A stretch of DNA of 63,912 bases, counting the filler, from Folioceros fuciformis (lineage: Eukaryota): assembly GCA_049999805.1 (NCBI GenBank). It is 5 parts of 5 records of this genome, joined end to end, with 100 filler letters (N's around TTAATTAATTAA, not from the genome) between each part and the next. Parts side by side here need not be neighbours in the genome. Positions count along the whole stretch, not along the records: positions 37,990 to 60,201 come from JBNGIO010006396.1; 4 more parts are not named here. The stretch is one strand, 5' to 3'. Made by a program: the position numbers and the translations under genes. How positions within the stretch are numbered: position 1 is the stretch's first letter; every line of letters starts with the position of its first letter. This document shows positions 1 through 63,912 of this stretch, in pieces. The notes under the pieces are model-generated. The model was not told where the DNA came from and ran no database searches. It saw only the letters and a list, made by a program, of their open reading frames with translations.

Positions 1-259
1 ATCTTTTATAGATACTGTGCACCAGATTTATTATTTTTTCCGATGACTCGATCTCGTTCAACCAAAGGAGTTCTTACATATCTAAAAACAAACATGGAAA
101 ACATCTCGACTCAAAACTAATTATTTTGCTAATTTTAATATGGCTCAATTCGTATTTTCCGCCACGTCATGTATTTCATGCCAGATTAGGTTTCTTGCAA
201 ACCCAACCTTAGGGATATGCCTCAGAAATTGATTGGATTGCAAAACGAAGAAAGAGTTC

Positions 260-3200
260 TATGGAGTGATTTCTTACACCTAAGAACCACCAAAAGGGCC
301 ACACTTCCCCTTATTATCGTTGTAGTCTTATGATTCGCTCCCAAGGGAGAGAACTAGTATCAAGGATTATCTACAATTACCTACTCTCGCTTCTACTTAT
401 TAGCTGGTCCCTACTTCTGGCCGCACTCTAGCAAAAAGGTCAAAATCCCTAGCCTACCTTCAGCTCAATCCACTAATCCCACGCTCCAGCACTTCAATCA
501 TTCACCTCTTCACTTCAGCTCACACTTCTGCACTCCAGCAGCTCACACTTCTGCACTCCAGCAGCTCGCATTTCACTTCACTTCACTCCAACACTTCCCC
601 ACTCCAACACTTCCCCACTTTGCTTCAACTCACCCCTAAAATTTAGGACACAATAGCCTCGCTTCTTGCAGTCTTCAAGCACGAGTGTGGGAACTGGGAC
701 TAGATAACCCTCCTGACTCACACGGATCTCAACAATCTTGGGATCTATCACGTCCCCTTAGTGGCAAGGGGGATCAAGTCCTTGGTTCAGTGTCAAACCG
801 GCTTAGCAATCTAAACCAGGAGTCTGTGCACAAGGTCAAGGGAAATCACACCATAGACCACCCCTCCCTCAATGGCAAGTCCACCTTCTTATACTACCTA
901 ACCCTCCATCTCTATCTATTAGGGTTAACTTGAATCAACCACCTAACCATCTCTCTCTGACCTAAGCCACAAGTACACCTGTTTCTGACCTGTACCTAAC
1001 CTAAGTATGACTTAACCTAACCTCAGTCAGACCTAAACCTAACCTAGGTCGGACCTACACCTAACCTAGGTCTGACCTAAACCTAACCTAGGTCTGACCT
1101 AAACCTAACCTAGGTCTGACCTAACCTAACCTAAGTCTGACCTAACCTAATCAGGTCTAAACTAAACCTAACCTAGTTCTGACNNNNNNNNNNGACCTAA
1201 CCTAATCAGGTCTAAACTAAACCTAACCTAGTTCTGACCCAGACCTAACCTAGGTCTGACCTAACCTAACCTAGGTTTGACCTAACCCTAATCAGACTAG
1301 TTCTGATCCCAACTAAGAAGCCTAATTCTAATCTACCCTTGCTTCTAATTGCCCGTTCCCCTTGACACCACTAGTTGCCCTTTATCCAAAATTATCAGCC
1401 CCTCACATCTACCAAAAATCAGGAGTGCTTCTCACACCCCCCTCCGATCATCCTACACCCTTCATTCCCTCCATTCCGCTGGCCAAGACTCATGTCCCGG
1501 CAAAACTACCCACCTAGCGCCCCANNNNNNNNNNTGCTGGCCAAGACTCATGTCCCGGCAAAACTACCCACCTAGCGCCCCTGGATGAGCACCTTGCGAG
1601 CTGGGCATTGGAGATGACACCCCACCAATCCTGCCAACATAACCATCACTAGGCTTCCCACCCACTAGCAGCACACCTATGCTAGCACACCTATGCTAGA
1701 CTTTCAGCCTATAAGCAACCAGGCTTGCTGCTAGTGGATGGAAAGCCGAATGCCGCTTATGTCCCATGTCTGGATGGGGTAGTTTGCCAATCCCTCAACT
1801 TTGTCCGCACACATCCTCCTGGCAGCCTTCTCCTCCGACCCTTGTCCAGGCCACCATAATCCCCTTGAACTGGACATGGATCTTGAGACTGGCCACAACC
1901 TAATTGAGCAATCGTCCAGTCCCTTTGACCTTCTGGTCCGGGCTCAGGCCAGAGTGCAGCAACTCATCAGCATACCATACCCGTAATCCGCACTTTTGGA
2001 GATCCTTTAGGATGTTTAGCAGAACCTGCGGCAAGCCAGACTACTTCGGAGAGGGATGCGCCACCAGCTGCCCATTGCTCGCGCTCATGGCTTTGATCCT
2101 TTCCAACCTCCTCACAAGCATCCGTCCGCTTAACCCCATCCCCGGAACTTTACGAAATCCACACTGTTTTCACCCTCACCGACTAGGAGGGCTTCCACAT
2201 CAGGCTACTGCTGGAAAATGGGGGCCATTCAAAAGAAGTCAGACAAGCCCCCTTACCGTCTTTCACCAGCTGAGGCCGTAGCCTCATCATGTAGAGGCTG
2301 GTGTAGGACAACCTAGATATAAGGCATGCAAAGGGCACCCCCGGCCAGACCATCCTACCCCTATCTGGCCCAACTATGATCAGCTCGGCCAGAGGTCGAA
2401 CCCCGGCCTCCGTCCTCAAGGATCTGGCCGGCAAGCCCCTCTGCAGATCCTGCTTAGCCAGCCATCCGGCTGGCCCCAGGATCGGCCAGCCAGCACGGGC
2501 GGATCCAGCACCGCCCCTGGCTGATCCGCTTCGGCCTGCTGGATCCAGCCCAGTTCCACCTGACCGGTTCTGGTCCGCCCACCGACGCCTGGGCCTGCCC
2601 GTAATTGCCTGCACTGCCGATCCACCACCACCACCTGCCCCTCGTCGAGACCAGCCGGCCAGTGCCTTGGTCCCACCGTGAATCCATCCTGGCCCGTTCC
2701 TGCAAGCCAGGCGGCCTGCCTGCTCCGCCCCGGCCAGTCCCCCCAGCCTAGATCCATGCCCGGCCTGGGTTCGGGCTCGATTCGCCACCACCGGCTTGGC
2801 TAGGCTGAGCCCGAGGCATGCCGGCTTGGGTCCCGCATCGCCCCTGCCCCGACACGGCCTGCTTCAACCAGGCAGGATGCTGTGCCCAGCCGAGACCAGC
2901 CAAACCCGGCCGATCGCCCCCCTGCAACCGACGCCCATTCCCCCTGGCTCTGGCTAGGCAGCCAGCCCGCGGCCCGGTTGCTGCCTGTGGCCCGACCAGC
3001 CTGCTAGCAGCCAGCTAGCCCGGCTGGTCGAGCAGCACAACCAGCCACAGCCAGCCCGGCTCAGGGGTTGCAAACCGACCGCCAATCCCGACCAACCCGG
3101 CCGCCCAGCCACACTCCCCGGATCTAGCCACAACGCCTAGCTGCACAACCACTTGGATGCTCCACAGCTGTTGAAGGAGTGCCGCTACCCAGCCTGTCCG

Positions 3201-3911
3201 GAACCCTATGCCATTGCCGCCATAGCACTGTAGTACACTGCCTGTTCGTCGAGCCCTTAGATGAGTCCAACAGCCCGCGCTCCGCATCCTTGAGCCCCGG
3301 TCGCAGTAGATCTGCCATGACGGATCTCCGAATCTCTCTGCCCTGGAAGTAGATGCCAACTTGGTGCTTGGTTGCAGCCTCTAGCCTCCCGTGACCACAA
3401 AACAGGCAGCGCGATAGGCCATCAGGAACGACTCCCAGCCATAGCCACCGCAGATAGTGACCAACCCGGCCACTGGTCAAGCCAGTCCCACTTGCATCCC
3501 CTGACCTTGTGACCCACATCCAGTCCGACTAGTGAGCAAGAGTGCGCCACAGGACCTGCCTTGCTGGTTGCCTGCTTATGCCATGATATCGTCGACAACG
3601 CCTGCACCGGAGCCCTCGTCCTACCTGCCCCTGATCGGGCATGCCCCGACCCTCCGTCTCCTCGTCCTTGTCACTACCTGGCCGCTCGAGGCAGCTCCAC
3701 TCACGAGTTTGGGTTCCACACACATCTGGACACCCTAACCAGAGGGACCTAACCTGTGTCCTACCTACCACACACCCTACCTAGACCCTACTCACTAACC
3801 CTCTAATCTAACCCAATTTCCTAACCGTTTCTCTACAAAATTCAATCAGAGATTCCCAAAAAAAGAAACCCTACCATTTTCTAGGAGTCTGTTCATCCTG
3901 TGGACTCCACA
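260..3911. mobile_element. Large solo LTR or non-autonomous LTR element, 3652 bp
   Basis: Termini TATGGAGT (260) and ACTCCACA (3904-3911) are an imperfect inverted pair flanked by a direct 5-bp TSD AGTTC (255-259, 3912-3916). A homologous end starting TGTGGAGT is at 17741. No gag/pol ORF recognised inside. Confidence 0.8.
960..1320 (+). repeat. ~21-bp tandem satellite (CCTAACCTAGGTCTGACCTAA-like) inside the LTR element
   Basis: Many degenerate CCTAACCTAGGTCTGA units seen directly, with an N10 gap inside. Confidence 0.85.
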
Positions 3912-4295
3912 AGTTCCAAGGTTGACTAAGGTCTACTTTCTATCCTAAGGAAAAATAACCACAATCCGTGATGGAAAGGCTCACTAGATCTTTACATTTT
4001 GAAGAGAAGAAGCATGAATACAGAGTGCAGATTGTCAACTTGCATGCTATTTTTGCACACCATGTATTTCAAGTCAATTTCAGTTTCTTTGCAAACCCAA
4101 CCTTAACAATATACCTCGAAAATTGATTAGGCTGCAAAACGAAGAAAGAGTGTCAAGGCTGTATGAAGTTTGTTTCAATCCTAGGCAAAAACAACTAGTT
4201 TTACTTGAATCCATTGACCAAAAGGCTCACTAGATCTTTACATTTTGAAAAGAAGAAGCATGAGGATATCATGTAGGTTGTCAACTTGCATGCCA
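3912..4295 (+). repeat. ~240-bp degenerate tandem repeat; its first unit begins at ~168 and is split by the LTR
   Basis: GCAAACCCAACCTT...GAAGAAAGAG at ~197-256 and ~4091-4150. AGGCTCACTAGATCTTTACATTTTGAA at ~3977 and ~4223. Confidence 0.75.
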
Positions 4296-5888
4296 TTCTC
4301 ATGCTACCTACTGAGCAAACATGTTTTCATCACCTTGCTCTCAAGACCCATGGGGTCATAGACAAGGACTTTTGAAGGCTCGTGAAGGAGTATCCAAAGG
4401 TTTCTTTCAGTCATATGAATGGGTTCTCCCTCTTTCTTTAGTGATGGCCTTTGTTCAACCCTAATATCAACCCTCATTTGCTCTTTTTGTTATTTAAAAG
4501 CAATAGGATTCTAGCTAACCCCCTCCTTGGTCAAAACCGCATGTGCAAGTTTTCTTTAGTGTGGTTGTATGAAGAGAAATTTCTACACGTAGTTCTCATG
4601 CGAGAAAGCTCAAGCCTACCTATCCAACCATTTTGAGGTACACCATGATAATGCAGTAAGACTTGCGGTTTTTGAACCCAACTCATTTTCCAGCACCCTT
4701 TGCAAAGGGCGTTGGCTAATGCGATCTTTAGAATAAGGAGAAGTGCAGATATAGTAGCTTTGTGGGCACCGATTATAGGTAGGGCTTTTGTCACTTCACG
4801 ACATTATAGGAATGATAGATTGTTTTTTGGGAATGATATTCAAGAGGGCTGGTCCCCTTTTGGCTTTTGGCCCTAGATATTGTTCTTCCTTATTTTTGGG
4901 TAGATGGGATTTTTTTTCATCTTTTCTTAACAATATATATTTGATAGAAAACTTGAGCAAATGGTTGAAGTTAGGAAATGCAACCTTTTTCTTGTTCTAA
5001 AGAGAGCACTAGAAATATTTATAGACTCGTATTGGTCGTTCCATTAATCAAAATAGACATAACCAGAAGTGTGTTTGGATAAGCGTCAAGTTGAGTACAT
5101 AGAGTTGAAAGTTGAAGTACTCTAGGGTTGAAAGTTGAAGTACTGTAGGAGGAGACTTGTGCATTGTTGCTAGACTTTACTAAATCCTTCCATGTGTTTT
5201 GGCCATTGGCAAATGCCGTCAGCACGCATATGTCGACAATCACCCTAAAGCAAAACAATATATGTCAAACCATGGAAAGAGACTCATAACCCAATTAAAT
5301 GCAGGCCAAGGATGCAACACGCGTTGAACTGCAATGGTGGGATTACGAGTTTTCTAAGGAGGAGCGGAGAGACGAGAGACTGATTAAGAGGCCAAGCTCA
5401 CCGTACTCCTGCTAAGTGCGCCAGCAGAACGTGTTTTAGCCTCGCAGCAGCTTTTCGTTTCCTAACATGGCTCAAGTCTATCCGAACGGCACCAAGGCGC
5501 CCAGTGTTCATCACCTTGGGAAATCCTGCTTGTGCTGTTACATAATTCACAGACAATACCGAGAACACCTGTGCCTGCGCCTGATTTTTGCGGATTCCTG
5601 GGGATTGTGGACATGTGAGAGTCTATGTATGTCTGCAGTGGCCATGTGCATGAGATGCCACCGAGGACGTTGTACGGGAGAGGCATCTGAGGCTTTGCGG
5701 CCTTAGACGAAGCGCATGGTTTGCCCTCTGACTCTCTCTCTGTCCAGATGTGCGGACACAAATGAATCCCTGTCCGAATCACATCAATTGTAGCAAGTCA
5801 GCTGTTCTTTCAGAGGGAACTGTGTCTGGAAGGCCATACTGTGTCGTTGTAGGCTGTTCAGACAGGGAAGGGAAGAGGTGTCACAGAA

Positions 5889-8127
5889 ATGGCATTCCTT
5901 GGCATCGTCCTCCCTGGGTCACTAATTGATGGGTTTAATTCTGCCTTCATTCTTACAATTGCCTCGGTTGCTGTGGCGCTGTTGGCCATTTGGAAGAGCT
6001 ATGAAGGGAAGAAGCTGCCTCTTCCTCCAGGACCTCTCAACTGGCCTTTGGTGGGCAGCATGTTTGCCATAGGACCGGACCCTCTTGTCGGTTTCTCAAA
6101 GCTTGCTGAACGGTACGGACCGTTGATGTACATGAGGCTCGGATCACGCTCCACACTCGTGGTTTCCAATGTGGAGGTATTCTCATCTCGTTGTGGCCAT
6201 AGGTTGGTTGCGGATTGTGGATGTTTCTTTCATCAAATCTCCATGCTCAATCTTGAAATGGGTCTCTAAATGGGACGTTGTTGAATCAAACTGTTTGCTT
6301 CAAATGTGCTACAAGATGGCGAAGGAAGTCTTAACGGTGCACGATGCCGCCTTCGCCTCCAGTCCGTACATGATGATTGCCGAGTATCTTAACTTTGGCA
6401 AGAGCCTCAGTTTCTCGCCCACCACAGACCAATCCAAGATGTGGCGAAAGATTATGAACTCGGACCTGCTGAGTGCTCCTCGGATAAAAGATTCTAGGCA
6501 TATTAGAGAAGAGGAAGCAGCTGCCATGGTAAACTCGGTCTGCAGTTCGCACGAATTCGGCGAGCCTGTAGTCCAACATGGAACTTATGGATCTTGACAG
6601 TTCAGGGGCACCACTAATTTGGAGCAAGAATCTTCCAACTTGCAAGTATGTTGAAGGTATAACAAACAATGTCTGACAGGGACGGGACTGGATGTTCTCC
6701 GCCTGCTGGATGGATTCGCCATGAACAGCATGTTCCGACTGATTTATGGCAAACAGTACTTTAAGGCCGACGGGGAAGTCGTCGAGGACGTCCAGTTCTA
6801 TCACGATAAGATTACACTGGGATTTGGGGCCATATCTAGCAAGTTCAACGTCGCAGAAGTGATACCCTCCCTAAGGTGAGGTCATACCTACTTGCTTGTG
6901 TTAACATCTGCCAGTTCATGTTGTGCATTTGTACAGTATGGTGTTCAACCTGCAACTTGGCTATGATCTATCAGGTGGCTGGAGAAGCAATGCAAGCAAC
7001 TCGGGGAAGATCTGAAGCATGTGATGCCACCTCTCCTCATGGAGCGCAGACAGAAGCGTCAGGAGGGGACACGGATCCGGGAGTGCTTTCTGGATGGGTT
7101 GCTGGCTCAAGAAGGCGACAGAAAAATTCTCAGACGACGAGATACTGGGGTTGTGTTCGGTAAGATGCAAAGAATGTCCAGCAGCTCTGCTCGCTAGCTA
7201 GCAGAAATAGGGCACAGTCATTCATAGGCTGTTGGGAGGGCTCACCTCGCCGATACTTCGTACCAGCAGGATGTGTTGGGTGCTGGGACACACTTCAGCC
7301 AGAGCAGGCCAATGGACCATGGCGTACCTTGTTCGCTACTCTCACATGCAGGCTAATATTCGTGAAGAGCTTGACACGGTGGCGGGCAAAGGAAGACGAG
7401 TGTCAGAGGCTGACATCCCAAACCTGCCGTACATACAGGTGAGTTTGCTTAGCCAGTGAAGCTGACTTCCTGCACTGAAATATTCCTGCGTTTTGCTGGG
7501 CAGAGGAAATTGTTCAATTCAGAAGAAACAAGTGTACTTGTTGCTATAGGCCGTGGTGAAGGAAGCTCATAAACTGCGACCTGTTGTACCTCTAGGAGTG
7601 CCTCACCACAGTGATAAGGAACTTGTGGTGGCGGGCTACAGAGTACCTGCCAAGACCCAACTCTTCATAAACTTGATGGCTGTGATGTCGGACGAACGCC
7701 ACTGGGAGAAGCCCTTGGAGTTCAGGCCGGAAAGGTTTCTGGACCAAGATATTAGCGCATTCGGCAATGACTTCCGGTTTCTTCCGTTCGGAACTGGACG
7801 ACGAGGGTCCGCTGTGCTCCTTTCCTTACTACCTGTCCGCACTTATGTTTCAAGGCAAACCAGCCGCTATCCCCTTACATGCATCCATCGTTGATCATTC
7901 AAATCTTGGAACGTTTGTGCTGCTGCAGGTGCCCTAGAGCTGTGCTGGCCATGACCGCTGTAACTCTCAGTGTAGCAACGTTGCTGCACGCCTTCCATTG
8001 GAGCCTTCCTGATGGTCAACTTGAGGAGGAGATGGACTTCAGCCCTACTTTCGCCCTCACTGCACACATGAAACAGCCACTTGTTGCAGTTCCCACTCCC
8101 AGACTTCCTGCCAACGTGTACTTGTAA
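5889..8127 (+). pseudogene. Cytochrome P450, CYP71 clan (A-type), multi-exon, probably inactivated
   Basis: N-terminal TM helix, LPPGP hinge, YGPLMYMRLG, I-helix DVLGAGTHTS, FRPERF, and heme motif FGTGRRG/CPR split by an intron (~7806-7929). GT-AG introns at 6177, 6876, 7160 and 7439. One frameshift near 7120, ExxR reads EAHK, and CPG reads CPR. Confidence 0.85.
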
Positions 8128-9112
8128 CAGACCCACTACTCAATATGTATAGGTTTGGTACAAATGCAGGTTCATCCTTCAGACTCGTGTACATCAGGAG
8201 GAGGATGGGGAAAAAAATATTGTAGACGAAGGTCGTTTGAAGATGTATCGTGAACGCATGTTTTTCTTTCAGAATCATGTGCATCAGGAGGATAATCAAA
8301 GCAAAGCTTGTTGAAAAGCTTGCTCAAGGTAGTTGCAAAAGGATGCCTACGACCAGTCGGTATGCAGCATAGGAATGAAGAGGAACAGAAGGTTGCTGGC
8401 TACGGAGAGTAGACCAACACCCGGGTCTTGATTTCTTTGGTAGTTCGACTGCTAGACTAATATCCGTAGGAGAAAGTCATAAACTCCAGGTGGCACAAAT
8501 TTCTCATACAAGACATCACCGCTGTCTGACAAAGTTTCCGCATCCTCCCTTTCTCGACTGGAAGTCCCTGCTCCTTCCGTGCCATTTGTCTTCCATTGCA
8601 ATAATACAAACCGGTACAATCCTCACGTCGGATCATCTGCATGTGCACTGGAACGCCGGTGACACGGGCGACTCTGGGTCTGGCAACCGTTCTCCATGTC
8701 TTCCGCCAGGAAGCATCCTGACGGCCAAGCAGTTGACGACATGGGCATAACTCCCCCTGTTCATTTAAGGCCCTACGAGAATACTGCTTATCGCAGTCGC
8801 CGAGCTCGGACTACCTGTGAACTTACGCAAGACCTAGGTCCCTCAGGAAGCCAGATCGGTTCTACGCACAAAAAGGATCGTTGCTTTTTAACACCAAGGT
8901 TTCCGAATTGTGGATTATGTGCCGCCTGAAGGATATGTTCATCGATCTTAGACTTACGATGACTTCTCAGAGCTGGGGCTGTGTAAATTCTGTGTCCTCG
9001 TGTGGATCAGGGCTGCCTCCAATGTTTCACTCAACGCATTCGCAGGGCAACAGAACTTACCCGACCGCAGGGACTCCGGCGTTGCCAATTCAGGAAGCCC
9101 TGAGGTCCAGCA

Positions 9113-12100
9113 GTGTTTCGCAAAAACCACCTCCTCCGACAGGATGTGGAGGAGCAGGAGGTCGTCCGTTCATTGTCGGATGCCATTGTGCCTCGCAGGT
9201 CTGCAGGTGCAGGGTATAAGATGAGCGGAACGGTGAAGACTGTGATGAAACTGTGTCAGCAGGGACTGCTCAGTGAGGCTGTTCAGGCTCTGGGAGTCTT
9301 AGTGCATGCAGAATGTCGGATTCCCAAAATTGTCTTTTCTTCTGTCCTGGGAAAGTGTGTGGGGAAGAAGGATGTGGGTTTCGGACGCCGTGTTCATGCT
9401 CTTATTGTGAAGACGGGTTTCGAGGCGGACTCGTTCTTGTGCAACCACGTCGTGCGAATGTATGCTTTTCATGGAATGTTGCAAGAAGCGATGGATGTGC
9501 TCACCACGGTTGCTGTGCCAGATGCGTTTATGTGGTCTGCCTTAATCTCTGGACATGTTAAACACGGTCAAGCTAAACGGGCCATAGAACTCTATCGTGA
9601 GATGCGGAGGTCAAGAGTGAAGCCAGATGGGTATGTGTTTGTAGCAGCACTGCAAGCTTGTGCAAAGGTAGCAGACCTGAAATGTGGACAGCAGATGCAT
9701 GCTGACGTGCTGTGCAGTGGGGTTCAGCTTGATTTGTTTGTCTGTAATGCCTTGGTGGACATGTATGCCAAGTGTGGCAGCTTGGAAGAGGCACAGAGGG
9801 TGTTTGATGCACTTCAGCAGAAAGATGTTGTGACGTGGACAGCTCTGATAGCAGGTTATTGCCAGCAGGCCAAGGGTGAGAAAGCCCTCCATCTTTACAG
9901 TGCTATGCAGCAGGAGGGCACGACTGTGCCCAATATTGTGACGTTTGTGTCCCTCCTGCATGCATGTGCAAGTCTGGGTACCTCGGCTCTGGAGAAAGGG
10001 AAAGAGCTTCATGCTCAGGTTAGAAAGAGAGGACTTGAAGCAGATGTGACAGTCAGCAATAATTTGATAAACATGTATGCAAAGTGTGGCAGCCTGGAGG
10101 ACGCCCACAGCGTGTTTCACAAACTTCCTCAAAAGAATGTGGTGACGTGGACTAGTCTGATTGCAGGGTATTCCCAGCAAGGCATGGGGAAAGAAGGCCT
10201 TCGTCTTTACAGTGCAATGCAAGCCGAAGGTGTCACGCCCAATGCTGTCACTTTTGTGTCCCTCCTGCAGGCCTGTGCAAGTCTTGGTTCTGAGGCTTTG
10301 GAGAAGGGGAAGCAGCTCCATGCACAGATTGGACAGGAAGGACTTGAAGCTGATGTGGCTGTAGGTTCCAGCCTGGTGAACATGTATGCCAAGTGTGGCA
10401 ACTTGCAGGATGCTCGTGATGTGTTTGACGGGCTTTGTGACAAGGATGTAGTGACGTGGAATGGCATGATAGCGGGATATTCGCAACAAGGCATGGGGCA
10501 GGAAGCGCTTGATCTCTACAGTGCTATGCAACAAGAGGGTATGGTGGCACCCAATGCCTCAACATTTGTGTGCCTCCTACAGGCATGTGCCAGTCTCGGG
10601 GCCCCTGCCTTGGAGAAGGGAAAGCAACTTCATGCACAGATGCAAGAACAAGGGGTCAAGGCTGATAATGTCGTAGGTTGCAGCCTGGTAAATATGTATG
10701 CAAAGTGTGGCAGCTTGAAAGATGCGGAAAGAGTCTTTGAGAGACTCGGTCGCAAAGATGTGGTGACTTGGAACGCCATGATCGCAGGATACTCGCAGCA
10801 GAGGTTGTGCGAGCAAGCCCTCGGTCTTTACAGTGTAATGCAGCAGCAAGGTAATGTTGCACCCAGTTATGTGACATTTGTTTGCCTCCTACAGGCGTGC
10901 GCGAGTGTGGGTACCTCTGCTCTGGAGCAAGGCAAGCAGCTTCATACACACATTCGGGGGCGAGGACTTCAAGCTCATTTGGCTGTGGGCAACAACCTGA
11001 TCAACATGTACGCAAAGTGTGGCAGCTTAGAGGATGCTCGGAGCGTGTTTGACGAACTTCCTCAAAAGAACGTGGTGACGTGGACCGCTCTGATAGCAGG
11101 ATATTCGCAACACGGGCTGGGTCAGGAAGCCCTTCACCTGTACAGCGCTATGCAGGAAGTGGGTATTGCGGCACCCAATTCTGTGACGTTTGTGTGCCTC
11201 CTGCAAGCATGTGCCAGTGTGGGTAATGAGGCGCTGGAGACAGGGAAGCATCTTCATGCTCAGATTGGAGAACAAGGGCTACAAGCTGATGTGGTTGTGG
11301 GCTGCAGCCTGGTTAACATGTATGCAAAGTGTGGCAGCATTCAGGATGCTCAGATCGTGTTTGACAAACTTTGTGACAAGGATGTGGTGACATGGAATGC
11401 CATGATTGCAGGATACTCCCAGCAGGGCATGGGTCAGGAAGCCCTCGGTGTGTACACTGCCATGCAACAGGAAGGCATAGATCCACCTGATGCTATCACA
11501 TTCGTGTGCCTCCTCCAAGCATGTGCAAGCGTAGGAGACCTCCAGGTGGGGGCACGGCTTCAAGCACAGGTCGAAGAACGAAAGCTCCAAACCGAGCTGA
11601 CTGTGGGCAACAGCCTGATCAACATGTATGCGAAGTTCGGGTACATGGTTGACGCACAAAATGTGTTCGACGCCATGCCTGAAAGAGACGTTGTCACCTG
11701 GAACGCCCTGATTGCAGGATACACTCGTCAGGGAGACAGTGAGCTCGTCTTCGACTTGGTGCACAGAATGAGGCGGGATGGCGTCCAGCCCAACAGCATC
11801 ACGTTCCTCAGCATTCTAACAGCCTGCAGCCACGCAGGCCTTGTGCCCGAGGGGCAGGACTACTTCGAGGCAATGCGCAGGGACTGCGGCATCACCCCAG
11901 CCGTGGAGCACTACTCATGCATGGTGGATCTCCTGGGTCGTGCGGGCCAACTAGAGGAGGCACTGTCGGTGGTGAGGACAATGCCTCTCCAGCCCCACGA
12001 CGCAGTCTGGCACTCTCTCTTGGGTGCCTGCCAAAAATGGAGCAACGTGGACATGGGACGCCTTGCCTTCGACGAAGCTCTTAAGCTAGACGAGAAGGAC

Positions 12101-12361
12101 GCTGCAGCCTACGTCCTGATGGCCAACATCTACACAGGTGCCCAGATGTGGGAAGAGGCCCAGCAGATACAGGTGAGGAGAAGGGCTGTCGGGGCAAGGA
12201 AGCCCCCAGGCCAGAGCTGGTGGACAGACATGGACGGACTGGTGCATAGCTTTTCAGTCGGGGATGCGAAGCGTTCAGATTGTGAAGCCATCTACTCAAG
12301 GCTGCGACAACTTGTTTCCCAGACGAAGAACGAAGGCTACGTACCAAAGTCATGTTCGTAA
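9113..12361 (+). CDS. PLS-class PPR protein with E1/E2 and WW-type PG box/E+, no DYW (organellar RNA editing specificity factor)
   Basis: Uninterrupted ORF, first in-frame ATG at 9221. About 8 P-L-S triplets (MYAKCGSLEDA, DVVTWNA, VTFVCLLQAC), then ACSHAG, HYSCMVDLLGRAG, WHSLLGAC, AYVLMANIY, KPPGQSWWTD and GYVP before the stop. Confidence 0.93.
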   Translation: MFRKNHLLRQDVEEQEVVRSLSDAIVPRRSAGAGYKMSGTVKTVMKLCQQGLLSEAVQALGVLVHAECRIPKIVFSSVLGKCVGKKDVGFGRRVHALIVKTGFEADSFLCNHVVRMYAFHGMLQEAMDVLTTVAVPDAFMWSALISGHVKHGQAKRAIELYREMRRSRVKPDGYVFVAALQACAKVADLKCGQQMHADVLCSGVQLDLFVCNALVDMYAKCGSLEEAQRVFDALQQKDVVTWTALIAGYCQQAKGEKALHLYSAMQQEGTTVPNIVTFVSLLHACASLGTSALEKGKELHAQVRKRGLEADVTVSNNLINMYAKCGSLEDAHSVFHKLPQKNVVTWTSLIAGYSQQGMGKEGLRLYSAMQAEGVTPNAVTFVSLLQACASLGSEALEKGKQLHAQIGQEGLEADVAVGSSLVNMYAKCGNLQDARDVFDGLCDKDVVTWNGMIAGYSQQGMGQEALDLYSAMQQEGMVAPNASTFVCLLQACASLGAPALEKGKQLHAQMQEQGVKADNVVGCSLVNMYAKCGSLKDAERVFERLGRKDVVTWNAMIAGYSQQRLCEQALGLYSVMQQQGNVAPSYVTFVCLLQACASVGTSALEQGKQLHTHIRGRGLQAHLAVGNNLINMYAKCGSLEDARSVFDELPQKNVVTWTALIAGYSQHGLGQEALHLYSAMQEVGIAAPNSVTFVCLLQACASVGNEALETGKHLHAQIGEQGLQADVVVGCSLVNMYAKCGSIQDAQIVFDKLCDKDVVTWNAMIAGYSQQGMGQEALGVYTAMQQEGIDPPDAITFVCLLQACASVGDLQVGARLQAQVEERKLQTELTVGNSLINMYAKFGYMVDAQNVFDAMPERDVVTWNALIAGYTRQGDSELVFDLVHRMRRDGVQPNSITFLSILTACSHAGLVPEGQDYFEAMRRDCGITPAVEHYSCMVDLLGRAGQLEEALSVVRTMPLQPHDAVWHSLLGACQKWSNVDMGRLAFDEALKLDEKDAAAYVLMANIYTGAQMWEEAQQIQVRRRAVGARKPPGQSWWTDMDGLVHSFSVGDAKRSDCEAIYSRLRQLVSQTKNEGYVPKSCS

Positions 12362-12909
12362 CCTCTACGGTCATCTCCGTGACCTCCGCGCATGTCACGC
12401 GCGAAGCTCATACACGAACCACCGCCGATTTTCCCGCCTCTCGATTCTGTGCTGAGTCGTGAGAGTGAAGCATGAAGTCCCCTTCATACCCAAGGAATGG
12501 CAGGCCTGCCGCCTGCTGACGTCGAAGCTGAGGCTCGTGGCACCTTTCCGGTCGTTGCGTGTACTGGGCTTCCACCTCACTGAGAAATGCACGATGATGG
12601 CTCGTGCGATAATGTAAACAAAGCGGACCTCTCGTCCTCCGCGCTGCCCCTTCCCCGCAGAGAGCGCCTGATTTTTTGACGACACTGCCTTTGTCTCTTG
12701 AAACNNNNNNNNNNNNNNNNNNNNNNNNNNNNNNNNNNNNNNNNNNNNNNNNNNNNNNNNNNNNNNNNNNNNNNNNNNNNNNNNNNNNNNNNNNNNNNNN
12801 NNNNTCTTGAAACCGCTGACAGCTCGCGAGTGTGAACCCGAGCCCTCGGAAGATCGAGCTCCTTCGTCCTCTGGCTGAAGCCGCTGGAAGACGGGAGCGC
12901 AACCCATCC

Positions 12910-15886
12910 ATGGACAGCATGGAGTCGGGGTTTATTCTGCTGGAGCTCACGCTCTTGTGCTGTGCGGTTTTTGCCAGGTGGTCGACAGCGTCCGCACAGA
13001 TGGCGAATGTGAGCCTCGCCTTCCCGCCATTGCTTCTCGACGGGGGCCAAGGGAACGACAGTGCCTCGCAACCAGAGCCGGGTCTGAACTGCACGTGGGA
13101 CCCCTATTACACGGAGATCACTTCCTCCAGAAGCGTCTGCAGCGTGGCTTCTCCGGCTGGCGGGATTGTGAGCACCATCTCCCAGAACTTGAAGGAGGCA
13201 GGGCTGGCCGCCCGGCTCCTGCTCTCGGTGCCCTTGGTTTGGTACAACCAGAATGTCAGAGTCTCCTTCCAAACATCTTTCGTCTTCCAGATGAAGCCAG
13301 GCCCGGAATACAACGGCTCCGGCCTCGCGTTCCTCATCGTCCCCAACGCCGATTTCTTGAATTTCGAAGACGGAACATACAACATGGGCCTCTTCGTCGA
13401 AGACAATCGCACCGGGGCGATCAGGGAAGGCGACCTCTCCACTTTCTCCGTCGAAATCGACGTTGTGCAAGACGGCTACGACCCGCCCGTGCCGCACGTT
13501 GGAGTGAACATCGACAATACCTTGGCCTCTGCCGCGAGCAACTATCTCTGGGATATGGCTTACTTCCTGGACAGGAAGATCGCAGTGTGGATCAGGTACG
13601 ATGCGGCACTTCTTCTCCTCGAGGTGTGGATGCTGAATGTGACAGACCAGTCCCTGCCCCGGCAGGAGGACGCCGTCCTGGTTCTCGAGTTCCCCAATCT
13701 CGATCTCTCCTCGCAGGTGCTGCCGCGCTCCTACGTAGGGCTCGGGTCCAAGGTCCCCAAGGCTCCGTCCGCATACACCATCTTCAACTGGACGCTCTCA
13801 ACCACTCCCGCACTGGTCAACATGAGCGCCTCCTTCCCGTCAACTCTGCCCGCCACAAACCCAGGCGACAACGGCCAGGACTTGCAGCCTGATCCGGGGT
13901 TGATGTGCACGTGGGATCCATACTACACTGAAGTGACTTCTGCCAGAAACATCTGCAGCGTGGCTTCTCCAGCGAACCGGATTGTGAGCACCATGTCCCA
14001 GAACTTGAAGGAGAGAGGTCTGGCCGTCCGGCTCCTGCTCACGGAGCCCCTGTCTTGGTACGACGGCAGTGTCGGAGACTCTGGTACGAGGGCAGTTTCC
14101 AACTCGTTCCAGACCTTCTTCGTCTTTCAGATGCACTCGGGCCCGGACTACAACGGCTCCGGCCTCGCATTCCTCATCGTCCCCTATGCCTATTTCCAGA
14201 ATTTCGAAGACGTAACATACAACATGGGCCTCTTCGCCGAAGACAATCTCACCGGAGTGATCCGTAAAGGCGACAACTTCACCTTCTCCGTCGAAATCGA
14301 CATTGAGCAAGACGGCTACGACCCCCGGGTCCCCCACGTCGGAGTGAACATCAACGACACTTTGGCCTCCGCCGCCACCACCTACCTGTGGGAGATGTCC
14401 TCGTTCCTGGACAGGAAGATCGCGGTGTGGATCAAGTATAGGGCGGGATCCGAGCTCCTCCAGGTCTGGATGTCGAACGTCATGACCCAACTCCTCTCTC
14501 CCCCGGCAGGAAGACGCGGCCCTGGTCCTCCAGTACGCCAACCTCAACCTCTCCTCCCAGGTCCTCCAACAATCCTACCTCGGCTTCGGCGCCAAGGTCC
14601 CCAAGACCCCTGCCGCCTACACCGTCTACAGCTGGACCCTGTCGACCTGGTGGGAGGCATCGGCCATCCCCCCGCACCCTCCGTGGCGCCGCCGGCGACA
14701 CTCCCTAACCGTACCCCTGGTGGTGAGCTCGGCCCTGTCTGTGCTGGCGGCGGCGGTGGCGGTGGCATTCCTCGCATTGCGCCGGACCAAGAAGATGCGG
14801 AGGAGGGTCGGCGGCGGGGGCCCAAAGGCACTCTCCCTGGAACTGACGGCACAGCTGAGCCCCCGGGAGTTCTCCTTCTCCCTCCTGCAGAAGGCCACCC
14901 GGAACTTCTCCCGAGAGGCCGTGCTGGGGGCTGGGGGGTTTGGGAAGGTTTACAGGGGCGTGATGAGCGGGGAAGAGGTGGCGGTGAAGCGGGTGGACGA
15001 GGCCTCCACGCAAGGGGAGCGGGAGTTCGTGTCGGAAATCACCATCATCGGGCGGCTCCGGCACAAGAACATCGTGCCCCTCCGGGGATGGTGCGACAGC
15101 ACCAGCGGCAAGGGCCCCGACCGTTCTCTCCTCCTCGTCTACGACTACATGCCCAACGGGAGCCTAGAGCAGCACCTCTTCGGGTCGAGCCGGCCCCCGC
15201 TCTCGTGGGCGCAGCGCTACCACATCCTGCAGGGCGTGGCGGCGGCCCTGTTGTACATGCACGAGGAGTGGGAGGGGCGGGTGGTGGTGCACCGCGACGT
15301 GAAGGCAGCAAACGTGCTGCTGGACGAGGAGCTGAACGCGCGGCTGGGGGACTTCGGACTGGCGCGACTCCTGAAGCCCAAGGTCCGCTCCTACACGGTG
15401 ACGGGAGCGGCGGGCACCGTGGGCTACCTGGCCCCCGAGGCCCTTGTCACCGGGAAAGTGTCGGCGCAGTCGGACGTTTTCAGCTTCGGGGTGCTGGCTC
15501 TGGAGGTGGCGTGCGGGAGGCGGGCCATTCTGCAGGATTCCTTCGGGGACGACCGCGTGCTGGTGACATGGGTGTGGGAGTTGCACCGCTCCGGCCGCCT
15601 CATAGACGCCGCGGACGCCCGGCTCCGTCCGCCGCTCGCGTCCGTGGTCGACGACCGCGCGCAGATCCTGCTGGTGCTCCGCCTCGGGCTGCTGTGCTGC
15701 GTGGGCCAACCCTCCGACCGGCCCTCCATGCGGCTCGTGTCGCGCTACCTCTCGGCCTCGTCCCCGTCAGTTGTTACGCTCCCCGAATCGCAGCCCCCCG
15801 CGCACCACATTTACTGTCCCGGCCCTGGCACCATCCAAGACGTGGAAGCCACGCATATCTTCCGCCTGGCTCCCGCTCTCGAATAG
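12910..15886 (+). CDS. L-type lectin receptor-like kinase with two tandem lectin domains; one +1 frameshift near 14500
   Basis: Signal peptide, then two legume-lectin repeats (FQTxFVFQM, GSGLAFLIVP, FSVEID, PHVGVNI, WTLST) and a TM helix at ~14710-14780. RD kinase motifs GAGGFGKVYRG, VAVK, HRDVKAANVLL, DFGLAR, GTVGYLAPE. The second lectin finishes in the frame of ORF 14720-15886. Confidence 0.9.
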
Positions 15887-17740
15887 CAGAGCCCCATGGG
15901 GTGTGCCTCTCATGCTACCTTTCACACAGTCCGACTGTGGATGGGAGCTGCCTGTTATTATGGTTTTTTGCACACAATCCAACCCAATGCCAACATTTTG
16001 GGTGCTTCACCCATGGTGTGTTAGGTGTAAGTGAGAAACCCTAAGGATCTCATTAGATTGGAGATTGAGTGCAGAAGTATAAGTTGAGAATTTTTTTTAA
16101 TATTTTTTATTTTTTATGGAAAGTTCCATCTCTTGTTGAAGAGTCACTTCGAACATCATTCTCAAAAATTACTTACTGTTCATAAAATATAATGATATTG
16201 AATAACAAAAGCTTTCCATAATAAAAAGAAAAGCCTACTTACCGTCCGGTGCCGAAGAAGCCACTTGAAGTTGAGGATCTCATTTTGAAATCCAACTTGC
16301 TAACTAAAGCATCACTCATGTATTGTAAGTAGACTAAAGTCATGAACATCACTGGATACTTGGAAGATAGATAAGTGATCAATTTAGCACACCAACCATA
16401 TAGCGCATAGGTTAGGTGTTAATGAGATCCTCAACTTGCACTTCATGTACAATAAGGGAATTGACAAAGTTCAATTAAGATGTGAGGAACCAATCATAAA
16501 TCGCACTTTGAATTACAACCTAATCTTTAATAACTCATTGCTTGAGCCTAGTGTGTTGGGTATGCTGCATTGAATTGTCTGTAAAAAGTAATGCACTGTC
16601 TAGAGGGAGGACTACGCATTGTCTAGAGGGAGGACTACGAGGAACTGCCATTGCTTCATTGCTAAAAAACGAAGTGCCAGGGGTTAATGAGCCAATAGCT
16701 GGGGCAGGAGGGTTAGCGCTGATGATGAAGGATTCTGAGGAGTGGAAGAATATTTTCAGGTCCACTCCCTTAAACTGTCCAACAAGAGTGGAAGTAGAAG
16801 CGTGGCTTGCGTGAAGGAGTGGCTATGGAAAAGAATGCATGAGGGGACCACCCAGATCAGGGATTTGTAGGACTGACCTCTGCCATGGCCCAGACCGATA
16901 CGGACCTCCTCAACCAAGCCGCCATGGCACTCACATGGCTCAGCATGCAAGGGCAACAAGAGAAGTTGCTAAAGGGAAGGCTGGAGGAAGTTGAAGGCAG
17001 AAACAAGGCAGTAGAGGACCGTAAGCGGGCCAGCGAGGAGTTGTTGGGAAAAGTACAGGGAGAGTTGAAGGTGATGGCAAAGCAACAGGAAGCCTTGGTG
17101 AATCAAGTGAAGACAGCTCATGCCACAATCGAGGAGCTTCAAAATGAGATTTCCCTAGCCTAGGAGCTAGTGGTGACATTAGAGAAATTTAAAAGGTTGG
17201 CCGAGAGGTATAAAAGAGTGGGATGAGGTGAGAGCCAAGGTTAGGAGTGAAGTTGGGAGATCAAACAAGGGAAAGGGGTCAGCCACTGTGGTGGCCGAAG
17301 CAGCAACCGTGGTGGAATCGACTACAGTTGACGAATAAGGAACTGGAGTGGCCAAGCCAACCACTGTGGTGGAAGGACGAACGGGGGTAGTGGAACCAGC
17401 CACGGACAAGACTTTGGCAGAGGAGTATACAACACCCCTAGAATGCAGGAGGCAACCACCCTAGGACTGACAACGGGAGGAGTGGGTAAGGACCTCTTTA
17501 CTAGGGGACCACATTGTATTGCGACGTAGGGATGAAGATACCCATGTCCTTGGCTTCCAATTGTATGATAAGCAGGTGCTCGCTCTAAATATGTATGTGG
17601 TGGTTGGAACAAGAGGGGCAAGAACTACTGGCTGCACATTTTAACGGCCACAAGTTGTTACCAATGGTTCTTGCAAATGGTTGCTGGGGTGTATCCCTTA
17701 TAAGTGAGATTGAAGGAGATGATGGAGGAGGACGTGCAAG

Positions 17741-17921
17741 TGTGGAGTGATTTCTTGCACCCAAGAACTACCAAAGGGCCACACACCCCCTTATTGTCGT
17801 TGCAGTCTTATGATTCGCTCCCAAGGGAGTGAACTAGTGCCAAGGAACACTACTTATCACACTTCCACCTATCAGCCAGTCTATAGGCCTGACCATACAC
17901 ACACAACAAAAAGGGCTAGAA
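17741..17921. mobile_element. Terminus of a second copy of the 260-3911 LTR family, cut by the contig end
   Basis: TGTGGAGTGATTTCTT...TCTTATGATTCGCTCCCAAGGGAG matches 260-358. Confidence 0.8.
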
Positions 17922-18229
17922 NNNNNNNNNNNNNNNNNNNNNNNNNNNNNNNNNNNNNNNNNNNNTTAATTAATTAANNNNNNNNNNNNNNNNNNNNNNN
18001 NNNNNNNNNNNNNNNNNNNNNGCGGATTTATCACCGGAGATGACATCCTCAATACCTGTATCATCCCCGCAGCAGGCGATCACGGGCCAGCGCCATACTC
18101 TGCGTTTCGAAGAAGGGACAAACTGCGCCCCGGCTACTGTCTATTTCAGCCAGCTTCAGATGCCAGTATAGAAACTGATTGACAAACGGAAAGCTCACTA
18201 TACTGAACCATAATCGAGATTCATCGCCC

Positions 18230-18410
18230 TAACACCTCCCACGCAATTTTCAGCCTGAACCATGACTGGACCTTTCTGCGACAACCATGCCCGAAATTCG
18301 AAGGCAGACAGTCACACACGCCGAATGTGAGTCACGTCAACGCCAAAATGGATGACAGAATCGTCGGTTCCACCAAGTCCGGTGCGAACCACATGGACCA
18401 CCAAGGTGCA
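18230..18410 (-). pseudogene. Inverted remnant of the LRR-Roco family (also at 33700-33880)
   Basis: Reverse complement aligns to 23521-23635 (GTCCATGTGGTTCGCAC, TCTGTCATC, TCTGCCTTCG..TTTCGGGCATG). Confidence 0.75.
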
Positions 18411-21400
18411 AGATTCGCAAGGTGGTGTTCCTGGCCAAGCTCAGAAACGCGGCGAGGAGAGACGAAAGACAGGATAGAGCGCAGCCGCTGTTCTTCAGAC
18501 TCGTGTCCGCACAAGAGGGATAACAGACTCCGCAGACTCTCCCAAAATGAAGGCCGCCTCAAACAGGTCTCCATATTGCAAGGCAGTGAATGCATCTGTT
18601 TGCTGTGGCTAAGTATGCGATGTTATACACTTGGAATGTACAACTCCACTTTCCCCGATGTGAACAGGGGGAACAACGGTACGTACCATGGACAAAAACT
18701 GGAACATCTTAAGCAGACAGAACTGGCGCCAGGAGATGCTTTGTCTTGACCGCCGTAATCGAATGACCTTGATTAGTCCTAACAACTGCCTTTCCTTTTT
18801 CCTCTACCATGCTAAATCTATGCTTCGTGTCGGAAGCGTGTGCTCACGCTTTCAGCCTTACTCTCCTCTGGCATCCTGCAGGCATCCAAGAGCTACCATC
18901 GAGCCCCTCATATCTTGCTGCTCGTCCCCCCAGTTTGGCTTACGCACGTTGCTTTATCTAGAGGACCTCCTGGAGCTCCTCATCACGGAAGTCAGGCGAT
19001 GTGGAGCCATTGTCATCGTCACTGTGATCCAAGCAGAAAAACAAGCAGACGCAACACGTCCTGGTGACGCCCTCCTCTGGAAGGTCCACCAGGACACATT
19101 GAGCAAATTGGATTTCTTGCAAACATGCTGCAACTGCCAGCTTCATTGCCTCCTAAGAGCTGGCTCCTTGCGGTCACCTGAGCCAAGCCTCTTAAGAGCA
19201 AGAAGAGATGATATCATCCAGGCAGACATGGCTGGCAGGAGCACAAGGTGAACCAACGGATGCAACAGGCACCCACCGCACAAAGCTTCACTAGATAGGA
19301 CTCCTCTCAGGCGAGTGCAGTCAGGTGTCCAAGGCGTGGGGCCCCTGCATGAATCATTCTTCTGTCGAATGTACGCTCGGGACAAGATGAGTCGACAAGG
19401 GAAGGATATGGAGAATCTCCTGAGCACAACCTCATCGACGGAGCTGCAGTGACGGATGTGGTAGTAGCCATTGCAGCGTTTGAGCTCATGTGATGCGGCC
19501 GATGAAATAGTTTACTTGAGCAGTAGTTGCACACACAAAGACCTCGCAAGAAACTGAGAATTCCCTTCCTTGGCCTAAAGCCTCGAGTCTTGGCCATGGA
19601 ATCTTGATCTGCATGTAGGTCCGTAGGAGTTCCATCATGCCTTCCTTCCCCGCAGGCAGCTAAGGAGGCCAAGGCATCATGCATACAACACGGTGGGGAA
19701 AGGAGCGCACCCCATCCGAGAACATGATCCGTCCCTGGGAGACTACCTGGGGAGTTCCAATGTCCTGACGTCTGGAGACTGCTTCAAAGGGATGACAGCA
19801 TGGGCCAGCTCCCCTTCTCGTCCTGTTCGACTCTTTCAACTGCAACAACCGTTTGCGCATCGATGCACACGGTACCCATCTCTCACAGCAATGTGTCTCT
19901 TTTCAAGCCTTGACATGATCACCGTGCAGCTGTGACAGTCACTGCACATGCGTAGATTCTTCGTCATCACCAGAGGTGTCCCACTCGAAGTGTTCAACAG
20001 ACCAAACGCCAGAGCTAGGCTAGCTTCTCAGCATGCCCGCAAAGCGCATCTTCCTTTTCCTTCTCACGCACAGGCTTCAACACCAAAATTTGTGCGAGGA
20101 ACGTGGCCTCCTTCCTGCTTCAGTCGCGCATTCGTGCACAGTACCTTCAGCGCAATATCCTCTCTCCTCCCTCCCACCACAAATCTATGTACTTGCTTTT
20201 TCACGTGAGTAAACGAGGCGGTCCATCAGGTGGTTGGCATGCCTCGGGGCGGAGCAGAGAAGAGATGGTTGGAAGGAGAGTGGTTCGCAGATTCGTTAGG
20301 AGAGCGGCTGGCAGAGTGATTAGTTTCACATGTGATTTTATTAGTCCCAGCAGGGAAGTATAGGGAAATGATGGGGTGAGTGTAGTTGATTGTGTGTTGC
20401 TTCCTCGTACACTGTGCACCAGTTACTGTTCTTGTGGCAGGACGAGAGCAAAGAGACGCAGGGCACAAATCTTGAGGTTCGTGTGTTGGACACGAGTGAG
20501 AGATTCCGATGAAGTGGGTGGTTTCATGCTCTCTACTACAATCACAAAGCGACAAGTGCATTCCTGCTTTGAGTGACGTCCTGTGGTGAATTCCTGAACC
20601 ACGAACGCAGACACTGTTGAGGTTGCACGGACAAAGCAATGCAAAACAAGGTGAGTATCTGCACCTTTACGTTTCTTCCACAGCAGGATGCGAGTGTTCC
20701 AAGAAAACGTGTCTGACAAGCACAGCCTGTTGCAGGGGGCGAAACCTTCAGTCTCCGATGTGGCAAGGTGGTTCAGGTTCAAGTCGTAGGGAGAGGATTC
20801 GTGGTTCCGGTTGGTTTGGTAAGAGTATGGGACAGATTACACTGGAGGTGTGGGATGGAATCCCAACATGTCTAGAAGCACCTGCTGTGGCTCCGTAGCT
20901 CACCTTGATTTCCACAGCTGACCTGGAACTCCCTGTTCGTGTGTGTGCATGGGTCACAATCGAGGCACGATGCAGACGGTGGTGCATGCTTCAGAATTCG
21001 AAGCTGCAGGGTGCCCTAGGGGTCTCTGTAACGATGCTTGCCGATCATGCTTGTAGTGTAGAATCCTCAACACATCCACATGATTCCGTTGTTTCACTGA
21101 CTCGTGACATGAGTCGTGAATAAGAAACCCCCTTGGGCTTGCATACACAAGGCTCTCTGATGAAGCACGTTGACTCTCCATGTTGCTGTCTGCACTGCGC
21201 TCCACGCAGGGCAGGAAGGTTGGCAAGACTGCTGAGATGAGATGCATATGTATGCATTGACATAATTTGTCACCATGGTTCAGGCCAACATGTTGTCACG
21301 AGTTTCAAGGCGTGCTCCGTCCACGGCTCCTCCAGGCTGCGGTCCTGTGTCTACAGCTCTTGCAATCAGTGCCAAACCTAGGGTGCCAGTCAGCTAGCTC

Positions 21401-21455
21401 CCACTCGTTGAATAGGATGAGTGTGACCGTGAATTTCTGTTCGTACTGACAGCTC

Positions 21456-22200
21456 TCAATTGTGGTCTCCACACGAACAAACGCCACCCTTGAACTGATG
21501 AACTCTGTGGGCGTCTCTAATTATGATCTCCCTATTCTCAATCTTGGAGAAGATCTTCGTGCCTCTGTGGCAATGGTCACACATCCGCAGATTTTTCGTT
21601 ACCAGCAATGTGGTGCCTTCGGGTGTGTTGAAGGAGACCATAAGCTAATGCAAGCTTCTCAGCGGGTCCACCAATGCAATCACCACACTCCCATTCACCT
21701 CAAAGCAGCTGCCCGCCAAATCAGCATGTAACAGTTTCCCTGATGCCAAATCACCGATGTCTGCACAGGCTTTCAACACTGCCACAAACGTGTAGTCATT
21801 TGGTTTCACACTGGATTGCCGCGCCTGCAAATACAGTTTTATGGCCTGCTCAGCTTCCCCATGTTGCGCGTATGCTGTAATCATTGAAGTCCAGACAAAA
21901 CCATTGGGTGCCGGAAGTGTCCTGACCACCTGGTTGGCCTCTGCTAGACTACCATGAGAGGCATACATGGGGATGATGTGGTTTTCTAGAAAAATGTTGC
22001 GGCTGTACCCACGTCTGTCTGTATCCAAGGGCATGCACATACCGTCCCATGGCTAGGCTCTTGTGAGCCTAGCCACCTCTTCAACAAAGGATACCAAATA
22101 CCCACCGACACCTGGATTCCCTGCTTGCACATGAGGTCCAAAGCCCGCACTGCTTCGAACAGCTGGTCATCTTCGCACACTTGGCTGAAAGTACCAGCAA
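21456..22200 (-). pseudogene. PLS-PPR-DYW (KP-type) pseudogene with a large internal deletion
   Basis: N-terminal PPR motifs (MYASHG, FVWTSMITAYAQHG, YTFVAVLKAC) joined to AEKLALAYGLL/NTPEGTTLLVTKNLRMCDHCH...RDAHRVHQF..CSCGDHN. Several frameshifts. Confidence 0.85.
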
Positions 22201-22686
22201 AGCATCAGACCAAGCTAGCCATTACATGATACCAGCAAGAAGATTTGCCATATCCCAAAGATGTACAAGGATTCCATCTGTGAAAATAAGGATACCTGAC
22301 AAAATCATCCTTGTCCTTGCCGAACCCATGTTCCTCATCTACTAGGGAGGGCGCTGCAAAAGGAGCAGAGAAAACTTCGTCCAACCCTGAGAAGTCCTGC
22401 ACGAGCGCTCTTATCTAGGGNNNNNNNNNNGCTGTGTGTGTAGATGGTATGTGGCGAGGTGGGTGAGGTTGTGTGTAGCATTGTACCGGCGATTGTGGTG
22501 TAGATGCTTACAAAACGATGCTGTGTGTGCAGTATCGGTTAGACGTTCGAGATAATGCTGTGGGAGCTGGGGATTCCGTGGCTGGGCGAACGGCTTCACT
22601 GACTCCAGTTGATGTTGAGTTGTGTAGCGGGGCCTGTGGTGGTGGAGTAGGCGTGAGGAGGTGGTGGTAGGTTTGGCGGTGGAGGC

Positions 22687-25600
22687 ATGGGTAGTTGGGA
22701 GCAGAGCTGCGAGTGGCAGGATCTGGAGCCGCTTCCTGCTGGTCTGGTGAAGCTCCTGCGCGATCTTGGCGCAACAGGAGGGCCAGAGCCAGCGACGGCT
22801 TCCACAGCTGACGGCACTCGCCTACATCTTACATATTTTGATGGCAGTCTGGAGGAAGTGTACGGCGATTACGGGCCCTTTTTCAAGAGGGGTGTCGCAA
22901 CGGAACTAGAGAAGCAGACGGCGGCGGAGCAGAAGCGGTGGTTGGAAGTCCGGGTGCAGGTGCTGGCTGCCATCGCGCGATGCAGGACTCTGAAAATGAT
23001 CCACGTGCCCAGGGGCTGGTGCGTCGGGGAAGGCGGCCGCGAGAGGGAGTGGGAAGCCATGTGGGGCCCTCTGGAGGTGGCATCGAAAACCAACAATTCC
23101 TCTTTACAAGAGCTGTATTTGGGAGGGTGTCGGGGGCTGGGAGAAAGCGAGGCTGCGTGTGAGGCACTGGGTGGCGTCCTGGCCCACAGTCGTACGCTTC
23201 GCGTGCTGGATATCTCTGACACGGACATGGGGGCCAGCGGGCTGGTGCATCTGTGCTGCTACCTGGCAGAGAACCAGGAGTCCGCCCTCCGCGTCTTGAA
23301 CTTGTCTGGGAATCGGAGACTGGGCGGCGGCGGGAGTAGCGGAGGGGCCGCAGTTGTGGCGGCGCTGCTGAGTGAGAAAGTGTGTCCGTGCCTGCAGCAC
23401 TTGGACATGCGTGGGATAAGGTTGGACTGGGATGGAGCAGAAGTGATTGGGATGGGCCTGGCCAGGAACACCACCTTGCGAACGCTGCTCCTTGGTTGTG
23501 GGTTATTTGGTGGTGACAGGGACGCCTTGGTCCATGTGGTTCGCACTGGACTTGGTGTAGCCGAAGATTCTGTCATCGATTTTGGCGTTGACGTGGCTAA
23601 GATTGAGGAGATCTGCCTTCGCATTTCGGGCATGACACGTGGAATCGAGGCGGACGTTCACGTGTTTAGCAAGCCTAAAGGTGAGAGGAGATGGGTGGAA
23701 GGAAGTATGATGAAGAAAAGAATGGTGGATGAGGGGGACGGGGGTGGGATGCAAAGGAGATGCTGGAGGCAAGGGGATGTTGAAGAGCTGCAGCCGCGAA
23801 TTTCAGTGGCTTTGCAAGAGCTTGTGCTGGATCTGGGCGGGAGTATTAGTCTGTGCCCATCGCCACCCTCCTCCCAAATGCACCTACCTCACCCACGCCG
23901 GCAACGCACCCGCCTTCCAAACTTATATGAAGATGTCGCGTTCGTGGATTTCTTCGGTAGACTACCATGGCCGGTGGAGACGGAGGAAAGAAAGCGGTGG
24001 AGGCAGGTGCGGCAGGAGGTGTTGACTGCCGTTGGCAGGTGCGCCTCCCTCATCCATCTGGGATGGTCCGCTCATAAGTTCGGCGAGGAGGGGCGAGACG
24101 ATGCGGTGGAAGCACTGTTGGGAGGTTTGAAATCGATTGCCAACTACTCGGCCTTAAAATCGTTGGATTTGAATGGGTGCAGCGGTGTGGGGGGGAGTGA
24201 AGCTGGATGTGCTGCCCTAGGGGCCTTCCTACGCTCCAGTCCCAGCATCCACTATTTAACGTTGGATGGTACAGGCCTGCAGCCAGACGGGCTGGGTCAA
24301 TTGGTGCGGGGGCTGGAGGCGAATCCCCACCACCCTCTCCGCGCGCTGAGTCTGTCAAGGAACGAGGTGGGAGGTGGTGATGGCGGTGCAGCAGGAGGTG
24401 AGGGCGGGGCTTTGCAGGTAGCGAAGCTGCTTCAGGCCACCGTGTGCCCCAACCTGCAACTGCTGCACATCGTGGATATTTGGTTGGATTTGGAAGGTGC
24501 ACACATGATAGGTCAGGCTTTGGCGAAAAACTCGTCGGTGCGCCGGTTGGGTTTGGGAGGGAAGAATGACAAAGGGGTAGGGTTACTGCTTCGGACGGGA
24601 CTGGCGAGGGAGAGGGAGAGNNNNNNNNNNNNNNNNNNNNNNNNNNNNNNNNNNNNNNNNNNNNNNNNNNNNNNNNNNNNNNNNNNNNNNNNNNNNNNNN
24701 NNNNNNNNNNNNNNNNNNNNACCTACCTTGCCATCTACGGGATGACGGAAAAAGATGTGGACAATGTGAATGTCGTTTTGCGCACTAATCATGTGTTGGA
24801 ACAGTTGGTTCTTCTGGATTCCTTCTGTGGTGAAGCAAATGTGGGGTTGAAGATGAACGAAAATACTAGCATCAAGGATATAGAGTTATTCCGTGGAGAG
24901 TACTGCCAAAACTTCATCGAAATATTTCTGCACTCATTGCAAGACAACGCATCATTGGAAGAACTGGATCTCAGCTTTTGGGCTCCTTGGAACTATTCAG
25001 TAATGGAATCGAAGGCAGAATTCCTATACATCCAGTTGATGCAGCTGTTGGATAAAAATATATTCTTGAAAAAGATTTATAGTAACCTTCCAGCAGGAAA
25101 GCGCGCACTGATAGAGGAAAAATTACAGCGAAATAGGAGTCTGGCAACTTATCTCCCTCAATTCCGAGCACGATATCCGCAATGTACCACCCCAACCACT
25201 GGTAGAATTTTCCTTCTCGGTCCGCCAGCTGCAGGTAATAATGCGCTTTCTTTTTAATCGCTATTGAATGTGCCATCTGCAGGTAATAATGCGCTTTCTT
25301 TTTAATCGCTATTGAATGTGCCAGTTGCCAGGTAACTAAGTTGTGATTGAACATTTTTTCATGAAGGAAAAACAACCTTGCGCGAACAGATGTGCAAAAT
25401 CCAGGATCCTCAAGCAAAATCAAAAGACCGGAATACGTGGATGGAGTGTATACCGAGGCCATGGAAGAAAACTGAAGGCATAGCGGTGAAGTCCGTCCGC
25501 CATCCAGAAACGGGATTGCAAGTAAGCTTTTGGGATTTAGCTGGTCAAGATGAGTATCGCTTTCTGCATGACTACCTCTTCCCTAATATTCACCAAGCTT

Positions 25601-27575
25601 GTTTATTTTTGTTTGTATTTAATCCTTTTCAATTAAAAAAAAGTTAATTGAAATTAGTACACAATTTCAAAAACAATTTAGTTATTGGTTGAAGTTTATT
25701 TCATCTAATATGCAAAAAAGAGGGACAACAAAACCAAATGTATTTGTAATCATCAGTCATCTAGATAAGTTTGAAGAAGATAAAAAAATTTATTATGATA
25801 GTTTACAAGAAGAATTTATTAAACTAAAAGATATATATAAGAAACTTATTACATTTCCTAAGGAAATGCAAATGATAAATACTTATTCTCCAATAGATGT
25901 AGAGAACATATGGGCATACACTTCGAAAACACTAAAAAACTTGTGTGAGGAAGGAATTAAAGTGCCAGAAATGTGTGAGAAGGTATGTAGTGCCTTGATA
26001 AACTGGACACTACAAAACCAATCTCAACCCTTCATGACCCAAGATGAGTTTAAGAGCTTTTGTATGTGCACTTGTAAAGAATTAACTAGCTTGCAGGGTC
26101 TTGACCAAACCAACATTATAAATGCTATTTCGTCTTATCTACATGACAGTGGAAATATTCTTTATTTTAAAAAGTATAATATCAGAATAGTAAATCCAAA
26201 CTGGTTGACTGAGCACTTTGTAGGTCAACTTATACAAACAAATAGTCCTTTACGACAAGAAACTAATGACCAAGGATTTATTGAACAATACGATCTCCAA
26301 CTTTTCCTCAATAAGACATTTGTTAAAAATGCTAAGTACACTAATTTGAAAACCCAAGACTTGGTGAATATTATGGAGGAGTTAGAATTGTGCTACAAAG
26401 ACATTGTAGAAGATCGTCAAGGCTACTTCATTCCAACAACAATGCTGGACAAGGAGCAAGCTCTACAATGGTTATCTGCATCCAAGGATCAAGGAGTGCA
26501 ATACGAATATTTTGGACATCGATTGCAATGTGAAGATTTTTGTCTAATGGTCTTAACTGAGGGTTTTTTTCCACGGTTTCAGGTACACTTTACTTGTTTG
26601 TATGAAGTACTTACAATCAAGAATATGACAAAGATGTTAATCTACTTAGTGTAGCTACTTGCATTCACTCCTAGTGTTTTCTTGTTGTAGGTGGCCTTCC
26701 GAAAGTATCTCTTTTCTAAGCCCAACCTTGGAATGAAGGATCTTCTATACAAGTTAAGTCCCAACCTTATCTCAATGGCTTGTGACAACATCGATATTTT
26801 GATAGAATTGAGTGGTGGAGATGTGCCTGGTAAATATGTTGACATACTCATCAGATCATCAAAACGAAGTCCAAGTTTGGCTAATGCATTTGTGAAAGAT
26901 CACATCCTTGACCAGTTGAGAGCTTTTTGTGCTTCACCGAAAGGTTGCCCGGGAGTTACATTGGTGCAAGGTATCATCAATCCTTATTGTGTACGCAACT
27001 TGATACCTTGCAATGATAGACATGGGCAAGCATGGTTGGAAAAGGATTATAGAGAGTATCTTCTAGATGAAAAGCAAGCTTTGAAGTGTGGGGAAGGATA
27101 CTTTACTATGAGCAACATATCAGATCGTGTATATTATTGGCCTGAAATTCCTGGACATGTGTCACATCCAATATGCGTTCTTGTAGTAGAAATTTTGCCT
27201 GCACAAGACTTGAAGAACATAATGTCGGAGAATCATAAGTTTCACTACGATCAACATCATTCCATATCGAAACTAGCAAGTGATCTAACACATGGCAAGG
27301 AAAAAGGTGTAGGTGGAGATGATGGTTTGTCTATGACATCAAAAGAGACAATTACGAGCTCAAAGTCAAAAGATCCTTCTCCAAGTGTGACTTCAACAAG
27401 TTCTCCTTTTGTAAGGGGTCGTTCTTATGTTTTGGGTAGGCCAAGATTGGAACGCATGGAATATGTGGTGAACAAAATATACAACAATGTGAATAATATC
27501 AAGGACAACCAAAACATGCATCATGGGGAAGTTATGAGAAGTTATGAGCATGGTTGTATTTCATTTTATGAATGA
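22687..27575 (+). CDS. TORNADO1-like Roco protein: doubled N-terminal module + RNI-like LRRs, Roc GTPase, COR; one frameshift in A8 at 25635-25642
   Basis: LRRs such as LQELYLGGC, LRVLDISDT and LRVLNLSGN. Walker A GPPAAG/KTT spans intron 25235-25366, followed by TEGI, SFWDLAGQ and IISHLD. COR motifs YLHDSGNILYF, VNPNWL, GFFPRFQ/VAFR (intron 26583-26690) and CASPKGCPGVTLV. 100-N gap at 24621-24720. 3' end uncertain. Confidence 0.85.
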
Positions 27576-28269
27576 TGATGAGAAACAGTGTAATCCAATG
27601 TTAATTAGCATAACATTTTATGAATTGAATATTATGAAAGAGAGTTAAGACGCAAGCCTAAAATCCATATTTGTAGGTTGTGGGAACATTTGTTCACCTC
27701 GACATGCGGTGCAGAGGGTGCAGATATGTGGGCAAGCTCTTTTGTTGATGTTTTCCATCTTGATGCTAGCAGCCCCAATTGAACATAACATAGTGAAAGA
27801 AGGATTCTGGTCAAATCAAGTACAATGGCAAGACAACAGGTCTCAGAGGGTAACATATATCTTGTGCTCAAGATTCCTTGCTAAGCTGCGCTCTTTTAGT
27901 CAATTGCCTCCCTCTTGTCCTCCACTCCTAACAGCTGGTCTCATGAAGCAATTCGCATGTACAACAACACTTTAAAGGTGGCTATCTAGATTGACTATTC
28001 TTCCACCTCTCTGAGTTTATACTGATACGGAGATGCAAACCCAACATGGCCTCGGGATGCAGGGCAAATTTTCACATCTCCAAACATACAGCTTCAACTT
28101 TTAGTAGGCTCTCTCGAGATTGACAAATGGTTGAAGGAGACTAGAGCAAGAGGCCGTTGATGATGACCATCTCAAAACTCCAACAATAGGATGGCGGAAG
28201 GCTATGTGTAGCAAAACCTTTGGATCCTTGTTGTAAGACCTTGGGGCACATATTCACNNNNNNNNNNGT

Positions 28270-29180
28270 TCTCAGCGTGCATAGCCAGCAATCAGGGAGT
28301 ATTCCATGTCACCACAGCCTTTTTGTCCTTGCTGTCAACAGCCTGGCGGGCAGTCTCTCTTTACCACAATTTTCAGACCCAGCTATCAGGGCATTCCACA
28401 TCACAGTGACATTCTTTGTGGCCACGCTGTCAAAACCCTGTCGTGCATCTTTCAGTTCAACACGTTTTGCATACATGTCTACCAGGTTGGTGCCAAGAAA
28501 CAACTCGGGAGGAAAGCCACTCTGCACCACATCACAATCAAATGTTCTGTAAGATTTCCCTTGTCCATCAGCCAATCAAAGCTGTCAGAAATGCCTGAGT
28601 AAAAAACTAAGCTCAGTGGCAGACCTTCATTGAAGATTCCTCACCTGCGGCACTTATAGCACAGTCGTATGCCTGTATACGGTTTCCAGTGTATAGAAAC
28701 CCTTCTTTCATCTGCCAGAATGCAGTCACAACCCTCCTGGCACGGAACACCTAATGACACGTCCATCCAAAAGCCCAAACTCTTGTCGTGCATCTTTCGG
28801 TTCAACACATTTTGCATACGTCCACCAGGTTGGTGCCAAGAAACAACTCGGGAGGAAAGCCACTCTGCACCACATCACAATCAAATGTTCTGCCAGATGT
28901 CCCTTCTCAATCAGCCAACCATGAAATAATCAAAGCTGTCAGAAATTCCTGAGTAAAAAGCTAAGCTCACGGGCAGGCCTTCATTGAAGATTCCTCACCT
29001 GCGGCACTTACAGTACAATCGTATGCCCACATACGGTTTCCGGTGTATAGAAACCCTTTTTTCACCAGCCAAAATGCAGTCACAACTCTCCTGGCACGAA
29101 ACACCACATGACACGTCCATCCAAAAGCCCAAACTCCTTCAGGTTTCCCAAGAGGGCACGTTTGTCGCATCACATGTTTT
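28270..29180 (-). pseudogene. Tandemly repeated PPR fragments (~360-bp period)
   Basis: LGTNLVDMYAKR...NVTVMWNALIAG. CCAGGTTGGTGCCAAGAAACAACTCGGGAGG occurs at ~28480 and ~28825. Confidence 0.75.
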
Positions 29181-29689
29181 CTTATCATGATAACCTTCCA
29201 CCGTGCATGGCAACCTAGGTTACCACACATGGTTTCTTCCCATGGTGACCTATAGCCAGAAGGTTACCATGGCAAGGAAACTGTGATGCCATGGTAATCT
29301 TCCACCATGCATGTTTCCATGCCAGGGTAACGTAACCGTTGCACAATTCCGGTTCCGAGATTCTCTCCTCCAGAGTGTACTGGAAATGCGAGTGAAGAGG
29401 AGCCTTTGATTTTCCTCATCTACCCCCAAAATGCATGCTCTCCCAACACAGCCATTGCTTCCCTCTTGACTCCCGTTGTTACAAGCTGTCCCTCATCACC
29501 ACTCCCAGTATTACGTGCGTTGCGATCCTAGGATTGATCATCAAAACGTTGATGCTGATTGCGATGCACATGAGGACGAACCTGTATATATCATCAGGGA
29601 CAATTGGGCCCACCGCAGCCTAGGATCTTTATATTGGTGAGCACACAGTGTGGAAGAACCCGGATCAGAGATCGAATGTTGAAACAAGG

Positions 29690-31540
29690 TGCCCCCGCCT
29701 TGCTGGGTGTTTGTTATCCCCAGCTGAAAAAGCTATGCACAGATCCGTCCATGTCTGTCCACCAGCCCTGCCCCGGCTGCTTCCACGCCCCAAGGGTTAC
29801 TCTTCTTGCCTGCATCTCCTCTGCCTGCTCCCACATCTGTGCACCAGTGTATATGTTCGACATCAAGATATATGCTGAGGGATCTTGCTTGTCTAGCTTC
29901 ACTGCTGCATCGAAAGCATGACGTCCCACCTCCACATTGGTCCACTTTCCACAAGAACCCAGGAGAGTGCGCCACACTGCAGCAACAGGAATTGTCCTTA
30001 CAAAACCTAGTGCTTCCTCCAGTCGTCCTGCGCGACCTAGGAGATCCACCATGCATGTGTAGTGATCCACTGTGGGAGTAATACCGTAGTAATTGCTCAT
30101 GGCCTCGAAGTACTGTTGCCCCTTGGTCACCTGACCCGTATGACTGCATACTGTGAGAACACTAAGTAAAGTAACTCCGTCTGGTTGTATGCCAGCCTTG
30201 CCCATTCTGAGAAGCAAGTCGAAAACCAAACCACCGCAATCAGTGCACTCCAGGTGAGAATGTTTCTTTCCGGCAAAAGATCAAACACCTGCTGTGCGTC
30301 GAACATGCTCCCCAACTTTGCATACATGTTTATCAAACTGTTGCCGACAGTAGTATCAACTTGTAGCCCTTGATGTTTGATTTGTCCATGCAGCTGGCGT
30401 CCCAATTGCAGAGCTCCTACGCTTTCGCATGCATGAAGAAGGCACACAAAGGTCACAGAATCGAGGGCAACAATGCCGTCGTGTTGCATAGCCCTGTAGA
30501 GACGGAGGGCTTCATGCCCCATGTTCTGGCTGGAATAACGTGCGATCATGGTATTCCACATCACCACTTTTTTTTTGACCAAGTCCATCAAACACGCCGC
30601 GAGCATCCTGTAGGCTTCCACACTCTGCATACATGTTCACCAGGCTGCCACTGACAACTACATCAGCTTCAAGTCCTCGTTCTCGAATATGTGTATGAAG
30701 CTGCTTACCCTGTTCCAACACTTCATTCCCCAATCTTGCGCATGCCTGCAGGGGGGCACACGAATGTCACAGAACTGGGTGCAGTTGTACCTTCTTCTTA
30801 GATACGCCTATACAAACAAAGGCACTGCAGCCCCATGTCCTGCTGGGCATACCCTGCAATCATGGCATTCCATGTCACCACATCTCTGTTGGGAAACCCG
30901 TCGAAGACTGTTTGAGCCTCTTCCAAGCTGCCACACTTTGCATACATATCCACCAAGCCACTGCAGACAAACAAGTCAGGCTCAACTCCAGTAGCCATAA
31001 TATCAGCATGTACCTGCTGCCCAGATTCCATTTCTGCTCCCCTGGCACAAGCCTGAGGGGCTGTGCTACAAACACATGGCCATCTGGCTTCACACCCGAC
31101 CTGCGCATCCCACAATACATTTGCACGGCCTGCTTGTCCTGTCCATGTTTAACGAGCACAGATATCATAGCGGACCATGTGAAGGCATCGGGTCTGGAAA
31201 CCACGGCGAACACATCCAACGCTTCTTGCAACATGGCCTGAGAAGCATACATTCGCAGAATGTGGTTGCACAAGAACGTGTCCGACTCATGCCCCCTCTC
31301 CACCACGAGAGCATGAACACGGCCACACAGACACAAGTTCTTCTTGGCCACACAGAGACAAGTTCTTCTTAGCCACACACTCCTTGAATACGGTGTAAAA
31401 GAGGGAATTAGAGATAGGAATCTCAGTGCGTACCGGAGGTCCCAGAGCATCAACACCCTCGGCGAGCTTCCCCTGCCGACAAATTTTGCTCACAGTTTCA
31501 GCTGTGACGGATCCTGCTGGCCGGCCAGAGTCATGACATG
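29690..31540 (-). pseudogene. Frameshifted PLS-E WW-type PPR, paralogue of 9113-12361
   Basis: Fragments FLCNHILRMYA, MYAKCGSLEEA, HYTCMVDLLGRAG and KQPGQGWWTDMDG are spread over several frames. Confidence 0.88.
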
Positions 31541-33490
31541 ACAGGTGTGCAGAGGAGCGAGCTGCGAATACAAAAGTTCCGAGCAGCTGGATCCGGGTCC
31601 AGCCAGACGCCCTACTGCACGAGTTGGCCTTCCTGCAGAGGTGCTGAACCTCGCGGATTCGTAATTTGCTATTGGCTTGTGCCATGAAATCAGGTCATCG
31701 GGAGCTCGTCCTGGACCGCTTGGTTGCGTCCAGAGAGACTGCACCCCCGACGGGTCACGTCAGCATGATTGAATTGCAAAGCCGCAGACAGCCATGCTCC
31801 AGCCCCTCGTATGGATGCAACAAAGAGGAACGCGGTACAGGCCGCCAGTTGCCTTCTGAAGGCCTGTCCAAGCACAGGTGCCTCAGTGATGGTGGATGCG
31901 CTGGGTGCAAACCGATTCATAAGCTTAGTTCAGTCCACAATTTTTTTTTTTAAGATTTATATATCGTTGTTATTATGCGTTTCATTCATTTGGGTTCGTT
32001 CTAGTTACTTCCATGGTTGGGGTTACTTCATGTTATTGTTACATGTTTGATTCATTTGTATTCGAATTAAGTGTTTGGTTGATATAGGTTAGGTTAATTA
32101 TGAGTAAAGGGATTCGATCCCACACACATGTCCCCAAAGAATCAGCCCTAACTAAAGGGCAAACTTGAAGACCAAGAGCTCCTTGATCAGGGACAATCAC
32201 AATCCATAAACAACCTTTAAAATAATTAATAGTAAAGCCCAACACAATCCATAAACAATCTTTAAAATAATTAATAGTAAAGCCCACCACCCTCCTGGGT
32301 GAACTTGGAAGTGAACCTGTTCCAAGGCTCATCTCTGATTGCATCTCTTTTGAGGGTTGGGGGCTTGAATCTGCGGAACAAAAATGGTTAGAAAGGACAT
32401 GTGTAGACATGGCATGTTCTAGCTTTGAAATTCCGCAACCAAAATAGACCGCGATTCTAGAAACTTCTTGATTCAGTTCCAAATTTGATCAGGGAAGGAA
32501 TTGATTGCTGTTCTTAGCACTTGCATATCCTTGCTGTAAGATGATCTCGTGCTAGAAGAAAAGTTGGAGAACTCACCTCCTTCACTCAAGGTCTATGTGG
32601 AGATTCAAGACCCTTGACGAAGCCTCTTAAGCTCCTAGCCTATCACCGCCGCGAGATTCATCTGCACGAGTGCAGTAGAAATAGCAAGTCAAGTACATAN
32701 NNNNNNNNNNNNNNNNNNNNNNNNNNNNNNNNNNNNNNNNNNNNNNNNNNNNNNNNNNNNNNNNNNNNNNNNNNNNNNNNNNNNNNNNNNNNNNNNNNNC
32801 CAGAGCAACTCCTTTCTATCCCAGTCCTTGTATATATAAGAGGGTTATCAAAAGTAAAGTACTTCTTCACTTATCTCACATTATCACCATACTCGCACGT
32901 AAACTTTTCCATGGAGATTGTAGTGAAAGATGTTGCATGTATCCTCCTCTTTATGATTCTTGCCTTCTTGTCGACACAGAATGATACTGGGTTTGAGTAA
33001 AGCAAGCTATTTGATGCTAGCATGTTGCTTCTTCGTTCTATGGTTCCATCAGAAACACACTCAGCCAAGCAAGGGTTTAAGCAATTGATTAGACGACTAC
33101 GAGGCTCATTTCGTGTTTCTTCGTAAGCAATCAGGCAATTATTGTATCACCATATCTAAGGCTTTGCGAGATTAAAGTTCAGGCATCAAACTTACTGTGT
33201 CGCATCGGCGCTGTGGCTCCCATCCTCGCCTTTGAATTGCACCAAACGAGTAAAGGTTGGTGGAGAGTACCTGACTCGGGACACAACCCCACAAACACTT
33301 CCTTGTTCGTCCCCGCCCAGGTCAAGAATGTAAAGCCCTTCTTCGAACGCAGATGCTGAGGCGACCTTCGTCGTGGATCGGGCAGAGTTGTGAATATCAC
33401 CTGTTGTGAGAGAGCCTAAACAATCCTACCTCCTTCTTTCCCTGCTCAACCCTGCTCTAAACCCTTAAATCGCGTCCAATGTCCGACACC

Positions 33491-36400
33491 GCGGATTTAT
33501 CACCGGAGATGACATCCTCAATACCTGTATCATCCCCGCAGCAGGCGATCACGGGCCAGCGCCATACTCTGCGTTTCGAAGAAGGGACAAACTGCGCCCC
33601 GGCTACTGTCTATTTCAGCCAGCTTCAGATGCCAGTATAGAAACTGATTGACAAACGGAAAGCTCACTATACTGAACCATAATCGAGATTCATCGCCCTA
33701 ACACCTCCCACGCAATTTTCAGCCTGAACCATGACTGGACCTTTCTGCGACAACCATGCCCGAAATTCGAAGGCAGACAGTCACACACGCCGAATGTGAG
33801 TCACGTCAACGCCAAAATGGATGACAGAATCGTCGGTTCCACCAAGTCCGGTGCGAACCACATGGACCACCAAGGTGCAAGATTCGCAAGGTGGTGTTCC
33901 TGGCCAAGCTCAGAAACGCGGCGAGGAGAGACGAAAGACAGGATAGAGCGCAGCCGCTGTTCTTCAGACTCGTGTCCGCACAAGAGGGATAACAGACTCC
34001 GCAGACTCTCCCAAAATGAAGGCCGCCTCAAACAGGTCTCCATATTGCAAGGCAGTGAATGCATCTGTTTGCTGTGGCTAAGTATGCGATGTTATACACT
34101 TGGAATGTACAACTCCACTTTCCCCGATGTGAACAGGGGGAACAACGGTACGTACCATGGACAAAAACTGGAACATCTTAAGCAGACAGAACTGGCGCCA
34201 GGAGATGCTTTGTCTTGACCGCCGTAATCGAATGACCTTGATTAGTCCTAACAACTGCCTTTCCTTTTTCCTCTACCATGCTAAATCTATGCTTCGTGTC
34301 GGAAGCGTGTGCTCACGCTTTCAGCCTTACTCTCCTCTGGCATCCTGCAGGCATCCAAGAGCTACCATCGAGCCCCTCATATCTTGCTGCTCGTCCCCCC
34401 AGTTTGGCTTACGCACGTTGCTTTATCTAGAGGACCTCCTGGAGCTCCTCATCACGGAAGTCAGGCGATGTGGAGCCATTGTCATCGTCACTGTGATCCA
34501 AGCAGAAAAACAAGCAGACGCAACACGTCCTGGTGACGCCCTCCTCTGGAAGGTCCACCAGGACACATTGAGCAAATTGGATTTCTTGCAAACATGCTGC
34601 AACTGCCAGCTTCATTGCCTCCTAAGAGCTGGCTCCTTGCGGTCACCTGAGCCAAGCCTCTTAAGAGCAAGAAGAGATGATATCATCCAGGCAGACATGG
34701 CTGGCAGGAGCACAAGGTGAACCAACGGATGCAACAGGCACCCACCGCACAAAGCTTCACTAGATAGGACTCCTCTCAGGCGAGTGCAGTCAGGTGTCCA
34801 AGGCGTGGGGCCCCTGCATGAATCATTCTTCTGTCGAATGTACGCTCGGGACAAGATGAGTCGACAAGGGAAGGATATGGAGAATCTCCTGAGCACAACC
34901 TCATCGACGGAGCTGCAGTGACGGATGTGGTAGTAGCCATTGCAGCGTTTGAGCTCATGTGATGCGGCCGATGAAATAGTTTACTTGAGCAGTAGTTGCA
35001 CACACAAAGACCTCGCAAGAAACTGAGAATTCCCTTCCTTGGCCTAAAGCCTCGAGTCTTGGCCATGGAATCTTGATCTGCATGTAGGTCCGTAGGAGTT
35101 CCATCATGCCTTCCTTCCCCGCAGGCAGCTAAGGAGGCCAAGGCATCATGCATACAACACGGTGGGGAAAGGAGCGCACCCCATCCGAGAACATGATCCG
35201 TCCCTGGGAGACTACCTGGGGAGTTCCAATGTCCTGACGTCTGGAGACTGCTTCAAAGGGATGACAGCATGGGCCAGCTCCCCTTCTCGTCCTGTTCGAC
35301 TCTTTCAACTGCAACAACCGTTTGCGCATCGATGCACACGGTACCCATCTCTCACAGCAATGTGTCTCTTTTCAAGCCTTGACATGATCACCGTGCAGCT
35401 GTGACAGTCACTGCACATGCGTAGATTCTTCGTCATCACCAGAGGTGTCCCACTCGAAGTGTTCAACAGACCAAACGCCAGAGCTAGGCTAGCTTCTCAG
35501 CATGCCCGCAAAGCGCATCTTCCTTTTCCTTCTCACGCACAGGCTTCAACACCAAAATTTGTGCGAGGAACGTGGCCTCCTTCCTGCTTCAGTCGCGCAT
35601 TCGTGCACAGTACCTTCAGCGCAATATCCTCTCTCCTCCCTCCCACCACAAATCTATGTACTTGCTTTTTCACGTGAGTAAACGAGGCGGTCCATCAGGT
35701 GGTTGGCATGCCTCGGGGCGGAGCAGAGAAGAGATGGTTGGAAGGAGAGTGGTTCGCAGATTCGTTAGGAGAGCGGCTGGCAGAGTGATTAGTTTCACAT
35801 GTGATTTTATTAGTCCCAGCAGGGAAGTATAGGGAAATGATGGGGTGAGTGTAGTTGATTGTGTGTTGCTTCCTCGTACACTGTGCACCAGTTACTGTTC
35901 TTGTGGCAGGACGAGAGCAAAGAGACGCAGGGCACAAATCTTGAGGTTCGTGTGTTGGACACGAGTGAGAGATTCCGATGAAGTGGGTGGTTTCATGCTC
36001 TCTACTACAATCACAAAGCGACAAGTGCATTCCTGCTTTGAGTGACGTCCTGTGGTGAATTCCTGAACCACGAACGCAGACACTGTTGAGGTTGCACGGA
36101 CAAAGCAATGCAAAACAAGGTGAGTATCTGCACCTTTACGTTTCTTCCACAGCAGGATGCGAGTGTTCCAAGAAAACGTGTCTGACAAGCACAGCCTGTT
36201 GCAGGGGGCGAAACCTTCAGTCTCCGATGTGGCAAGGTGGTTCAGGTTCAAGTCGTAGGGAGAGGATTCGTGGTTCCGGTTGGTTTGGTAAGAGTATGGG
36301 ACAGATTACACTGGAGGTGTGGGATGGAATCCCAACATGTCTAGAAGCACCTGCTGTGGCTCCGTAGCTCACCTTGATTTCCACAGCTGACCTGGAACTC

Positions 36401-37889
36401 CCTGTTCGTGTGTGTGCATGGGTCACAATCGAGGCACGATGCAGACGGTGGTGCATGCTTCAGAATTCGAAGCTGCAGGGTGCCCTAGGGGTCTCTGTAA
36501 CGATGCTTGCCGATCATGCTTGTAGTGTAGAATCCTCAACACATCCACATGATTCCGTTGTTTCACTGACTCGTGACATGAGTCGTGAATAAGAAACCCC
36601 CTTGGGCTTGCATACACAAGGCTCTCTGATGAAGCACGTTGACTCTCCATGTTGCTGTCTGCACTGCGCTCCACGCAGGGCAGGAAGGTTGGCAAGACTG
36701 CTGAGATGAGATGCATATGTATGCATTGACATAATTTGTCACCATGGTTCAGGCCAACATGTTGTCACGAGTTTCAAGGCGTGCTCCGTCCACGGCTCCT
36801 CCAGGCTGCGGTCCTGTGTCTACAGCTCTTGCAATCAGTGCCAAACCTAGGGTGCCAGTCAGCTAGCTCCCACTCGTTGAATAGGATGAGTGTGACCGTG
36901 AATTTCTGTTCGTACTGACAGCTCTCAATTGTGGTCTCCACACGAACAAACGCCACCCTTGAACTGATGAACTCTGTGGGCGTCTCTAATTATGATCTCC
37001 CTATTCTCAATCTTGGAGAAGATCTTCGTGCCTCTGTGGCAATGGTCACACATCCGCAGATTTTTCGTTACCAGCAATGTGGTGCCTTCGGGTGTGTTGA
37101 AGGAGACCATAAGCTAATGCAAGCTTCTCAGCGGGTCCACCAATGCAATCACCACACTCCCATTCACCTCAAAGCAGCTGCCCGCCAAATCAGCATGTAA
37201 CAGTTTCCCTGATGCCAAATCACCGATGTCTGCACAGGCTTTCAACACTGCCACAAACGTGTAGTCATTTGGTTTCACACTGGATTGCCGCGCCTGCAAA
37301 TACAGTTTTATGGCCTGCTCAGCTTCCCCATGTTGCGCGTATGCTGTAATCATTGAAGTCCAGACAAAACCATTGGGTGCCGGAAGTGTCCTGACCACCT
37401 GGTTGGCCTCTGCTAGACTACCATGAGAGGCATACATGGGGATGATGTGGTTTTCTAGAAAAATGTTGCGGCTGTACCCACGTCTGTCTGTATCCAAGGG
37501 CATGCACATACCGTCCCATGGCTAGGCTCTTGTGAGCCTAGCCACCTCTTCAACAAAGGATACCAAATACCCACCGACACCTGGATTCCCTGCTTGCACA
37601 TGAGGTCCAAAGCCCGCACTGCTTCGAACAGCTGGTCATCTTCGCACACTTGGCTGAAAGTACCAGCAAAGCATCAGACCAAGCTAGCCATTACATGATA
37701 CCAGCAAGAAGATTTGCCATATCCCAAAGATGTACAAGGATTCCATCTGTGAAAATAAGGATACCTGACAAAATCATCCTTGTCCTTGCCGAACCCATGT
37801 TCCTCATCTACTAGGGAGGGCGCTGCAAAAGGAGCAGAGAAAACTTCGTCCAACCCTGAGAAGTCCTGCACGAGCGCTCTTATCTAGGG
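33491..37889 (+). repeat. 4.4-kb block, copy 2
   Basis: Matches 18022-22420 and ends at the contig linker. Confidence 0.95.
36925..37670 (-). pseudogene. Duplicate of the PPR-DYW:KP pseudogene
   Basis: Identical translations to 21456-22200. Confidence 0.85.
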
Positions 37890-38350
37890 NNNNNNNNNNN
37901 NNNNNNNNNNNNNNNNNNNNNNNNNNNNNNNNNTTAATTAATTAANNNNNNNNNNNNNNNNNNNNNNNNNNNNNNNNNNNNNNNNNNNNGTTTTCTACAT
38001 TTCTATATGCTATTACAAGCATAACTAATTTGTTCATAGGGCATATGAAGATTTTTTTATTCAATCTAGTGATTATACTTATCCAAATACTTTAGGGGCT
38101 AACCTAAAACTAAATATGTATAATTTATTTGAATATTAAATAATATCTCTATTTATCAAATCATACGGTTACTTTACACATCTAAGAAGCCATTAAGTCG
38201 AGAGTATATAGCTTTAACTAAAATTAATTTAAATTACGACCCTAGATCATATTTGTAGCTAAAGAAATTGCAAGAAAACCTTCTGTAACATTATAAGCTT
38301 TTTGTTCACATAATAAAAGGGTCAAGAATAACATGCACTACAATACATAA

Positions 38351-38842
38351 CTATGGGAATAGAATGCTTTGTTCGAAAGGTGGTTCAGGTATGTATGGAC
38401 AACTATTAAACATGGATTTTGTTGAGTATCGAATAAAACAATCGAAAACAAGATTTACACCAACACTCGGAATCCCCATACAGAGTTCAATCAAAATGAT
38501 TTTAATAGAACGAAGACATGACAAACATTCCATTGCTGAGGTCATTGTTTCATTGTTCTTATAACATGTCACTACTCCCCACAAATAAGGGCCATACACC
38601 ATGACAGTTCTGTAGGAAGCATAGTGAGGCAACCCATGTTCAACGTCAAATTTCCTCGCTCCATTGACGATTAAATCGTCTAAAGCTTGAGTTACGAATT
38701 GTCCTATTTGCACCGAATGAATTAGTGGTACACCGCAGTAATGATAAACCGGATGCAAATTTGGCATAGCATGCACTACCCAAAATCGTAGGAAGATAAC
38801 TAACACGACTTCAGGACGTAAAACAAATTTAAGGTGACTCAT
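38351..38842 (-). CDS. Small secreted Gnk2/DUF26-like cysteine-rich protein (163 aa)
   Basis: ATG at 38842, hydrophobic leader, YHYCG, LWGVVTC-X12-CLSC-LR, LC and DCFIRY. Confidence 0.75.
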   Translation of the reverse strand: MSHLKFVLRPEVVLVIFLRFWVVHAMPNLHPVYHYCGVPLIHSVQIGQFVTQALDDLIVNGARKFDVEHGLPHYASYRTVMVYGPYLWGVVTCYKNNETMTSAMECLSCLRSIKIILIELCMGIPSVGVNLVFDCFIRYSTKSMFNSCPYIPEPPFEQSILFP

Positions 38843-39439
38843 TGCCACTTTACCAAGTTCATATGGAGATGATTTGTAGAGGAAAAAATAATAGGAATGA
38901 TATATACATATATATTTATAAATATATATATTCATATATGAATATATATATATGTATAGAGAGAGGTTACTTAGACTTGAAAAAAATTAGGACATTTTTT
39001 TATAATAAAAAAATATTGAATTTGATTTAGTGCATATTATATTATTTAAGACAAAGAGNNNNNNNNNNNNNNNNNNNNNNNNNNNNNNNNNNNNNNNNNN
39101 NNNNNNNNNNNNNNNNNNNNNNNNNNNNNNNNNNNNNNNNNNNNNNNNNNNNNNNNNNTGGTGGTTTATAAAAATGATAATTATTTAGGTAAAAAATTTT
39201 ATTAATAAGATTAAGAATATCAACTTTTTAAAGGCCTTCGGAAGAGGTAGTTATCCTATTTATATAGGCAGTGTCTGTTGCTGAGAATCTTTAGGCACCT
39301 TCACCTTTTCTTTGCTTTTGTTACCTTTTTCTAAGATTATTTAGCTTTGTGTAAAAAATAAAAGGAATATCTTACTTATTGAGAGGATTAAATGATAATC
39401 TTGTATGACATCACTATAGATAGCACATCTAATTTGCAA

Positions 39440-39680
39440 GTTATACCGTAAATCCTAAAGCCTCTTTAAGCCTTCGACTACTGTTAAAGCCTACACGCTA
39501 CATCCTAACCCTAAAGCCTATTAAAGCCTTCGATGATTGTTAAAGCCTATACGCTACATCTTAAACCCTCTTCAAGGCTTTAGCTCTAAACCCTAAAGCC
39601 TCTTTAAGCCTTCGACTACTTTTAAAGCCCACACCCTACATCCTAAACCCTCTTAAAGGCTTTAGCTCTAAACCCGAAAC
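39440..39680 (+). repeat. Degenerate repeats with telomere-like CCCTAAA motifs
   Basis: Recurring AAGCCTTCGA, CTACATCCTAA and AACCCTAAAGCC units. Confidence 0.65.
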
Positions 39681-39704
39681 CACCCTTTACGTGTCAAGGT
39701 TATC

Positions 39705-40380
39705 AGAATAGACTTGAACTCTTAGTGACGACGTGTTGCGACAACATTCTAAGGACAAACTTGAACTCTGTGTTACAACATTCTGAGAATAGACTTGAAC
39801 TCGTAGTAGGTCCTATGACAACCTTCTAAGGACAAACTTGAACTCTTACTGACAACATTGGAAGAACATGCTTGAACTCTCAGTGAGTGACGAGGTCATG
39901 TGACAACGTTCATATAATAGGCTTGAACTCTCAATGACCTCACATGCTTGAACTCTCAGTGACGAGGTCATGTGACAACGTTCTGATAGCAGACTTGAAC
40001 TCTTTGTGACCTCACATGCTTGAACTCTCAGTGACGAGGTCATGTTTTGATAACAGACTTGAACTCTCTATGACCTCACATGCTTGAACTCTTAGTGACG
40101 AGGTCATGTGACAACGTTTTGACAATAGACTTGAACTCTCAATGACTTCACATGCTTGAACTCTCAGTGACGAGGTCATGTGACAGTGTTTTGATAACAA
40201 ACTTGAACTCTTAGTGATCTCACATGCTTAAACTCTTAGTGACTAGGTCATGAGACAATGTTATGATAACAAACTTGAACTCTTAGTGACTAAGTCCTTA
40301 GACAATGTTTTAAGAACAAACTTGAACTCTAAAAAACAAGTTCTTGTGACCATATTTAAGGTAGAAACTTAAACTCTCAG
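39705..40380 (+). repeat. CTTGAACTC minisatellite with a ~66-bp higher-order unit
   Basis: CTTGAACTC recurs every ~25-40 bp. Unit TGACCTCACATGCTTGAACTCTCAGTGACGAGGTCATGTGACAACGTT is repeated. Confidence 0.9.
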
Positions 40381-40935
40381 TGTCTCACTCTTACCTTATA
40401 TCTTCTAGTTGAATGCAACCTTGAGGGTATTTCAACATTTTCGTAGGTGGGGTACCAGTGCAAGGCTCAAAAACAAGGGTGATTGTGACCCCTGAAACTG
40501 CATGGGATATGCAAGAAGCCTTTTAATTTGTGATCCTTTCAAGACTATATACATACTAGGAAGGAGAAGAGAAGTAGAGTAAAGACTTCAATTGAGTTAT
40601 GCTCTTTGTTCTTAATCTCTACTGGCCATAGCTTTAGCTTGAAGCTTGATGTTTGTATGAACAAAATTTGGTTCAAAGTAATTAGTCTCTGAACTCCTAG
40701 TAATTAGGATCTTCTAGCTAGAAACACACATATGGTTTGCAAAGCAAGCCATAATTTTCCTTACAAAACCCTTGCATGAAGTTACATATCTAAGAAACAA
40801 TTAAGTAGAGTAGAGATAATTTTTTCTACAATTAATTTAAATTACTACTCCATATGAATGTAAGAGGGCATTATAAGCTTTCAGAAGTTCACATAACAAA
40901 AGGGTCAAACATAACTTACAATACACTAGACATAA

Positions 40936-41430
40936 CTATGGTATGAAAATGCTTGTTTGTTCAAAAGGAGGCTCAGGTACATATGGACAACTATCTAACA
41001 TGGATTTTGTTGAGTATCGAAGATAACAATCAAGGACAAGATTTCTAGCATCACTTGGAATACCTTTACAGAGTTTAATCAAATTAATTTTAATAGAACG
41101 AAGACAGGACAAACATTCTATTGGTGAGGTCATTGTTTCATTGTTCTTATAACATGTCACTACTCCCCACAAAGTAGGGCCATATGCCATTGCGGTTTTG
41201 TAGGAAGCATAGTGAGGCAACCCATGTTCTGTATCGAACCTTCTCCATCCATCAATGATTAGCTCGTCCAAAGCTTGAGATATGAATTCTCCTATTTGCA
41301 CTGACTTAATCAACGGTACACCGCAGTAATGATAAACAGGTTGCAAATTCGGTGAAGCGTGCACTACCCAAAATCGCAAGACGATAACTAATACAACTTC
41401 CGAAAGTAAAACAAACTTGATTTGACTCAT
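40936..41430 (-). CDS. Small secreted Gnk2/DUF26-like cysteine-rich protein (164 aa), tandem paralogue
   Basis: ATG at 41430, same Cys pattern (TCYKNNETMTSPIECLSCL, DCYLRY). 5' and 3' flanks homologous to the first copy. Confidence 0.75.
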   Translation of the reverse strand: MSQIKFVLLSEVVLVIVLRFWVVHASPNLQPVYHYCGVPLIKSVQIGEFISQALDELIIDGWRRFDTEHGLPHYASYKTAMAYGPTLWGVVTCYKNNETMTSPIECLSCLRSIKINLIKLCKGIPSDARNLVLDCYLRYSTKSMLDSCPYVPEPPFEQTSIFIP

Positions 41431-42107
41431 GGCCACTTTACCAAGTTCATATGGAGATGATTTGTAGAGAAAAAAATAATAGGAATGAAAAATATCCTCT
41501 CTAAGATCGCATATATGTCGCAAAAGGAACTATCATTTGAACCTTAAAAACTGGATTGCAAAATGTCGTTTTGGATCAACAACCTTTATAGTTTTTGATC
41601 TATGGAGGTTATTAAATTTTATATTTTGGATAACAATCCGTCATTATAGATCAACAACATTGGTAAATCTTAGCTTCATGAATATAAATACAAGTTGGTA
41701 CAAAAAATTATTTATAATATATAAAAAAATAGAAAAAAAAATTGATTCAGCACACATCATATTATCTAAGACAAATAGGAATCCTTATGTGATTCTATGC
41801 AGAGAATAACAGAGAATGCAGAGAATTAAAATAATAAATATTTAGACAAAAAATAACTCTTTATAAGATTAGGGTTATTAACTTATCCGAGGAAGATGTA
41901 GTTATCCTCGTTATGTAGGCATAGTGTGAATAGAATATGTGTGTTCATATTAAACTAGTGCTAAGAATCTTTGGAAATAGAATATGTATGTTCATTTTAA
42001 ACTACTGTTAAGAGTCTTTTAGCACCTTCATCTTAAACAAACGTGTATGACATCATGATATATAGCAAATCTGATTTATACCCTACATGCCCTTTAGGGC
42101 TTTGTTA

Positions 42108-42195
42108 TCCTAAACCCTAATCACTGTTCCCCAAACCCTAAACTAAGTGTAAACCCTAAACCCTAAACCCTAAACTAAGTGTAAACCCTAAACTA
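42108..42195 (+). repeat. Interstitial plant telomere-like repeats (CCCTAAA)n
   Basis: AAACCCTAAACCCTAAACCCTAAA interrupted by CTAAGTGT. Confidence 0.8.
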
Positions 42196-43719
42196 TCCTT
42201 GAATCTTTAGCTCTTTTCCAGTGGCTCTTGTCATTTTTTTTAGATGGGATCCTCATCTATTTTTTAATAGAATGTATGATAATAGTTACAAGTTATAAGG
42301 TCAAGATCTATATGCATAGATGAGTGTATAGAACGGAGTTTGTGGTTATCAAGGCCATGAGTGCAGGTACTGATGAAGCCATCTCAGGCATGCACCAAAG
42401 ATTAATGGCTCTGTCTAGACAGGAGAGGAGAAAGTTGGGAAATCACATCTCTCAACATGACAGACTTGTTTGATTTGTATAAATGAACAACATCCAAGGT
42501 AGAAACACAGTTGACCTAAATTTTGTTTAGGACTTGTAATACAAAGATGAAATCTCATGCAAAAGCATGCTTCAATACTGCAGATTTATTACTATTACAG
42601 TCTTGACATAAAAGTGTAGGGAGTGATCATAGATGAAGCTTGAGAGATCACTATGATGGTACATGTGAGGTGTAGCAATGGCATTGTAAAATCCACATTT
42701 GCCTCTTAACATTGCAAGGTTCCTCGTGGGTTGTCCATATCCATGGTGATCAATAGGTCTTTCTGTAGGCTCATAATCTCGGAACAATGATATGGCAAAC
42801 AATAGGTCTCATAGTTTGGGCACAGCCACAAGATCAAGTGGTATTCATCGCTAACAAGGACTTTGATCGTGTTGTCAAAGTCCAAGATTCTCAGGGCAGA
42901 ATACCAGCAAGTAATATATGCTCGCAACAAGCTATTGACTTGTGAGCTCCAATCAAGCACCTTGCCCATGGCCCCACATACAATTGTAGTCTCTTGTGGC
43001 CAAGAATTATAAAAGGTCTTTCTAGCGTGCATATTAAGGAACACCACGTTGCGGATAAAGTCCAATGACGCAGGTGGTCACCACCTCCGACGTCATTCAA
43101 GGGTGCACTTTCCACGACCGGGAGTACAGATCCTTGCGCCCCATCCGTAAGGCACCAGTGCTTCCACATACGGCAACCAAGAGCAACGTGAGGCCCCGCC
43201 ACCTTCATGCGTTCATACACGGCACGTGCCTCTTCACAAAGTCGTTCAACTTGCTGGATAATATGTAAGGGCAGTCCATGTCGCGCATCCTTTAAGGCAA
43301 AGCATGGCATCAATCCTGTAGCGCCCACAATTTAAATCTGTACATGCCCAGCAGGGAGGTGCCAGATGTTATGGAGGCAGCAGCGTCCTCATCTTTTTGA
43401 TGCACACACAGTTTACAACGACAAACGGAATGTTTCTGTTTCGCATACAGTACTGAGTGCAATGTGACTATTCTCCCCGCGGCAGGCATGATACAGTATG
43501 TGTATTCAAGGTAGACTATAATAGGCGACTTGAAGGAACCCAAAAGGGAAGCATTCTCATTCAACGCGCTTGGTCAGGGACCAACCGCCGCGGTTTCTTC
43601 TGATGAGTCCAAACCAAGGGGTGACGGTGCATGGGCTAGGAGCGTACCTGATCTAAGGGCAGGTGCTAGGTCTTACCGTCCACAAAACTTCGTCCATTGT
43701 CATTTTGACCCCGTCCCAA

Positions 43720-43915
43720 GCTCGGTCCTGACTGATGATGGAGAAGGACTGATCAGCATTTGGTTACAGCACCCCTTATAGTCACCCCCGAAAGGGTGTG
43801 TGACTCTTGAAGGAGGAGCTCGGTCCTGACTGATGATGGAGAATGACTGATTAGCATTTGGTTACAGCACCCCTTATAGTCACCCCCGAAAGGGTGTGTG
43901 ACTCTTGAAGGAGGA
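43720..43915 (+). repeat. ~98-bp direct tandem duplication
   Basis: AGCTCGGTCCTGACTGATGATGGAGAA...CTCTTGAAGGAGG occurs twice. Confidence 0.9.
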
Positions 43916-44529
43916 GGTTGGCCTAACATCTAGACGTCCCCATTTTTCCCAAGGACCGACGGCTCCAAAAAGGCCCAGTCCTCATCTTAAATGGAATGAT
44001 ATTGTTAGATCTGGGAAGAGCACCCTCCACACCAGAATATACCAGACATAAGAATACAGAGTCCACAAAGTTCGGTCCGGGACCGAGAGTAGCAACGCTG
44101 GGCGGTCCCGAGGACCGAGACAATACTCGGTCAAAATGACAGCCTTGGGCCGCCGCCTGAGGCTGAGGCTGACTCAGGGCTGAGGCTACCTTCCATGTGA
44201 AGAAAGGCATCTTTCGCGCAAGTAGCAAGAGTCACGTCGTGTTGTGACAAGTAGGGCGGAAGGAGGGTTGGAAGCAGCAGTTCACAAAACTTTAGCCTTT
44301 CCTGTCCGCGATGCTGGCCCACTCAATCCACAACACCAAGTCATGGTTTGATAAAATGTGCAAGTATGGAGCACGACTATCCACTCGTTGCAGACAAGAG
44401 AGAGCGTGGGGAGTATGTAGAAAAGCCAAGCACGCTCATGCCTTGATGAGTGGAGAGGAGTGAAGCCCGTCAGCTCTCGTGCTGGCTACCACTCAACCCT
44501 CTGGTCTCGCGGAGATTGAAGAGTCTTGT

Positions 44530-45090
44530 ATGGTGTACCAACTCTCCTCGACTGTGTGTGCTTTGAGGTTGACGTCCCCCCCCCTAGCCTATCCTTGTCT
44601 GGCGTCCCAATCCTCCTCGAGTTTGTGTGCCGTGAGGTTGGTGTCCGCTAGGCTGCCTATCCTTGTTTGGTATGCCAATCCTCCTCGAGTGTGTGCTTGT
44701 GAGGTTGCTGGCACGTAGCATATCATCGTCTGCTGTGGCAATCCTCGTCGACAGTGTGTGCTGTGAAGTTGACGTCCCCTAACCTATCCTTGTCTGGTGT
44801 CCCTATCCTCCTCGAGTGTGTGTGCTGAGGTTGGAGTCCCTTAGGCTGTCTGTCCTTGTTTGGTGTGCTCGAGGGTGTGCCTGTGAGGTTGCTATCCCGT
44901 AGCATATCCCTGCCTGGTGTGCCAGTCCTCCTCGAGTGTGTGTGCTGTGAGGTTGATGTCCCCTAGCCTATCCTTGTTTGGTCTGCCTATCCTCCTCGAG
45001 TGTGTGCTTGTGAGATTGCTGTCCCGTCCGGTAGCCTGCCCGAGTCTGGTCTCCCAATCCTTGAGTGTGTGATGTGAGCTTGCTGACCCT
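44530..45090 (+). repeat. ~62-66-bp minisatellite directly upstream of the LRR gene
   Basis: About 9 copies of ATCCTTGT..GG....CC.ATCCTCCTCGAGTGTGTG..GTGAGGTTG. Confidence 0.85.
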
Positions 45091-45162
45091 GCTACAAAAC
45101 GGATTATACATACAATCCATTCATCATACTTGCTAGAATTGGGAAGCGCAGCTTCGCACAGC

Positions 45163-47808
45163 ATGGCAGCGGAGTCGGACTATGACTGGCATGAGTTGCC
45201 GGAGAAGCTGCAACAGCTGCTGGTAGATCTGGAAGACAATGCCTTGTCCGAACTCCCGGACTTGGACGGAGAGGAGTACGGCAATTTCTTCGTATATGGA
45301 GCTTCGAACAGCAGCGATGGCAGGCACGGGCGAGTGCGGAATCGGGTATTGACAGCAATTGGCCAGTGCCGCAGTCTCCGAAGCCCGAAGATTATTGAGG
45401 AGTGGGAAATCGGCATTGATCGGGAGGATGAATGCGTGGTTCTGCTGGGTGCCCTGGCATCCAACCCTTCCCTGGAATCGCTTGATCTGAGTTGGTGCAA
45501 AGGTTTTGCTACGCTGGCGGGTTGCAAGGCCCTGGGCCAGCTTATTGCTTCCAGTCGCAGCTTGCGACGGCTGGAGGCACGCGGGATCGGGGTTGATGCC
45601 ACGGGACTTGGTGCTCTGGTCGAAGGCTTCTTCAACAAGGATTGTGTCCTAGAGTATTTGAACCTCAGCCGCAACAGCGTGGGAGATGCTGAAGGGGCAC
45701 AGCACCTGGCTCGCATGCTGGCCACCGCTCCCCGTCTCAAAACCCTGGATTTGCGTCGGATCGGCATGGATGAGGCGGGAGCCCAGTTTATTGCGAACGC
45801 TCTTCCACTCTGTGCCACGCTCCGGAAGCTTTATTTGGATGCTCTAGATCCAACTGACCAGGATACAGTCTGGGGTCTCGTGCAGGGTAGCCTGGGGCCC
45901 GTCAGCAGTGTGTTGAAACTTGCTTTCACACGTGCCGGTGCTGATGCTGCCATATCTGGGGTCACCAAGCTGATATTGGATATCAGCGACAGCGAGAAGC
46001 CAGGCCTGGCCGACGCGCTGTCCGGAATGTTGCGCACCAACGATCGTATCACGAAGCTTGAGATCAACCTTTCTGCCGTTGAGTGCGGTCTGGGCGCCTG
46101 GCGCCACAACTCCACCCTCTCTAAACTAAACTTGGTTGAGTTTCGCGACGGTGACAAATCTTTGAGTGAATTTTCGATGTCGTTTCTGGACTGCAAATCA
46201 TTACGTGTCCTGACTTTGCGTAGGATTTTTTGGCCCACTTTCATGAAAGCATTGATGCAGTCTTTGGAGAAAAGAACATCTTTGAATGAACTCAACATTG
46301 TGTCATGTGATGACCTCGATGATGAGCTCTCCAGAGAGTTGATGCAGTTCGTCCGAGCCAGCACCACTTTACGGAAGCTGAACATGGAGGGCACAGAGTG
46401 CGATTGGGAAGAGAATGCGGCCATCATCCGCGCAACGTTGGCACGAAATGCTACTCAAAGCGACCGCTGGGGGAGGATTGCGGAGGAGGAGAAGGAGGAG
46501 GATGACTGGAGCGCGATGCCGGCTGAGCTGCAACAGCTGGTGGAACATCTGGAAGGGAATGCCTTGTCCGAACTCCCCTACTGGGAGGATGAGTGTTACC
46601 GTGATTACTTCCCAGAGCCACATCCTTGGTGTATTATGGATGGCCACTACTTCGGAGAGCTTGGTCGTCGTAGGAGGCACTGGCGAGTGCGCAAGCGGGT
46701 ATTGACAGCTATTGGCCACTGTCGCAGTCTCGGCGACGACCTGACTTTCTTCGCGGAGTGGGAAATCGGCATCGTTCAGGAGGATGAATGCGCGGTTCTG
46801 TTGGGGGCCTTGGCATCTAACCCTTGCTTGGAAACTCTTTGTCTGGATGAGAGCCAAGGCTTTGGAACGCTGGCGGGTTGCAAGGCCTTGGGCCAGCTTA
46901 TTGCTTCCAGTCGCAGCTTGCGACGGCTGGAGGTAAGCTGTATAGGGCTTGATGCCACGGGACTTGGTGCTCTGGTTGACGGGTTCTTCAACAAGGATTG
47001 TGTTCTGGAGTATTTGAACCTAGGACACAACAGAGTGGGAAATGCTGAAGGGGCACAGCACCTGGCTCGCATGATGGCCACCGCTCCCCGTCTCAATACC
47101 CTGGATTTGTGTGGGATCGGCATGGATGAGGCGGGAGCCCAGTGTATTGCGAACGCTCTTCCGCTCTGTGCCACGCTCCGGGAACTTTATTTGGATGATA
47201 TATATTCGTGTGCCGGGTATTCCAGTTCGCGTGTCCTACAGGGCAGTCTGGGGTCCATTAGCACTGTGTTGAAACTTGCTTTCACCCGTGCTGATGCTGA
47301 TGCCGCCATATCTGGGGTCACCAAGCTGTCATTGTATATCCCGGACAAGGGGGAGCCAGGCCTGGCTGACGCGCTGGAGGGAATGTTGCGCACCAACGAT
47401 CGTATCACGGAGCTTAGTATCCAAGGTTTTTCGAGTGGGATGGACGGTATTTCGTATGGGATGGACGGTTCTTCGAGTGGGATCGAATACCGCCTGGACG
47501 TTGATGATGAATTTCCGATGTTTTCTCTGGAATGCAAATCATTACGTATCCTCACTTTGATGGGTATTTGTTGGCCCTCTTTCATGAAAGCGTTGTTGCA
47601 GTCTTTGGAGAAAAATACATCTTTGAAGGAGCTCAGGATTATGAGGTGTTATCCTCTCGACGATTACCTCTTCAGAGAGTTGATGCAGTCCCTCCAAGTG
47701 AACACCACTTTACAGAAGATGGACATAGTGTCCACAGACTGGGGTGTTGAGGGAAAGCAGGCAATCATCGACGCGACATTGGAACGCAATGCTACTCACA
47801 AGGCCTAG
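45163..47808 (+). CDS. RNI-like LRR ORF of two tandem ~440-aa modules; N-terminal part of a Roco gene truncated by TAG
   Basis: ATG at 45163. Modules start DWHELPEKLQQLL and DWSAMPAELQQLV, and both end ATLxRNAT. Roc motifs follow the stop. Confidence 0.8.
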   Translation: MAAESDYDWHELPEKLQQLLVDLEDNALSELPDLDGEEYGNFFVYGASNSSDGRHGRVRNRVLTAIGQCRSLRSPKIIEEWEIGIDREDECVVLLGALASNPSLESLDLSWCKGFATLAGCKALGQLIASSRSLRRLEARGIGVDATGLGALVEGFFNKDCVLEYLNLSRNSVGDAEGAQHLARMLATAPRLKTLDLRRIGMDEAGAQFIANALPLCATLRKLYLDALDPTDQDTVWGLVQGSLGPVSSVLKLAFTRAGADAAISGVTKLILDISDSEKPGLADALSGMLRTNDRITKLEINLSAVECGLGAWRHNSTLSKLNLVEFRDGDKSLSEFSMSFLDCKSLRVLTLRRIFWPTFMKALMQSLEKRTSLNELNIVSCDDLDDELSRELMQFVRASTTLRKLNMEGTECDWEENAAIIRATLARNATQSDRWGRIAEEEKEEDDWSAMPAELQQLVEHLEGNALSELPYWEDECYRDYFPEPHPWCIMDGHYFGELGRRRRHWRVRKRVLTAIGHCRSLGDDLTFFAEWEIGIVQEDECAVLLGALASNPCLETLCLDESQGFGTLAGCKALGQLIASSRSLRRLEVSCIGLDATGLGALVDGFFNKDCVLEYLNLGHNRVGNAEGAQHLARMMATAPRLNTLDLCGIGMDEAGAQCIANALPLCATLRELYLDDIYSCAGYSSSRVLQGSLGSISTVLKLAFTRADADAAISGVTKLSLYIPDKGEPGLADALEGMLRTNDRITELSIQGFSSGMDGISYGMDGSSSGIEYRLDVDDEFPMFSLECKSLRILTLMGICWPSFMKALLQSLEKNTSLKELRIMRCYPLDDYLFRELMQSLQVNTTLQKMDIVSTDWGVEGKQAIIDATLERNATHKA

Positions 47809-48400
47809 TGGCCTTTGCTTTCGGAGGGGCACGAGGCTGTGAAGCCCAGGGTCGGGTCTTTTCCTGTGCGGTGCACCTTACGCACGGAAGACCACTCTCC
47901 GCACCACATGATTACCGCATGGCACGCATCACAAACACACACAAGTACAGCAGCCGCATCACCCAACCACAACGGTACTGTCACCAGAACAGAAGGAAAG
48001 GAAATCGAGGTGCTGCGCAACGACGATGAGATGGAAGACTACTTGTTCCCGAGCTTCAATCAGACGTGTTTTCCTGTTCACCTTCAACCCACTTGATGCC
48101 GACAAGCCTGGCGAACCCCCTTCCGTCCCATGAAACGCTGCTGGACAAGTTCAGAAACGGCTTTAAGTTTTGGCTTAGATTCATCCACTCTAATTCTCGC
48201 AACGTGGGTTCCTGTTTGCCTCGGGTATTTGTGGTTATCACTCATAAGGATGAGATGGAGGATGGGGACGCTGAATTACTAGTAGATGTGCTGCAACCAG
48301 TCATGACACAGTTGGCCAAGGATTTTGAGGAGGCACTCCTTATCACGACAACGCCTCTATTCTTCATGGATGGTCGATGCGAAGAGACTGTGCAGCCCGA
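47809..48400 (+). pseudogene. Degenerate Roc GTPase domain continuing the LRR ORF
   Basis: Across frames: LFLCGAPYARKTT (Walker A G to R), RTEGKEIEVL, DYLFPSFNQ, FLFTFNP, FWLRFIHSNS and PRVFVVITHKD. The WDLAGQ segment is deleted. Collinear with 25200-25770. Confidence 0.85.
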
Positions 48401-48409
48401 AGAGGGTCC

Positions 48410-48990
48410 ACACGGAACAGGGTACGTTCTCTCAAGGTAGAGAAGACAAGGCAGAGAAGCTTTACGTTGAAGATGATATTTTGGAGCCCATCGCTGAATG
48501 CAAGCTTTTGGCAAACAACCCTAAGACCTTTCTCATAAATGCTTGTCGAGGCACTGGCAATCTCGTCAGAAGCATGAAAGCGCAGGAGTCAAGCACCACC
48601 AACCCTGCAACCAGCAGCAAAGCCAACGTGTCAGACGTTGAGGGAAGCCAAGTTGTGAGCAAGAGAGTTCGACCATTGTCCTCTGTGAAAGACCTCCTAA
48701 CCGATTTCTCCACCAGTCCTGGAGATGAATCTTTGAGAGATGTGGAGGTAGGCACAAACTTCATCATAGCTTTGATGGAAGCCATCGTGGAGGGCTCTGG
48801 AACAGAAGGTGTCGTGAGCATTCTGACAAGCGTGATTGGCAAGGTCACGGGCAAGGAGGTCCAACACAGAACCAAAGACGGGACTGTGAGAAGAAATATC
48901 AGTGTCCTGAGTTGCGCATGCGCAGTACACGTACCAGAAAGCTGTACTGGTCTCGACCACCCCAGACTCCTGTCATGCCTGGCTTGAGTC
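48410..48990 (+). pseudogene. Caspase-like domain copy 1 (C-terminal p20, linker, p10) abutting the Roc domain
   Basis: CKLLANNPKTFLINACRG (Cys codon 48544-48546), DLLTDFSTSPGDESLRDVEVGTNFIIAL and SILT..IGKV. The His region is deleted and there is a frameshift near 48882. Confidence 0.88.
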
Positions 48991-49915
48991 AGTAGCATGT
49001 TGCCAGGGCCTGTGAGGCCTTCAATCAAGTGTCAGGTATGCTCTTCAGCTACCATACTGTTGGTGTATCAAATACTGCTTCTGATAGACCTTGTCGCTTC
49101 TCCCTTGCCCGGAATTCTTTCCTGTTGGGCAAGAGAGACCTCTCACAGCGTCGTGATGGGGATGAACAAATGATGCCCCATGGAGGCTATGCGTAGGGAG
49201 GGAAGGACGTTCGCGCTTGTACACACACACTTGCGGCTCTTGGTTTTCAGAGGCAAGTGAGTGATTAAGATTTGCGGCCTTGTGGCTTTCACAATACTTG
49301 CACAATGTCAGAATGTATCTTTCATCTTCCCGACCAGCCGTAGCTTGGTCCCTCAGTGAAATCGCGTGTGCACCTTCTGCCTTCAAGTCACAGTGACACC
49401 AGGGAAGAACGAGGGGTAGCTCACTACTTGTGTTAACTGGATTCCCTTTTCTAGCGCGTCACCTGTAGCACATGCACAGGTATAGCTTTTAGTCATCCAA
49501 TCGAGGAGCAGACGTGCGCCATGGGTGCCTCCCTTCCTGTGGCAGGCCATAAGAACCGGATCACGGAGATGAGAAACCATTAGCCCCTTCAGGAGCATGG
49601 CAGCAGGACATGCCGAAGGTCCGCCCTTCATCACCATCTGTCCCCTGCTCGGTTTGCCAAATCGGTCTTCGGATGATGGTTAATCGTCTGACAATCCAGT
49701 TTCTACAGCGTTACGATGACAAGCACAGCCTGAGCACACTTGCCTGGTCACTGCCTTTTCAATCTAACTTGCATCTTGCATCTCTGTACTTCCCAGTCCC
49801 AACTACCAGGCAAGAAAAGCTTCCAGCCATCGCTCGCCGGCATGTAGCGGGGCCCTGGGCCTGCCTGTTGCATCCTGCCGCACCTCACGGAGGCTTCAAG
49901 TACAGTATTTGCAAT

Positions 49916-50250
49916 TGAGGGTTGGTACCGTGGGAGCGAATGCCCTCGCCAAAGGCTTTTGTGGCGGGGAACTTGGACTTGCGGACGAACCAGGTGGGAG
50001 GTGCTTCGGCACCTGACCCGCATTCTGGCGTCTGCTCCCGAACTCAAGAATTTGCCACAGCATGACACCGGCATGGATGTGGATTGGGATGCTCTTCCCC
50101 TCTGTAGCACGCTCCACAAGTTTGGAACACGGCGTTGCATTCTCGGGTCGCAACCCCAGCATTCTCCGCAGGAGCGATGCGGTCAGATTCGCTCTCACCC
50201 GCACTGATGGGAACGCCTCCGCGTCTGGAATCACAGAGCTTCCTTGGGCT
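49916..50250 (+). pseudogene. LRR-Roco family remnant
   Basis: RHLTRILASAPELKNL..GMD..ALPLCSTLHK matches QHLARMLATAPRLKTL..GMD..ALPLCATLRK of the 45163 ORF. Confidence 0.75.
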
Positions 50251-51209
50251 GGATGTCGGGGAGGAGAAAGCGTAGGTCGGACTTGTCGAAGGGAGGAGGG
50301 CATACTTGTACATACTTTACATAATAATGCACACATGTCGACGGCAGAATGGTTGATGTCTCCCGACACCCAAACTCATCCTCTAGGCTTTTACATCTTT
50401 CATGCTTTGTATTAAAAACTTAAGAATGTTAATACGCTTCGTAGATCAAATCACTTAAGCTTGTATTTCTAAGTAATAGGGGACAACTTTCAATGAGATT
50501 CTAAGTATATACTCATACATAAAAGCTTCTCTAAACCTAAACCTTGAACAACCTTTGGATATGAAAAAATATAACCTAGACTCATAACTATACTCCATGG
50601 CTTAGGAGGACAAAGGTTATAAGCTTGCAAGCTATTTTCATGTTCCACTTACTTAAAGTATTCCATGCTCATATCTTAGGAGTAATTAGTTTTTATAAAT
50701 TATTTTTGGTTTTTTTGAAGAAATTATTTTCCTTATATTTTAAGATAAAATGACTTTAAGCTTCCCTCTTTAAAAGTCATCTCTTTAAAAGTCATTAAAA
50801 TCATTTTAAAAGTTAATGACTTTAAGCATCTCTTTTTATTAAAATGTATGATAATAATCATTCAAGACCTATACGCATAGATCAGTGTACAGCGTAGTTT
50901 GTGGTTACCCAAGGCAATCAGTGCATGTACTGGTGAAGCCATCTCAGGCATGACCCTAAGATTAATGGCCCTGTCTAGACCTGTTGCAAAGAGAAGGAGA
51001 GAAGAATCGTGAAGGGCGTGCAGTGACAAGCTTGCAGCCATTACCATCTATGATGATGAAGGTTTATCTTGTACTGTGAAGAAGGGACCGGGCTGTTACA
51101 AATCCAAGCTAACCGAGTAGGAGGCAGGATTTTCACATACATGTGCTTGCACGTGGAGCATTCCTTGCTCGCAATTGCAACTGAAGCATCCTTTGGTCAG
51201 GACCTGGAG

Positions 51210-52728
51210 ATGGAGCTGCAGGCAAGCGCGCTGTGGATGCCAGTGCTGCTTGCAGCTTTGGGACTGGTTGTAGCCGTGGCAGCTGCCCCGTTACAGGCTG
51301 ATTTCTGGAACTGCAATCCCAGGCCGGTGTGGGGTAATCCCCTGAACGGCATTCTCATTCCCAACTGCTGCACGCTGGAGGCGCTGATGCGCAAGCCCCA
51401 GCCGCTGTACAAGACATGGCAGCAGTACTTGGAACAGAGCGGTCTTCGGGATGGGCCGATGCGAGTGCGTCCAGCTGCGCATCTCATCGCAGACAACGAA
51501 ACCTACCTGCAGCAGCTAGATCTGGCGTTCAGGCTGCACAAGGCGCTTCCAGACGCCGATCCGAGGTCCCAGATTTCGCAAATGAACCTCCACTGCGTTT
51601 ATGGCTCTCCTAACGTGTCGCGCCAGGCTGGGTACGAGCACTTGAGCTACGTCACGCACGTCAATTGGTACTTCTTCCCCTTCCACCGCTGGTAAGCTCT
51701 CATGGAGCAGGAACTGCTGTGCATGTCTAGTTCAAGTGATGGCATCGCTGTTGCTGTTGCTGTTGCTATTGAATCCGGTGATGCGCGTTCCATTTCACCC
51801 TGGCACTTTGGCCTCGGCTGAAAAATAGGTTCACCTTCTTCTTCGAGAGGATACTGGCCAAGTTGGTCGGCGACGAATCCTTTGTTCTGCCTTTCTGGAA
51901 CTGGGACAATCAGGGCGCCGACTCCAAGCACCTTCCCAACACTGTTCCCCACTACTACCGCAATCCTGACAAGTACCCCGGCCTGTATCACAAGTATCGC
52001 GATCCTCGTCACCGACCTGAAGCAGAGCCTGCCGTCATCAACCTCCTTCGCAACTCTGTCGAATCAGGCTTTTCTCCCACGACACCGCAGGAAGTGGCGC
52101 GGGCTCGTGCACTGAACAAGGCGCACCTGCGAAGCTTGATCGTGGACGCCACCGCCGACGGTAGCAGACCCGGAGTCTTCCTCGGCGAGCCGATGCGACT
52201 GGGAAACACCTATCCCGACCATGAGATCTGGAGATCGAAATTCGAAGCGGAAGCGCACATGGCTGTGCATTTCTGGATGGGAGACCCTGCTTATGGGTTT
52301 GCGGACATGGGGCTGGTGTATCACGCCGTTCGCGACCCGATTTTCTTTGCCCACCATGCCAATGTTGACAGGATCTGGAACGTTTGGATGGTAGGTTAAT
52401 GTTGCACGGAGTGGAAGCATGGATGGACCACAGATTATGAATCAAATTTGGACCCTCCCATATGAGACAGACTGACTGACTGGTGTTGTTCGTTGTTCAG
52501 GGACTCGAGGGCAGGCGCAACTATGATGAACCCGACTTCCTGGACGCTGCCTTCTACTTCTACGACGAGAATGCGGAGATTGTGAGGGTCACTGTTGCCG
52601 AGTGTCTCAGTTCTGACCTCCTGAGATACACCTTCCAAGACGTGGAGAACGAGTGGGTGACCTACGACGCATCAGACTATTCAGTCCTTTTCGTTGACGA
52701 CCCATCTTCAGCACGTTCCCAAGCATGA
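51210..52728 (+). CDS. PPO: Polyphenol oxidase (type-3 copper) with signal peptide, 3 exons (51210-51691, 51829-52390, 52501-52728; 423 aa)
   Basis: CuA: HCVYG...HVNWYFFPFHRW. Also LPFWNWD. CuB: HMAVHFW...DPIFFAHHANVDRIW. DWL-region FYFYDENAEIVRV. GT-AG introns restore one open frame. Confidence 0.92.
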
Positions 52729-54113
52729 TGACTGGGTCACCATGCTTGAATGGATGGATTCGAATCCTTTACGTTTAACAGCCCATGCACACAACGTTCC
52801 CGACCGCATGAAGGAGTAGCCTACAGACACACGAAGACACTTTGAACTTGTATTCCTAATGTCCCGTAGTTGCTTAACCTGAGTCACCTGAGTGTCATAG
52901 AGGTCGGGGGCTTTCAGCAGCTTGCTATATCCAGGTCCATCAGGTCGAACTTTTCAAGATCCTCCTCCAAAACGTTGAGAATCAAGACTCAACAGAATTG
53001 TCAGATGCCTACCGCAAGGTCCTTCCAGCCATGGCTGATGGAAAATTTCAAACTTATGAAGCGTAAGATGACATGACATTAGACAGACAACGTAATCTCT
53101 CCCACAATACCACACAACTACTGTGGTTGGTTGTCAACTTCATAGCAGCACTTCAGCTGCAGGTCTTGTGGAAGCACTGTAGATCCCAACTTGGGCTGCC
53201 TGTAAGCGACAGACACGCCCAACCGAAGCCATCTGAAGCAAGAAGGCAGCGGAAAGCGGCAGCTGTGAAGCGGGAAAGGAGGAGCGAGGCAGTAGAGGGT
53301 TTGGGTATTGTGCGAGCATGCCACAAGAACCTTCCGCTTTTGAGCTTGGGCTACAACAGCGAGTTAAAGCAGCCATCGGAGGTGAAGGCCAAGCGTTCCT
53401 TGGCCTTCGGCGGGGGAGGCTGCTAATGTGATCCGTGTAGCTGGGGTTTCGCGGACCCCCGCGTTTTCTTTGGGCCTCGGCTCTGTTCCCGGAACAGCTT
53501 CCTTGGCCTTTGGAGGCGGAAGAAGCTATGTAGGAAGGGTAGCCCCTCTGAAGGGAGTATGAGTGCACAGGAGCGGACAGATTGTGACTGTCAGGAGCCG
53601 AAACAGGCAGCAAACCGAGGCGTCGTCAAGGGATGAGGACCAGGGCAAGTCCATTGGGCTCCAAAGGCGCTGGTGGGAAGATCCGGAAGAACCTGCTCGA
53701 GTTCGCGTGTTTTGCAGGACATCTGGTATCCGGAGACCTCCGGTACTCCCCCGTTGTGCTGCGGAGCCTAACTTTGAGCTGTAGGGATTAATTACCTTGT
53801 CTGGACCTGATCCAAAGGCAAGGAGAGGACAGGCGTCAAGGGCGTGAACTGACAATCTTGCAGCCGTTACCAGGCAAGGAGAGGACAGACATGAAGGGCG
53901 TGGAATGACAAGCTTGCAGCCATTCCCGTCCATGATAATGACAGTTCATCTGGTATGTACTACGAAGAAGGGACCTGTCTGTAACAAAACCAAGTTAACC
54001 GGTCCCGACGAGAGGATCCTTCAAGTAGGAGGCTCGATTTTCACATACATTTGCACTTGGAGCATCCCGTGCTCACAATCGAACTTCAAGCATCCTTTAG
54101 TCGGGATCTGAGG

Positions 54114-54719
54114 ATGGAGATGCTGCCGAGCGCGCTGTGGATACCAGTTCTGTTCGCAGCTTTGGGACTCCTTGTAACCGTGGCAGCTGCCCCGCTACAG
54201 GCTGATTTCTGGAACTGCAATCCCAGGCCGGTGTGGGGTAATCCCCTGAACGGCATTCTCCAGCCCAACTGCTGCACGCTGGAGGCGCTGATGCGCAAGC
54301 CCGAGCCGCTGTATAAGACATGGCAGCAGTACTTGGAACAAAGCGGTCTACAAGGCGACCCGATGCCCATCATCCCAATGTTGACAGGATCTGGAACGTT
54401 TGGATGGTAGGAATGTTAACGTTGCAAGGAGTGGAAGCATGGACCCTCCCATATGAAACAGTCTGACTGACTGGTGTTGTGCATTTTTCAGGGACTCGAG
54501 GGCAGGCGCAACTATGATGACCCCGACTTCCTGGACGCTGCCTTCTACTTCTACGACGAGAATGCGGAGGTTGTGAGGGTCACTGTTGCCGAGTGTCTCA
54601 GTTCTGACCTCCTGAGATACACCTTCCAAGACGTGGAGAACGAGTGGGTGACCTACGACGCATCAGACTATTCAGTCCTTTTCGTTGACGACCCATCTCC
54701 AGCACGTTCCCAAGCATGA
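54114..54719 (+). pseudogene. PPO: PPO duplicate with both copper sites deleted
   Basis: 5' part matches 51210-51460, then jumps at ~54368 to the NVDRIW segment. The last exon and 3' flank (to ~55220) match 52501-53235. Confidence 0.9.
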
Positions 54720-55785
54720 TGACTGGGTCACCATGCTTGAATGGATGGATTCGAATCCTTTACGTTTAACAGCCCATGCACACAACGTTCCCGACCGCAT
54801 GAAGGAGTAGCCTACAGACACACTACGACACTTTGAACTTGTATTCCTAATATCCCGTAGTTACTTAACCTGAGTCACCTGAGTGTCATAGAGGTCGGGG
54901 GCTTTCAGCCGCTTGCTATATCCAGGTCCATCAGGTTGAACTTTTCAAGAGCCTCCTCCAAAACGTTGAGAATCAAGACTCAACAGAATTGTCAGATGCC
55001 TACCACAAGGTCCTTCCAGCCATGGCTGATGGAAAATTTCAACCTTATGAAGCGTAAGATGACATTAGACAGACAACGCAATCTCTCCCACAATACCACA
55101 CAACTACTGTGGTTGGTTGTCAACTTCATAGCAGCACTTCAGCTGCAGGTCTTGTGGAAGCACTGTAGATCCCAACTTGGGCTGCCTGTAAGCGACAGAC
55201 ACGCCCAACCGAAGCCATCTGAGCCCAGTCCGGGCCGTCCCTCTCTGGTTTTCCTGATTCTCATAGCGCATAAGCTGCACACGTCTGACCAGGTCTTTAA
55301 TCTCCTTGTTGTCCTTATCGCCTGGTCCGAGTTCGTCAGGAGTGTCTTCAGCTCTTCGTCCTCCACACTGGGCTCCCGGCCTACTGTCAGGTGCTTTCAT
55401 ACTGCTGTTCGGCCCCCCCGAAGTGTCACGAGCTGAATGCCTTCTGCAGAGCCCGCTGGTTTGGGAGACGTCGGAGGTGGTGGGGACTGATGAGCGCCTG
55501 GGGGTGCTGACTGCTCCAGGGCTTGAAGCACACTCCCCAGCTGCCTCCCCCGGAGGGTCGGACCTAGCCCTCTCCCAACTGGGTGTCGTCGATGAGCGTG
55601 GACGCTTGGATCATCAATCCAGTCTCAAACATTTGCATGCAACAGCAGCAACTTGACGACACTGCGGAATCACGGTGAGCAACGGGTTCTTACAACAAGA
55701 GGCAACAATTTTTAATGGGTCGCGAATTCGCGGACACCCCTACAGTCAGGTAACAGCTACATCGCAGATTTGCCAGCGAAACCAT

Positions 55786-55910
55786 TTGCCCCGTTACAGG
55801 CGGATTTCTGGAACTGCAATCCCAGGCCGGTGTGGGGTAATCCCCGGAACGGCATTCTCATTCCCAACTGCTGCACGCTGGAGGCGCTGATGCGCAAGCC
55901 CGAGCCGCTG
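55786..55910 (+). pseudogene. Third PPO 5' fragment
   Basis: GCCCCGTTACAGGCGGATTTCTGGAACTGCAATCCCAGG...GCAAGCCCGAGCCGCTG matches 51285-51407. Confidence 0.85.
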
Positions 55911-56104
55911 CGGAGCCTAACTTTGAGGTGTAGGGATTAATTGCCTTTTCTGGAACTGATCCAAGGGCAAGGAGAGGACAGGCGTCAAGGGCGTGGAATG
56001 ACAAGCTTGCAGCCATTACCGTTCATGATAATGACAGTTCATCTTGTAGATGAACTGCACACCGGTTGATGGACTGCTTTCTCGAAAGCCTGCAGATCTC
56101 TTAG

Positions 56105-57183
56105 ATTTCCTCCGACTCGGATCTGCCTCGTTACTTCCACGTCTGGCCAGCTGCAGGAAGGCCTGAAGCCAGTCTACGCAGTGCACAAGAGGATTCCATT
56201 AACTTCTTAAGTTGCGGTGAGGTTGAAAATGTTTTGAAGGCGTGGCGCACAAGAATGCAGTCCGATGCAAGGAGTGGCCCTTCAGCTGCGAAAAGGCACT
56301 CACAGGGAGCGACTCAAATGGATTCAATGCAGGAATCAGCATACCCCAACGAAAGGGTGAAAGCAGTTGAGCGGAGAGGTCTAGCAATGGTTATAAATAT
56401 GGAAGAAGACAGACCTAGAGGAGCGGTAGACAGAGAGCGACTTCAAGCTCTGCTCGAGACCTTGAAGTTTGATACAGACATCGTGGTGAACCATCCACCT
56501 AAGGAAGTGAAATCAAGGTTGGAAAAAATTCTCAGGGTCCAATACCTAGCAGAGGACAACTGCTTTCTGTTTTGCATCAACGCCCATGGTGGGACTGATG
56601 AAAACGGAAGGCAGTACGTTCGCTTAGGTGTAAAAGACAAGGCCGGGAAGATGTTGAAGATGATATTTTGAAGCCCATCGCTGAATGCAAGCTTTTGGCA
56701 AACAAGCCCAAAGGTTATTCTCATAAATGCTTGTCGAGGCAATGGCAATCTTGTCAGAGGCATGAAAGCGCAGGAGTCAGCACTGCCAACCCTGCCACTA
56801 CCAGCAAAGCCAAGGTGTCAGAGGTTGAGGGAAGCCAGGTTGTCGGCAAGAGACTTCGACCCCTTTATTCTGTGAAAGACTGCCTCACAGTTTTCTCCAC
56901 CAGTCCTGGAGATGAGTCTTTGAGAGATGTGGAGGAAGGCACAAACTTCATCATAGCTTTGATGGAAGCCATCGTGGAGGGCTCTGAAACAGAAGATGTC
57001 TTGAGCATTCTGACAAGACTGATTGGCAAGGTCACGGGCAAGGAGGTCCAACACAGGACCAAAGACGGGTGCTATGAGAAGAAATATCAGTGTCCTGAGT
57101 TGCGCATGCGCAGCACACTTACCAGAAAGTTATACCGGTCTCAACCACCCCAGACTCCTGTCATGCCTGGCTTGAGTGAGTAG
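56105..57183 (+). pseudogene. COR-like tail plus a complete caspase-like domain (copy 2) with three small frameshifts
   Basis: Open frame 56105-56671: RYFHVWP...FLSCGEVENVL, linker, RGLAMVIN, DRPRGAVD, CFLFCINAHG (His codon 56585-56587). Then KPK/VILINACRG (Cys codon 56732-56734), DCLTVFSTSPGDESLRD..GTNFI, EDVLSILT, QCPE..STLTRKLY. Confidence 0.9.
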
Positions 57184-58089
57184 CATGTGGCCAGGGCCTG
57201 TGATGCCTTCAATCAAGTGTCCGGTATGGTCCTCAGCTACATACTGTTGGTGTATCACATACTGCTTTTGATGGATCTTGTCGCTTCTCCCTTGCCCGGC
57301 ATTCTTTCCTGCTGGGCAAGAGAGACCTTTCACAGCGTCCTGATGGGGATTAACAGATGATGCGCCATGGACCCTATGAATAGGGAAGAACGTGCGCGCT
57401 TGTACAGACACAATTGCGGCTCTTGGTTTTCACAGGCAAGTGATCCAGATTTTTGGCCTTGTGGCTTTCACATCACTTGCACACTGTCAGGATGTATCTT
57501 TCATCTTCCCGACCAGCCGAAGCTTGGTCTCTCAGTGAAATCGCGTGTGGAGCCTCTGCCTTCAAGTCACTGTGACACCAGCGAAGAACGAGGGGTAGCT
57601 CACTACTTAAGTTTACTGGATTACTTTTGCCAGCGTCCCTACTGCAGCACATGCACAGGCATGGCTTTGAATCATCCAATGTAGGACTACACCTGCGCCA
57701 TGTGTGCCTCCCTCCCTGTGGGCGTGAGAGAAGTATCACGCAGATGAGAAACAATGAGCGGCTACAGGAGAATGGCAGCAGGACATGCAGAAGCTTCGCC
57801 ATTCTTCACCATCTGTTCCCTGCTCGGTTTGCCAATCTTTGTTCCTATCATGGCTAGTCATCTCACAATCCAGTTTCTACAGCCTTACGATAACAAGCAC
57901 AGTCTGAGCGCACTTGCCTGGCCTTTGGCTTTCAATCTGGCTTGCATCTTGCATGTCTAAACTTCCAGTCCCAACAGCCAGGCAAGAAGAGCTTCGAGCC
58001 ATGGCTCGCCGGTAGGTTGCGGGGAACTGGGCCAGCATGCTGCATCCACCCGCACCTCACGAAAGCTTCAATTACAATATTTGCTATGG

Positions 58090-58575
58090 AGCGTGCCTGT
58101 GAGCCTTTTGAGAAATTGTTGCATGTGAGTGCTTGCTTCTTGTGCGCCTGCCTGTGAGCCTTTTGAGAAATTGTTGCATGTGAGTGCTTGCTTCTCGTGT
58201 GCCTGCCTGTGAGCTTGCCTATGAGCCTAGGGGTGAGGCTGCGAGTAAGATGGCCTTTCAGCTTGGGAGAGAGACTGCCTATGAGCCTGCGACGGAGCTT
58301 GCCTGTGAGCCTACCCGTAGCCTGTGCGTGAGCCTGCCCATGGTCTGTGAGTGAGCTTGCCTATGAGCCTGCGATGGAGCTTGCCTGTGAGNNNNNNNNN
58401 NCTGCGATGGAGCTTGCCTGTGAGCCTACCCTTGGCCTGTGAGTGAGCCGGCTTGTGGCCTGTGAGTGAGGCTGCTTGTGGCCTGTGAGTGAGGCTGCTT
58501 GTGGCCTGTGAGTGAGGCTGCTTGTGGTCTGTGAGTGAGGCTGCTTGTGGCCTGTGAGTGAGCCTGTCTATGAGC
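58090..58575 (+). repeat. GCCTGTGAG(TGA) minisatellite
   Basis: Many GCCTGTGAG units, including a 21-bp unit GGCTGCTTGTGGCCTGTGAGTGA. Confidence 0.9.
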
Positions 58576-59581
58576 CAACGAAACATAGACAATTTCGTAG
58601 GTGCCACTAGTGATAGTCGTAGAGACACAAAAGGTATAGTTCCCAAGCTATGCTAGAGGCTGAAATTTCTCCTCAAACTCCTTTTGACTTTTGCACCTCA
58701 TAGCTTGACTGAGGTACACGAACCTCATCTCGTACTCAAGCTAGGACTTGCGAAGAACAAAGTACTATAGGCATTTCTTCAAGCAGCCCCTTCCATTGCC
58801 TTTGAATTTTGCATGACACGCCACAAGTGTGCAGCAATAGAAGCTAGGACCTCTTTGTTGGAATAACGCATACTCTAAGCAACCACATAAACTATATATG
58901 ATTTGATTCAGGATTTTGTAACACAGCTAACAAGGACTCTTACTTGGTTAATGCTCTCTTCTCCTTTCTACGCAATAATCAAAAGCTTAGCACACTTAGT
59001 CCCTCCTGCTAGAGATCTCTGCTAGTAAGAACTAAGTATGAAAGAGGGCTTGCGCTCTCTCTAACATTGTAGGATGCTATATGGAATTGGTGGCCTAACT
59101 CAGGCTCCCCGCCTAACTTAGGCTCCCGGCCTTCCTGTACTCTTAAAGCATCGCAATGCGATCATAATCTAACTTTTTCTTCTGCAGGAAAAAAAATGCA
59201 GAGAAATCAAGATCTTCCATAGTATATTTCTATGACAGTGTTGCCCAATTAACTTTTGTCCACCCCACTGCATTCCTAATGCACACTCTTGTAGATGAAA
59301 TGCAAAGGAATTAAGATCTTGTATACCCCAAGATCCACCAAGTGGATGGATTTCTTAGTATGGTGCACAAGGTACTATTATTATTAATAGTATTTAGGCC
59401 TACTAGGGCACGGTTCATCCTAGGTCAGGATACCAACGAGCATAAGTGAAACGGTTACAACCATACTGTGTCTCGCTCGTGACGCTTGACTCTGCACAAA
59501 GGTGCAAACCTTCTACTCTTCAATCTAATGCAAAATCTACCGCCTGAACATCCATCGCTCTCGCCTCTTGCTCCATTCACA

Positions 59582-59593
59582 TGGTATTAGAGC
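59582..59593 (+). mobile_element. tRNA-Met primer-binding site of an LTR retrotransposon
   Basis: CA followed by TGGTATTAGAGC, one mismatch from the canonical TGGTATCAGAGC. LTR 5' boundary not determined. Confidence 0.6.
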
Positions 59594-60301
59594 AGGCGAA
59601 CTGCCTTCCCTAATGAGCAATGCCATGCCCACAGAGATGCCGACGTCTACAAGCAAGGACCAACAGACTGGCAGCAAAATTAGAAATTACCAGAATCCAA
59701 AGAGAGTAAACATCTCTAAAACAAGCCAATGAGAACCTGTTGTACTACGCCTGGTTCCGCGTATGCTCCCTACTCCTGCTAACCGGAGAGGAGCTACAAT
59801 TGCGTGGTTTTCTTGACCCACTTGAATACGATTGGGGATACATCTAAGTATCCTTCCTGTTCATGACATAACAATCCATGATTACAATTCACACTTCCAA
59901 ATCACATCGCATCTTTCTGTCTCACACATAAAAGACAAAATTGCAGCACACATATCAAGTATATGTAGACAACACAACCTAATTAGCATACCTTCAGAAC
60001 AGGAAATCCAGTCAATCCAGCAAGATATCCTTCAAAAACTCACAGCCCTTGATTACAACCCTGCAGAACCAGTCACAACGACAACCAAAACATACTAAAT
60101 CTCTATCACAATGAGACTAGAAATAGAACACATCTTCAGGCACACAATTATTTGCCTGTAGCCACAAATAAAATTGCTCCCAACATGTCTACCTCCACGA
60201 TNNNNNNNNNNNNNNNNNNNNNNNNNNNNNNNNNNNNNNNNNNNNTTAATTAATTAANNNNNNNNNNNNNNNNNNNNNNNNNNNNNNNNNNNNNNNNNNN
60301 N

Positions 60302-62676
60302 ATGCGTAGATGGGAAACCCTGGGTTTGTTGCCGCTCCAGCGCTCAAAGGGTGTGACGTTGGGTAGCTTCTTTGTGGGAAGTCTGTTCTTGAGATAGTTG
60401 GAAGTAGATATGGCTTCGGCCTAGTAGCCTTTAGTAAGTCCAGCAAGCTTAAGCAGAGAGCGTGATATCTCTAGAAGGGAGTGATTCAAGCGCTCGGCAA
60501 AGGAGTTCTGGGCTGGAGTATAAGGTACCGTATACTGTCGTTGAATGCCCTTGGATTTGCAGAAGTCCTGGAAGGCATGACTAATGTACTCGCCTCCGTT
60601 GTCTGTGCGTAGGGTTGCCACCTGAAAACCGGTTTGGCACTCAGCAGAGAGGAGGAAGTCTTGGAAGCTGGGGAGAGCTTCGTCCTTGTGCTTGAGGAAG
60701 TAGACATGACAGTATCGGCTCCATTCGTCCAGAAAGGTAATAAAGTAGCTGTGGCCGCCGAAAGATTCAGTACTCATGGGCCCGCAGATATCCGAGTGGA
60801 CTGTCTCGAGTAAGCGTCTGGCTCGAGTAGGAGAAGGATCATTAAAAGGGAGCTGGTTCAGTTTGGTATACTGACAGACTTCGCAAAAGAAATCCTTGTG
60901 GACTTTGAGCTTAATGGGGTCCTTGTACATTGCAGGATTAGCAAGCATGTTTAGATATCTGGGGTTCATATGACCTGCTCGGCAGTGCCAGAGGAGGGAC
61001 TGATCTGGAGTAGTGGTTGAGTTACTATCGACTAGCAGTGAGGTGGACTGGATATTGAGAAGGTACTGGTCATTGAACAAAAGGCCGTGAGCAAGGGTGA
61101 CTTGATGGGGGTCCTTACTATGGTGGACGGTGCAATGATTTCCTGAAAAGGTGATGATGAGATCATGTTCTGTGGCTAACTTACGGACTGACAACAGGTT
61201 CTTGGTCATGGCGGGAACGTGGAGGACGCCATTAATTACCAAGAGTTCGCCGGTAGACAGACGGAGTTGAACCTCTCCTGAACCCTGGACGGGAAGAGAG
61301 TTGTCGTCCCCGAGGAGGACATGCTAATCTGAGAGGACTGTGTGATAAGAGGTAAACATATCTCGGCAGCTACATATGTGAGTTGTGGCTCCGGAATCTA
61401 AGAACCAGCGACTTGTATCGGTTCTGGTGAGTGTCAGACACACTGCTAGTATTGAATTTGGTGATGAAGGTTTGACTGTGGTGGTGAGGTAAGACTCATT
61501 ACGTGGTGTGTCCCTTCGAGGCTCTCTGCGAGTTTCTTGCGGCATTCATGCTCATGGTGCCCAAGAATCTTGCACCAGTTGCATGCTCCCTTACTGATGC
61601 GTCTGTCGGGTTGTTTGCTCTGCTGAAAATGCCTGTTCGAAGGAGCTGAGGAATTCATGGGAGGCTGGCCTCTTCTATTGGAGAAACCTCCTCGTCCGCC
61701 ACCGCGCCTGTTGCTTCGTCCTCAAGATACGAAGAGGGCATGGCTGATTCCAGAGTTGCTACGAGTGATGCCAACTCTGCTGGATTCTTCCTCGAGTAGT
61801 GCTGCTACTACGTCGGAGAAAGTGTAAGCTGGTGGTGCGTTCGCCCCTGCCACTTGGATGGCTTGCCTCAGTGCAGCGTTTTGTGAGCTAACGAAATTCC
61901 TGTATGATGCAGGCAGAGAGGTTAGAAGTGCAACTGCTGCCTGAAGCTCGGTGATGACGGTGCCGCTATTGGAGAGCTTCGCTCTTAGGGACCGAAAAGC
62001 GTTTACGTGTTGTTCAACGCTATCACTGTCCTTCATCTTGAGTGAGTAAAACTGTCTTGTGGCGTTGATAAGGACATCGAACTCTGTGCCCGAAACATAT
62101 CGTTGAATGCTTTCCAAACATCATGTGAGGTCGCCTGACCTTGGGTGTGTTGCAGCATTGTCTTGTCAATCGCAGATATTAGAATATTGCGGGCCCTCTT
62201 GTCTTTCTTGTCCCATGCGGCTATCTGGTCAAGGGTAGCTGGCGTGGAAGAAGTGAGGGAAGGCCGTGGCAAAGTCCCGTCTGTGACTGACATCAAATCG
62301 TGTTCCTCTAGTAGGGCAGTAATTCGAATGTGCCATATGTCGTAATCGCTTCCTGTGAAGCGATCACGGTCCCTGAATTCTACCTTGGTAGTGTTAATTA
62401 CCGTGGAGATGGGATTAGGGGCAGGATTTGCCATGGGTGCACTGACAAGTTTCTTAGGAGGGAGTTTGAAGGTGTGTGAAGAAAGTGGGTCAAATTTGGG
62501 CATAGAATGTTGAGGATCAAGAAAGGGCTTGCCTGACTCACGATTGCCTGTGGGCAGGCATGCGGCTAATCGCGATGTGTAGGGCCTCGAGCTGCGACTC
62601 GATGCAGTTCAACTGAATTCTGAGATAGTCGAGTGTAGTTGGTACCATGGCAGGAATAGGAGCAACGTACGCACAT
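60302..62676 (-). mobile_element. Ty1/copia gag-pol fragment with stops and frameshifts
   Basis: Gag (FTGSDYDIW, WDKKDKRARNILI), zinc knuckle CNWCKILGHHEHEC, protease WFLDSGATTHIC, LWHCRAGH..CEVC, integrase VHSDICGP/TDNGGEY/AERLN. Order is PR then IN. Confidence 0.95.
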
Positions 62677-62776
62677 NNNNNNNNNNNNNNNNNNNNNNNN
62701 NNNNNNNNNNNNNNNNNNNNTTAATTAATTAANNNNNNNNNNNNNNNNNNNNNNNNNNNNNNNNNNNNNNNNNNNN

Positions 62777-63912
62777 CCCATTGACACGGGTGGGTAAGAA
62801 TTCTCCATTCAGCTCCCGTAGCTGAATCGACCCGTTTTCAAAAACGTGGGTCACTTCATAGGGTCCCATCCATCGGAGTCGTAATTTCCTAGGGAAGTCA
62901 AGGTACTGGCTGTCATAGAGCAATGCTAAGTCACCCGGAACGACGCGTTCCGTCTTCCTCAGTCTCCTGTCATGATACCACTTTCGTTGTTCCTGTACTC
63001 AGTGAGTCTCTTCTAGTGCTGCGTCGCGATCTTCCTCATGCGCAATGAGCTTCTCCAGCCGAGCTTGTTGACTATCTTCGATCGGTAACCGAGTGTCCTC
63101 CAAAATCCTGTGTGTTGGTACTTCGAACTCGATGGGCATAACTGGCGACATCCCGTAGGTCAGAAAATATGGAGTGCGTTTCGTAGTTACCTTCTTTGCT
63201 GTTCGGTAAGCCCACAGAGCGGAATGTAGTTTTGTGTCCCAGTCATACATGTGGGAGACAGTCACCTTGGTGAGTATCGTCCCCAACAGCCCATTGGTTT
63301 TCTCCGTCAGCCCATTGGCCTTGGGGTTGTATGGAGTCGTCTTCCGATGTCGAATGTTGAAGTAGCGGGTGAGCGATGCTATAACCGTGTTCAGAAAATG
63401 AGTTCCGCGGTCGCTCACCAGCTCCAACGGACACCCATACCTAGTGATGATATTTTCGAACAGGAATTTGGCCACGGTTGATGCATCATCCTTGCGGGTA
63501 GCCTCTGCTTCCACCATCTTCGTGCAGTAGTCGGTGGCAACCAAGATATATTGTTTGCGTGTCCGCTGCGTTGGAGGACGGATGGGTCCGACGAAGTCTA
63601 TTCCCCATTTTTCGAAGGGTGCCAGGGGCAGAATATAGGTTAGGGGCCACTGCGTGCCTAGGGTCGGTCTCCCAACCCGCTGACAAGCGTCACAACGCTT
63701 GATGTACTCCCAGACGTCTCTATGCAGGGTCGTCCACCAAAATCCCGTATCCAAGATCTTCTTGGCAGTCACCTGGACTGAGTAGTGACCACCCGCCTCT
63801 TCAGCATGTAAGGCCTCGACTACTAACATGGCCTCCGCTGGCTCCAAACACCTGCGAATTTTTCCATCGGGGCCCATCTTGTACAATATCTCGTGCTTCA
63901 GGCAATAGGGTC
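62777..63912 (-). mobile_element. Ty3/gypsy integrase fragment
   Basis: H..GGH..CDACQR, WGIDFVGP, SDRGTHF, ANGLTEKTN, LWAYRT and the GPY/F motif WMGPYEV. Stop codon at ~62999. Confidence 0.93.

What the first reader, a model, noticed from the sequence alone, without database searches (positions are those of the whole stretch)
22687..27575. TORNADO1-like Roco with a different C-terminus: an expanded, modular family
Seen: this Roco ends in a Ser/Thr-rich linker and a coiled-coil-like tail rather than a caspase. At least five family members or remnants occur in 64 kb (18.3k, 22.7k, 45.1k, 49.9k, 56.1k). Established: TRN1 is a low-copy developmental gene in Arabidopsis. Inference: birth-and-death evolution with effector swapping, as in immune receptor families.
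Basis: partly seen in the sequence, partly recalled or inferred. Interest (0 to 1): 0.75.

Follow-up and report, generated by a model that had tools for sequence, protein, structure and literature searches.

The report
Expressed plant Roco GTPase, tail truncated
A land-plant gene for an LRR-GTPase switch protein of the TORNADO1/LRRK2 kind is real and spliced, but its odd tail is the family's own linker cut short, not a new output module, and it lies among decayed relatives that carried a caspase-like domain.

Summary
The gene at 22687-27575 (+) is real. It has three exons. Both introns appear as GT..AG joints only in run X3, whose RNA label is a guess. It encodes two RNI-type LRR modules, a Roc GTPase with intact G motifs, COR-A and COR-B, then 46 S/T-rich disordered residues and one short helix.

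The window does not give an unbroken protein. A 100-N gap lies in the LRR region, and an A8 run breaks the frame. An extra A seen in runs X2 and X3 restores an 871-codon frame.

The tail is not a swapped-in effector. It aligns with the linker and the start of the long helix that relatives carry before a conserved C-terminal domain of about 200 residues. That domain is missing here and anywhere in the window.

Of the five family pieces claimed, two are Roco loci: this gene and a degraded LRR-Roc-caspase copy at 45-49 kb. One is a frameshifted caspase-only fragment, and two are LRR scraps.

The target branches outside the probable TORNADO1 clade (AU p 1e-5). The family is large in Marchantia, with at least 64 locus tags of one assembly. 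One relative has COR-B joined to a caspase domain.

Birth-and-death evolution and modularity hold for the family. Effector swapping does not hold for this gene. The true 3' end remains unconfirmed.

The parts
22687..24620 (+). Exon 1, part before the gap: start codon, LRR module 1 and the first ~240 residues of LRR module 2 (RNI/ribonuclease-inhibitor type)
   Evidence: Open frame. Pfam LRR_6 4.8e-9 and LRR_1 1.2e-5. The N-terminus aligns with the N-termini of the 45k ORF and of Marchantia P0004. The two modules are 41-43% identical to each other. GC3 is 0.61-0.67.
24621..24720 (.). 100-N assembly gap inside LRR module 2
   Evidence: One X3 contig joins 24620 to 24816 (depth 508.5, shorter side 49 letters). 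The roughly 35 residues missing from a ~440-residue module fit a gap of about 100 nt.
24721..25234 (+). Exon 1, part after the gap: end of LRR module 2 and start of Roc up to the first base of the second P-loop glycine codon (GPPAAG|KT)
   Evidence: Aligns to Marchantia P0004 residues 421-549. Donor CAG|GTAATA. GC3 0.50.
25235..25366 (+). Intron 1 (132 nt, phase 1, GT..AG), holding a 47-nt tandem duplication (25229-25275, 25277-25323) that repeats the donor site
   Evidence: Joint 25232->25365, GT..AG with the cut 2 further right, in X3 only (depth 415.8; 0 in X1 and X2). Duplication coordinates.
25367..26582 (+). Exon 2: Roc GTPase (KTTL of the P-loop, DLAGQ at 25534-25548, SHLD in the G4 place) and COR-A (26010-26438)
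   Evidence: Pfam Roc 2.8e-5 on 25360-25647. COR-A 1.2e-15 on P0002 residues 130-272. 32% identity over 708 residues to P0037, which carries Pfam Roc and COR-A.
25635..25642 (+). A8 run where the window's frame breaks; an extra A restores it
   Evidence: Frames differ on the two sides. 'Put in behind 25634: A' in X2 (8.79 of 8.79 depth) and X3 (229.6 of 340.8), not in X1 (0 of 24.8). With it, 871 codons are open; chance about 7e-29.
26583..26690 (+). Intron 2 (108 nt, phase 0, GT..AG)
   Evidence: Joint 26580->26689, GT..AG with the cut 2 further right, X3 only (depth 235.3). Sequence.
26691..27305 (+). Exon 3, first 205 residues: COR-B plus a long helix
   Evidence: 105 representative proteins match this part at E<=1e-3. 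AlphaFold2 pLDDT is about 90 over residues 1-205. The top structural match is the C. tepidum Roco COR, 3dpu_B (Z 7.7, rmsd 3.1, 124 aligned, model 1-175). LRRK2 COR-B scores Z 5.2-5.5.
27306..27443 (+). S/T-rich disordered linker (46 residues, 16 S/T)
   Evidence: pLDDT 36-51. It aligns with the variable S-rich linker of relatives.
27444..27575 (+). Short helix (21 residues), 22 unaligned residues and the stop codon: the start of the family's long pre-domain helix, cut short
   Evidence: Helix 252-272 at pLDDT 60-76. Alignment with 12 relatives. 12 of the top 45 BLAST alignments reach within 27 residues of the end and leave 157-231 residues of the relative unmatched.
45163..47808 (+). Neighbouring family member: ORF with two LRR modules (61% identical to each other)
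   Evidence: Pfam LRR_6 2.8e-8. 31-38% identical to the target's modules.
47858..48398 (+). Neighbour's Roc domain, degraded: P-loop reads GAPYARKT followed by a stop, pieces lie in three frames, and no DxxG is seen
   Evidence: Three-frame reading. tblastn of relatives.
48307..48987 (+). Neighbour's C-terminal half of a caspase-type Peptidase_C14 domain (keeps INACRG). COR and the histidine half are absent
   Evidence: Pfam PF00656 1.4e-11, profile positions 93-213 of 233. PDB sequence hits are caspases at E 0.0017-0.05.
56105..57183 (+). Caspase-type domain alone (INAHGG and INACRG present), read across two frames with several shifts
   Evidence: Pfam PF00656 3e-5 (profile 1-86) and 1.7e-10 (profile 109-233) in overlapping ORFs. 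Three-frame reading. 48422-49919 matches 56614-58091 at 86%.
18286..18400 (-). Inverted 115-nt LRR scrap; a second identical copy lies at 33755-33869
   Evidence: 83% identity to 23528-23634, E 1.8e-21. The block 18022-22420 equals 33491-37889 at 100%.
49852..50123 (+). LRR scrap (36+47 residues)
   Evidence: tblastn with the 45k ORF: 42-47% identity, E 2.3e-6.

Best explanation
The locus encodes an expressed, spliced and probably functional member of the land-plant LRR-Roc-COR (Roco, TORNADO1-like) family. It has about 1,500 residues or more: two RNI-type LRR modules, a Roc GTPase with intact P-loop, DxxG and G4-place motifs, then COR-A and COR-B. It ends inside the family's own linker/helix region. 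It therefore lacks the conserved C-terminal domain of about 200 residues that most relatives carry, and it has no caspase.

Shown: the domains, the splicing, the open frame with the A9 allele, the missing domain, and a placement outside the TORNADO1 clade.

Inferred: it works as a GTP-controlled switch. The LRRs bind a partner or ligand. Roc-COR changes conformation and dimerises through COR-B, as in solved Rocos. Having no output domain of its own, it acts through partners, for instance as a sensor, regulator or decoy for full-length paralogues.

It lies in a small cluster of diverged, mostly decayed family members. This fits birth-and-death turnover of a multi-copy family.
For: Gene model:
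- Both predicted introns appear as GT..AG joints in run X3 only (depths 415.8 and 235.3; 0 in DNA runs X1 and X2). An X3 contig bridges the N gap.
- An extra A at the A-run is present in X2 and in most of X3. It gives 871 open codons in DNA of about 38% GC, where the chance of that is about 7e-29.

Domains:
- LRR_6 4.8e-9 and COR-A 1.2e-15.
- Motifs GPPAAGKT, DLAGQ and SHLD.
- 32% identity over 708 residues to P0037, which carries Pfam Roc and COR-A.
- COR-B fold: 3dpu_B is the top of 48,161 chains, Z 7.7, 124 aligned.

Truncation:
- The alignment with 12 relatives shows the family order linker, long helix, conserved domain. The target stops about 20 residues into the helix.
- 12 of the top 45 BLAST alignments reach the target's end and leave 157-231 residues of the relative unmatched.
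- An HMM of the conserved domain, built from the 110 of 219 relatives that pass a motif filter, finds nothing among 1,919 window ORFs (best E 0.45).

Family placement:
- In the tree the target sits on a 1.25 branch outside a 98* clade that holds the probable TORNADO1 group and the Marchantia clade.
- AU p 1e-5 against a clade with the TORNADO1 group.
Against: - The window as assembled has a frameshift. Run X1 (same sample as X2) shows only the A8 form, and about a third of X3 depth lacks the extra A. A null allele or noise at a homopolymer cannot be told apart.
- The RNA label of X3 is a guess.
- Pieces of the reads that lie before the gap differ 2-9% from the window, while pieces after it are identical. 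The bridging contig may therefore come from a near-copy.
- GC3 falls from 0.65 to 0.30 along the gene. The PPR, lectin and 45k ORFs show no such fall. This could mean relaxed constraint or a mosaic origin.
- The 3' end is not pinned down. One DNA contig each in X1 and X2 matches only from 27547 onward, and a weak donor lies at 27552/27553. The real protein may end differently.
- Pfam Roc is below its cutoff on the only contiguous piece that could be tested.
- The tree is a quick LG+G4 search with midpoint rooting. The target has a long branch and a skewed composition. The AU group was tested after the tree was seen.
Confidence: 0.6

Rival explanations
1. One reading: this gene has acquired a different C-terminal effector (S/T linker plus coiled coil) by module swapping.
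For: The tail has no Pfam match and no caspase. Other family members do carry different ends.
Against: The linker and helix align with the relatives' own linker and the start of their long helix. Homology of representative proteins runs to residue 257 of the 294-residue last exon. AlphaFold2 gives disorder plus one 21-residue helix of middling confidence. The best heptad register is 8 of 14. Nothing is added; something is missing.
Confidence: 0.08
2. The C-terminus seen in the window is incomplete. The mRNA is spliced or the assembly is broken near 27.55 kb, and the real protein carries the family's C-terminal domain or another one encoded outside the assembled sequence.
For: One DNA contig each in X1 and X2 matches only from 27547 rightwards, with 29 unlike letters before it. 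A possible donor CATG|GTTGTA lies at 27552/27553. Homology to the family is lost at about the same place. The scaffold is a patchwork with 17 N runs and an exact 4.4-kb duplicate.
Against: No C-terminal-domain or caspase coding sequence lies anywhere downstream in the window, although this gene's introns are only 108-132 nt. No joint from this place to elsewhere in 22000-28400 is listed for X3. The donor is weak.
Confidence: 0.2
3. The gene is a decaying pseudogene that is still transcribed.
For: Frameshift in the assembled sequence and in part of the reads. Loss of the C-terminal domain. AT-shifted codons, GC3 0.30. A long branch of 1.25. Its neighbours at 45-49k and 56k are clearly degraded.
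Against: 871 codons are open with the A9 form, which is not expected by chance (7e-29). The G1, G3 and G4-place motifs and the family's near-invariant residues are kept. Both introns are removed precisely. Other AT-rich ORFs (DUF26-like, GC3 0.30) lie in the same window, so low GC3 is not in itself decay.
Confidence: 0.12
4. The 'gene' is a scaffolding chimera: a GC-rich LRR contig and an AT-rich Roc-COR contig from different loci were joined across the 100-N gap.
For: The composition breaks at the gap (GC3 0.65 before, 0.48 then 0.30 after). Read pieces before the gap differ 2-9% from the window and those after it are identical.
Against: An X3 contig joins 24620 to 24816. The two sides are consecutive parts of one LRR module, and the missing ~35 residues fit the gap size. 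The sequence after the gap begins with LRR sequence in the expected order.
Confidence: 0.1

Closest known systems
Arabidopsis TORNADO1 (TRN1) and its seed-plant orthologues
   Same: Same order: N-terminal RNI-type LRRs, then Roc, COR-A and COR-B (review passage PMC4104024). The probable TRN1 group (P0103 and 5 others; nearest Atlas cluster named 'protein TORNADO 1', score 0.98) aligns over Roc-COR.
   Different: The target lies outside the clade holding that group (98*; AU p 1e-5). It has two LRR modules. It lacks the conserved C-terminal domain that the group has. It lies beside other family copies instead of standing alone.
Marchantia 'hypothetical protein' Roco family (e.g. MPTK1_3g01450, P0004)
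   Same: These are the best named relatives: 27% identity over 90% of the COR piece and 28-31% over 700-880 residues. They share the N-terminal motif, the LRR-Roc-COR order, the S-rich linker and the long helix. Some members are also truncated: P0004 has 1033 aa and P0183 has 88 residues left after the alignment.
   Different: Most Marchantia members (1,390-1,600 aa) carry one LRR module and the full C-terminal domain. The family there is very large. 118 of the 120 listed hits are M. polymorpha and 2 are M. paleacea. 64 hits carry locus tags of one assembly (MPTK1_, counted by eye), many with neighbouring numbers on chromosomes 4 and 8.
Prokaryotic AP-GTPase (Roc)-COR counter-invader proteins (Kaur, Burroughs, Iyer, Aravind 2021, PMC8195603)
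   Same: N-terminal fast-evolving LRRs, Roc-COR switch, variable C-terminal position that can hold a caspase, and several copies per genome with different ends (passage read). The window's family shows the same logic: the usual domain, a caspase, or nothing.
   Different: Those are bacterial and are predicted to act against invaders. Here the host is a land plant and no role in defence was tested. The target itself has an empty effector position.
Brown-algal ROCO genes proposed as immune receptors (PMC11378527)
   Same: An expanded eukaryotic ROCO family with a modular LRR part, read as candidate immune receptors (title and start of abstract from the search listing; one passage).
   Different: A different lineage. 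That paper has no occurrence of land plants, bryophytes, caspase or Marchantia in its text.
MFHAS1 / C. tepidum Roco / LRRK2 Roc-COR core
   Same: MFHAS1 and plant Tornado are named as the simplest LRR-Roc-COR arrangement without a further enzyme domain (PMC4104024). The target's COR-B model matches the C. tepidum COR (3dpu_B, Z 7.7) and LRRK2 COR-B (Z 5.2-5.5).
   Different: Sequence identity in these matches is 6-8%. The Z scores are middling. No kinase or other output domain is present. COR-B dimerisation is assumed from the solved bacterial protein and is not shown here.

Membership tests
Roco (Roc-COR) proteins | Roc GTPase domain with P-loop, DxxG and G4 motifs | tested here: met
   GPPAAGKT (split by intron 1), DLAGQ at 25534-25548 and SHLD in the G4 place. 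32% identity over 708 residues to P0037, which has Pfam Roc. Pfam Roc on the only contiguous 95-aa piece gives 24.8 bits, E 2.8e-5, just under the 27-bit cutoff.
Roco (Roc-COR) proteins | COR-A directly after Roc | tested here: met
   PF16095 1.2e-15, 58 bits (cutoff 35.3), P0002 residues 130-272.
Roco (Roc-COR) proteins | COR-B after COR-A | tested here: met
   P0003 residues 1-~200 match 105 representative proteins. Of 91 of these scanned with Pfam, 38 show Roc and/or a COR domain, among them COR-B in P0043 at 4.3e-8. The top structural match is the C. tepidum COR, Z 7.7, 124 aligned. Pfam COR-B itself does not hit P0003.
Roco (Roc-COR) proteins | Multidomain protein with a repeat region beside Roc-COR | tested here: met
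   Two RNI-type LRR modules; LRR_6 4.8e-9.
TORNADO1 orthologue group | Falls inside the TORNADO1 clade in a Roc-COR tree | tested here: not met
   It lies outside a 98* clade holding the 6 probable TRN1 rows. AU p 1e-5 against one clade. The TRN1 label of the group rests on an Atlas cluster name, which is a lead and not an alignment to a named sequence.
TORNADO1 orthologue group | Conserved C-terminal domain after the linker and helix (xHLxCE ... AWxCxxC) | tested here: not met
   Absent from the ORF and from all 1,919 window ORFs (best E 0.45). Alignment. Caveat: the 3' end is unconfirmed.
TORNADO1 orthologue group | Single or low copy number | tested here: inconclusive
   A second Roco locus and fragments lie in the same 64 kb. 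A genome-wide count is not possible: no genome is held and no close paralogues are in the database.
NLR-like / AP-GTPase immune receptors | Variable effector domain in the C-terminal position | tested here: not met
   The target has no domain there. At family level there are two types: the conserved domain, and caspase (P0102 and the 48k and 56k fragments).
NLR-like / AP-GTPase immune receptors | Diversifying LRRs and response to microbes | not testable with these tools
   It needs paralogue or population sequences and infection RNA-seq. Only a hint was seen: all 40 listed differences between reads and window lie at or before 24553 (298 more not shown).

The most novel reading that the evidence does not exclude
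Non-seed land plants may keep large, tandemly arrayed families of LRR-Roc-COR GTPases that act as a second, GTPase-switched class of intracellular immune or cell-death receptors beside the NLRs. Their C-terminal outputs would be interchangeable and would include a true caspase-type (C14A-like) protease, which land plants are thought to lack. On this reading the window shows such a cluster in turnover. The target would be an output-less sensor, regulator or decoy that works with full-length paralogues. Its GC-rich multi-copy LRR modules would be reshuffled or converted against a single-copy AT-rich Roc-COR core.
Probability: 0.2. Interest if true: 0.85.

Novelty: new member of a known kind. Interest (0 to 1): 0.45.

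Why it matters
A 2014 review states that among photosynthetic eukaryotes only flowering plants have ROCO genes, with TORNADO1 as a developmental gene (PMC4104024). This window and the public protein data show otherwise. A land plant that is not close to Marchantia has a cluster of diverged Roco genes. Marchantia has at least 64 annotated loci in one assembly. Some family members end in a caspase-type domain whose closest solved relatives are animal caspases.

My searches found no paper on this. If the family acts in defence or cell death, it would be a GTPase-based counterpart of plant NLRs. It would also tie plant biology to the LRRK2/DAPK and bacterial Roc-COR conflict systems.

The target gene itself is a modest case: an expressed family member without an output domain. 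It is useful mainly as a natural 'switch-only' form.

Tried and rejected
- Whole-genome census: no genome is held for this window.
- Word search with the COR piece against longer proteins found only one Marchantia protein.
- A profile of the two LRR ORFs found only generic RNI-type LRR proteins, 12 hits with the best at 1.4e-11, and no paralogues. Neither the organism nor its family size could be fixed.
- Foldseek against the PDB gave nothing at E<=0.001 for the last-exon model or for the P0007 model.
- The VIA search of the 487-residue P0007 model was filled by COR-B and long-helix matches. The fold of the family's C-terminal domain was therefore not tested.
- Complex prediction on two copies of COR-B (residues 1-210) gave no verdict: score 0.00, and the alignment was not used. 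This says nothing either way.
- The look-up of sequencing runs: no RNA holder is listed on record; X3 is 'RNA?' by guess.
- X3 depth is 251 in 27350-27563 and 8-17 in the next three bins. Contigs cannot show an RNA end, so I do not use this as evidence on the 3' end.
- The 29-letter loose end at 27547 is nowhere in the window.
- ORFs downstream of the stop (27649-27972, 28190-28549, 28285-28599, 29574-29918) have no Pfam family.
- Earlier scan notes: none for this genome or for this sequence.
- A general 5'-to-3' GC3 decline as the cause of the composition shift was rejected, because three other long ORFs show none.
- The Cnops 2006 paper could not be read.
- Supplements of the papers cited were not opened.

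Full report
**Setting.** The window is a draft scaffold of a land plant.
- It carries a PLS-class PPR gene with an E motif (9104-12361), a double legume-lectin ORF, a polyphenol-oxidase gene, DUF26-like ORFs and copia/gypsy integrase ORFs.
- It has 17 runs of N.
- No whole genome is held for it, and no earlier notes exist for it.

**Gene model.** Three ORFs on the + strand (22657-25257, 25623-26654, 26691-27575) make one gene.
- The ATG at 22687 opens an N-terminus that aligns with those of the 45k ORF and of Marchantia relatives.
- Exon 1 ends in the P-loop at CAG|GTAATA. Exon 2 begins after ATGAAG and gives GPPAAG|KTTL.
- The second intron runs from CAG|GTACAC to TTGTAG| and is 108 nt long.
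- I laid the contigs of three coded runs on 22000-28400. X1 and X2 are DNA runs of one sample. X3 is from another study, and its RNA label is a guess.
- Both introns appear as GT..AG joints in X3 only: 25232->25365 at depth 415.8 and 26580->26689 at depth 235.3, with none in X1 or X2. This is what spliced mRNA gives.
- The window itself is not open throughout, for two reasons.
  - A 100-N gap (24621-24720) lies in the LRR region. One X3 contig joins 24620 to 24816. The two sides are consecutive parts of one LRR module, and the missing ~35 residues fit the gap.
  - The frame shifts at the A8 run 25635-25642. An extra A there is present in X2 (8.79 of 8.79 depth) and in X3 (229.6 of 340.8), but not in X1 (0 of 24.8). 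With it the part after the gap reads as 871 open codons. The chance of that is about 7e-29 at this base composition.

**Domains.**
- LRR region: Pfam finds LRR_6 (4.8e-9). There are two modules of about 400-440 residues, 41-43% identical to each other.
- Roc: it keeps GPPAAGKT, DLAGQ and SHLD. Pfam Roc on the one contiguous 95-aa piece is just under its cutoff (24.8 against 27 bits).
- COR-A is clear (1.2e-15).
- COR-B: the last exon (P0003) has no Pfam hit. Its first ~200 residues match 105 representative proteins at E<=1e-3, 34 of them at <=1e-10. Of 91 of these that I scanned, 38 show Roc and/or a COR domain (23 of 33 at E<=1e-4, 15 of 58 at E<=1e-3), and one shows a caspase.
- AlphaFold2 on the last exon with 58 relatives gives pLDDT of about 90 for residues 1-205.
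- Of 48,161 chains, the best structural match is the COR domain of C. tepidum Roco (3dpu_B, Z 7.7, rmsd 3.1, 124 aligned, model 1-175). LRRK2 COR-B scores Z 5.2-5.5. These Z values are middling, but the match is the expected one and covers the domain.

**The tail.**
- Residues 206-251 of the last exon hold 16 S/T in 46 residues and are disordered in the model.
- Residues 252-272 form one helix at pLDDT 60-76. The last 22 residues are unstructured.
- I aligned the tail with the C-terminal 560 residues of 12 relatives from all branches. The family order after COR-B is a variable S-rich linker, a long helix (67 residues in the P0007 model), then a conserved alpha/beta domain of about 200 residues with xHLxCE, H.V..Q.G and AWxCxxC motifs.
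- The target has the linker and about the first 20 residues of the helix, then stops.
- Twelve of the 45 best BLAST alignments reach within 27 residues of its end and leave 157-231 residues of the relative unmatched.
- An HMM of the conserved domain finds nothing in any of 1,919 window ORFs (best E 0.45). The HMM was built from the 110 of 219 relatives that pass a crude motif filter.
- No caspase sequence lies near the gene.
- The tail is therefore the family's own linker cut short, not a new module.

**The 3' end is not secure.**
- One DNA contig each in X1 and X2 matches only from 27547 rightwards.
- A weak donor lies at 27552/27553.

**Family pieces in the window.**
- The ORF 45163-47808 has two LRR modules. 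They are 61% identical to each other and 31-38% identical to the target's modules.
- Behind it the Roc domain is broken. The P-loop reads GAPYARKT and runs into a stop, the pieces lie in three frames, and no DxxG is seen.
- COR is absent there. The reading passes into the C-terminal half of a Peptidase_C14 domain (1.4e-11, profile 93-213).
- At 56105-57183 a whole C14 domain with INAHGG and INACRG is spread over two frames.
- 48422-49919 and 56614-58091 are 86% identical.
- The 18.3k piece is a 115-nt inverted LRR scrap. It lies in a 4,399-nt block that occurs twice at 100% identity between N runs, which is probably an assembly duplicate.
- The 49.9k piece is a short LRR scrap.
- Because the assembly has at least one indel that disagrees with the reads, frameshifts alone are weak evidence of decay. 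The missing COR and the missing half of the caspase at 45-49k are stronger evidence.

**Family outside the window.**
- A profile of 15 relatives found 177 proteins at E<=1e-10, of which 120 are listed.
- 118 of those are Marchantia polymorpha 'hypothetical proteins' and 2 are M. paleacea. By my count 64 carry locus tags of one assembly, many with neighbouring numbers on chromosomes 4 and 8.
- P0103 and five similar proteins are probably TORNADO1 proper. The nearest Atlas cluster is named 'protein TORNADO 1' (score 0.98), which is a lead only.
- In a quick LG+G4 tree of 53 Roc-COR rows the target sits on a long branch (1.25). It lies outside a 98* clade that holds this group, the Marchantia clade and others.
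- Forcing the target together with the TORNADO1 group costs 52.7 log-likelihood units, AU p 1e-5. The test was run after the tree was seen.
- One relative, P0102 (427 aa), joins a family-type COR-B to a full caspase domain (1.1e-27). Its best solved relatives are animal caspases (3.4e-13; all 60 chains shown are caspases). It matches the 56k fragment.

**Composition.**
- GC3 is 0.61-0.67 before the gap, 0.50 just after it and 0.29-0.38 in Roc-COR and the tail.
- The PPR, lectin and 45k ORFs show no 5'-to-3' fall.
- AT-rich ORFs do exist elsewhere in the window: the DUF26-like ORFs have GC3 0.30.
- Read pieces before the gap differ 2-9% from the window, and those after it are identical. All 40 listed differences lie at or before 24553, with 298 more not shown.
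- The LRR half therefore looks multi-copy and the Roc-COR half single-copy. Gene conversion among LRR modules is a possible cause but was not tested.

**Mechanism (inferred).** The protein is an LRR sensor joined to a Roc-COR GTPase switch that dimerises through COR-B, as in solved Rocos. With no output domain it would signal through partners or modulate full-length paralogues. Nothing here tests a role in defence.

**Literature.**
- Review PMC4104024 (passages read) says only flowering plants have ROCO genes. It describes Tornado1 as LRR plus ROC-COR with a leaf-patterning role.
- PMC8195603 (passages read) describes bacterial LRR-Roc-COR proteins with variable C-terminal effectors, including caspase. 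An earlier scan note pointed me to it.
- For PMC11378527 on brown-algal ROCOs I saw the search listing and one passage.
- Seven searches found no paper on Roco expansion or Roco-caspase fusions in non-seed plants. Papers outside the held library may exist.

Noticed in passing
18022-22420 and 33491-37889: A 4,399-nt block occurs twice at 100% identity, each copy bounded by N runs. It is probably the same contig placed twice in the scaffold. It holds a PPR fragment ORF (21645-22052, minus strand; PPR_2 3.4e-13).
   Followed up: partly
17922-18021, 37890-37989, 60202-60301, 62677-62776: Four places show the same odd pattern: 44 N, 12 bases, 44 N. It may be a scaffolder or masking artefact.
   Followed up: no
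48307-48987 and 56105-57183; protein P0102: Caspase-type (not metacaspase-like by best PDB hits) Peptidase_C14 modules with INAHGG and INACRG motifs lie in a land-plant scaffold. A database relative has COR-B joined to a caspase domain, and its best solved relatives are animal caspases 3/6/7 (E 3.4e-13). P0102 itself has ISGHG where the catalytic Cys motif should be.
   Followed up: partly
25229-25323: A 47-nt tandem duplication repeats the end of exon 1 together with the donor site of intron 1. An X1 DNA contig skips 70 nt here (25244->25315) with 20 other letters between. X3 has a second joint, 25235->25458 (TA..AG, depth 106.5).
   Followed up: no
22667 -> 25030: A joint skipping 2,362 nt (TA..AC, 'AT' between) is seen in X1 (depth 10) and X3 (61.6). 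It would remove the start codon and both LRR modules. The shorter side is only 29-30 letters, so it may be a graph artefact or an LRR-less copy.
   Followed up: no
27547 and downstream to 28257: One DNA contig each in X1 and X2 matches only from 27547 on, preceded by 29 letters found nowhere in the window. Summed contig depth in the three bins right of 27564 is higher than in most bins of the gene body in both DNA runs (warns that this is no copy number). It may be a junction with repeated DNA at the point where family homology ends.
   Followed up: partly
protein P0026 (database): A 1,704-aa representative protein has an NB-ARC domain (1.7e-9) and an LRR at its front. It is 33% identical over 1,224 residues to Roco relatives, including the COR-B region. 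It is either an NB-ARC/Roco fusion or a merged gene model.
   Followed up: no
38289-38900 and 40869-41488 (minus-strand ORFs 38351-38986, 40936-41529): Two 84%-identical AT-rich ORFs (GC3 0.30) lie in an AT-rich stretch. One has a weak Stress-antifung (DUF26) match at 3.3e-4.
   Followed up: no
9104-12361 and 29714-31489 (minus): A 1,085-aa PLS-type PPR ORF with an E motif has internally repeated units at 73-76% nt identity. An inverted PPR fragment is 72-74% similar to it.
   Followed up: no
51060-52399, 53758-55222, 55787-56048: A polyphenol-oxidase (tyrosinase) gene has partial duplicates of its parts and flanks at 80-97% identity, lying between the two caspase fragments.
   Followed up: no

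Follow-up and report, generated by a model that had tools for sequence, protein, structure and literature searches.

Two damaged gene copies in Folioceros fuciformis, most likely relics of a family that fuses an animal-type caspase to a TORNADO1-like LRR-GTPase scaffold

Introduction

Did plants ever possess a gene in which a Roco scaffold carried its own caspase? A locus of Folioceros fuciformis (assembly GCA_049999805.1) raises this question. A Roco scaffold joined to a caspase is unexpected in plants. The abstracts of PMC10896300 and PMC5756287 confine caspases to animals, and a passage of PMC4104024 describes Tornado1, with LRRs at the N-terminus and ROC-COR at the C-terminus, as the sole plant Roco and as confined to flowering plants. 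The literature searched yielded no description of a Roco-caspase combination.

The analysed DNA (hereafter the window) is 63,912 nt long, filler included, and consists of five parts joined by 100 N's; positions 37,990-60,201 come from JBNGIO010006396.1, and the locus studied here occupies positions 45,163-57,183. A first-pass annotation had proposed that two copies at this locus, both broken, derive from an LRR-Roc-COR-caspase receptor-protease. Among the sequence features it relied on, the placement of LRR and caspase on one strand held, while the Roc assignment, the COR likeness of a short peptide and the broken state of both copies stood only in part. Our results suggest that the two damaged copies are most likely relics of a gene family combining a TORNADO1-like LRR-GTPase scaffold with an animal-type caspase.

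Gene content and organization of the two copies

Table 1. Coordinates of the features discussed, in window positions
Feature	Position	Strand	Basis or content
TORNADO1-like Roco of the window, without caspase	22657..27575	+	Two LRR blocks, Roc, COR-A; last exon = COR-B + tail
Copy 1, whole	45163-48995	+	Two LRR blocks, decayed Roc remnant, second half of caspase domain
Copy 1 LRR part	45163..47808	+	ORF listing, Pfam LRR_6, BLASTP, internal duplication, stop codon
Copy 1 decayed Roc GTPase remnant, over three frames	47809..48421	+	BLASTP, motif coordinates
Copy 1 caspase, second half	48422..48995	+	Pfam Peptidase_C14, DNA homology to copy 2, PDB matches
3' flank common to copies 1 and 2	48996..49922	+	85.8% identity; end runs into LRR fragment
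Isolated LRR fragment	49852..50123	+	tblastn; homologous to residues 153-253 of copy 1 LRR ORF
PPO coding fragment and PPO-upstream-like sequence	55787..56050	+	Would replace former 5' part of copy 2
Copy 2, whole	about 56050-57183	+	Whole caspase domain in frame behind short peptide
Copy 2 putative COR-B end remnant	56054..56250	+	Frames, MAFFT placement, profile score
Copy 2 linker, putative COR-B remnant to caspase	56251..56371	+	Frames, alignment
Copy 2 complete caspase domain	56372..57183	+	Pfam, motif coordinates, alignment with X at breaks
Copy 2 3' flank common to copy 1	57184..58094	+	DNA homology

The LRR modules described earlier in copy 1 were confirmed. They lie in an ORF of 911 aa (45073-47808; first Met at 45163) that stays open from this Met to an in-frame TAG (47806-47808), matches Pfam LRR_6 (E 2.8e-8, 33.7 bits vs a cut-off of 23.4) and, by BLASTP (E 1e-17), has a homologue in the LRR of the other Roco in the window. 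Its two blocks (45182-46457 and 46502-47798) share 77% DNA identity and are of the ribonuclease-inhibitor type, a TORNADO1-type trait, and Pfam LRR_6 matches both this ORF and the LRR of the TORNADO1-like Roco.

The Roc motifs reported behind the LRRs are recognizable only in the G4-side half (48147-48341), which aligns at 38% identity over 65 aa with the Roc of the other Roco (BLASTP E 1e-12) and has THKD at the G4 position (48240-48251). The P-loop is not intact (GGARG at 47823-47837, no Lys/Ser), nor has the DxxGQ of switch II survived; DYLFP and FNPLD occupy 48037-48051 and 48083-48097. Pfam Roc was not found in segments 47809-48096 or 48030-48440, and no COR-A or COR-B match occurs between 48341 and 48422. 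We also inspected contigs of three short-read runs (X1, X2 and X3, the last from another study), none of the runs listed being on record as RNA. One base of the Roc remnant, at 48116, is absent from X1, X2 and X3 contigs, and a frame-keeping GT behind 48065 is present only in one X3 contig, which has further differences.

Copies 1 and 2 are 86% identical at the DNA level along 1503 bp (48422-49922 = 56614-58094). The break placed by the first-pass annotation at ~48400 is real: the homology begins abruptly within the coding sequence of the caspase, at 48422 and ~10 codons past the position of the catalytic His, and copy 2 shows no intron signal at the matching point. The region before 48422 is deleted in copy 1 and the catalytic His with it; the remaining piece runs to the C-terminal RKLYW motif and contains the Cys motif INACRG (NACRG at 48538-48552). 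It matches Pfam Peptidase_C14 (48307-48987, E 1.4e-11, profile positions 93-213 of 233, 44.9 bits), and its 11 PDB matches at E <= 0.01 are caspases without exception. Its frame differs from that of the Roc remnant and shifts near 48882. In the window sequence, the reading frame of copy 1 is interrupted by the stop at 47806, frame changes and the deletion, and in view of the stop codon and frameshifts copy 1 is a true pseudogene. Judging by its tblastn match, the isolated LRR fragment is what is left of another unit, located downstream of the caspase.

Copy 2 holds a complete caspase domain, with RRGLAMV (from 56372), DRPRG (56408-56422), the His motif NAHGG (56579-56593), the Cys motif NACRG (56726-56740), SLRD (56917-56928) and RKLY (57124-57135), followed by a stop codon (57181-57183). 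Two ORF pieces match Pfam Peptidase_C14, namely 56105-56671 (E 3e-5, profile positions 1-86, 24.2 bits) and 56602-57183 (E 1.7e-10, profile positions 109-233, 41.4 bits); like the copy 1 piece, both exceed the cut-off of this family (PF00656, 21.4 bits).

The earlier view that both copies are broken holds for copy 1 and is doubtful for copy 2. In the window sequence the frame of copy 2 shifts three times, near 56650, 56706 and 56778, and two of these shifts disappear in X1, X2 and X3 contigs that insert CTTT (or CTAT) after 56650 and A after 56778. The insert behind 56650 is found at a depth of 15.1 out of 15.1 in X1, 13 out of 13 in X2 and in full depth, with four bases, in X3; the A behind 56778 reaches 23.4 out of 23.4, 23.8 out of 23.8 and 213.6 out of 213.6, respectively. 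Both insertions bring back the reading frame of copy 1. The third change, an extra G near 56706, stands and is not among the contig difference rows shown. Copy 2 may be intact, because the contigs contradict two of its three frameshifts. Possible internal starts are in-frame Met codons at 56255, 56318 and 56327, and homology to the upstream regions of two PPO copies stops near 56050, ~200 bp before them.

Over 148 codons, the two caspase copies differ by 16 synonymous and 28 non-synonymous changes, giving a dN/dS of 0.49, and coding identity (90.2%) is higher than that of the flank (85.8%). This suggests some past constraint on the caspase coding sequence.

The whole window is a patchwork that combines pieces of PPO and an LRR fragment with duplications. 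The assembly has further defects, among them an exact duplicate of 4399 bp lying between N runs. Of the defence genes named as neighbours, PPO is well supported (Pfam Tyrosinase, E 1.3e-22), while the Gnk2 match falls under the Pfam cut-off of 25 (E 3.4e-4, 21.7 bits).

Affinity of the caspase domain

We then compared the domain with known proteases. All 60 PDB sequence matches listed for P0005, a homologue from outside the window, are caspases 3/6/7/8 (best E 1.3e-15), and all Foldseek matches listed are caspases as well (3, 6, 7, 9 and insect caspase-1; target TM-score 0.75-0.86); no metacaspase occurs among the matches listed in either search. The HMMER alignment of P0005 with zebrafish caspase-3 shows conservation of His, Cys and two Arg residues (RxG..D and S-L/W-R columns), and the same two Arg columns are kept in both window copies. 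These residues presumably line the Asp-binding pocket, as in caspase-3. Plant metacaspases (C14B), which share the Pfam family Peptidase_C14 with this domain, cut behind Arg/Lys, and their S1 pocket is acidic. By sequence and structural similarity, the domain is closest to animal caspases 3/6/7/8/9 and not to metacaspases.

With animal caspases (MEROPS C14A) the domain shares the His and Cys motifs, KPK-x-x-x-x-ACRG, the two aligned Arg residues and a C-terminal Q-x-P...L-x-K-x-Y/W motif. It differs in having Asn where they have the Gln of QACRG, in carrying a Roco tail in place of a CARD, DED or short prodomain, and in its plant host.

COR-B-caspase proteins and the copy 2 peptide

The window's own TORNADO1-like Roco served as the comparator. 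It matches Pfam LRR_6 (E 1.4e-9) and COR-A (E 1.2e-15), and its Roc match (E 2.8e-5, 24.8 bits) is under the cut-off of 27. Neither Pfam nor PDB sequence searches match its last exon, which lies in a low-confidence region of both structure models; we read it as COR-B because it is positioned after COR-A.

A search of 1.84 billion representative proteins returned 12 caspase homologues, and a profile search added one more. In 4 of these 13 (P0001, P0002, P0005 and P0013) a COR-B tail precedes the caspase within one ORF, with BLASTP matches to the last exon of the window's Roco at E 2e-13, 1e-9, 1e-7 and 3e-10, respectively; Pfam detects a full caspase domain in three of them (E 1.1e-27, 8.3e-34 and 1.9e-31). 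Because four external proteins join the two parts in this way, COR-caspase fusions do exist, and intact caspase homologues are not all stand-alone. The earlier proposal that the caspase was once the C-terminal part of a Roco protein is supported to this extent. The N-termini of three other homologues (P0004, P0009 and P0010) are short, and these proteins could be caspases that stand alone; P0008 and P0011 carry alpha/beta-hydrolase repeats instead.

The four fusion ORFs come from two Trinity transcript isoforms and two short-read contigs (4.0 and 8.7 kb), and all begin inside COR-B. The homology of P0005 to the window's Roco starts about where the last exon of that gene starts, as would be expected if the ORFs represent the final exon of a larger gene. 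LRR-Roc would presumably lie upstream of these fusions; no LRR-Roc-COR-caspase in one piece was found among the proteins and contigs, and searches for longer proteins were empty, which is weak evidence.

Does copy 2 preserve the end of such a COR-B? Its upstream peptide, RYFHVWPAAGRPE (56129-56167), shares an open frame with the caspase p20, as first noted; an in-frame TAG lies at 56102-56104, and the motif YFHVWP (56132-56149) is in the caspase frame. The likeness claimed between this peptide and the COR end of the window's Roco is not seen by direct BLASTP (best E 4.4, in other segments) and emerges only with a small profile. MAFFT places the peptide on the tail-end motif [YF]xHxW[PD] of the COR-B-caspase proteins and the window's Roco. 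Against a COR-B end profile built on five sequences it scores 6.6 bits, equalled by 5 of 5000 shuffles, and an extended peptide scores 7.1 bits, equalled by 2 of 5000. The fusion proteins do not extend to the peptide in tblastn at E 1e-3, and no COR-A/COR-B match occurs upstream of copy 2, where the COR tail comprises at most ~30 residues by the profile. The distance from peptide to caspase start is 76 residues, vs 55-82 in the external fusions. We regard the segment as a putative remnant of a COR-B end.

Origin of the two copies

We consider it fairly probable that both copies are rearranged remnants of a lineage-specific Roco-caspase family. Its members would comprise two LRR blocks, Roc GTPase, COR-A, COR-B and a C-terminal caspase 55-80 residues behind the COR-B end. 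Copy 1 would have kept the LRR blocks and Roc; illegitimate deletion or recombination at 48422 would have removed its COR together with the opening third of the caspase, catalytic His included, and the stop codon and frameshifts would have come later. In copy 2 only the last ~30 COR-B codons, the linker and the entire caspase would have remained. PPO-upstream sequence would have taken the place of its 5' part near 56050, and the copy may live on as a stand-alone caspase gene. In intact members, the LRRs would sense a ligand, Roc-COR would shift its nucleotide-dependent dimer state through COR-B, and the caspases on the COR-B ends would be brought together and activated by proximity like initiator caspases; cleavage after acidic residues could then lead to a cell-death or defence response.

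That copy 1 carries its LRR blocks, the Roc remnant and the caspase on a single strand counts for fusion ancestry. Alternatively, a free-standing caspase and a TORNADO1-like Roco were merely neighbours: a duplicate of the caspase 3' half (48422-49922) would have landed in a Roco pseudogene, and the copy 2 peptide would be a 5' leader of no COR ancestry. The patchwork nature of the window, the differing Roc and caspase frames of copy 1, the negative BLASTP of the peptide and the homologues with short N-termini all agree with such chance juxtaposition. However, four independent external ORFs join the two families, and the copy 2 peptide fits the fusion end motif in frame and at the right distance. 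Chance would have had to bring these families side by side once more, with matching strand and order; we consider this explanation unlikely. Still more improbable, in our estimate, is that the external ORFs are assembly chimaeras or read-through products and that no fusion protein is ever made. Trinity isoforms and short-read contigs can be chimaeric, but the four sequences are only 30-40% identical to each other and nevertheless share the junction layout and the conserved end motif, with no stop between the parts, which independent chimaeras would not conserve.

A further possibility, which we hold tentatively and as less probable than the fusion-family explanation with which it is compatible, is that copy 2 is a working free-standing caspase gene, cut from a fusion ancestor, driven by captured PPO-upstream sequence and interrupted only by assembly errors. 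All X1 and X2 contigs covering 56650 and 56778 hold the frame-restoring insertions, as does X3; all catalytic motifs are present, in-frame Met codons follow the end of the PPO-upstream homology, dN/dS is below one half, and the assembly has other defects such as the long exact duplicate. Against this, the third frame change stands, the insertion contigs could derive from a paralogue at least 90% alike, and transcription is only putative.

Comparison with known systems

The fusion family would have used the scaffold of TORNADO1 (TRN1), as the LRR blocks and Roc remnant of copy 1 are homologous to the window's TORNADO1-like gene; TRN1 and that gene end after COR, whereas in the fusions a caspase follows. 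The proposed logic resembles that of the apoptosome and inflammasome (Apaf-1 or NLR with caspase-9 or -1), i.e. an LRR or other repeat sensor, a nucleotide switch and activation by proximity. Their switch is a STAND ATPase, whereas here it would be a Roc GTPase, and they recruit the caspase via death-fold domains, whereas here it would be covalently fused. Pfam found no NB-ARC or NACHT in the 7 window ORFs or 10 homologues scanned, and the likeness to NLR/STAND receptors is a functional analogy only.

Roc-COR is also joined to cell-death signalling modules in DAPK1 and in the CARD- and TIR-Roc-COR proteins of Trichoplax, among whose domains a passage of PMC4104024 names CARD and TIR. Those proteins carry adaptor or kinase domains, whereas the family proposed here would carry the protease itself.

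COR-B–caspase junctions in other proteins

The first-pass annotation proposed a parent gene in which a Roco receptor (LRR, Roc and COR) is fused to a caspase. Our results suggest that the underlying observation is largely real and lend the fusion hypothesis added independent support: a COR-B–caspase junction occurs in each of four diverged sequences, all taken from other data sets, but the full LRR–Roc–COR–caspase architecture is unproven end to end. The ORF of caspase copy 2, searched against 1.84 billion representative proteins, gave 12 matches, including the homologues P0001, P0002 and P0005, and a profile search with these three added P0013. The regions preceding the caspase in P0001, P0002, P0005 and P0013 match the last exon of the TORNADO1-like Roco gene in the window (BLASTP E values of 1e-7, 2e-13, 1e-9 and 3e-10, respectively). 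By its position, this exon corresponds to COR-B plus a tail because the exon preceding it has a Pfam COR-A match (E 1.2e-15). A PDB sequence search with the last exon returned no Roco chain; its AlphaFold2 model (six sequences) has a mean pLDDT of 45, which is too low for a fold search, and the COR-B part of the P0005 model has pLDDT values of 30–69.

The caspase domain also occurs in other settings. P0008 (807 aa) and P0011 (1113 aa) contain repeated alpha/beta-hydrolase domains with the caspase at the C-terminus, so the caspase module has been combined with more than one scaffold, while P0004, P0009 and P0010 have short N-termini ahead of the caspase. A Y-x-x-x-W stretch lies just ahead of the caspase in P0004 and P0010, the latter also containing LRELEKEK; because these stretches resemble the COR-B end, both proteins may be truncated fusion products too. 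Searches for longer proteins, started from the caspase piece of copy 1 (1398 candidates) and from P0005 (7134 candidates), gave none that scored, each being weak evidence. A COR-B–caspase profile gave 279 pattern matches in metagenome contigs and 34 in prokaryote genome contigs, none of them confirmed. In the ESM Atlas, P0005 lies closest to clusters of animal caspases (0.87–0.89, below the 0.9 mark and so leads only), and no Roco architecture came up.

Structure of copies 1 and 2

Copy 1 (45163–48995, + strand) begins with an ORF of two LRR blocks that share 77% DNA identity. This ORF has a Pfam LRR_6 match, is homologous to the LRR part of the other Roco (E 1e-17) and is closed by an in-frame TAG at 47806–47808. 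The ∼600 bases 3' of it contain a decayed Roc domain in three frames. The Roc motifs noted earlier are borne out in part: DYLFP, FNPLD and THKD align with the other Roco, and the G4-side half matches it with E 1e-12, but the remnant has no Pfam Roc match and has lost the P-loop and switch II. At 48422, the sequence switches abruptly to the latter half of a caspase domain (Peptidase_C14 in Pfam, matched over profile positions 93–213 with E 1.4e-11), in a frame that differs from that of Roc and with a further frameshift near 48882. This sharp breakpoint, after which the caspase resumes at profile position 93, agrees with the deletion previously placed at ∼48400. Short-read contigs from three sequencing runs (X1, X2 and X3, the last from another study and possibly RNA) were aligned to the window; stretches that X3 leaves uncovered were given no weight. 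One X3 contig of 439 bases matches 48341–48779 exactly and hence spans the breakpoint; a GT near 48065 that copy 1 lacks is carried by one X3 contig but is absent from all contigs of X1 and X2. Copy 1 is a pseudogene because of its stop codon, lost nucleotide-binding motifs, missing GT, deletion at 48422 and late frameshift.

Copy 2 (∼56050–57183, + strand) matches copy 1 from 56614 to 58094 (48422–49922 in copy 1; 86% DNA identity over 1503 bases) and additionally holds the opening third of the caspase, in which NAHGG lies, plus the Cys motif NACRG. The point equivalent to 48422 lies ∼10 codons past the His, inside uninterrupted coding sequence; 48422 is therefore a rearrangement breakpoint, and its interpretation as an exon border is ruled out. 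On the 5' side of copy 2, sequence homologous to the regions ahead of the two polyphenol oxidase (PPO) copies stops near 56050, leaving only ∼320 bases of unique sequence ahead of the caspase.

This short upstream sequence encodes the peptide (56129–56236) that had been likened to the end of COR and that is indeed in frame with the copy 2 caspase. Its likeness to COR failed in direct comparison, as BLASTP of the copy 2 ORF or peptide against the COR end in the window gave no match, but it found support from a profile. None of the 12 protein matches covers query residues 1–69 of the copy 2 ORF. The fusion tails and the Roco in the window have a common end motif, [YF]xHxW[PD], which lies 55–82 residues before the caspase in the fusions; copy 2 has YFHVWP 76 residues ahead of its caspase. 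Against a tail profile built from five sequences without copy 2, the peptide scored 6.6 bits, a value equalled by 5 of 5000 shuffles. Lengthening it back to the breakpoint gave 7.1 bits, with 2 of 5000 shuffles as high, although this test uses the same profile and is not independent of the former. The copy 2 peptide may thus be a remnant of the COR-B end, with modest support from the profile.

Coding state of copy 2

Both copies had been described as broken. This holds for copy 1, with its stop, frameshifts and deletion, but copy 2 is possibly still coding, as the contigs undo two of the three frame changes in its window sequence. All X1 and X2 contigs over 56650 and 56778, and X3 likewise, have four additional bases at the former and one at the latter, and both insertions give back the frame seen in copy 1; the third frame change, near 56706, is absent from the contig differences listed. 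At 48116, contigs of the three runs are one base shorter than the window. This suggests that the small indels at 48116, 56650 and 56778 are assembly indel errors or strain differences. X1 and X2 may come from the sample behind the assembly, in which case the copy 2 frameshifts point to assembly errors. The assembly has other defects, among them a 4399-base stretch present twice, each time bounded by N runs (18022–22420 and 33491–37889, 100% identical), which is probably an assembly or scaffolding artefact rather than biology.

Alternatively, the insertion-bearing contigs could derive from a close paralogue. Many contigs are only 90–95% alike to the window (244 of 495 in X1, 199 of 458 in X2 and 115 of 229 in X3, where contig depth does not equal copy number), and diverged relatives of these segments are therefore present in the same runs. 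Two joints in X3, 48481>56780 and 57221>49170, were rejected as splicing and are read as paralogue or chimaeric mappings. As regards possible coding of copy 2, dN/dS between the two caspase copies is 0.49 (148 codons), and their identity is 90.2% in coding sequence versus 85.8% in the flank.

Type of the caspase domain

P0005 has 179 PDB matches at E ≤ 0.01 (best E 1.3e-15), the best 60 of which are all caspases 3, 6, 7 or 8; with the copy 1 piece alone, all 11 matches at this threshold are caspases. The protease part of the P0005 AlphaFold2 model is confident, and among the Foldseek matches listed for this model all are caspases (3, 6, 7, 9 and insect caspase-1), with target TM-scores of 0.75–0.86. 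The His, Cys and two Arg are conserved in the alignment of P0005 to zebrafish caspase-3, and both Arg columns are conserved in the window copies too; we take the Arg pair to be the Asp-binding pair of caspase-3. A homodimer prediction for two copies of P0005 residues 172–450 scored 0.74, not clearly apart from one control at 0.62.

Proposed architecture and significance

The simplest account is a parent family ordered LRR–Roc–COR–caspase, of which copy 1 would be a member with an internal deletion and copy 2 a member truncated at its 5' end. We infer that LRR and Roc would lie upstream in intact members because of the copy 1 layout and because COR-B is not known outside Roc–COR. By analogy, LRR sensing could change the dimer state of Roc–COR, and the fused caspase would then be activated by proximity. 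It has long been asked what produces the caspase-like activities seen when plant cells die, and a plant Roco-wired caspase-type domain with Asp-pocket arginines would be a concrete candidate for this in one or more plant lineages. A fused caspase would also be a possible output for TORNADO1-like proteins. As a natural experiment, it would show whether dimerization of Roc–COR is able to switch on an effector through proximity, a question relevant to LRRK2-type signalling.

New here would be a caspase effector mounted on a Roco scaffold, as well as a plant protease of the caspase type. Searches of open-access papers and bioRxiv turned up neither a Roc–COR–caspase protein nor a land-plant domain of the caspase type. 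In a review of Roco proteins, Tornado1 is the sole plant Roco named, CARD- and TIR-Roc–COR proteins are reported from Trichoplax and the biochemical role of TORNADO1-like proteins is called poorly understood (PMC4104024). Caspases are described as animal-restricted, with only metacaspases in plants, in two further reviews (PMC10896300, PMC5756287).

A tentative and rather doubtful extension is that a land-plant lineage, possibly with streptophyte relatives, has single-chain 'Roco-somes', i.e. LRR–Roc–COR receptors in which the COR-B dimer interface would directly activate a fused Asp-specific, animal-type caspase. Such a protein would be a true plant caspase and a covalently wired, GTPase-based counterpart of the apoptosome or inflammasome. 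Because the caspase also occurs on alpha/beta-hydrolase scaffolds, the module might even have served early immune receptors of plants as an exchangeable death effector. The two window copies are relics, copy 2 possibly still coding, and are chiefly valuable as pointers to intact members elsewhere.

Genomic surroundings

The window contains PPR-type ORFs, a PPO, a legume-lectin domain ORF, the TORNADO1-like Roco gene (LRR ×2, Roc, COR-A and the last exon) and 17 N runs; the genes present identify it as land-plant DNA. The defence-gene setting proposed earlier stands for PPO (Pfam Tyrosinase, E 1.3e-22) but not for Gnk2, for which the match is below the cut-off.

Coordinates of features in the window
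Feature	Position	Strand	Remarks
GC-rich ORF, 1074 aa, legume-lectin domain	12820–16041	+	E 1.1e-45
TORNADO1-like Roco gene	22657–27575	+	no caspase
Duplicated ORF pair, weak Gnk2/Stress-antifung match	38289–38900, 40869–41529	-	E 3.4e-4, below cut-off
Copy 1 LRR ORF, 911 aa, two LRR blocks	45073–47808	+	first Met 45163
PPO gene	50994–53236		ATG 51210
PPO copy with internal deletion	53876–55222		ATG 54114
PPO coding fragment, 124 bases	55787–55910		
Long ORFs, gag-pol-like retrotransposon appearance by eye	60424–63910	-	

PPO-upstream sequence is present again ahead of caspase copy 2. A tandem repeat array (44525–45089) of ∼8 copies of a 64-base unit with 70% matches lies immediately 5' of the copy 1 start codon.

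Follow-up and report, generated by a model that had tools for sequence, protein, structure and literature searches.

Copies of a caspase-type gene family, probably associated with LRR-Roc-COR genes, in a plant-type genome assembly of Folioceros fuciformis

Caspases in their active form are dimers, joined through strands of the small subunit. Metacaspases and orthocaspases carry a Cys motif of the D-[AS]-C-H-S-G type, and the paracaspase MALT1 cuts after Arg. The basic S1 pocket we take to be formed by Arg179, Gln283 and Arg341 in caspase-1 numbering, and the output domains of ROCO proteins (LRR-Roc-COR) are, to our knowledge, kinases, death domains or none. Metacaspases are the C14 proteins expected in plants, and the current view confines caspases to animals and credits plants with metacaspases alone, enzymes that cleave after Arg or Lys (PMC10896300). 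The LRR-ROCOs of brown algae have been proposed as immune receptors (PMC11378527), and caspase-like peptidases appear as effector domains in bacterial NTP-dependent conflict systems (PMC7159879). In the portions of the literature that were available, no paper was found describing a caspase as a ROCO output domain, nor one reporting caspase genes of the kind described below in bryophytes or other land plants.

The window, that is, the whole stretch of DNA analysed here (63,912 nucleotides, filler included, of the F. fuciformis assembly GCA_049999805.1), contains at 56255-57183 what is likely a copy of a caspase-type (MEROPS C14A-like) gene in a plant-type genome, belonging to a multi-copy, lineage-specific family whose working members would be fused to ROCO modules. 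An earlier note on this DNA had pointed out animal-type caspase motifs, and these were found at the positions it gave; the features are collected in Table 1. This copy, called copy 1, keeps the predicted catalytic His and Cys and the basic kind of S1 pocket through which animal caspases come to cleave after aspartate, made here of Arg, Asn (for Gln) and Arg; a second, truncated copy (copy 2) lies upstream in the window.

Table 1. Features of the window bearing on the caspase-type copies, in order of position.
Feature	Position	Strand	Evidence or remark
Paralogous LRR-Roc-COR (ROCO) gene, no caspase (presumed single gene)	22657-27575	+	Pfam LRR_6 1.4e-9, COR-A 1.2e-15
LRR open frame, 911 residues, directly upstream of copy 2	45073-47808	+	Pfam LRR_6 E 2.8e-8
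Roc GTPase end remnant, 135 residues, between LRR frame and copy 2	48030-48434	+	paralogy
Copy 2, 5'-truncated caspase copy	48421-48992	+	pieces 48421-48882 and tail 48885-48992
Copy 2, Cys motif INACRG	48535-48552	+	in frame with ESLRD
Copy 2, ESLRD	48727-48741	+	in frame with INACRG
Tandem polyphenol-oxidase (PPO) genes, between the caspase copies	51060-55222	+	Pfam Tyrosinase 1.3e-22
PPO1_DWL polyphenol oxidase match	52480-52728	+	Pfam E 5.9e-18
Copy 1, caspase-type gene	56255-57183	+	ATG 56255-56257, stop TAG 57181-57183
Copy 1, large-subunit (His) half with start codon	56255-56647	+	Pfam PF00656 E 3e-5
Copy 1, S1 Arg motif DRPRGAVD	56408-56431	+	translation
Copy 1, catalytic His motif INAHGG	56576-56593	+	translation
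Copy 1, stretch with three frame breaks	56648-56780	+	frames near 56648, 56713, 56780
Copy 1, DVEDDILKPIAECKLLANKPK	56650-56712	+	between the first two frame breaks
Copy 1, KPK	56704-56712	+	translation
Copy 1, VILINACRGNGNLVRGMKAQES, with catalytic Cys motif	56714-56779	+	translation
Copy 1, catalytic Cys motif INACRG	56723-56740	+	translation
Copy 1, linker and small-subunit half	56782-57183	+	STSPGDESLRD (S1 Arg), GTNFIIAL, QCPELRMRSTLTRKLY, stop TAG
Copy 1, ESLRD	56914-56928	+	translation
Copy 1, STLTRKLY	57112-57135	+	translation
3' flank duplicated along with the caspase	57184-58094	+	matches 48993-49922

Copy 1 was read in four pieces (56258-56647, 56650-56712, 56714-56779 and 56782-57180), all of them free of in-frame stops. 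Two of the three raw fragments scored above the Pfam PF00656 cut-off of 21.4 bits, with 24.2 bits at E 3e-5 and, for the linker and small-subunit half, 41.4 bits at E 1.7e-10; the X-joined read-through reached 170.4 bits over positions 26-271 of a profile of 337 positions built from 58 hits. By these scores the match of copy 1 to caspase profiles exceeds what would be expected by chance. From about 56315 on, the His-half fragment shares 34% identity with P0007 and with P0151 (BLASTP, E 1e-17 and 1e-18), two of the relatives, which are numbered P0001-P0151 and of which two that were looked up derive from Logan assemblies. Upstream of about 56315 the frame had no homology to relatives in BLASTP, and a COR linker retained in copy 1 was therefore no longer considered.

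An uninterrupted frame encoding both halves is absent from copy 1 (three breaks) as well as from copy 2 (no His half, one break), and as written neither window copy would be able to make a protease. We compared the window with contigs derived from three read runs, X1, X2 and X3, the last of which belongs to a separate study under an identical species label and is, at a guess, RNA. Contigs at likenesses of at least 99%, 95-99% and 90-95% numbered 24, 20 and 49 in X1 (93 in total), 22, 23 and 49 in X2 (94) and 1, 11 and 45 in X3 (57), and one variant among them reads KVVIINACRG. The caspase family is multi-copy in the source organism, a point that the first reading of this DNA had missed. Aligning copy 1 to copy 2 shows length changes of +4 (56650), -1 (about 56706) and +1 (56778). 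Within the contigs and differences available, which are a selection beyond which lie 229 further pieces and 76 further differences, the 4-base insertion at 56650 was present in all contigs (depth 13/13 in X1, 22.5/22.5 in X2 and 193.6 of 193.5 in X3), as was the additional A at 56778 (33.1/33.1, 23.4/23.4 and 213.6/213.6, respectively), such that, of the three copy 1 breaks, two were not confirmed by the X1, X2 and X3 contigs. The frame breaks that had led the earlier note to merge the two copies may thus be assembly errors.

It is possible, though on the unlikely side, that copy 1 is an intact and perhaps working gene of about 310 codons, its three breaks being consensus errors in a multi-copy region. 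Its ATG-TAG interval measures 929 bases, which the changes +4, -1 and +1 turn into 933 bases or 311 codons, with four pieces free of in-frame stops, and the two restoring changes occur in every contig. At two of the breaks it is a short A run that changes in length; among the differences listed, 56632 is the only other site at which the X1 contig at 56650 departs from the window; 56165-56601 and 57148-58104 are covered by X1 contigs that equal the window throughout, which skip the part between 56601 and 57148; and the dN/dS ratio given below, 0.39, also fits an intact gene. Against this, the restoring contigs may be paralogues, copy 2 itself being at 90% likeness, and the contigs and differences from which to judge are only a selection. 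Three errors in about 130 bases would make a dense cluster, and near the third break, at 56706-56713, the contigs diverge as loose ends. The reading that we prefer is that the window copies are relics of a multi-copy, lineage-specific family, although copy 1 may instead be a live gene put together wrongly in the assembly.

In copy 2, the Cys motif, the linker and the small-subunit half lie in one frame up to 48882, with one further break near 48883 and without the His half. The two copies are 90.3% identical over 568 coding bases, and the catalytic and S1 residues are retained by both over the parts that each still has. The duplicated segment as a whole (48422-49922 against 56614-58094) is 86.1% identical over 1503 columns, and its 3' flank, most of which is covered by X1, X2 and X3 contigs, is 86.5% identical (908 aligned bases, 11 indel events). 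In the coding part there were 5 indel events in 568 bases, no different from the flank (Fisher p 0.62), and a coding indel rate like that of the flank fits decay since the duplication. The dN/dS between the copies was 0.39 (171 codons, 18 synonymous and 25 non-synonymous changes; one-sided binomial p 0.0046 against neutrality), which we count as a sign of past constraint on the caspase copies.

These data also bear on whether the family is functionless, dead cargo, that is, a one-off foreign acquisition or a fragment multiplied by a mobile element or by segmental duplication. We regard this as improbable. It would agree with the apparent lack of introns in both copies, with the duplication of a 1.5 kb unit together with its flank, with flanks common to many copies, with both window copies being broken and with surroundings that are a mosaic of duplicated PPO fragments and retrotransposons. 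It is opposed by the dN/dS and its departure from neutrality, by paralogue contigs that are in frame at the two readable sites and by the retention of catalytic and S1 residues in both copies (copy 2 lacking the His half); moreover, the frames of relatives elsewhere are open over 262-450 residues, and the Pfam caspase matches that they give, at 1e-22 to 8e-34, are full-length.

The setting of the copies is plant-like, as the earlier note had held. A block without N (39159-58391) holds both caspase copies together with the PPO genes and their PPO1_DWL match, and elsewhere in the window, separated from the caspase copies by N gaps, are PPR genes with an E motif and a gene with legume-lectin and kinase domains; LTR-retrotransposon integrases are present as well. 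The GC3 of the caspase copies (0.52-0.55) lies inside the range of their neighbours (0.30-0.88).

The relatives are 27-40% identical to the window fragments, and no named plant protein was found among them. The window copies and eight relatives, at 30-38% identity, fell on one side of a branch with a support of 98 in FastTree (137 rows) and an SH-aLRT of 100 in IQ-TREE (57 rows), both trees being unrooted and built without a metacaspase or orthocaspase outgroup; in these trees the family forms a long-stemmed clade of its own that is not nested in one group of other caspases. A protein search with copy 2 found nothing at E<=1e-3 among 170 candidates, and one with P0007 found only P0007 itself and P0151. 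A look-up of P0002 in the Atlas returned only animal caspase clusters (score 0.90), which is a lead and not a test. No donor was found in the prokaryote or viral collections: two motif scans gave no relatives in 185,579 prokaryote species, one of them with alignment A4 (31 pattern matches in genome contigs, none a relative) and the other with KPKxFxIxACRG, whose two matches were rejected, one in Trichodesmium being a dehydrogenase-like frame and one in a Cytophagales contig having an unrelated overlapping frame. In viral contigs A4 gave 110 pattern matches, again none of them a relative. In metagenome contigs, 15 of the 112 stretches found with A4 encoded relatives at 25-50% identity; wherever the His region aligned they had an SHG or THG-type His motif, and by eye none belonged to the clade of the window. 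Of the interpretation offered in the earlier note, the kind of domain, the S1 residues and the plant-like setting stand, whereas horizontal acquisition was left without support, there being no donor in these collections and a clade of its own.

An animal in the sample seems a very improbable source of the caspase segments, be it by contamination or by mis-joining of its DNA. In favour of it, sequence and fold are nearest to animal caspases, the relatives include no named plant protein and none of the contigs listed bridges the caspase to a PPO gene. Against it, PPO1_DWL genes alternate with the two copies within an N-free block, the LRR and Roc parts that copy 2 adjoins have their paralogue in another gene of the window, and identical X1 contigs cross both frame ends into the flanks (56165-56601 and 57148-57497). 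Family members also occur in the runs of two studies that bear one species label, the 127 other caspase rows all lie apart from the clade and the GC3 is unremarkable.

The domain had been taken for the caspase (C14A) kind and not a metacaspase or orthocaspase, and Cys motifs, matches in the PDB and in the protein library, profiles and model fold scores all bear this out. When the C-terminal half was searched against the PDB with phmmer, 110 sequences were matched at E<=1; the best was at E 3.4e-6 for 90 residues of the window, to caspase-3/6/7, with SLR aligned to SWR, and the best 60 were all caspase-3, caspase-7 or an ancestral effector caspase. For the His half, caspases made up seven of the eight PDB matches at E<=10. 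An exhaustive profile search of 1.84 billion proteins, for which the query (alignment A2) consisted of five fragments of the C-terminal half only, without the His half, returned 281 proteins at E<=1e-3. Among the best 150 of these, 142 carried xC[RQKLS]G and 7 more KPKxFxIxxC (149/150 of caspase type), the last one being an unrelated bacterial protein; CHSG was found in none, and NxCRG occurred in 23 vs 101 with QxCRG. A profile of 12 relatives and the window fragments matched caspase-7 at 1.1e-41, and all 60 matches listed were caspases. No metacaspase was among the matches listed in the PDB, protein library and family-profile searches, and neither NCBIfam nor PADLOC gave anything above noise.

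Modelling and a fold search, which the earlier note had proposed, were run on the relative P0008 as a stand-in, which is only about 30% identical to the window sequence. The Z scores of the P0008 model (pLDDT 92.8) were 29.1, 28.3, 28.2, 25.3, 24.8 and 24.7 for caspases, 23.9 for MALT1 and 19.3, 18.3, 14.9 and 12.2 for metacaspases. It is hardly credible that we are dealing with a plant metacaspase that has diverged, or with an orthocaspase of bacterial type (C14B), that is caspase-like in a few motifs only. In favour of this, metacaspases are known from plants and PF00656 is common to all these proteins; against it, CHSG is missing from the best 150 of the 281 proteins, Arg and not an acidic residue stands at both S1 positions, the metacaspase Z scores fall below those of caspases and MALT1, the match to the only bacterial caspase model in NCBIfam reached 15.3 bits against a cut-off of 140 and the prokaryote motif scans found no relative.

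In the family-profile alignment, R, (Q to N)ACRG and S-x-R fall on RNGTDKD, QACRG and SWR of caspase-7. INAHGG and INACRG align with SHG and QACRG of caspase-7, the first residue of the pentapeptide being Asn and not Gln. Both S1 arginines proposed in the earlier note, those of DRPRGAVD and ESLRD, thus align with those of caspase-7, with Asn at the Gln283 position, and they are at least 90% conserved in 67 aligned sequences; the Arg of the His half is unambiguous only in the profile and multiple alignments, one pairwise alignment having put it in an insert. From these aligned residues, intact family members are predicted to cleave after Asp.

The family also appears to be linked to LRR-Roc-COR genes, which had escaped the first reading. 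The LRR frame directly upstream of copy 2 is a paralogue (E 9e-18) of the LRR part, 22657-24620, of the paralogous ROCO gene, whose three frames we infer to be one gene. The Roc remnant that follows, without a Pfam match of its own, resembles the start of frame 25623-26654, in which the COR-A match of that gene lies, with 38% identity over 65 residues (E 1e-12); between the remnant and 48421 the COR and the caspase His half are missing. The last frame of the ROCO gene, 26691-27575, corresponds to the module that precedes the caspase domain of both P0007 and P0151 (BLASTP 1e-9 and 2e-13, respectively), contig-derived proteins in which this post-COR-A module is the only ROCO part present. Its position after the COR-A match suggests that the module is 'COR-B', its model, the N-terminal part of the full-length P0007 model, being of low confidence (residues 1-33, 42-50, 86-141 and 144-169 under pLDDT 50). 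Because copy 2 lies behind an LRR/Roc remnant and two relatives carry a ROCO terminal module, the working form of the family is probably a ROCO-caspase fusion. A full-length LRR-Roc-COR-caspase protein was not found in the searches, nor was an intact caspase copy seen whole; a search for longer proteins with the family profile gave, among 8000 scored candidates, only two coral caspase-TPR proteins.

In working members, the caspase would be the C-terminal effector domain of LRR-Roc-COR switch proteins. The LRRs would sense a signal, the Roc-COR GTPase module would drive dimerisation or oligomerisation, and the caspase domains so brought together would be activated by proximity and would cut substrates after Asp. 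Such a ROCO-caspase would amount to an apoptosome or inflammasome analogue made of a single chain, with a role most likely in immunity or cell death. It is a serious but tentative proposal, which we hold with somewhat more doubt than belief, that a land-plant lineage keeps live C14A caspases, for which cleavage after Asp is predicted, and uses them as output domain in LRR-Roc-COR receptors. What we describe is a plant-type genome with a multi-copy family that has caspase sequence, predicted fold and S1 pocket and appears tied to ROCO switch genes. If live ROCO-caspases exist, sensing, GTPase switching and proteolytic execution would be united in one polypeptide, caspases would not be restricted to animals and some of the 'caspase-like' activity that has long been reported from plants could, in some lineages, be due to true caspases. 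If intact members are expressed, the existence of Asp-directed caspases in some plants, the origin and spread of the C14 caspase branch and the use of a Roc-COR GTPase as a caspase activation platform would become directly testable questions.

Among known systems, the family is most like the animal effector caspases (caspase-3/-6/-7; C14A), which gave the best sequence matches (3.4e-6 for the window, 1.1e-41 for the family profile) and share with it the fold of the relative (Z up to 29.1), both S1 arginines and the order of motifs, R-x-G-x-x-x-D, xHG and KPK-x-F-x-I-x-ACRG in the first half and ST-x-PG-x-x-S-x-R, G-[ST]-x-F-[IV] and S-x-L-T-[RK]-K-L-Y in the second. Unlike them, the window has Asn for Gln in the Cys motif and AHG instead of SHG/THG in the His motif, and the tail of the family ends in LYW or LYR. 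The family moreover sits in a plant-type genome, in a long-stemmed clade of its own and with broken copies in the window, and some members follow a ROCO module and not a CARD, a DED or a short prodomain. With plant metacaspases (C14B, e.g., Arabidopsis MC4 and MC9) it shares the caspase-hemoglobinase fold and the His-Cys dyad (Z 19.3 and 18.3 for the relative), but it differs in the absence of a CHSG-type Cys motif from the best 150 of the 281 proteins and in an S1 pocket that is basic, not acidic. The paracaspase MALT1 resembles it in a Z score (23.9) near those of caspases and in having its protease domain within a larger signalling protein; unlike caspases, at 21-28% identity to the P0008 model, MALT1 is 15% identical to it, and the partner domains differ.

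The resemblance to ROCO proteins such as LRRK2, DAPK1 and the brown-algal LRR-ROCOs lies in the LRR-Roc-COR gene with COR-A held by the window. As in the apoptosome, the inflammasome and the prokaryotic and fungal NTPase-sensor systems, a repeat sensor would act through a nucleotide switch on a caspase-superfamily peptidase; unlike in those systems, the switch would be a Roc-COR GTPase and not a STAND ATPase, the protease would be fused and not recruited by CARD, and the peptidase is an animal-type caspase, unlike the bacterial kinds. The coral caspase-TPR proteins (Orbicella faveolata LOC110055858, P0152 and P0153; E 8.5e-26 and 1.0e-25 with the family profile), the only long proteins found, likewise have a caspase domain fused to repeat modules, but they come from an animal, share 23% identity with the first query row and have TPR in place of LRR-Roc-COR.

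The domain encoded in the window is of the caspase (C14A) kind, and every test that was run agrees. None of the four pieces that make up copy 1 contains an in-frame stop in translation. Copy 2 belongs to a duplicated unit of 1.5 kb (48422-49922 versus 56614-58094, 86.1% identity); its frame starts just 5' of the Cys motif, has one break ahead of the tail and is without any His half. Pfam Peptidase_C14 lay above its cut-off for two of the three raw fragments (E 3e-5 and 1.7e-10), and copy 1, read through with X at the joins, reached 170.4 bits with a profile made from 58 matches. The caspase domain that the earlier note had placed at copy 1 is confirmed.

Features of the N-free block 39159-58391 in their order, and the ROCO gene without caspase
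Feature	Position	Strand	Reading
LRR frame	45073-47808	+	first in the block
Roc-end remnant	48030-48434	+	second, between LRR frame and caspase copy 2
Caspase copy 2	48421-48992	+	one frame spans the Cys motif and the small-subunit half, FLINACRG ... STSPGDESLRD
Polyphenol-oxidase (PPO) genes, tandem	between caspase copies 2 and 1		Tyrosinase 1.3e-22, PPO1_DWL 5.9e-18
PPO fragments	after the tandem genes, before caspase copy 1
Caspase copy 1, frame	ATG 56255-56257 to TAG 57181-57183	+	continuous only with three frame changes
Copy 1, piece 1	56258-56647	+	contains ERRGLAMVINMEEDRPRGAVDRERL, further on CFLFCINAHGGTDENGRQYVRLG
Copy 1, piece 2	56650-56712	+	DVEDDILKPIAECKLLANKPK
Copy 1, piece 3	56714-56779	+	VILINACRGNGNLVRGMKAQES
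Copy 1, piece 4	56782-57180	+	linker, then DCLTVFSTSPGDESLRDVEEGTNFIIAL, further on QCPELRMRSTLTRKLY
ROCO (LRR-Roc-COR) gene	22657-27575	+	last frame, 26691-27575, is the part after the COR-A match

In the PDB, the C-terminal half alone matched 110 sequences at E<=1 (best E 3.4e-6), and each of the 60 matches listed of those 110 is a caspase-3, a caspase-7 or a reconstructed effector caspase; ESLRD aligned over YYSWR and STLTRKLY over SMLTKKLY. The His half matched more weakly, caspases being seven of the eight matches at E<=10 (best E 0.025); the eighth, a dynein chain, was taken as chance. A profile of the C-terminal-half fragments (alignment A2) was run exhaustively with HMMER against 1.84 billion representative proteins; 281 of them reached E<=1e-3 and 10 reached E<=1e-10, and no match came down to E<=1e-30. 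Among the best 150 of the 281, the motif xC[RQKLS]G is found in 142 (101 QxCRG, 23 NxCRG, 21 QxCQG and a few others), KPKxFxIxxC with the final Gly altered in seven more, and CHSG in none; P0078, also among these 150, is an unrelated bacterial protein. A second profile, built from the 12 closest relatives and the window fragments (A3), matched caspase-7 at 1.1e-41 over the full domain length, and its 60 matches listed are all caspases-1, -3, -6, -7 or -8. The predicted structure of P0008, a compact relative (pLDDT 92.8, pTM 0.90), gave Z scores of 29.1, 28.3, 28.2, 25.3, 24.8 and 24.7 against caspases (caspase-9, insect caspase-1, CED-3 and caspase-4 among them), 23.9 against the paracaspase MALT1, 19.3, 18.3, 14.9 and 12.2 against metacaspases and 16.2 against legumain; in Foldseek its top rows were caspases, at about 6e-20. 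Bacterial caspase models fitted poorly, the sole NCBIfam match reaching 15.3 bits where the cut-off is 140. The PDB, motif, A3 and Z-score results uphold the earlier claim of a caspase-type rather than a metacaspase domain, and the profile search and Foldseek modelling proposed with it, the latter carried out on P0008, both favour caspases.

Caspases accept Asp owing to their basic S1 pocket. In the family and profile alignments with caspase-7, the first Arg of DRPRGAVD aligns with the Arg of RNGTDKD, the Asn of INACRG with the Gln of QACRG, and the Arg of ESLRD with the Arg of SWR, in agreement with the claim that both S1 arginines appear present and that Q283 is Asn, the placement of the first Arg being ambiguous in one pairwise alignment. 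Across 67 aligned sequences, from the clade and from other caspase matches, conservation is 90% or higher at each of the two arginines, at the His and the Cys, and at the Asp ahead of the small-subunit strand. From its basic pocket, the plant family is predicted to take Asp.

The closest proteins to the window fragments, from the library search (P0001, P0002, P0005-P0008, P0013, P0017, P0022, P0097, P0098 and P0151), are only 27-40% identical to them. In common with the window they have a His motif of the AHG type, INACRG, VFST..G..S.R, GT.F and a tail of the KLYW type; the two whose source was traced come from Logan assemblies only. In a FastTree tree built from 137 domains, one side of a branch with support 98 consists of both window copies and eight relatives, those of sufficient length to be taken in. 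IQ-TREE was run on 57 rows: 10 clade rows, 45 others (every second of the 93 non-clade rows remaining after removal of 17 long-branched rows), and P0115 and P0129, two long-branched rows put back. It gave the clade an SH-aLRT of 100 and a stem of about 1 change per site, both trees being unrooted and without a metacaspase outgroup.

The window is plant-like. Its other genes, separated from the caspase block by N gaps, include a pair of E-motif PPR genes, one gene combining legume lectin and kinase, the ROCO gene, and integrases of LTR retrotransposons. The plant setting claimed for the caspase copies is borne out by the PPO1_DWL match in the same N-free block and by their GC3 (0.52-0.55), which lies inside the neighbours' range of 0.30-0.88. 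Block 50994-56048 is a mosaic of segmental duplications: the PPO tandem pairs 50994-51445 with 53876-54349 (82%) and 52348-53236 with 54364-55222 (93%), and just upstream of copy 1 a 124-base PPO 5'-end piece (55787-55910) is 97.6% identical to 51284-51407. Downstream of the duplicated flank, 58068-58650 consists of imperfect short direct repeats with long repetitive frames on both strands, interrupted by an N run at 58392-58401. Elsewhere, three long frames (180, 195 and 158 residues, identical translations) occur at 18207-19783 and again at 33676-35252, about 15.5 kb apart; this is an exact duplication of large size or an assembly piece entered twice, and the 180-residue frame had no Pfam match. 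Paralogous frames at 38351-38986 (-) and 40936-41529 (-) are in AT-rich sequence (GC 0.32-0.34), and one of them matches Stress-antifung (DUF26) weakly (E 3.4e-4; 21.7 bits, short of the 25 required). Four places (17922-18021, 37890-37989, 60202-60301 and 62677-62776) have an identical pattern of 44 N, 12 bases and 44 N, and look like masked or templated gaps, unlike ordinary scaffold gaps; the window also has uninterrupted N runs, of 10 and of 100.

Read-derived contigs were compared over 55000-58300. They came from X1 and X2, DNA runs that share one sample, and from X3, a run whose kind was guessed, from a second study under an identical species label. The matching contigs numbered 93, 94 and 57, of which 49, 49 and 45 were only 90-95% alike. 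Because so many contigs show only this likeness and summed depth peaks at the caspase, the family is multi-copy in the source organism. Every contig placed at 56650 carries four inserted bases (CTTT or CTAT), and every one placed at 56778 an additional A, each of which restores the frame of copy 1; at 56708, several contigs branch into sequence reading KVVIINACRG. Contigs from X1 that match the window exactly extend over 56165-56601 and 57148-58104, leaving the stretch between uncovered; therefore, either paralogues mask the contigs of copy 1 in that stretch or the window consensus is wrong. A wrong consensus, in which case copy 1 would be a live gene some 310 codons long, draws on the frame-restoring change in every contig at both sites, but paralogues could hide copy 1's own contigs between 56601 and 57148, and we consider it rather unlikely. 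Between the copies, identity is 90.3% in the coding part and 86.5% in the flank, dN/dS is 0.39 over 171 codons (synonymous excess, p 0.0046), and indel events are no rarer in the coding part (5 in 568 positions, all frame-breaking) than in the flank (11 in 908; Fisher p 0.62). This fits a family once under selection, whose copies have since decayed or are partly mis-assembled.

The caspase family is probably wired to ROCO switch proteins. In P0007 and P0151, about 165-180 residues N-terminal to the caspase domain are homologous to the last frame of the ROCO gene (E 1e-9 and 2e-13, respectively); the predicted model of this shared module was too poor for fold comparison. Copy 2 lies directly behind the LRR frame and the Roc-end remnant on their strand, both of these being paralogous to the ROCO gene (E 9e-18 and 1e-12), with about 80 bases between the end of Roc-remnant homology and the start of caspase homology. 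In the simplest reading, copy 2 would be a former LRR-Roc-COR-caspase gene from which an internal deletion removed COR and the His half; a search for longer proteins with the family profile found no full-length fusion of this kind. P0151 keeps its His motif and would be a pseudo-protease with a catalytically dead caspase domain, because ISGHG replaces the Cys motif that is INACRG elsewhere. The ROCO gene itself has GC3 of 0.64 in its LRR part versus 0.31-0.35 in the Roc-COR frames, and an N run (24621-24720) inside its LRR frame; it may combine two pieces that differ in origin, or composition may change abruptly within it.

Recent transfer or contamination is argued against by the long stem of the clade and its fusion to a host gene family. 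The same two features do not discriminate an old transfer from ancient inheritance followed by loss. No donor was found in the prokaryote, viral and metagenome scans: two motif scans of one genome from each of 185,579 prokaryote species and a scan of viral contigs gave no caspase relative, and the caspases in the metagenome scan all fell outside the window's clade. In Trichodesmium erythraeum (locus L016, 6682-7677), KPKSFLINACRG is a 12-residue string like the caspase Cys motif within a dehydrogenase-like frame, a chance look-alike; motif-only searches for this motif are open to such false leads. In the portions of the literature retrieved on caspases in bryophytes, ferns, land plants and non-metazoans and on ROCO proteins, no such plant genes are reported, and one abstract describes caspases as restricted to animals (PMC10896300). 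The caspase-type domain is real: the window, from a plant-type genome, carries two broken members of a multi-copy family.
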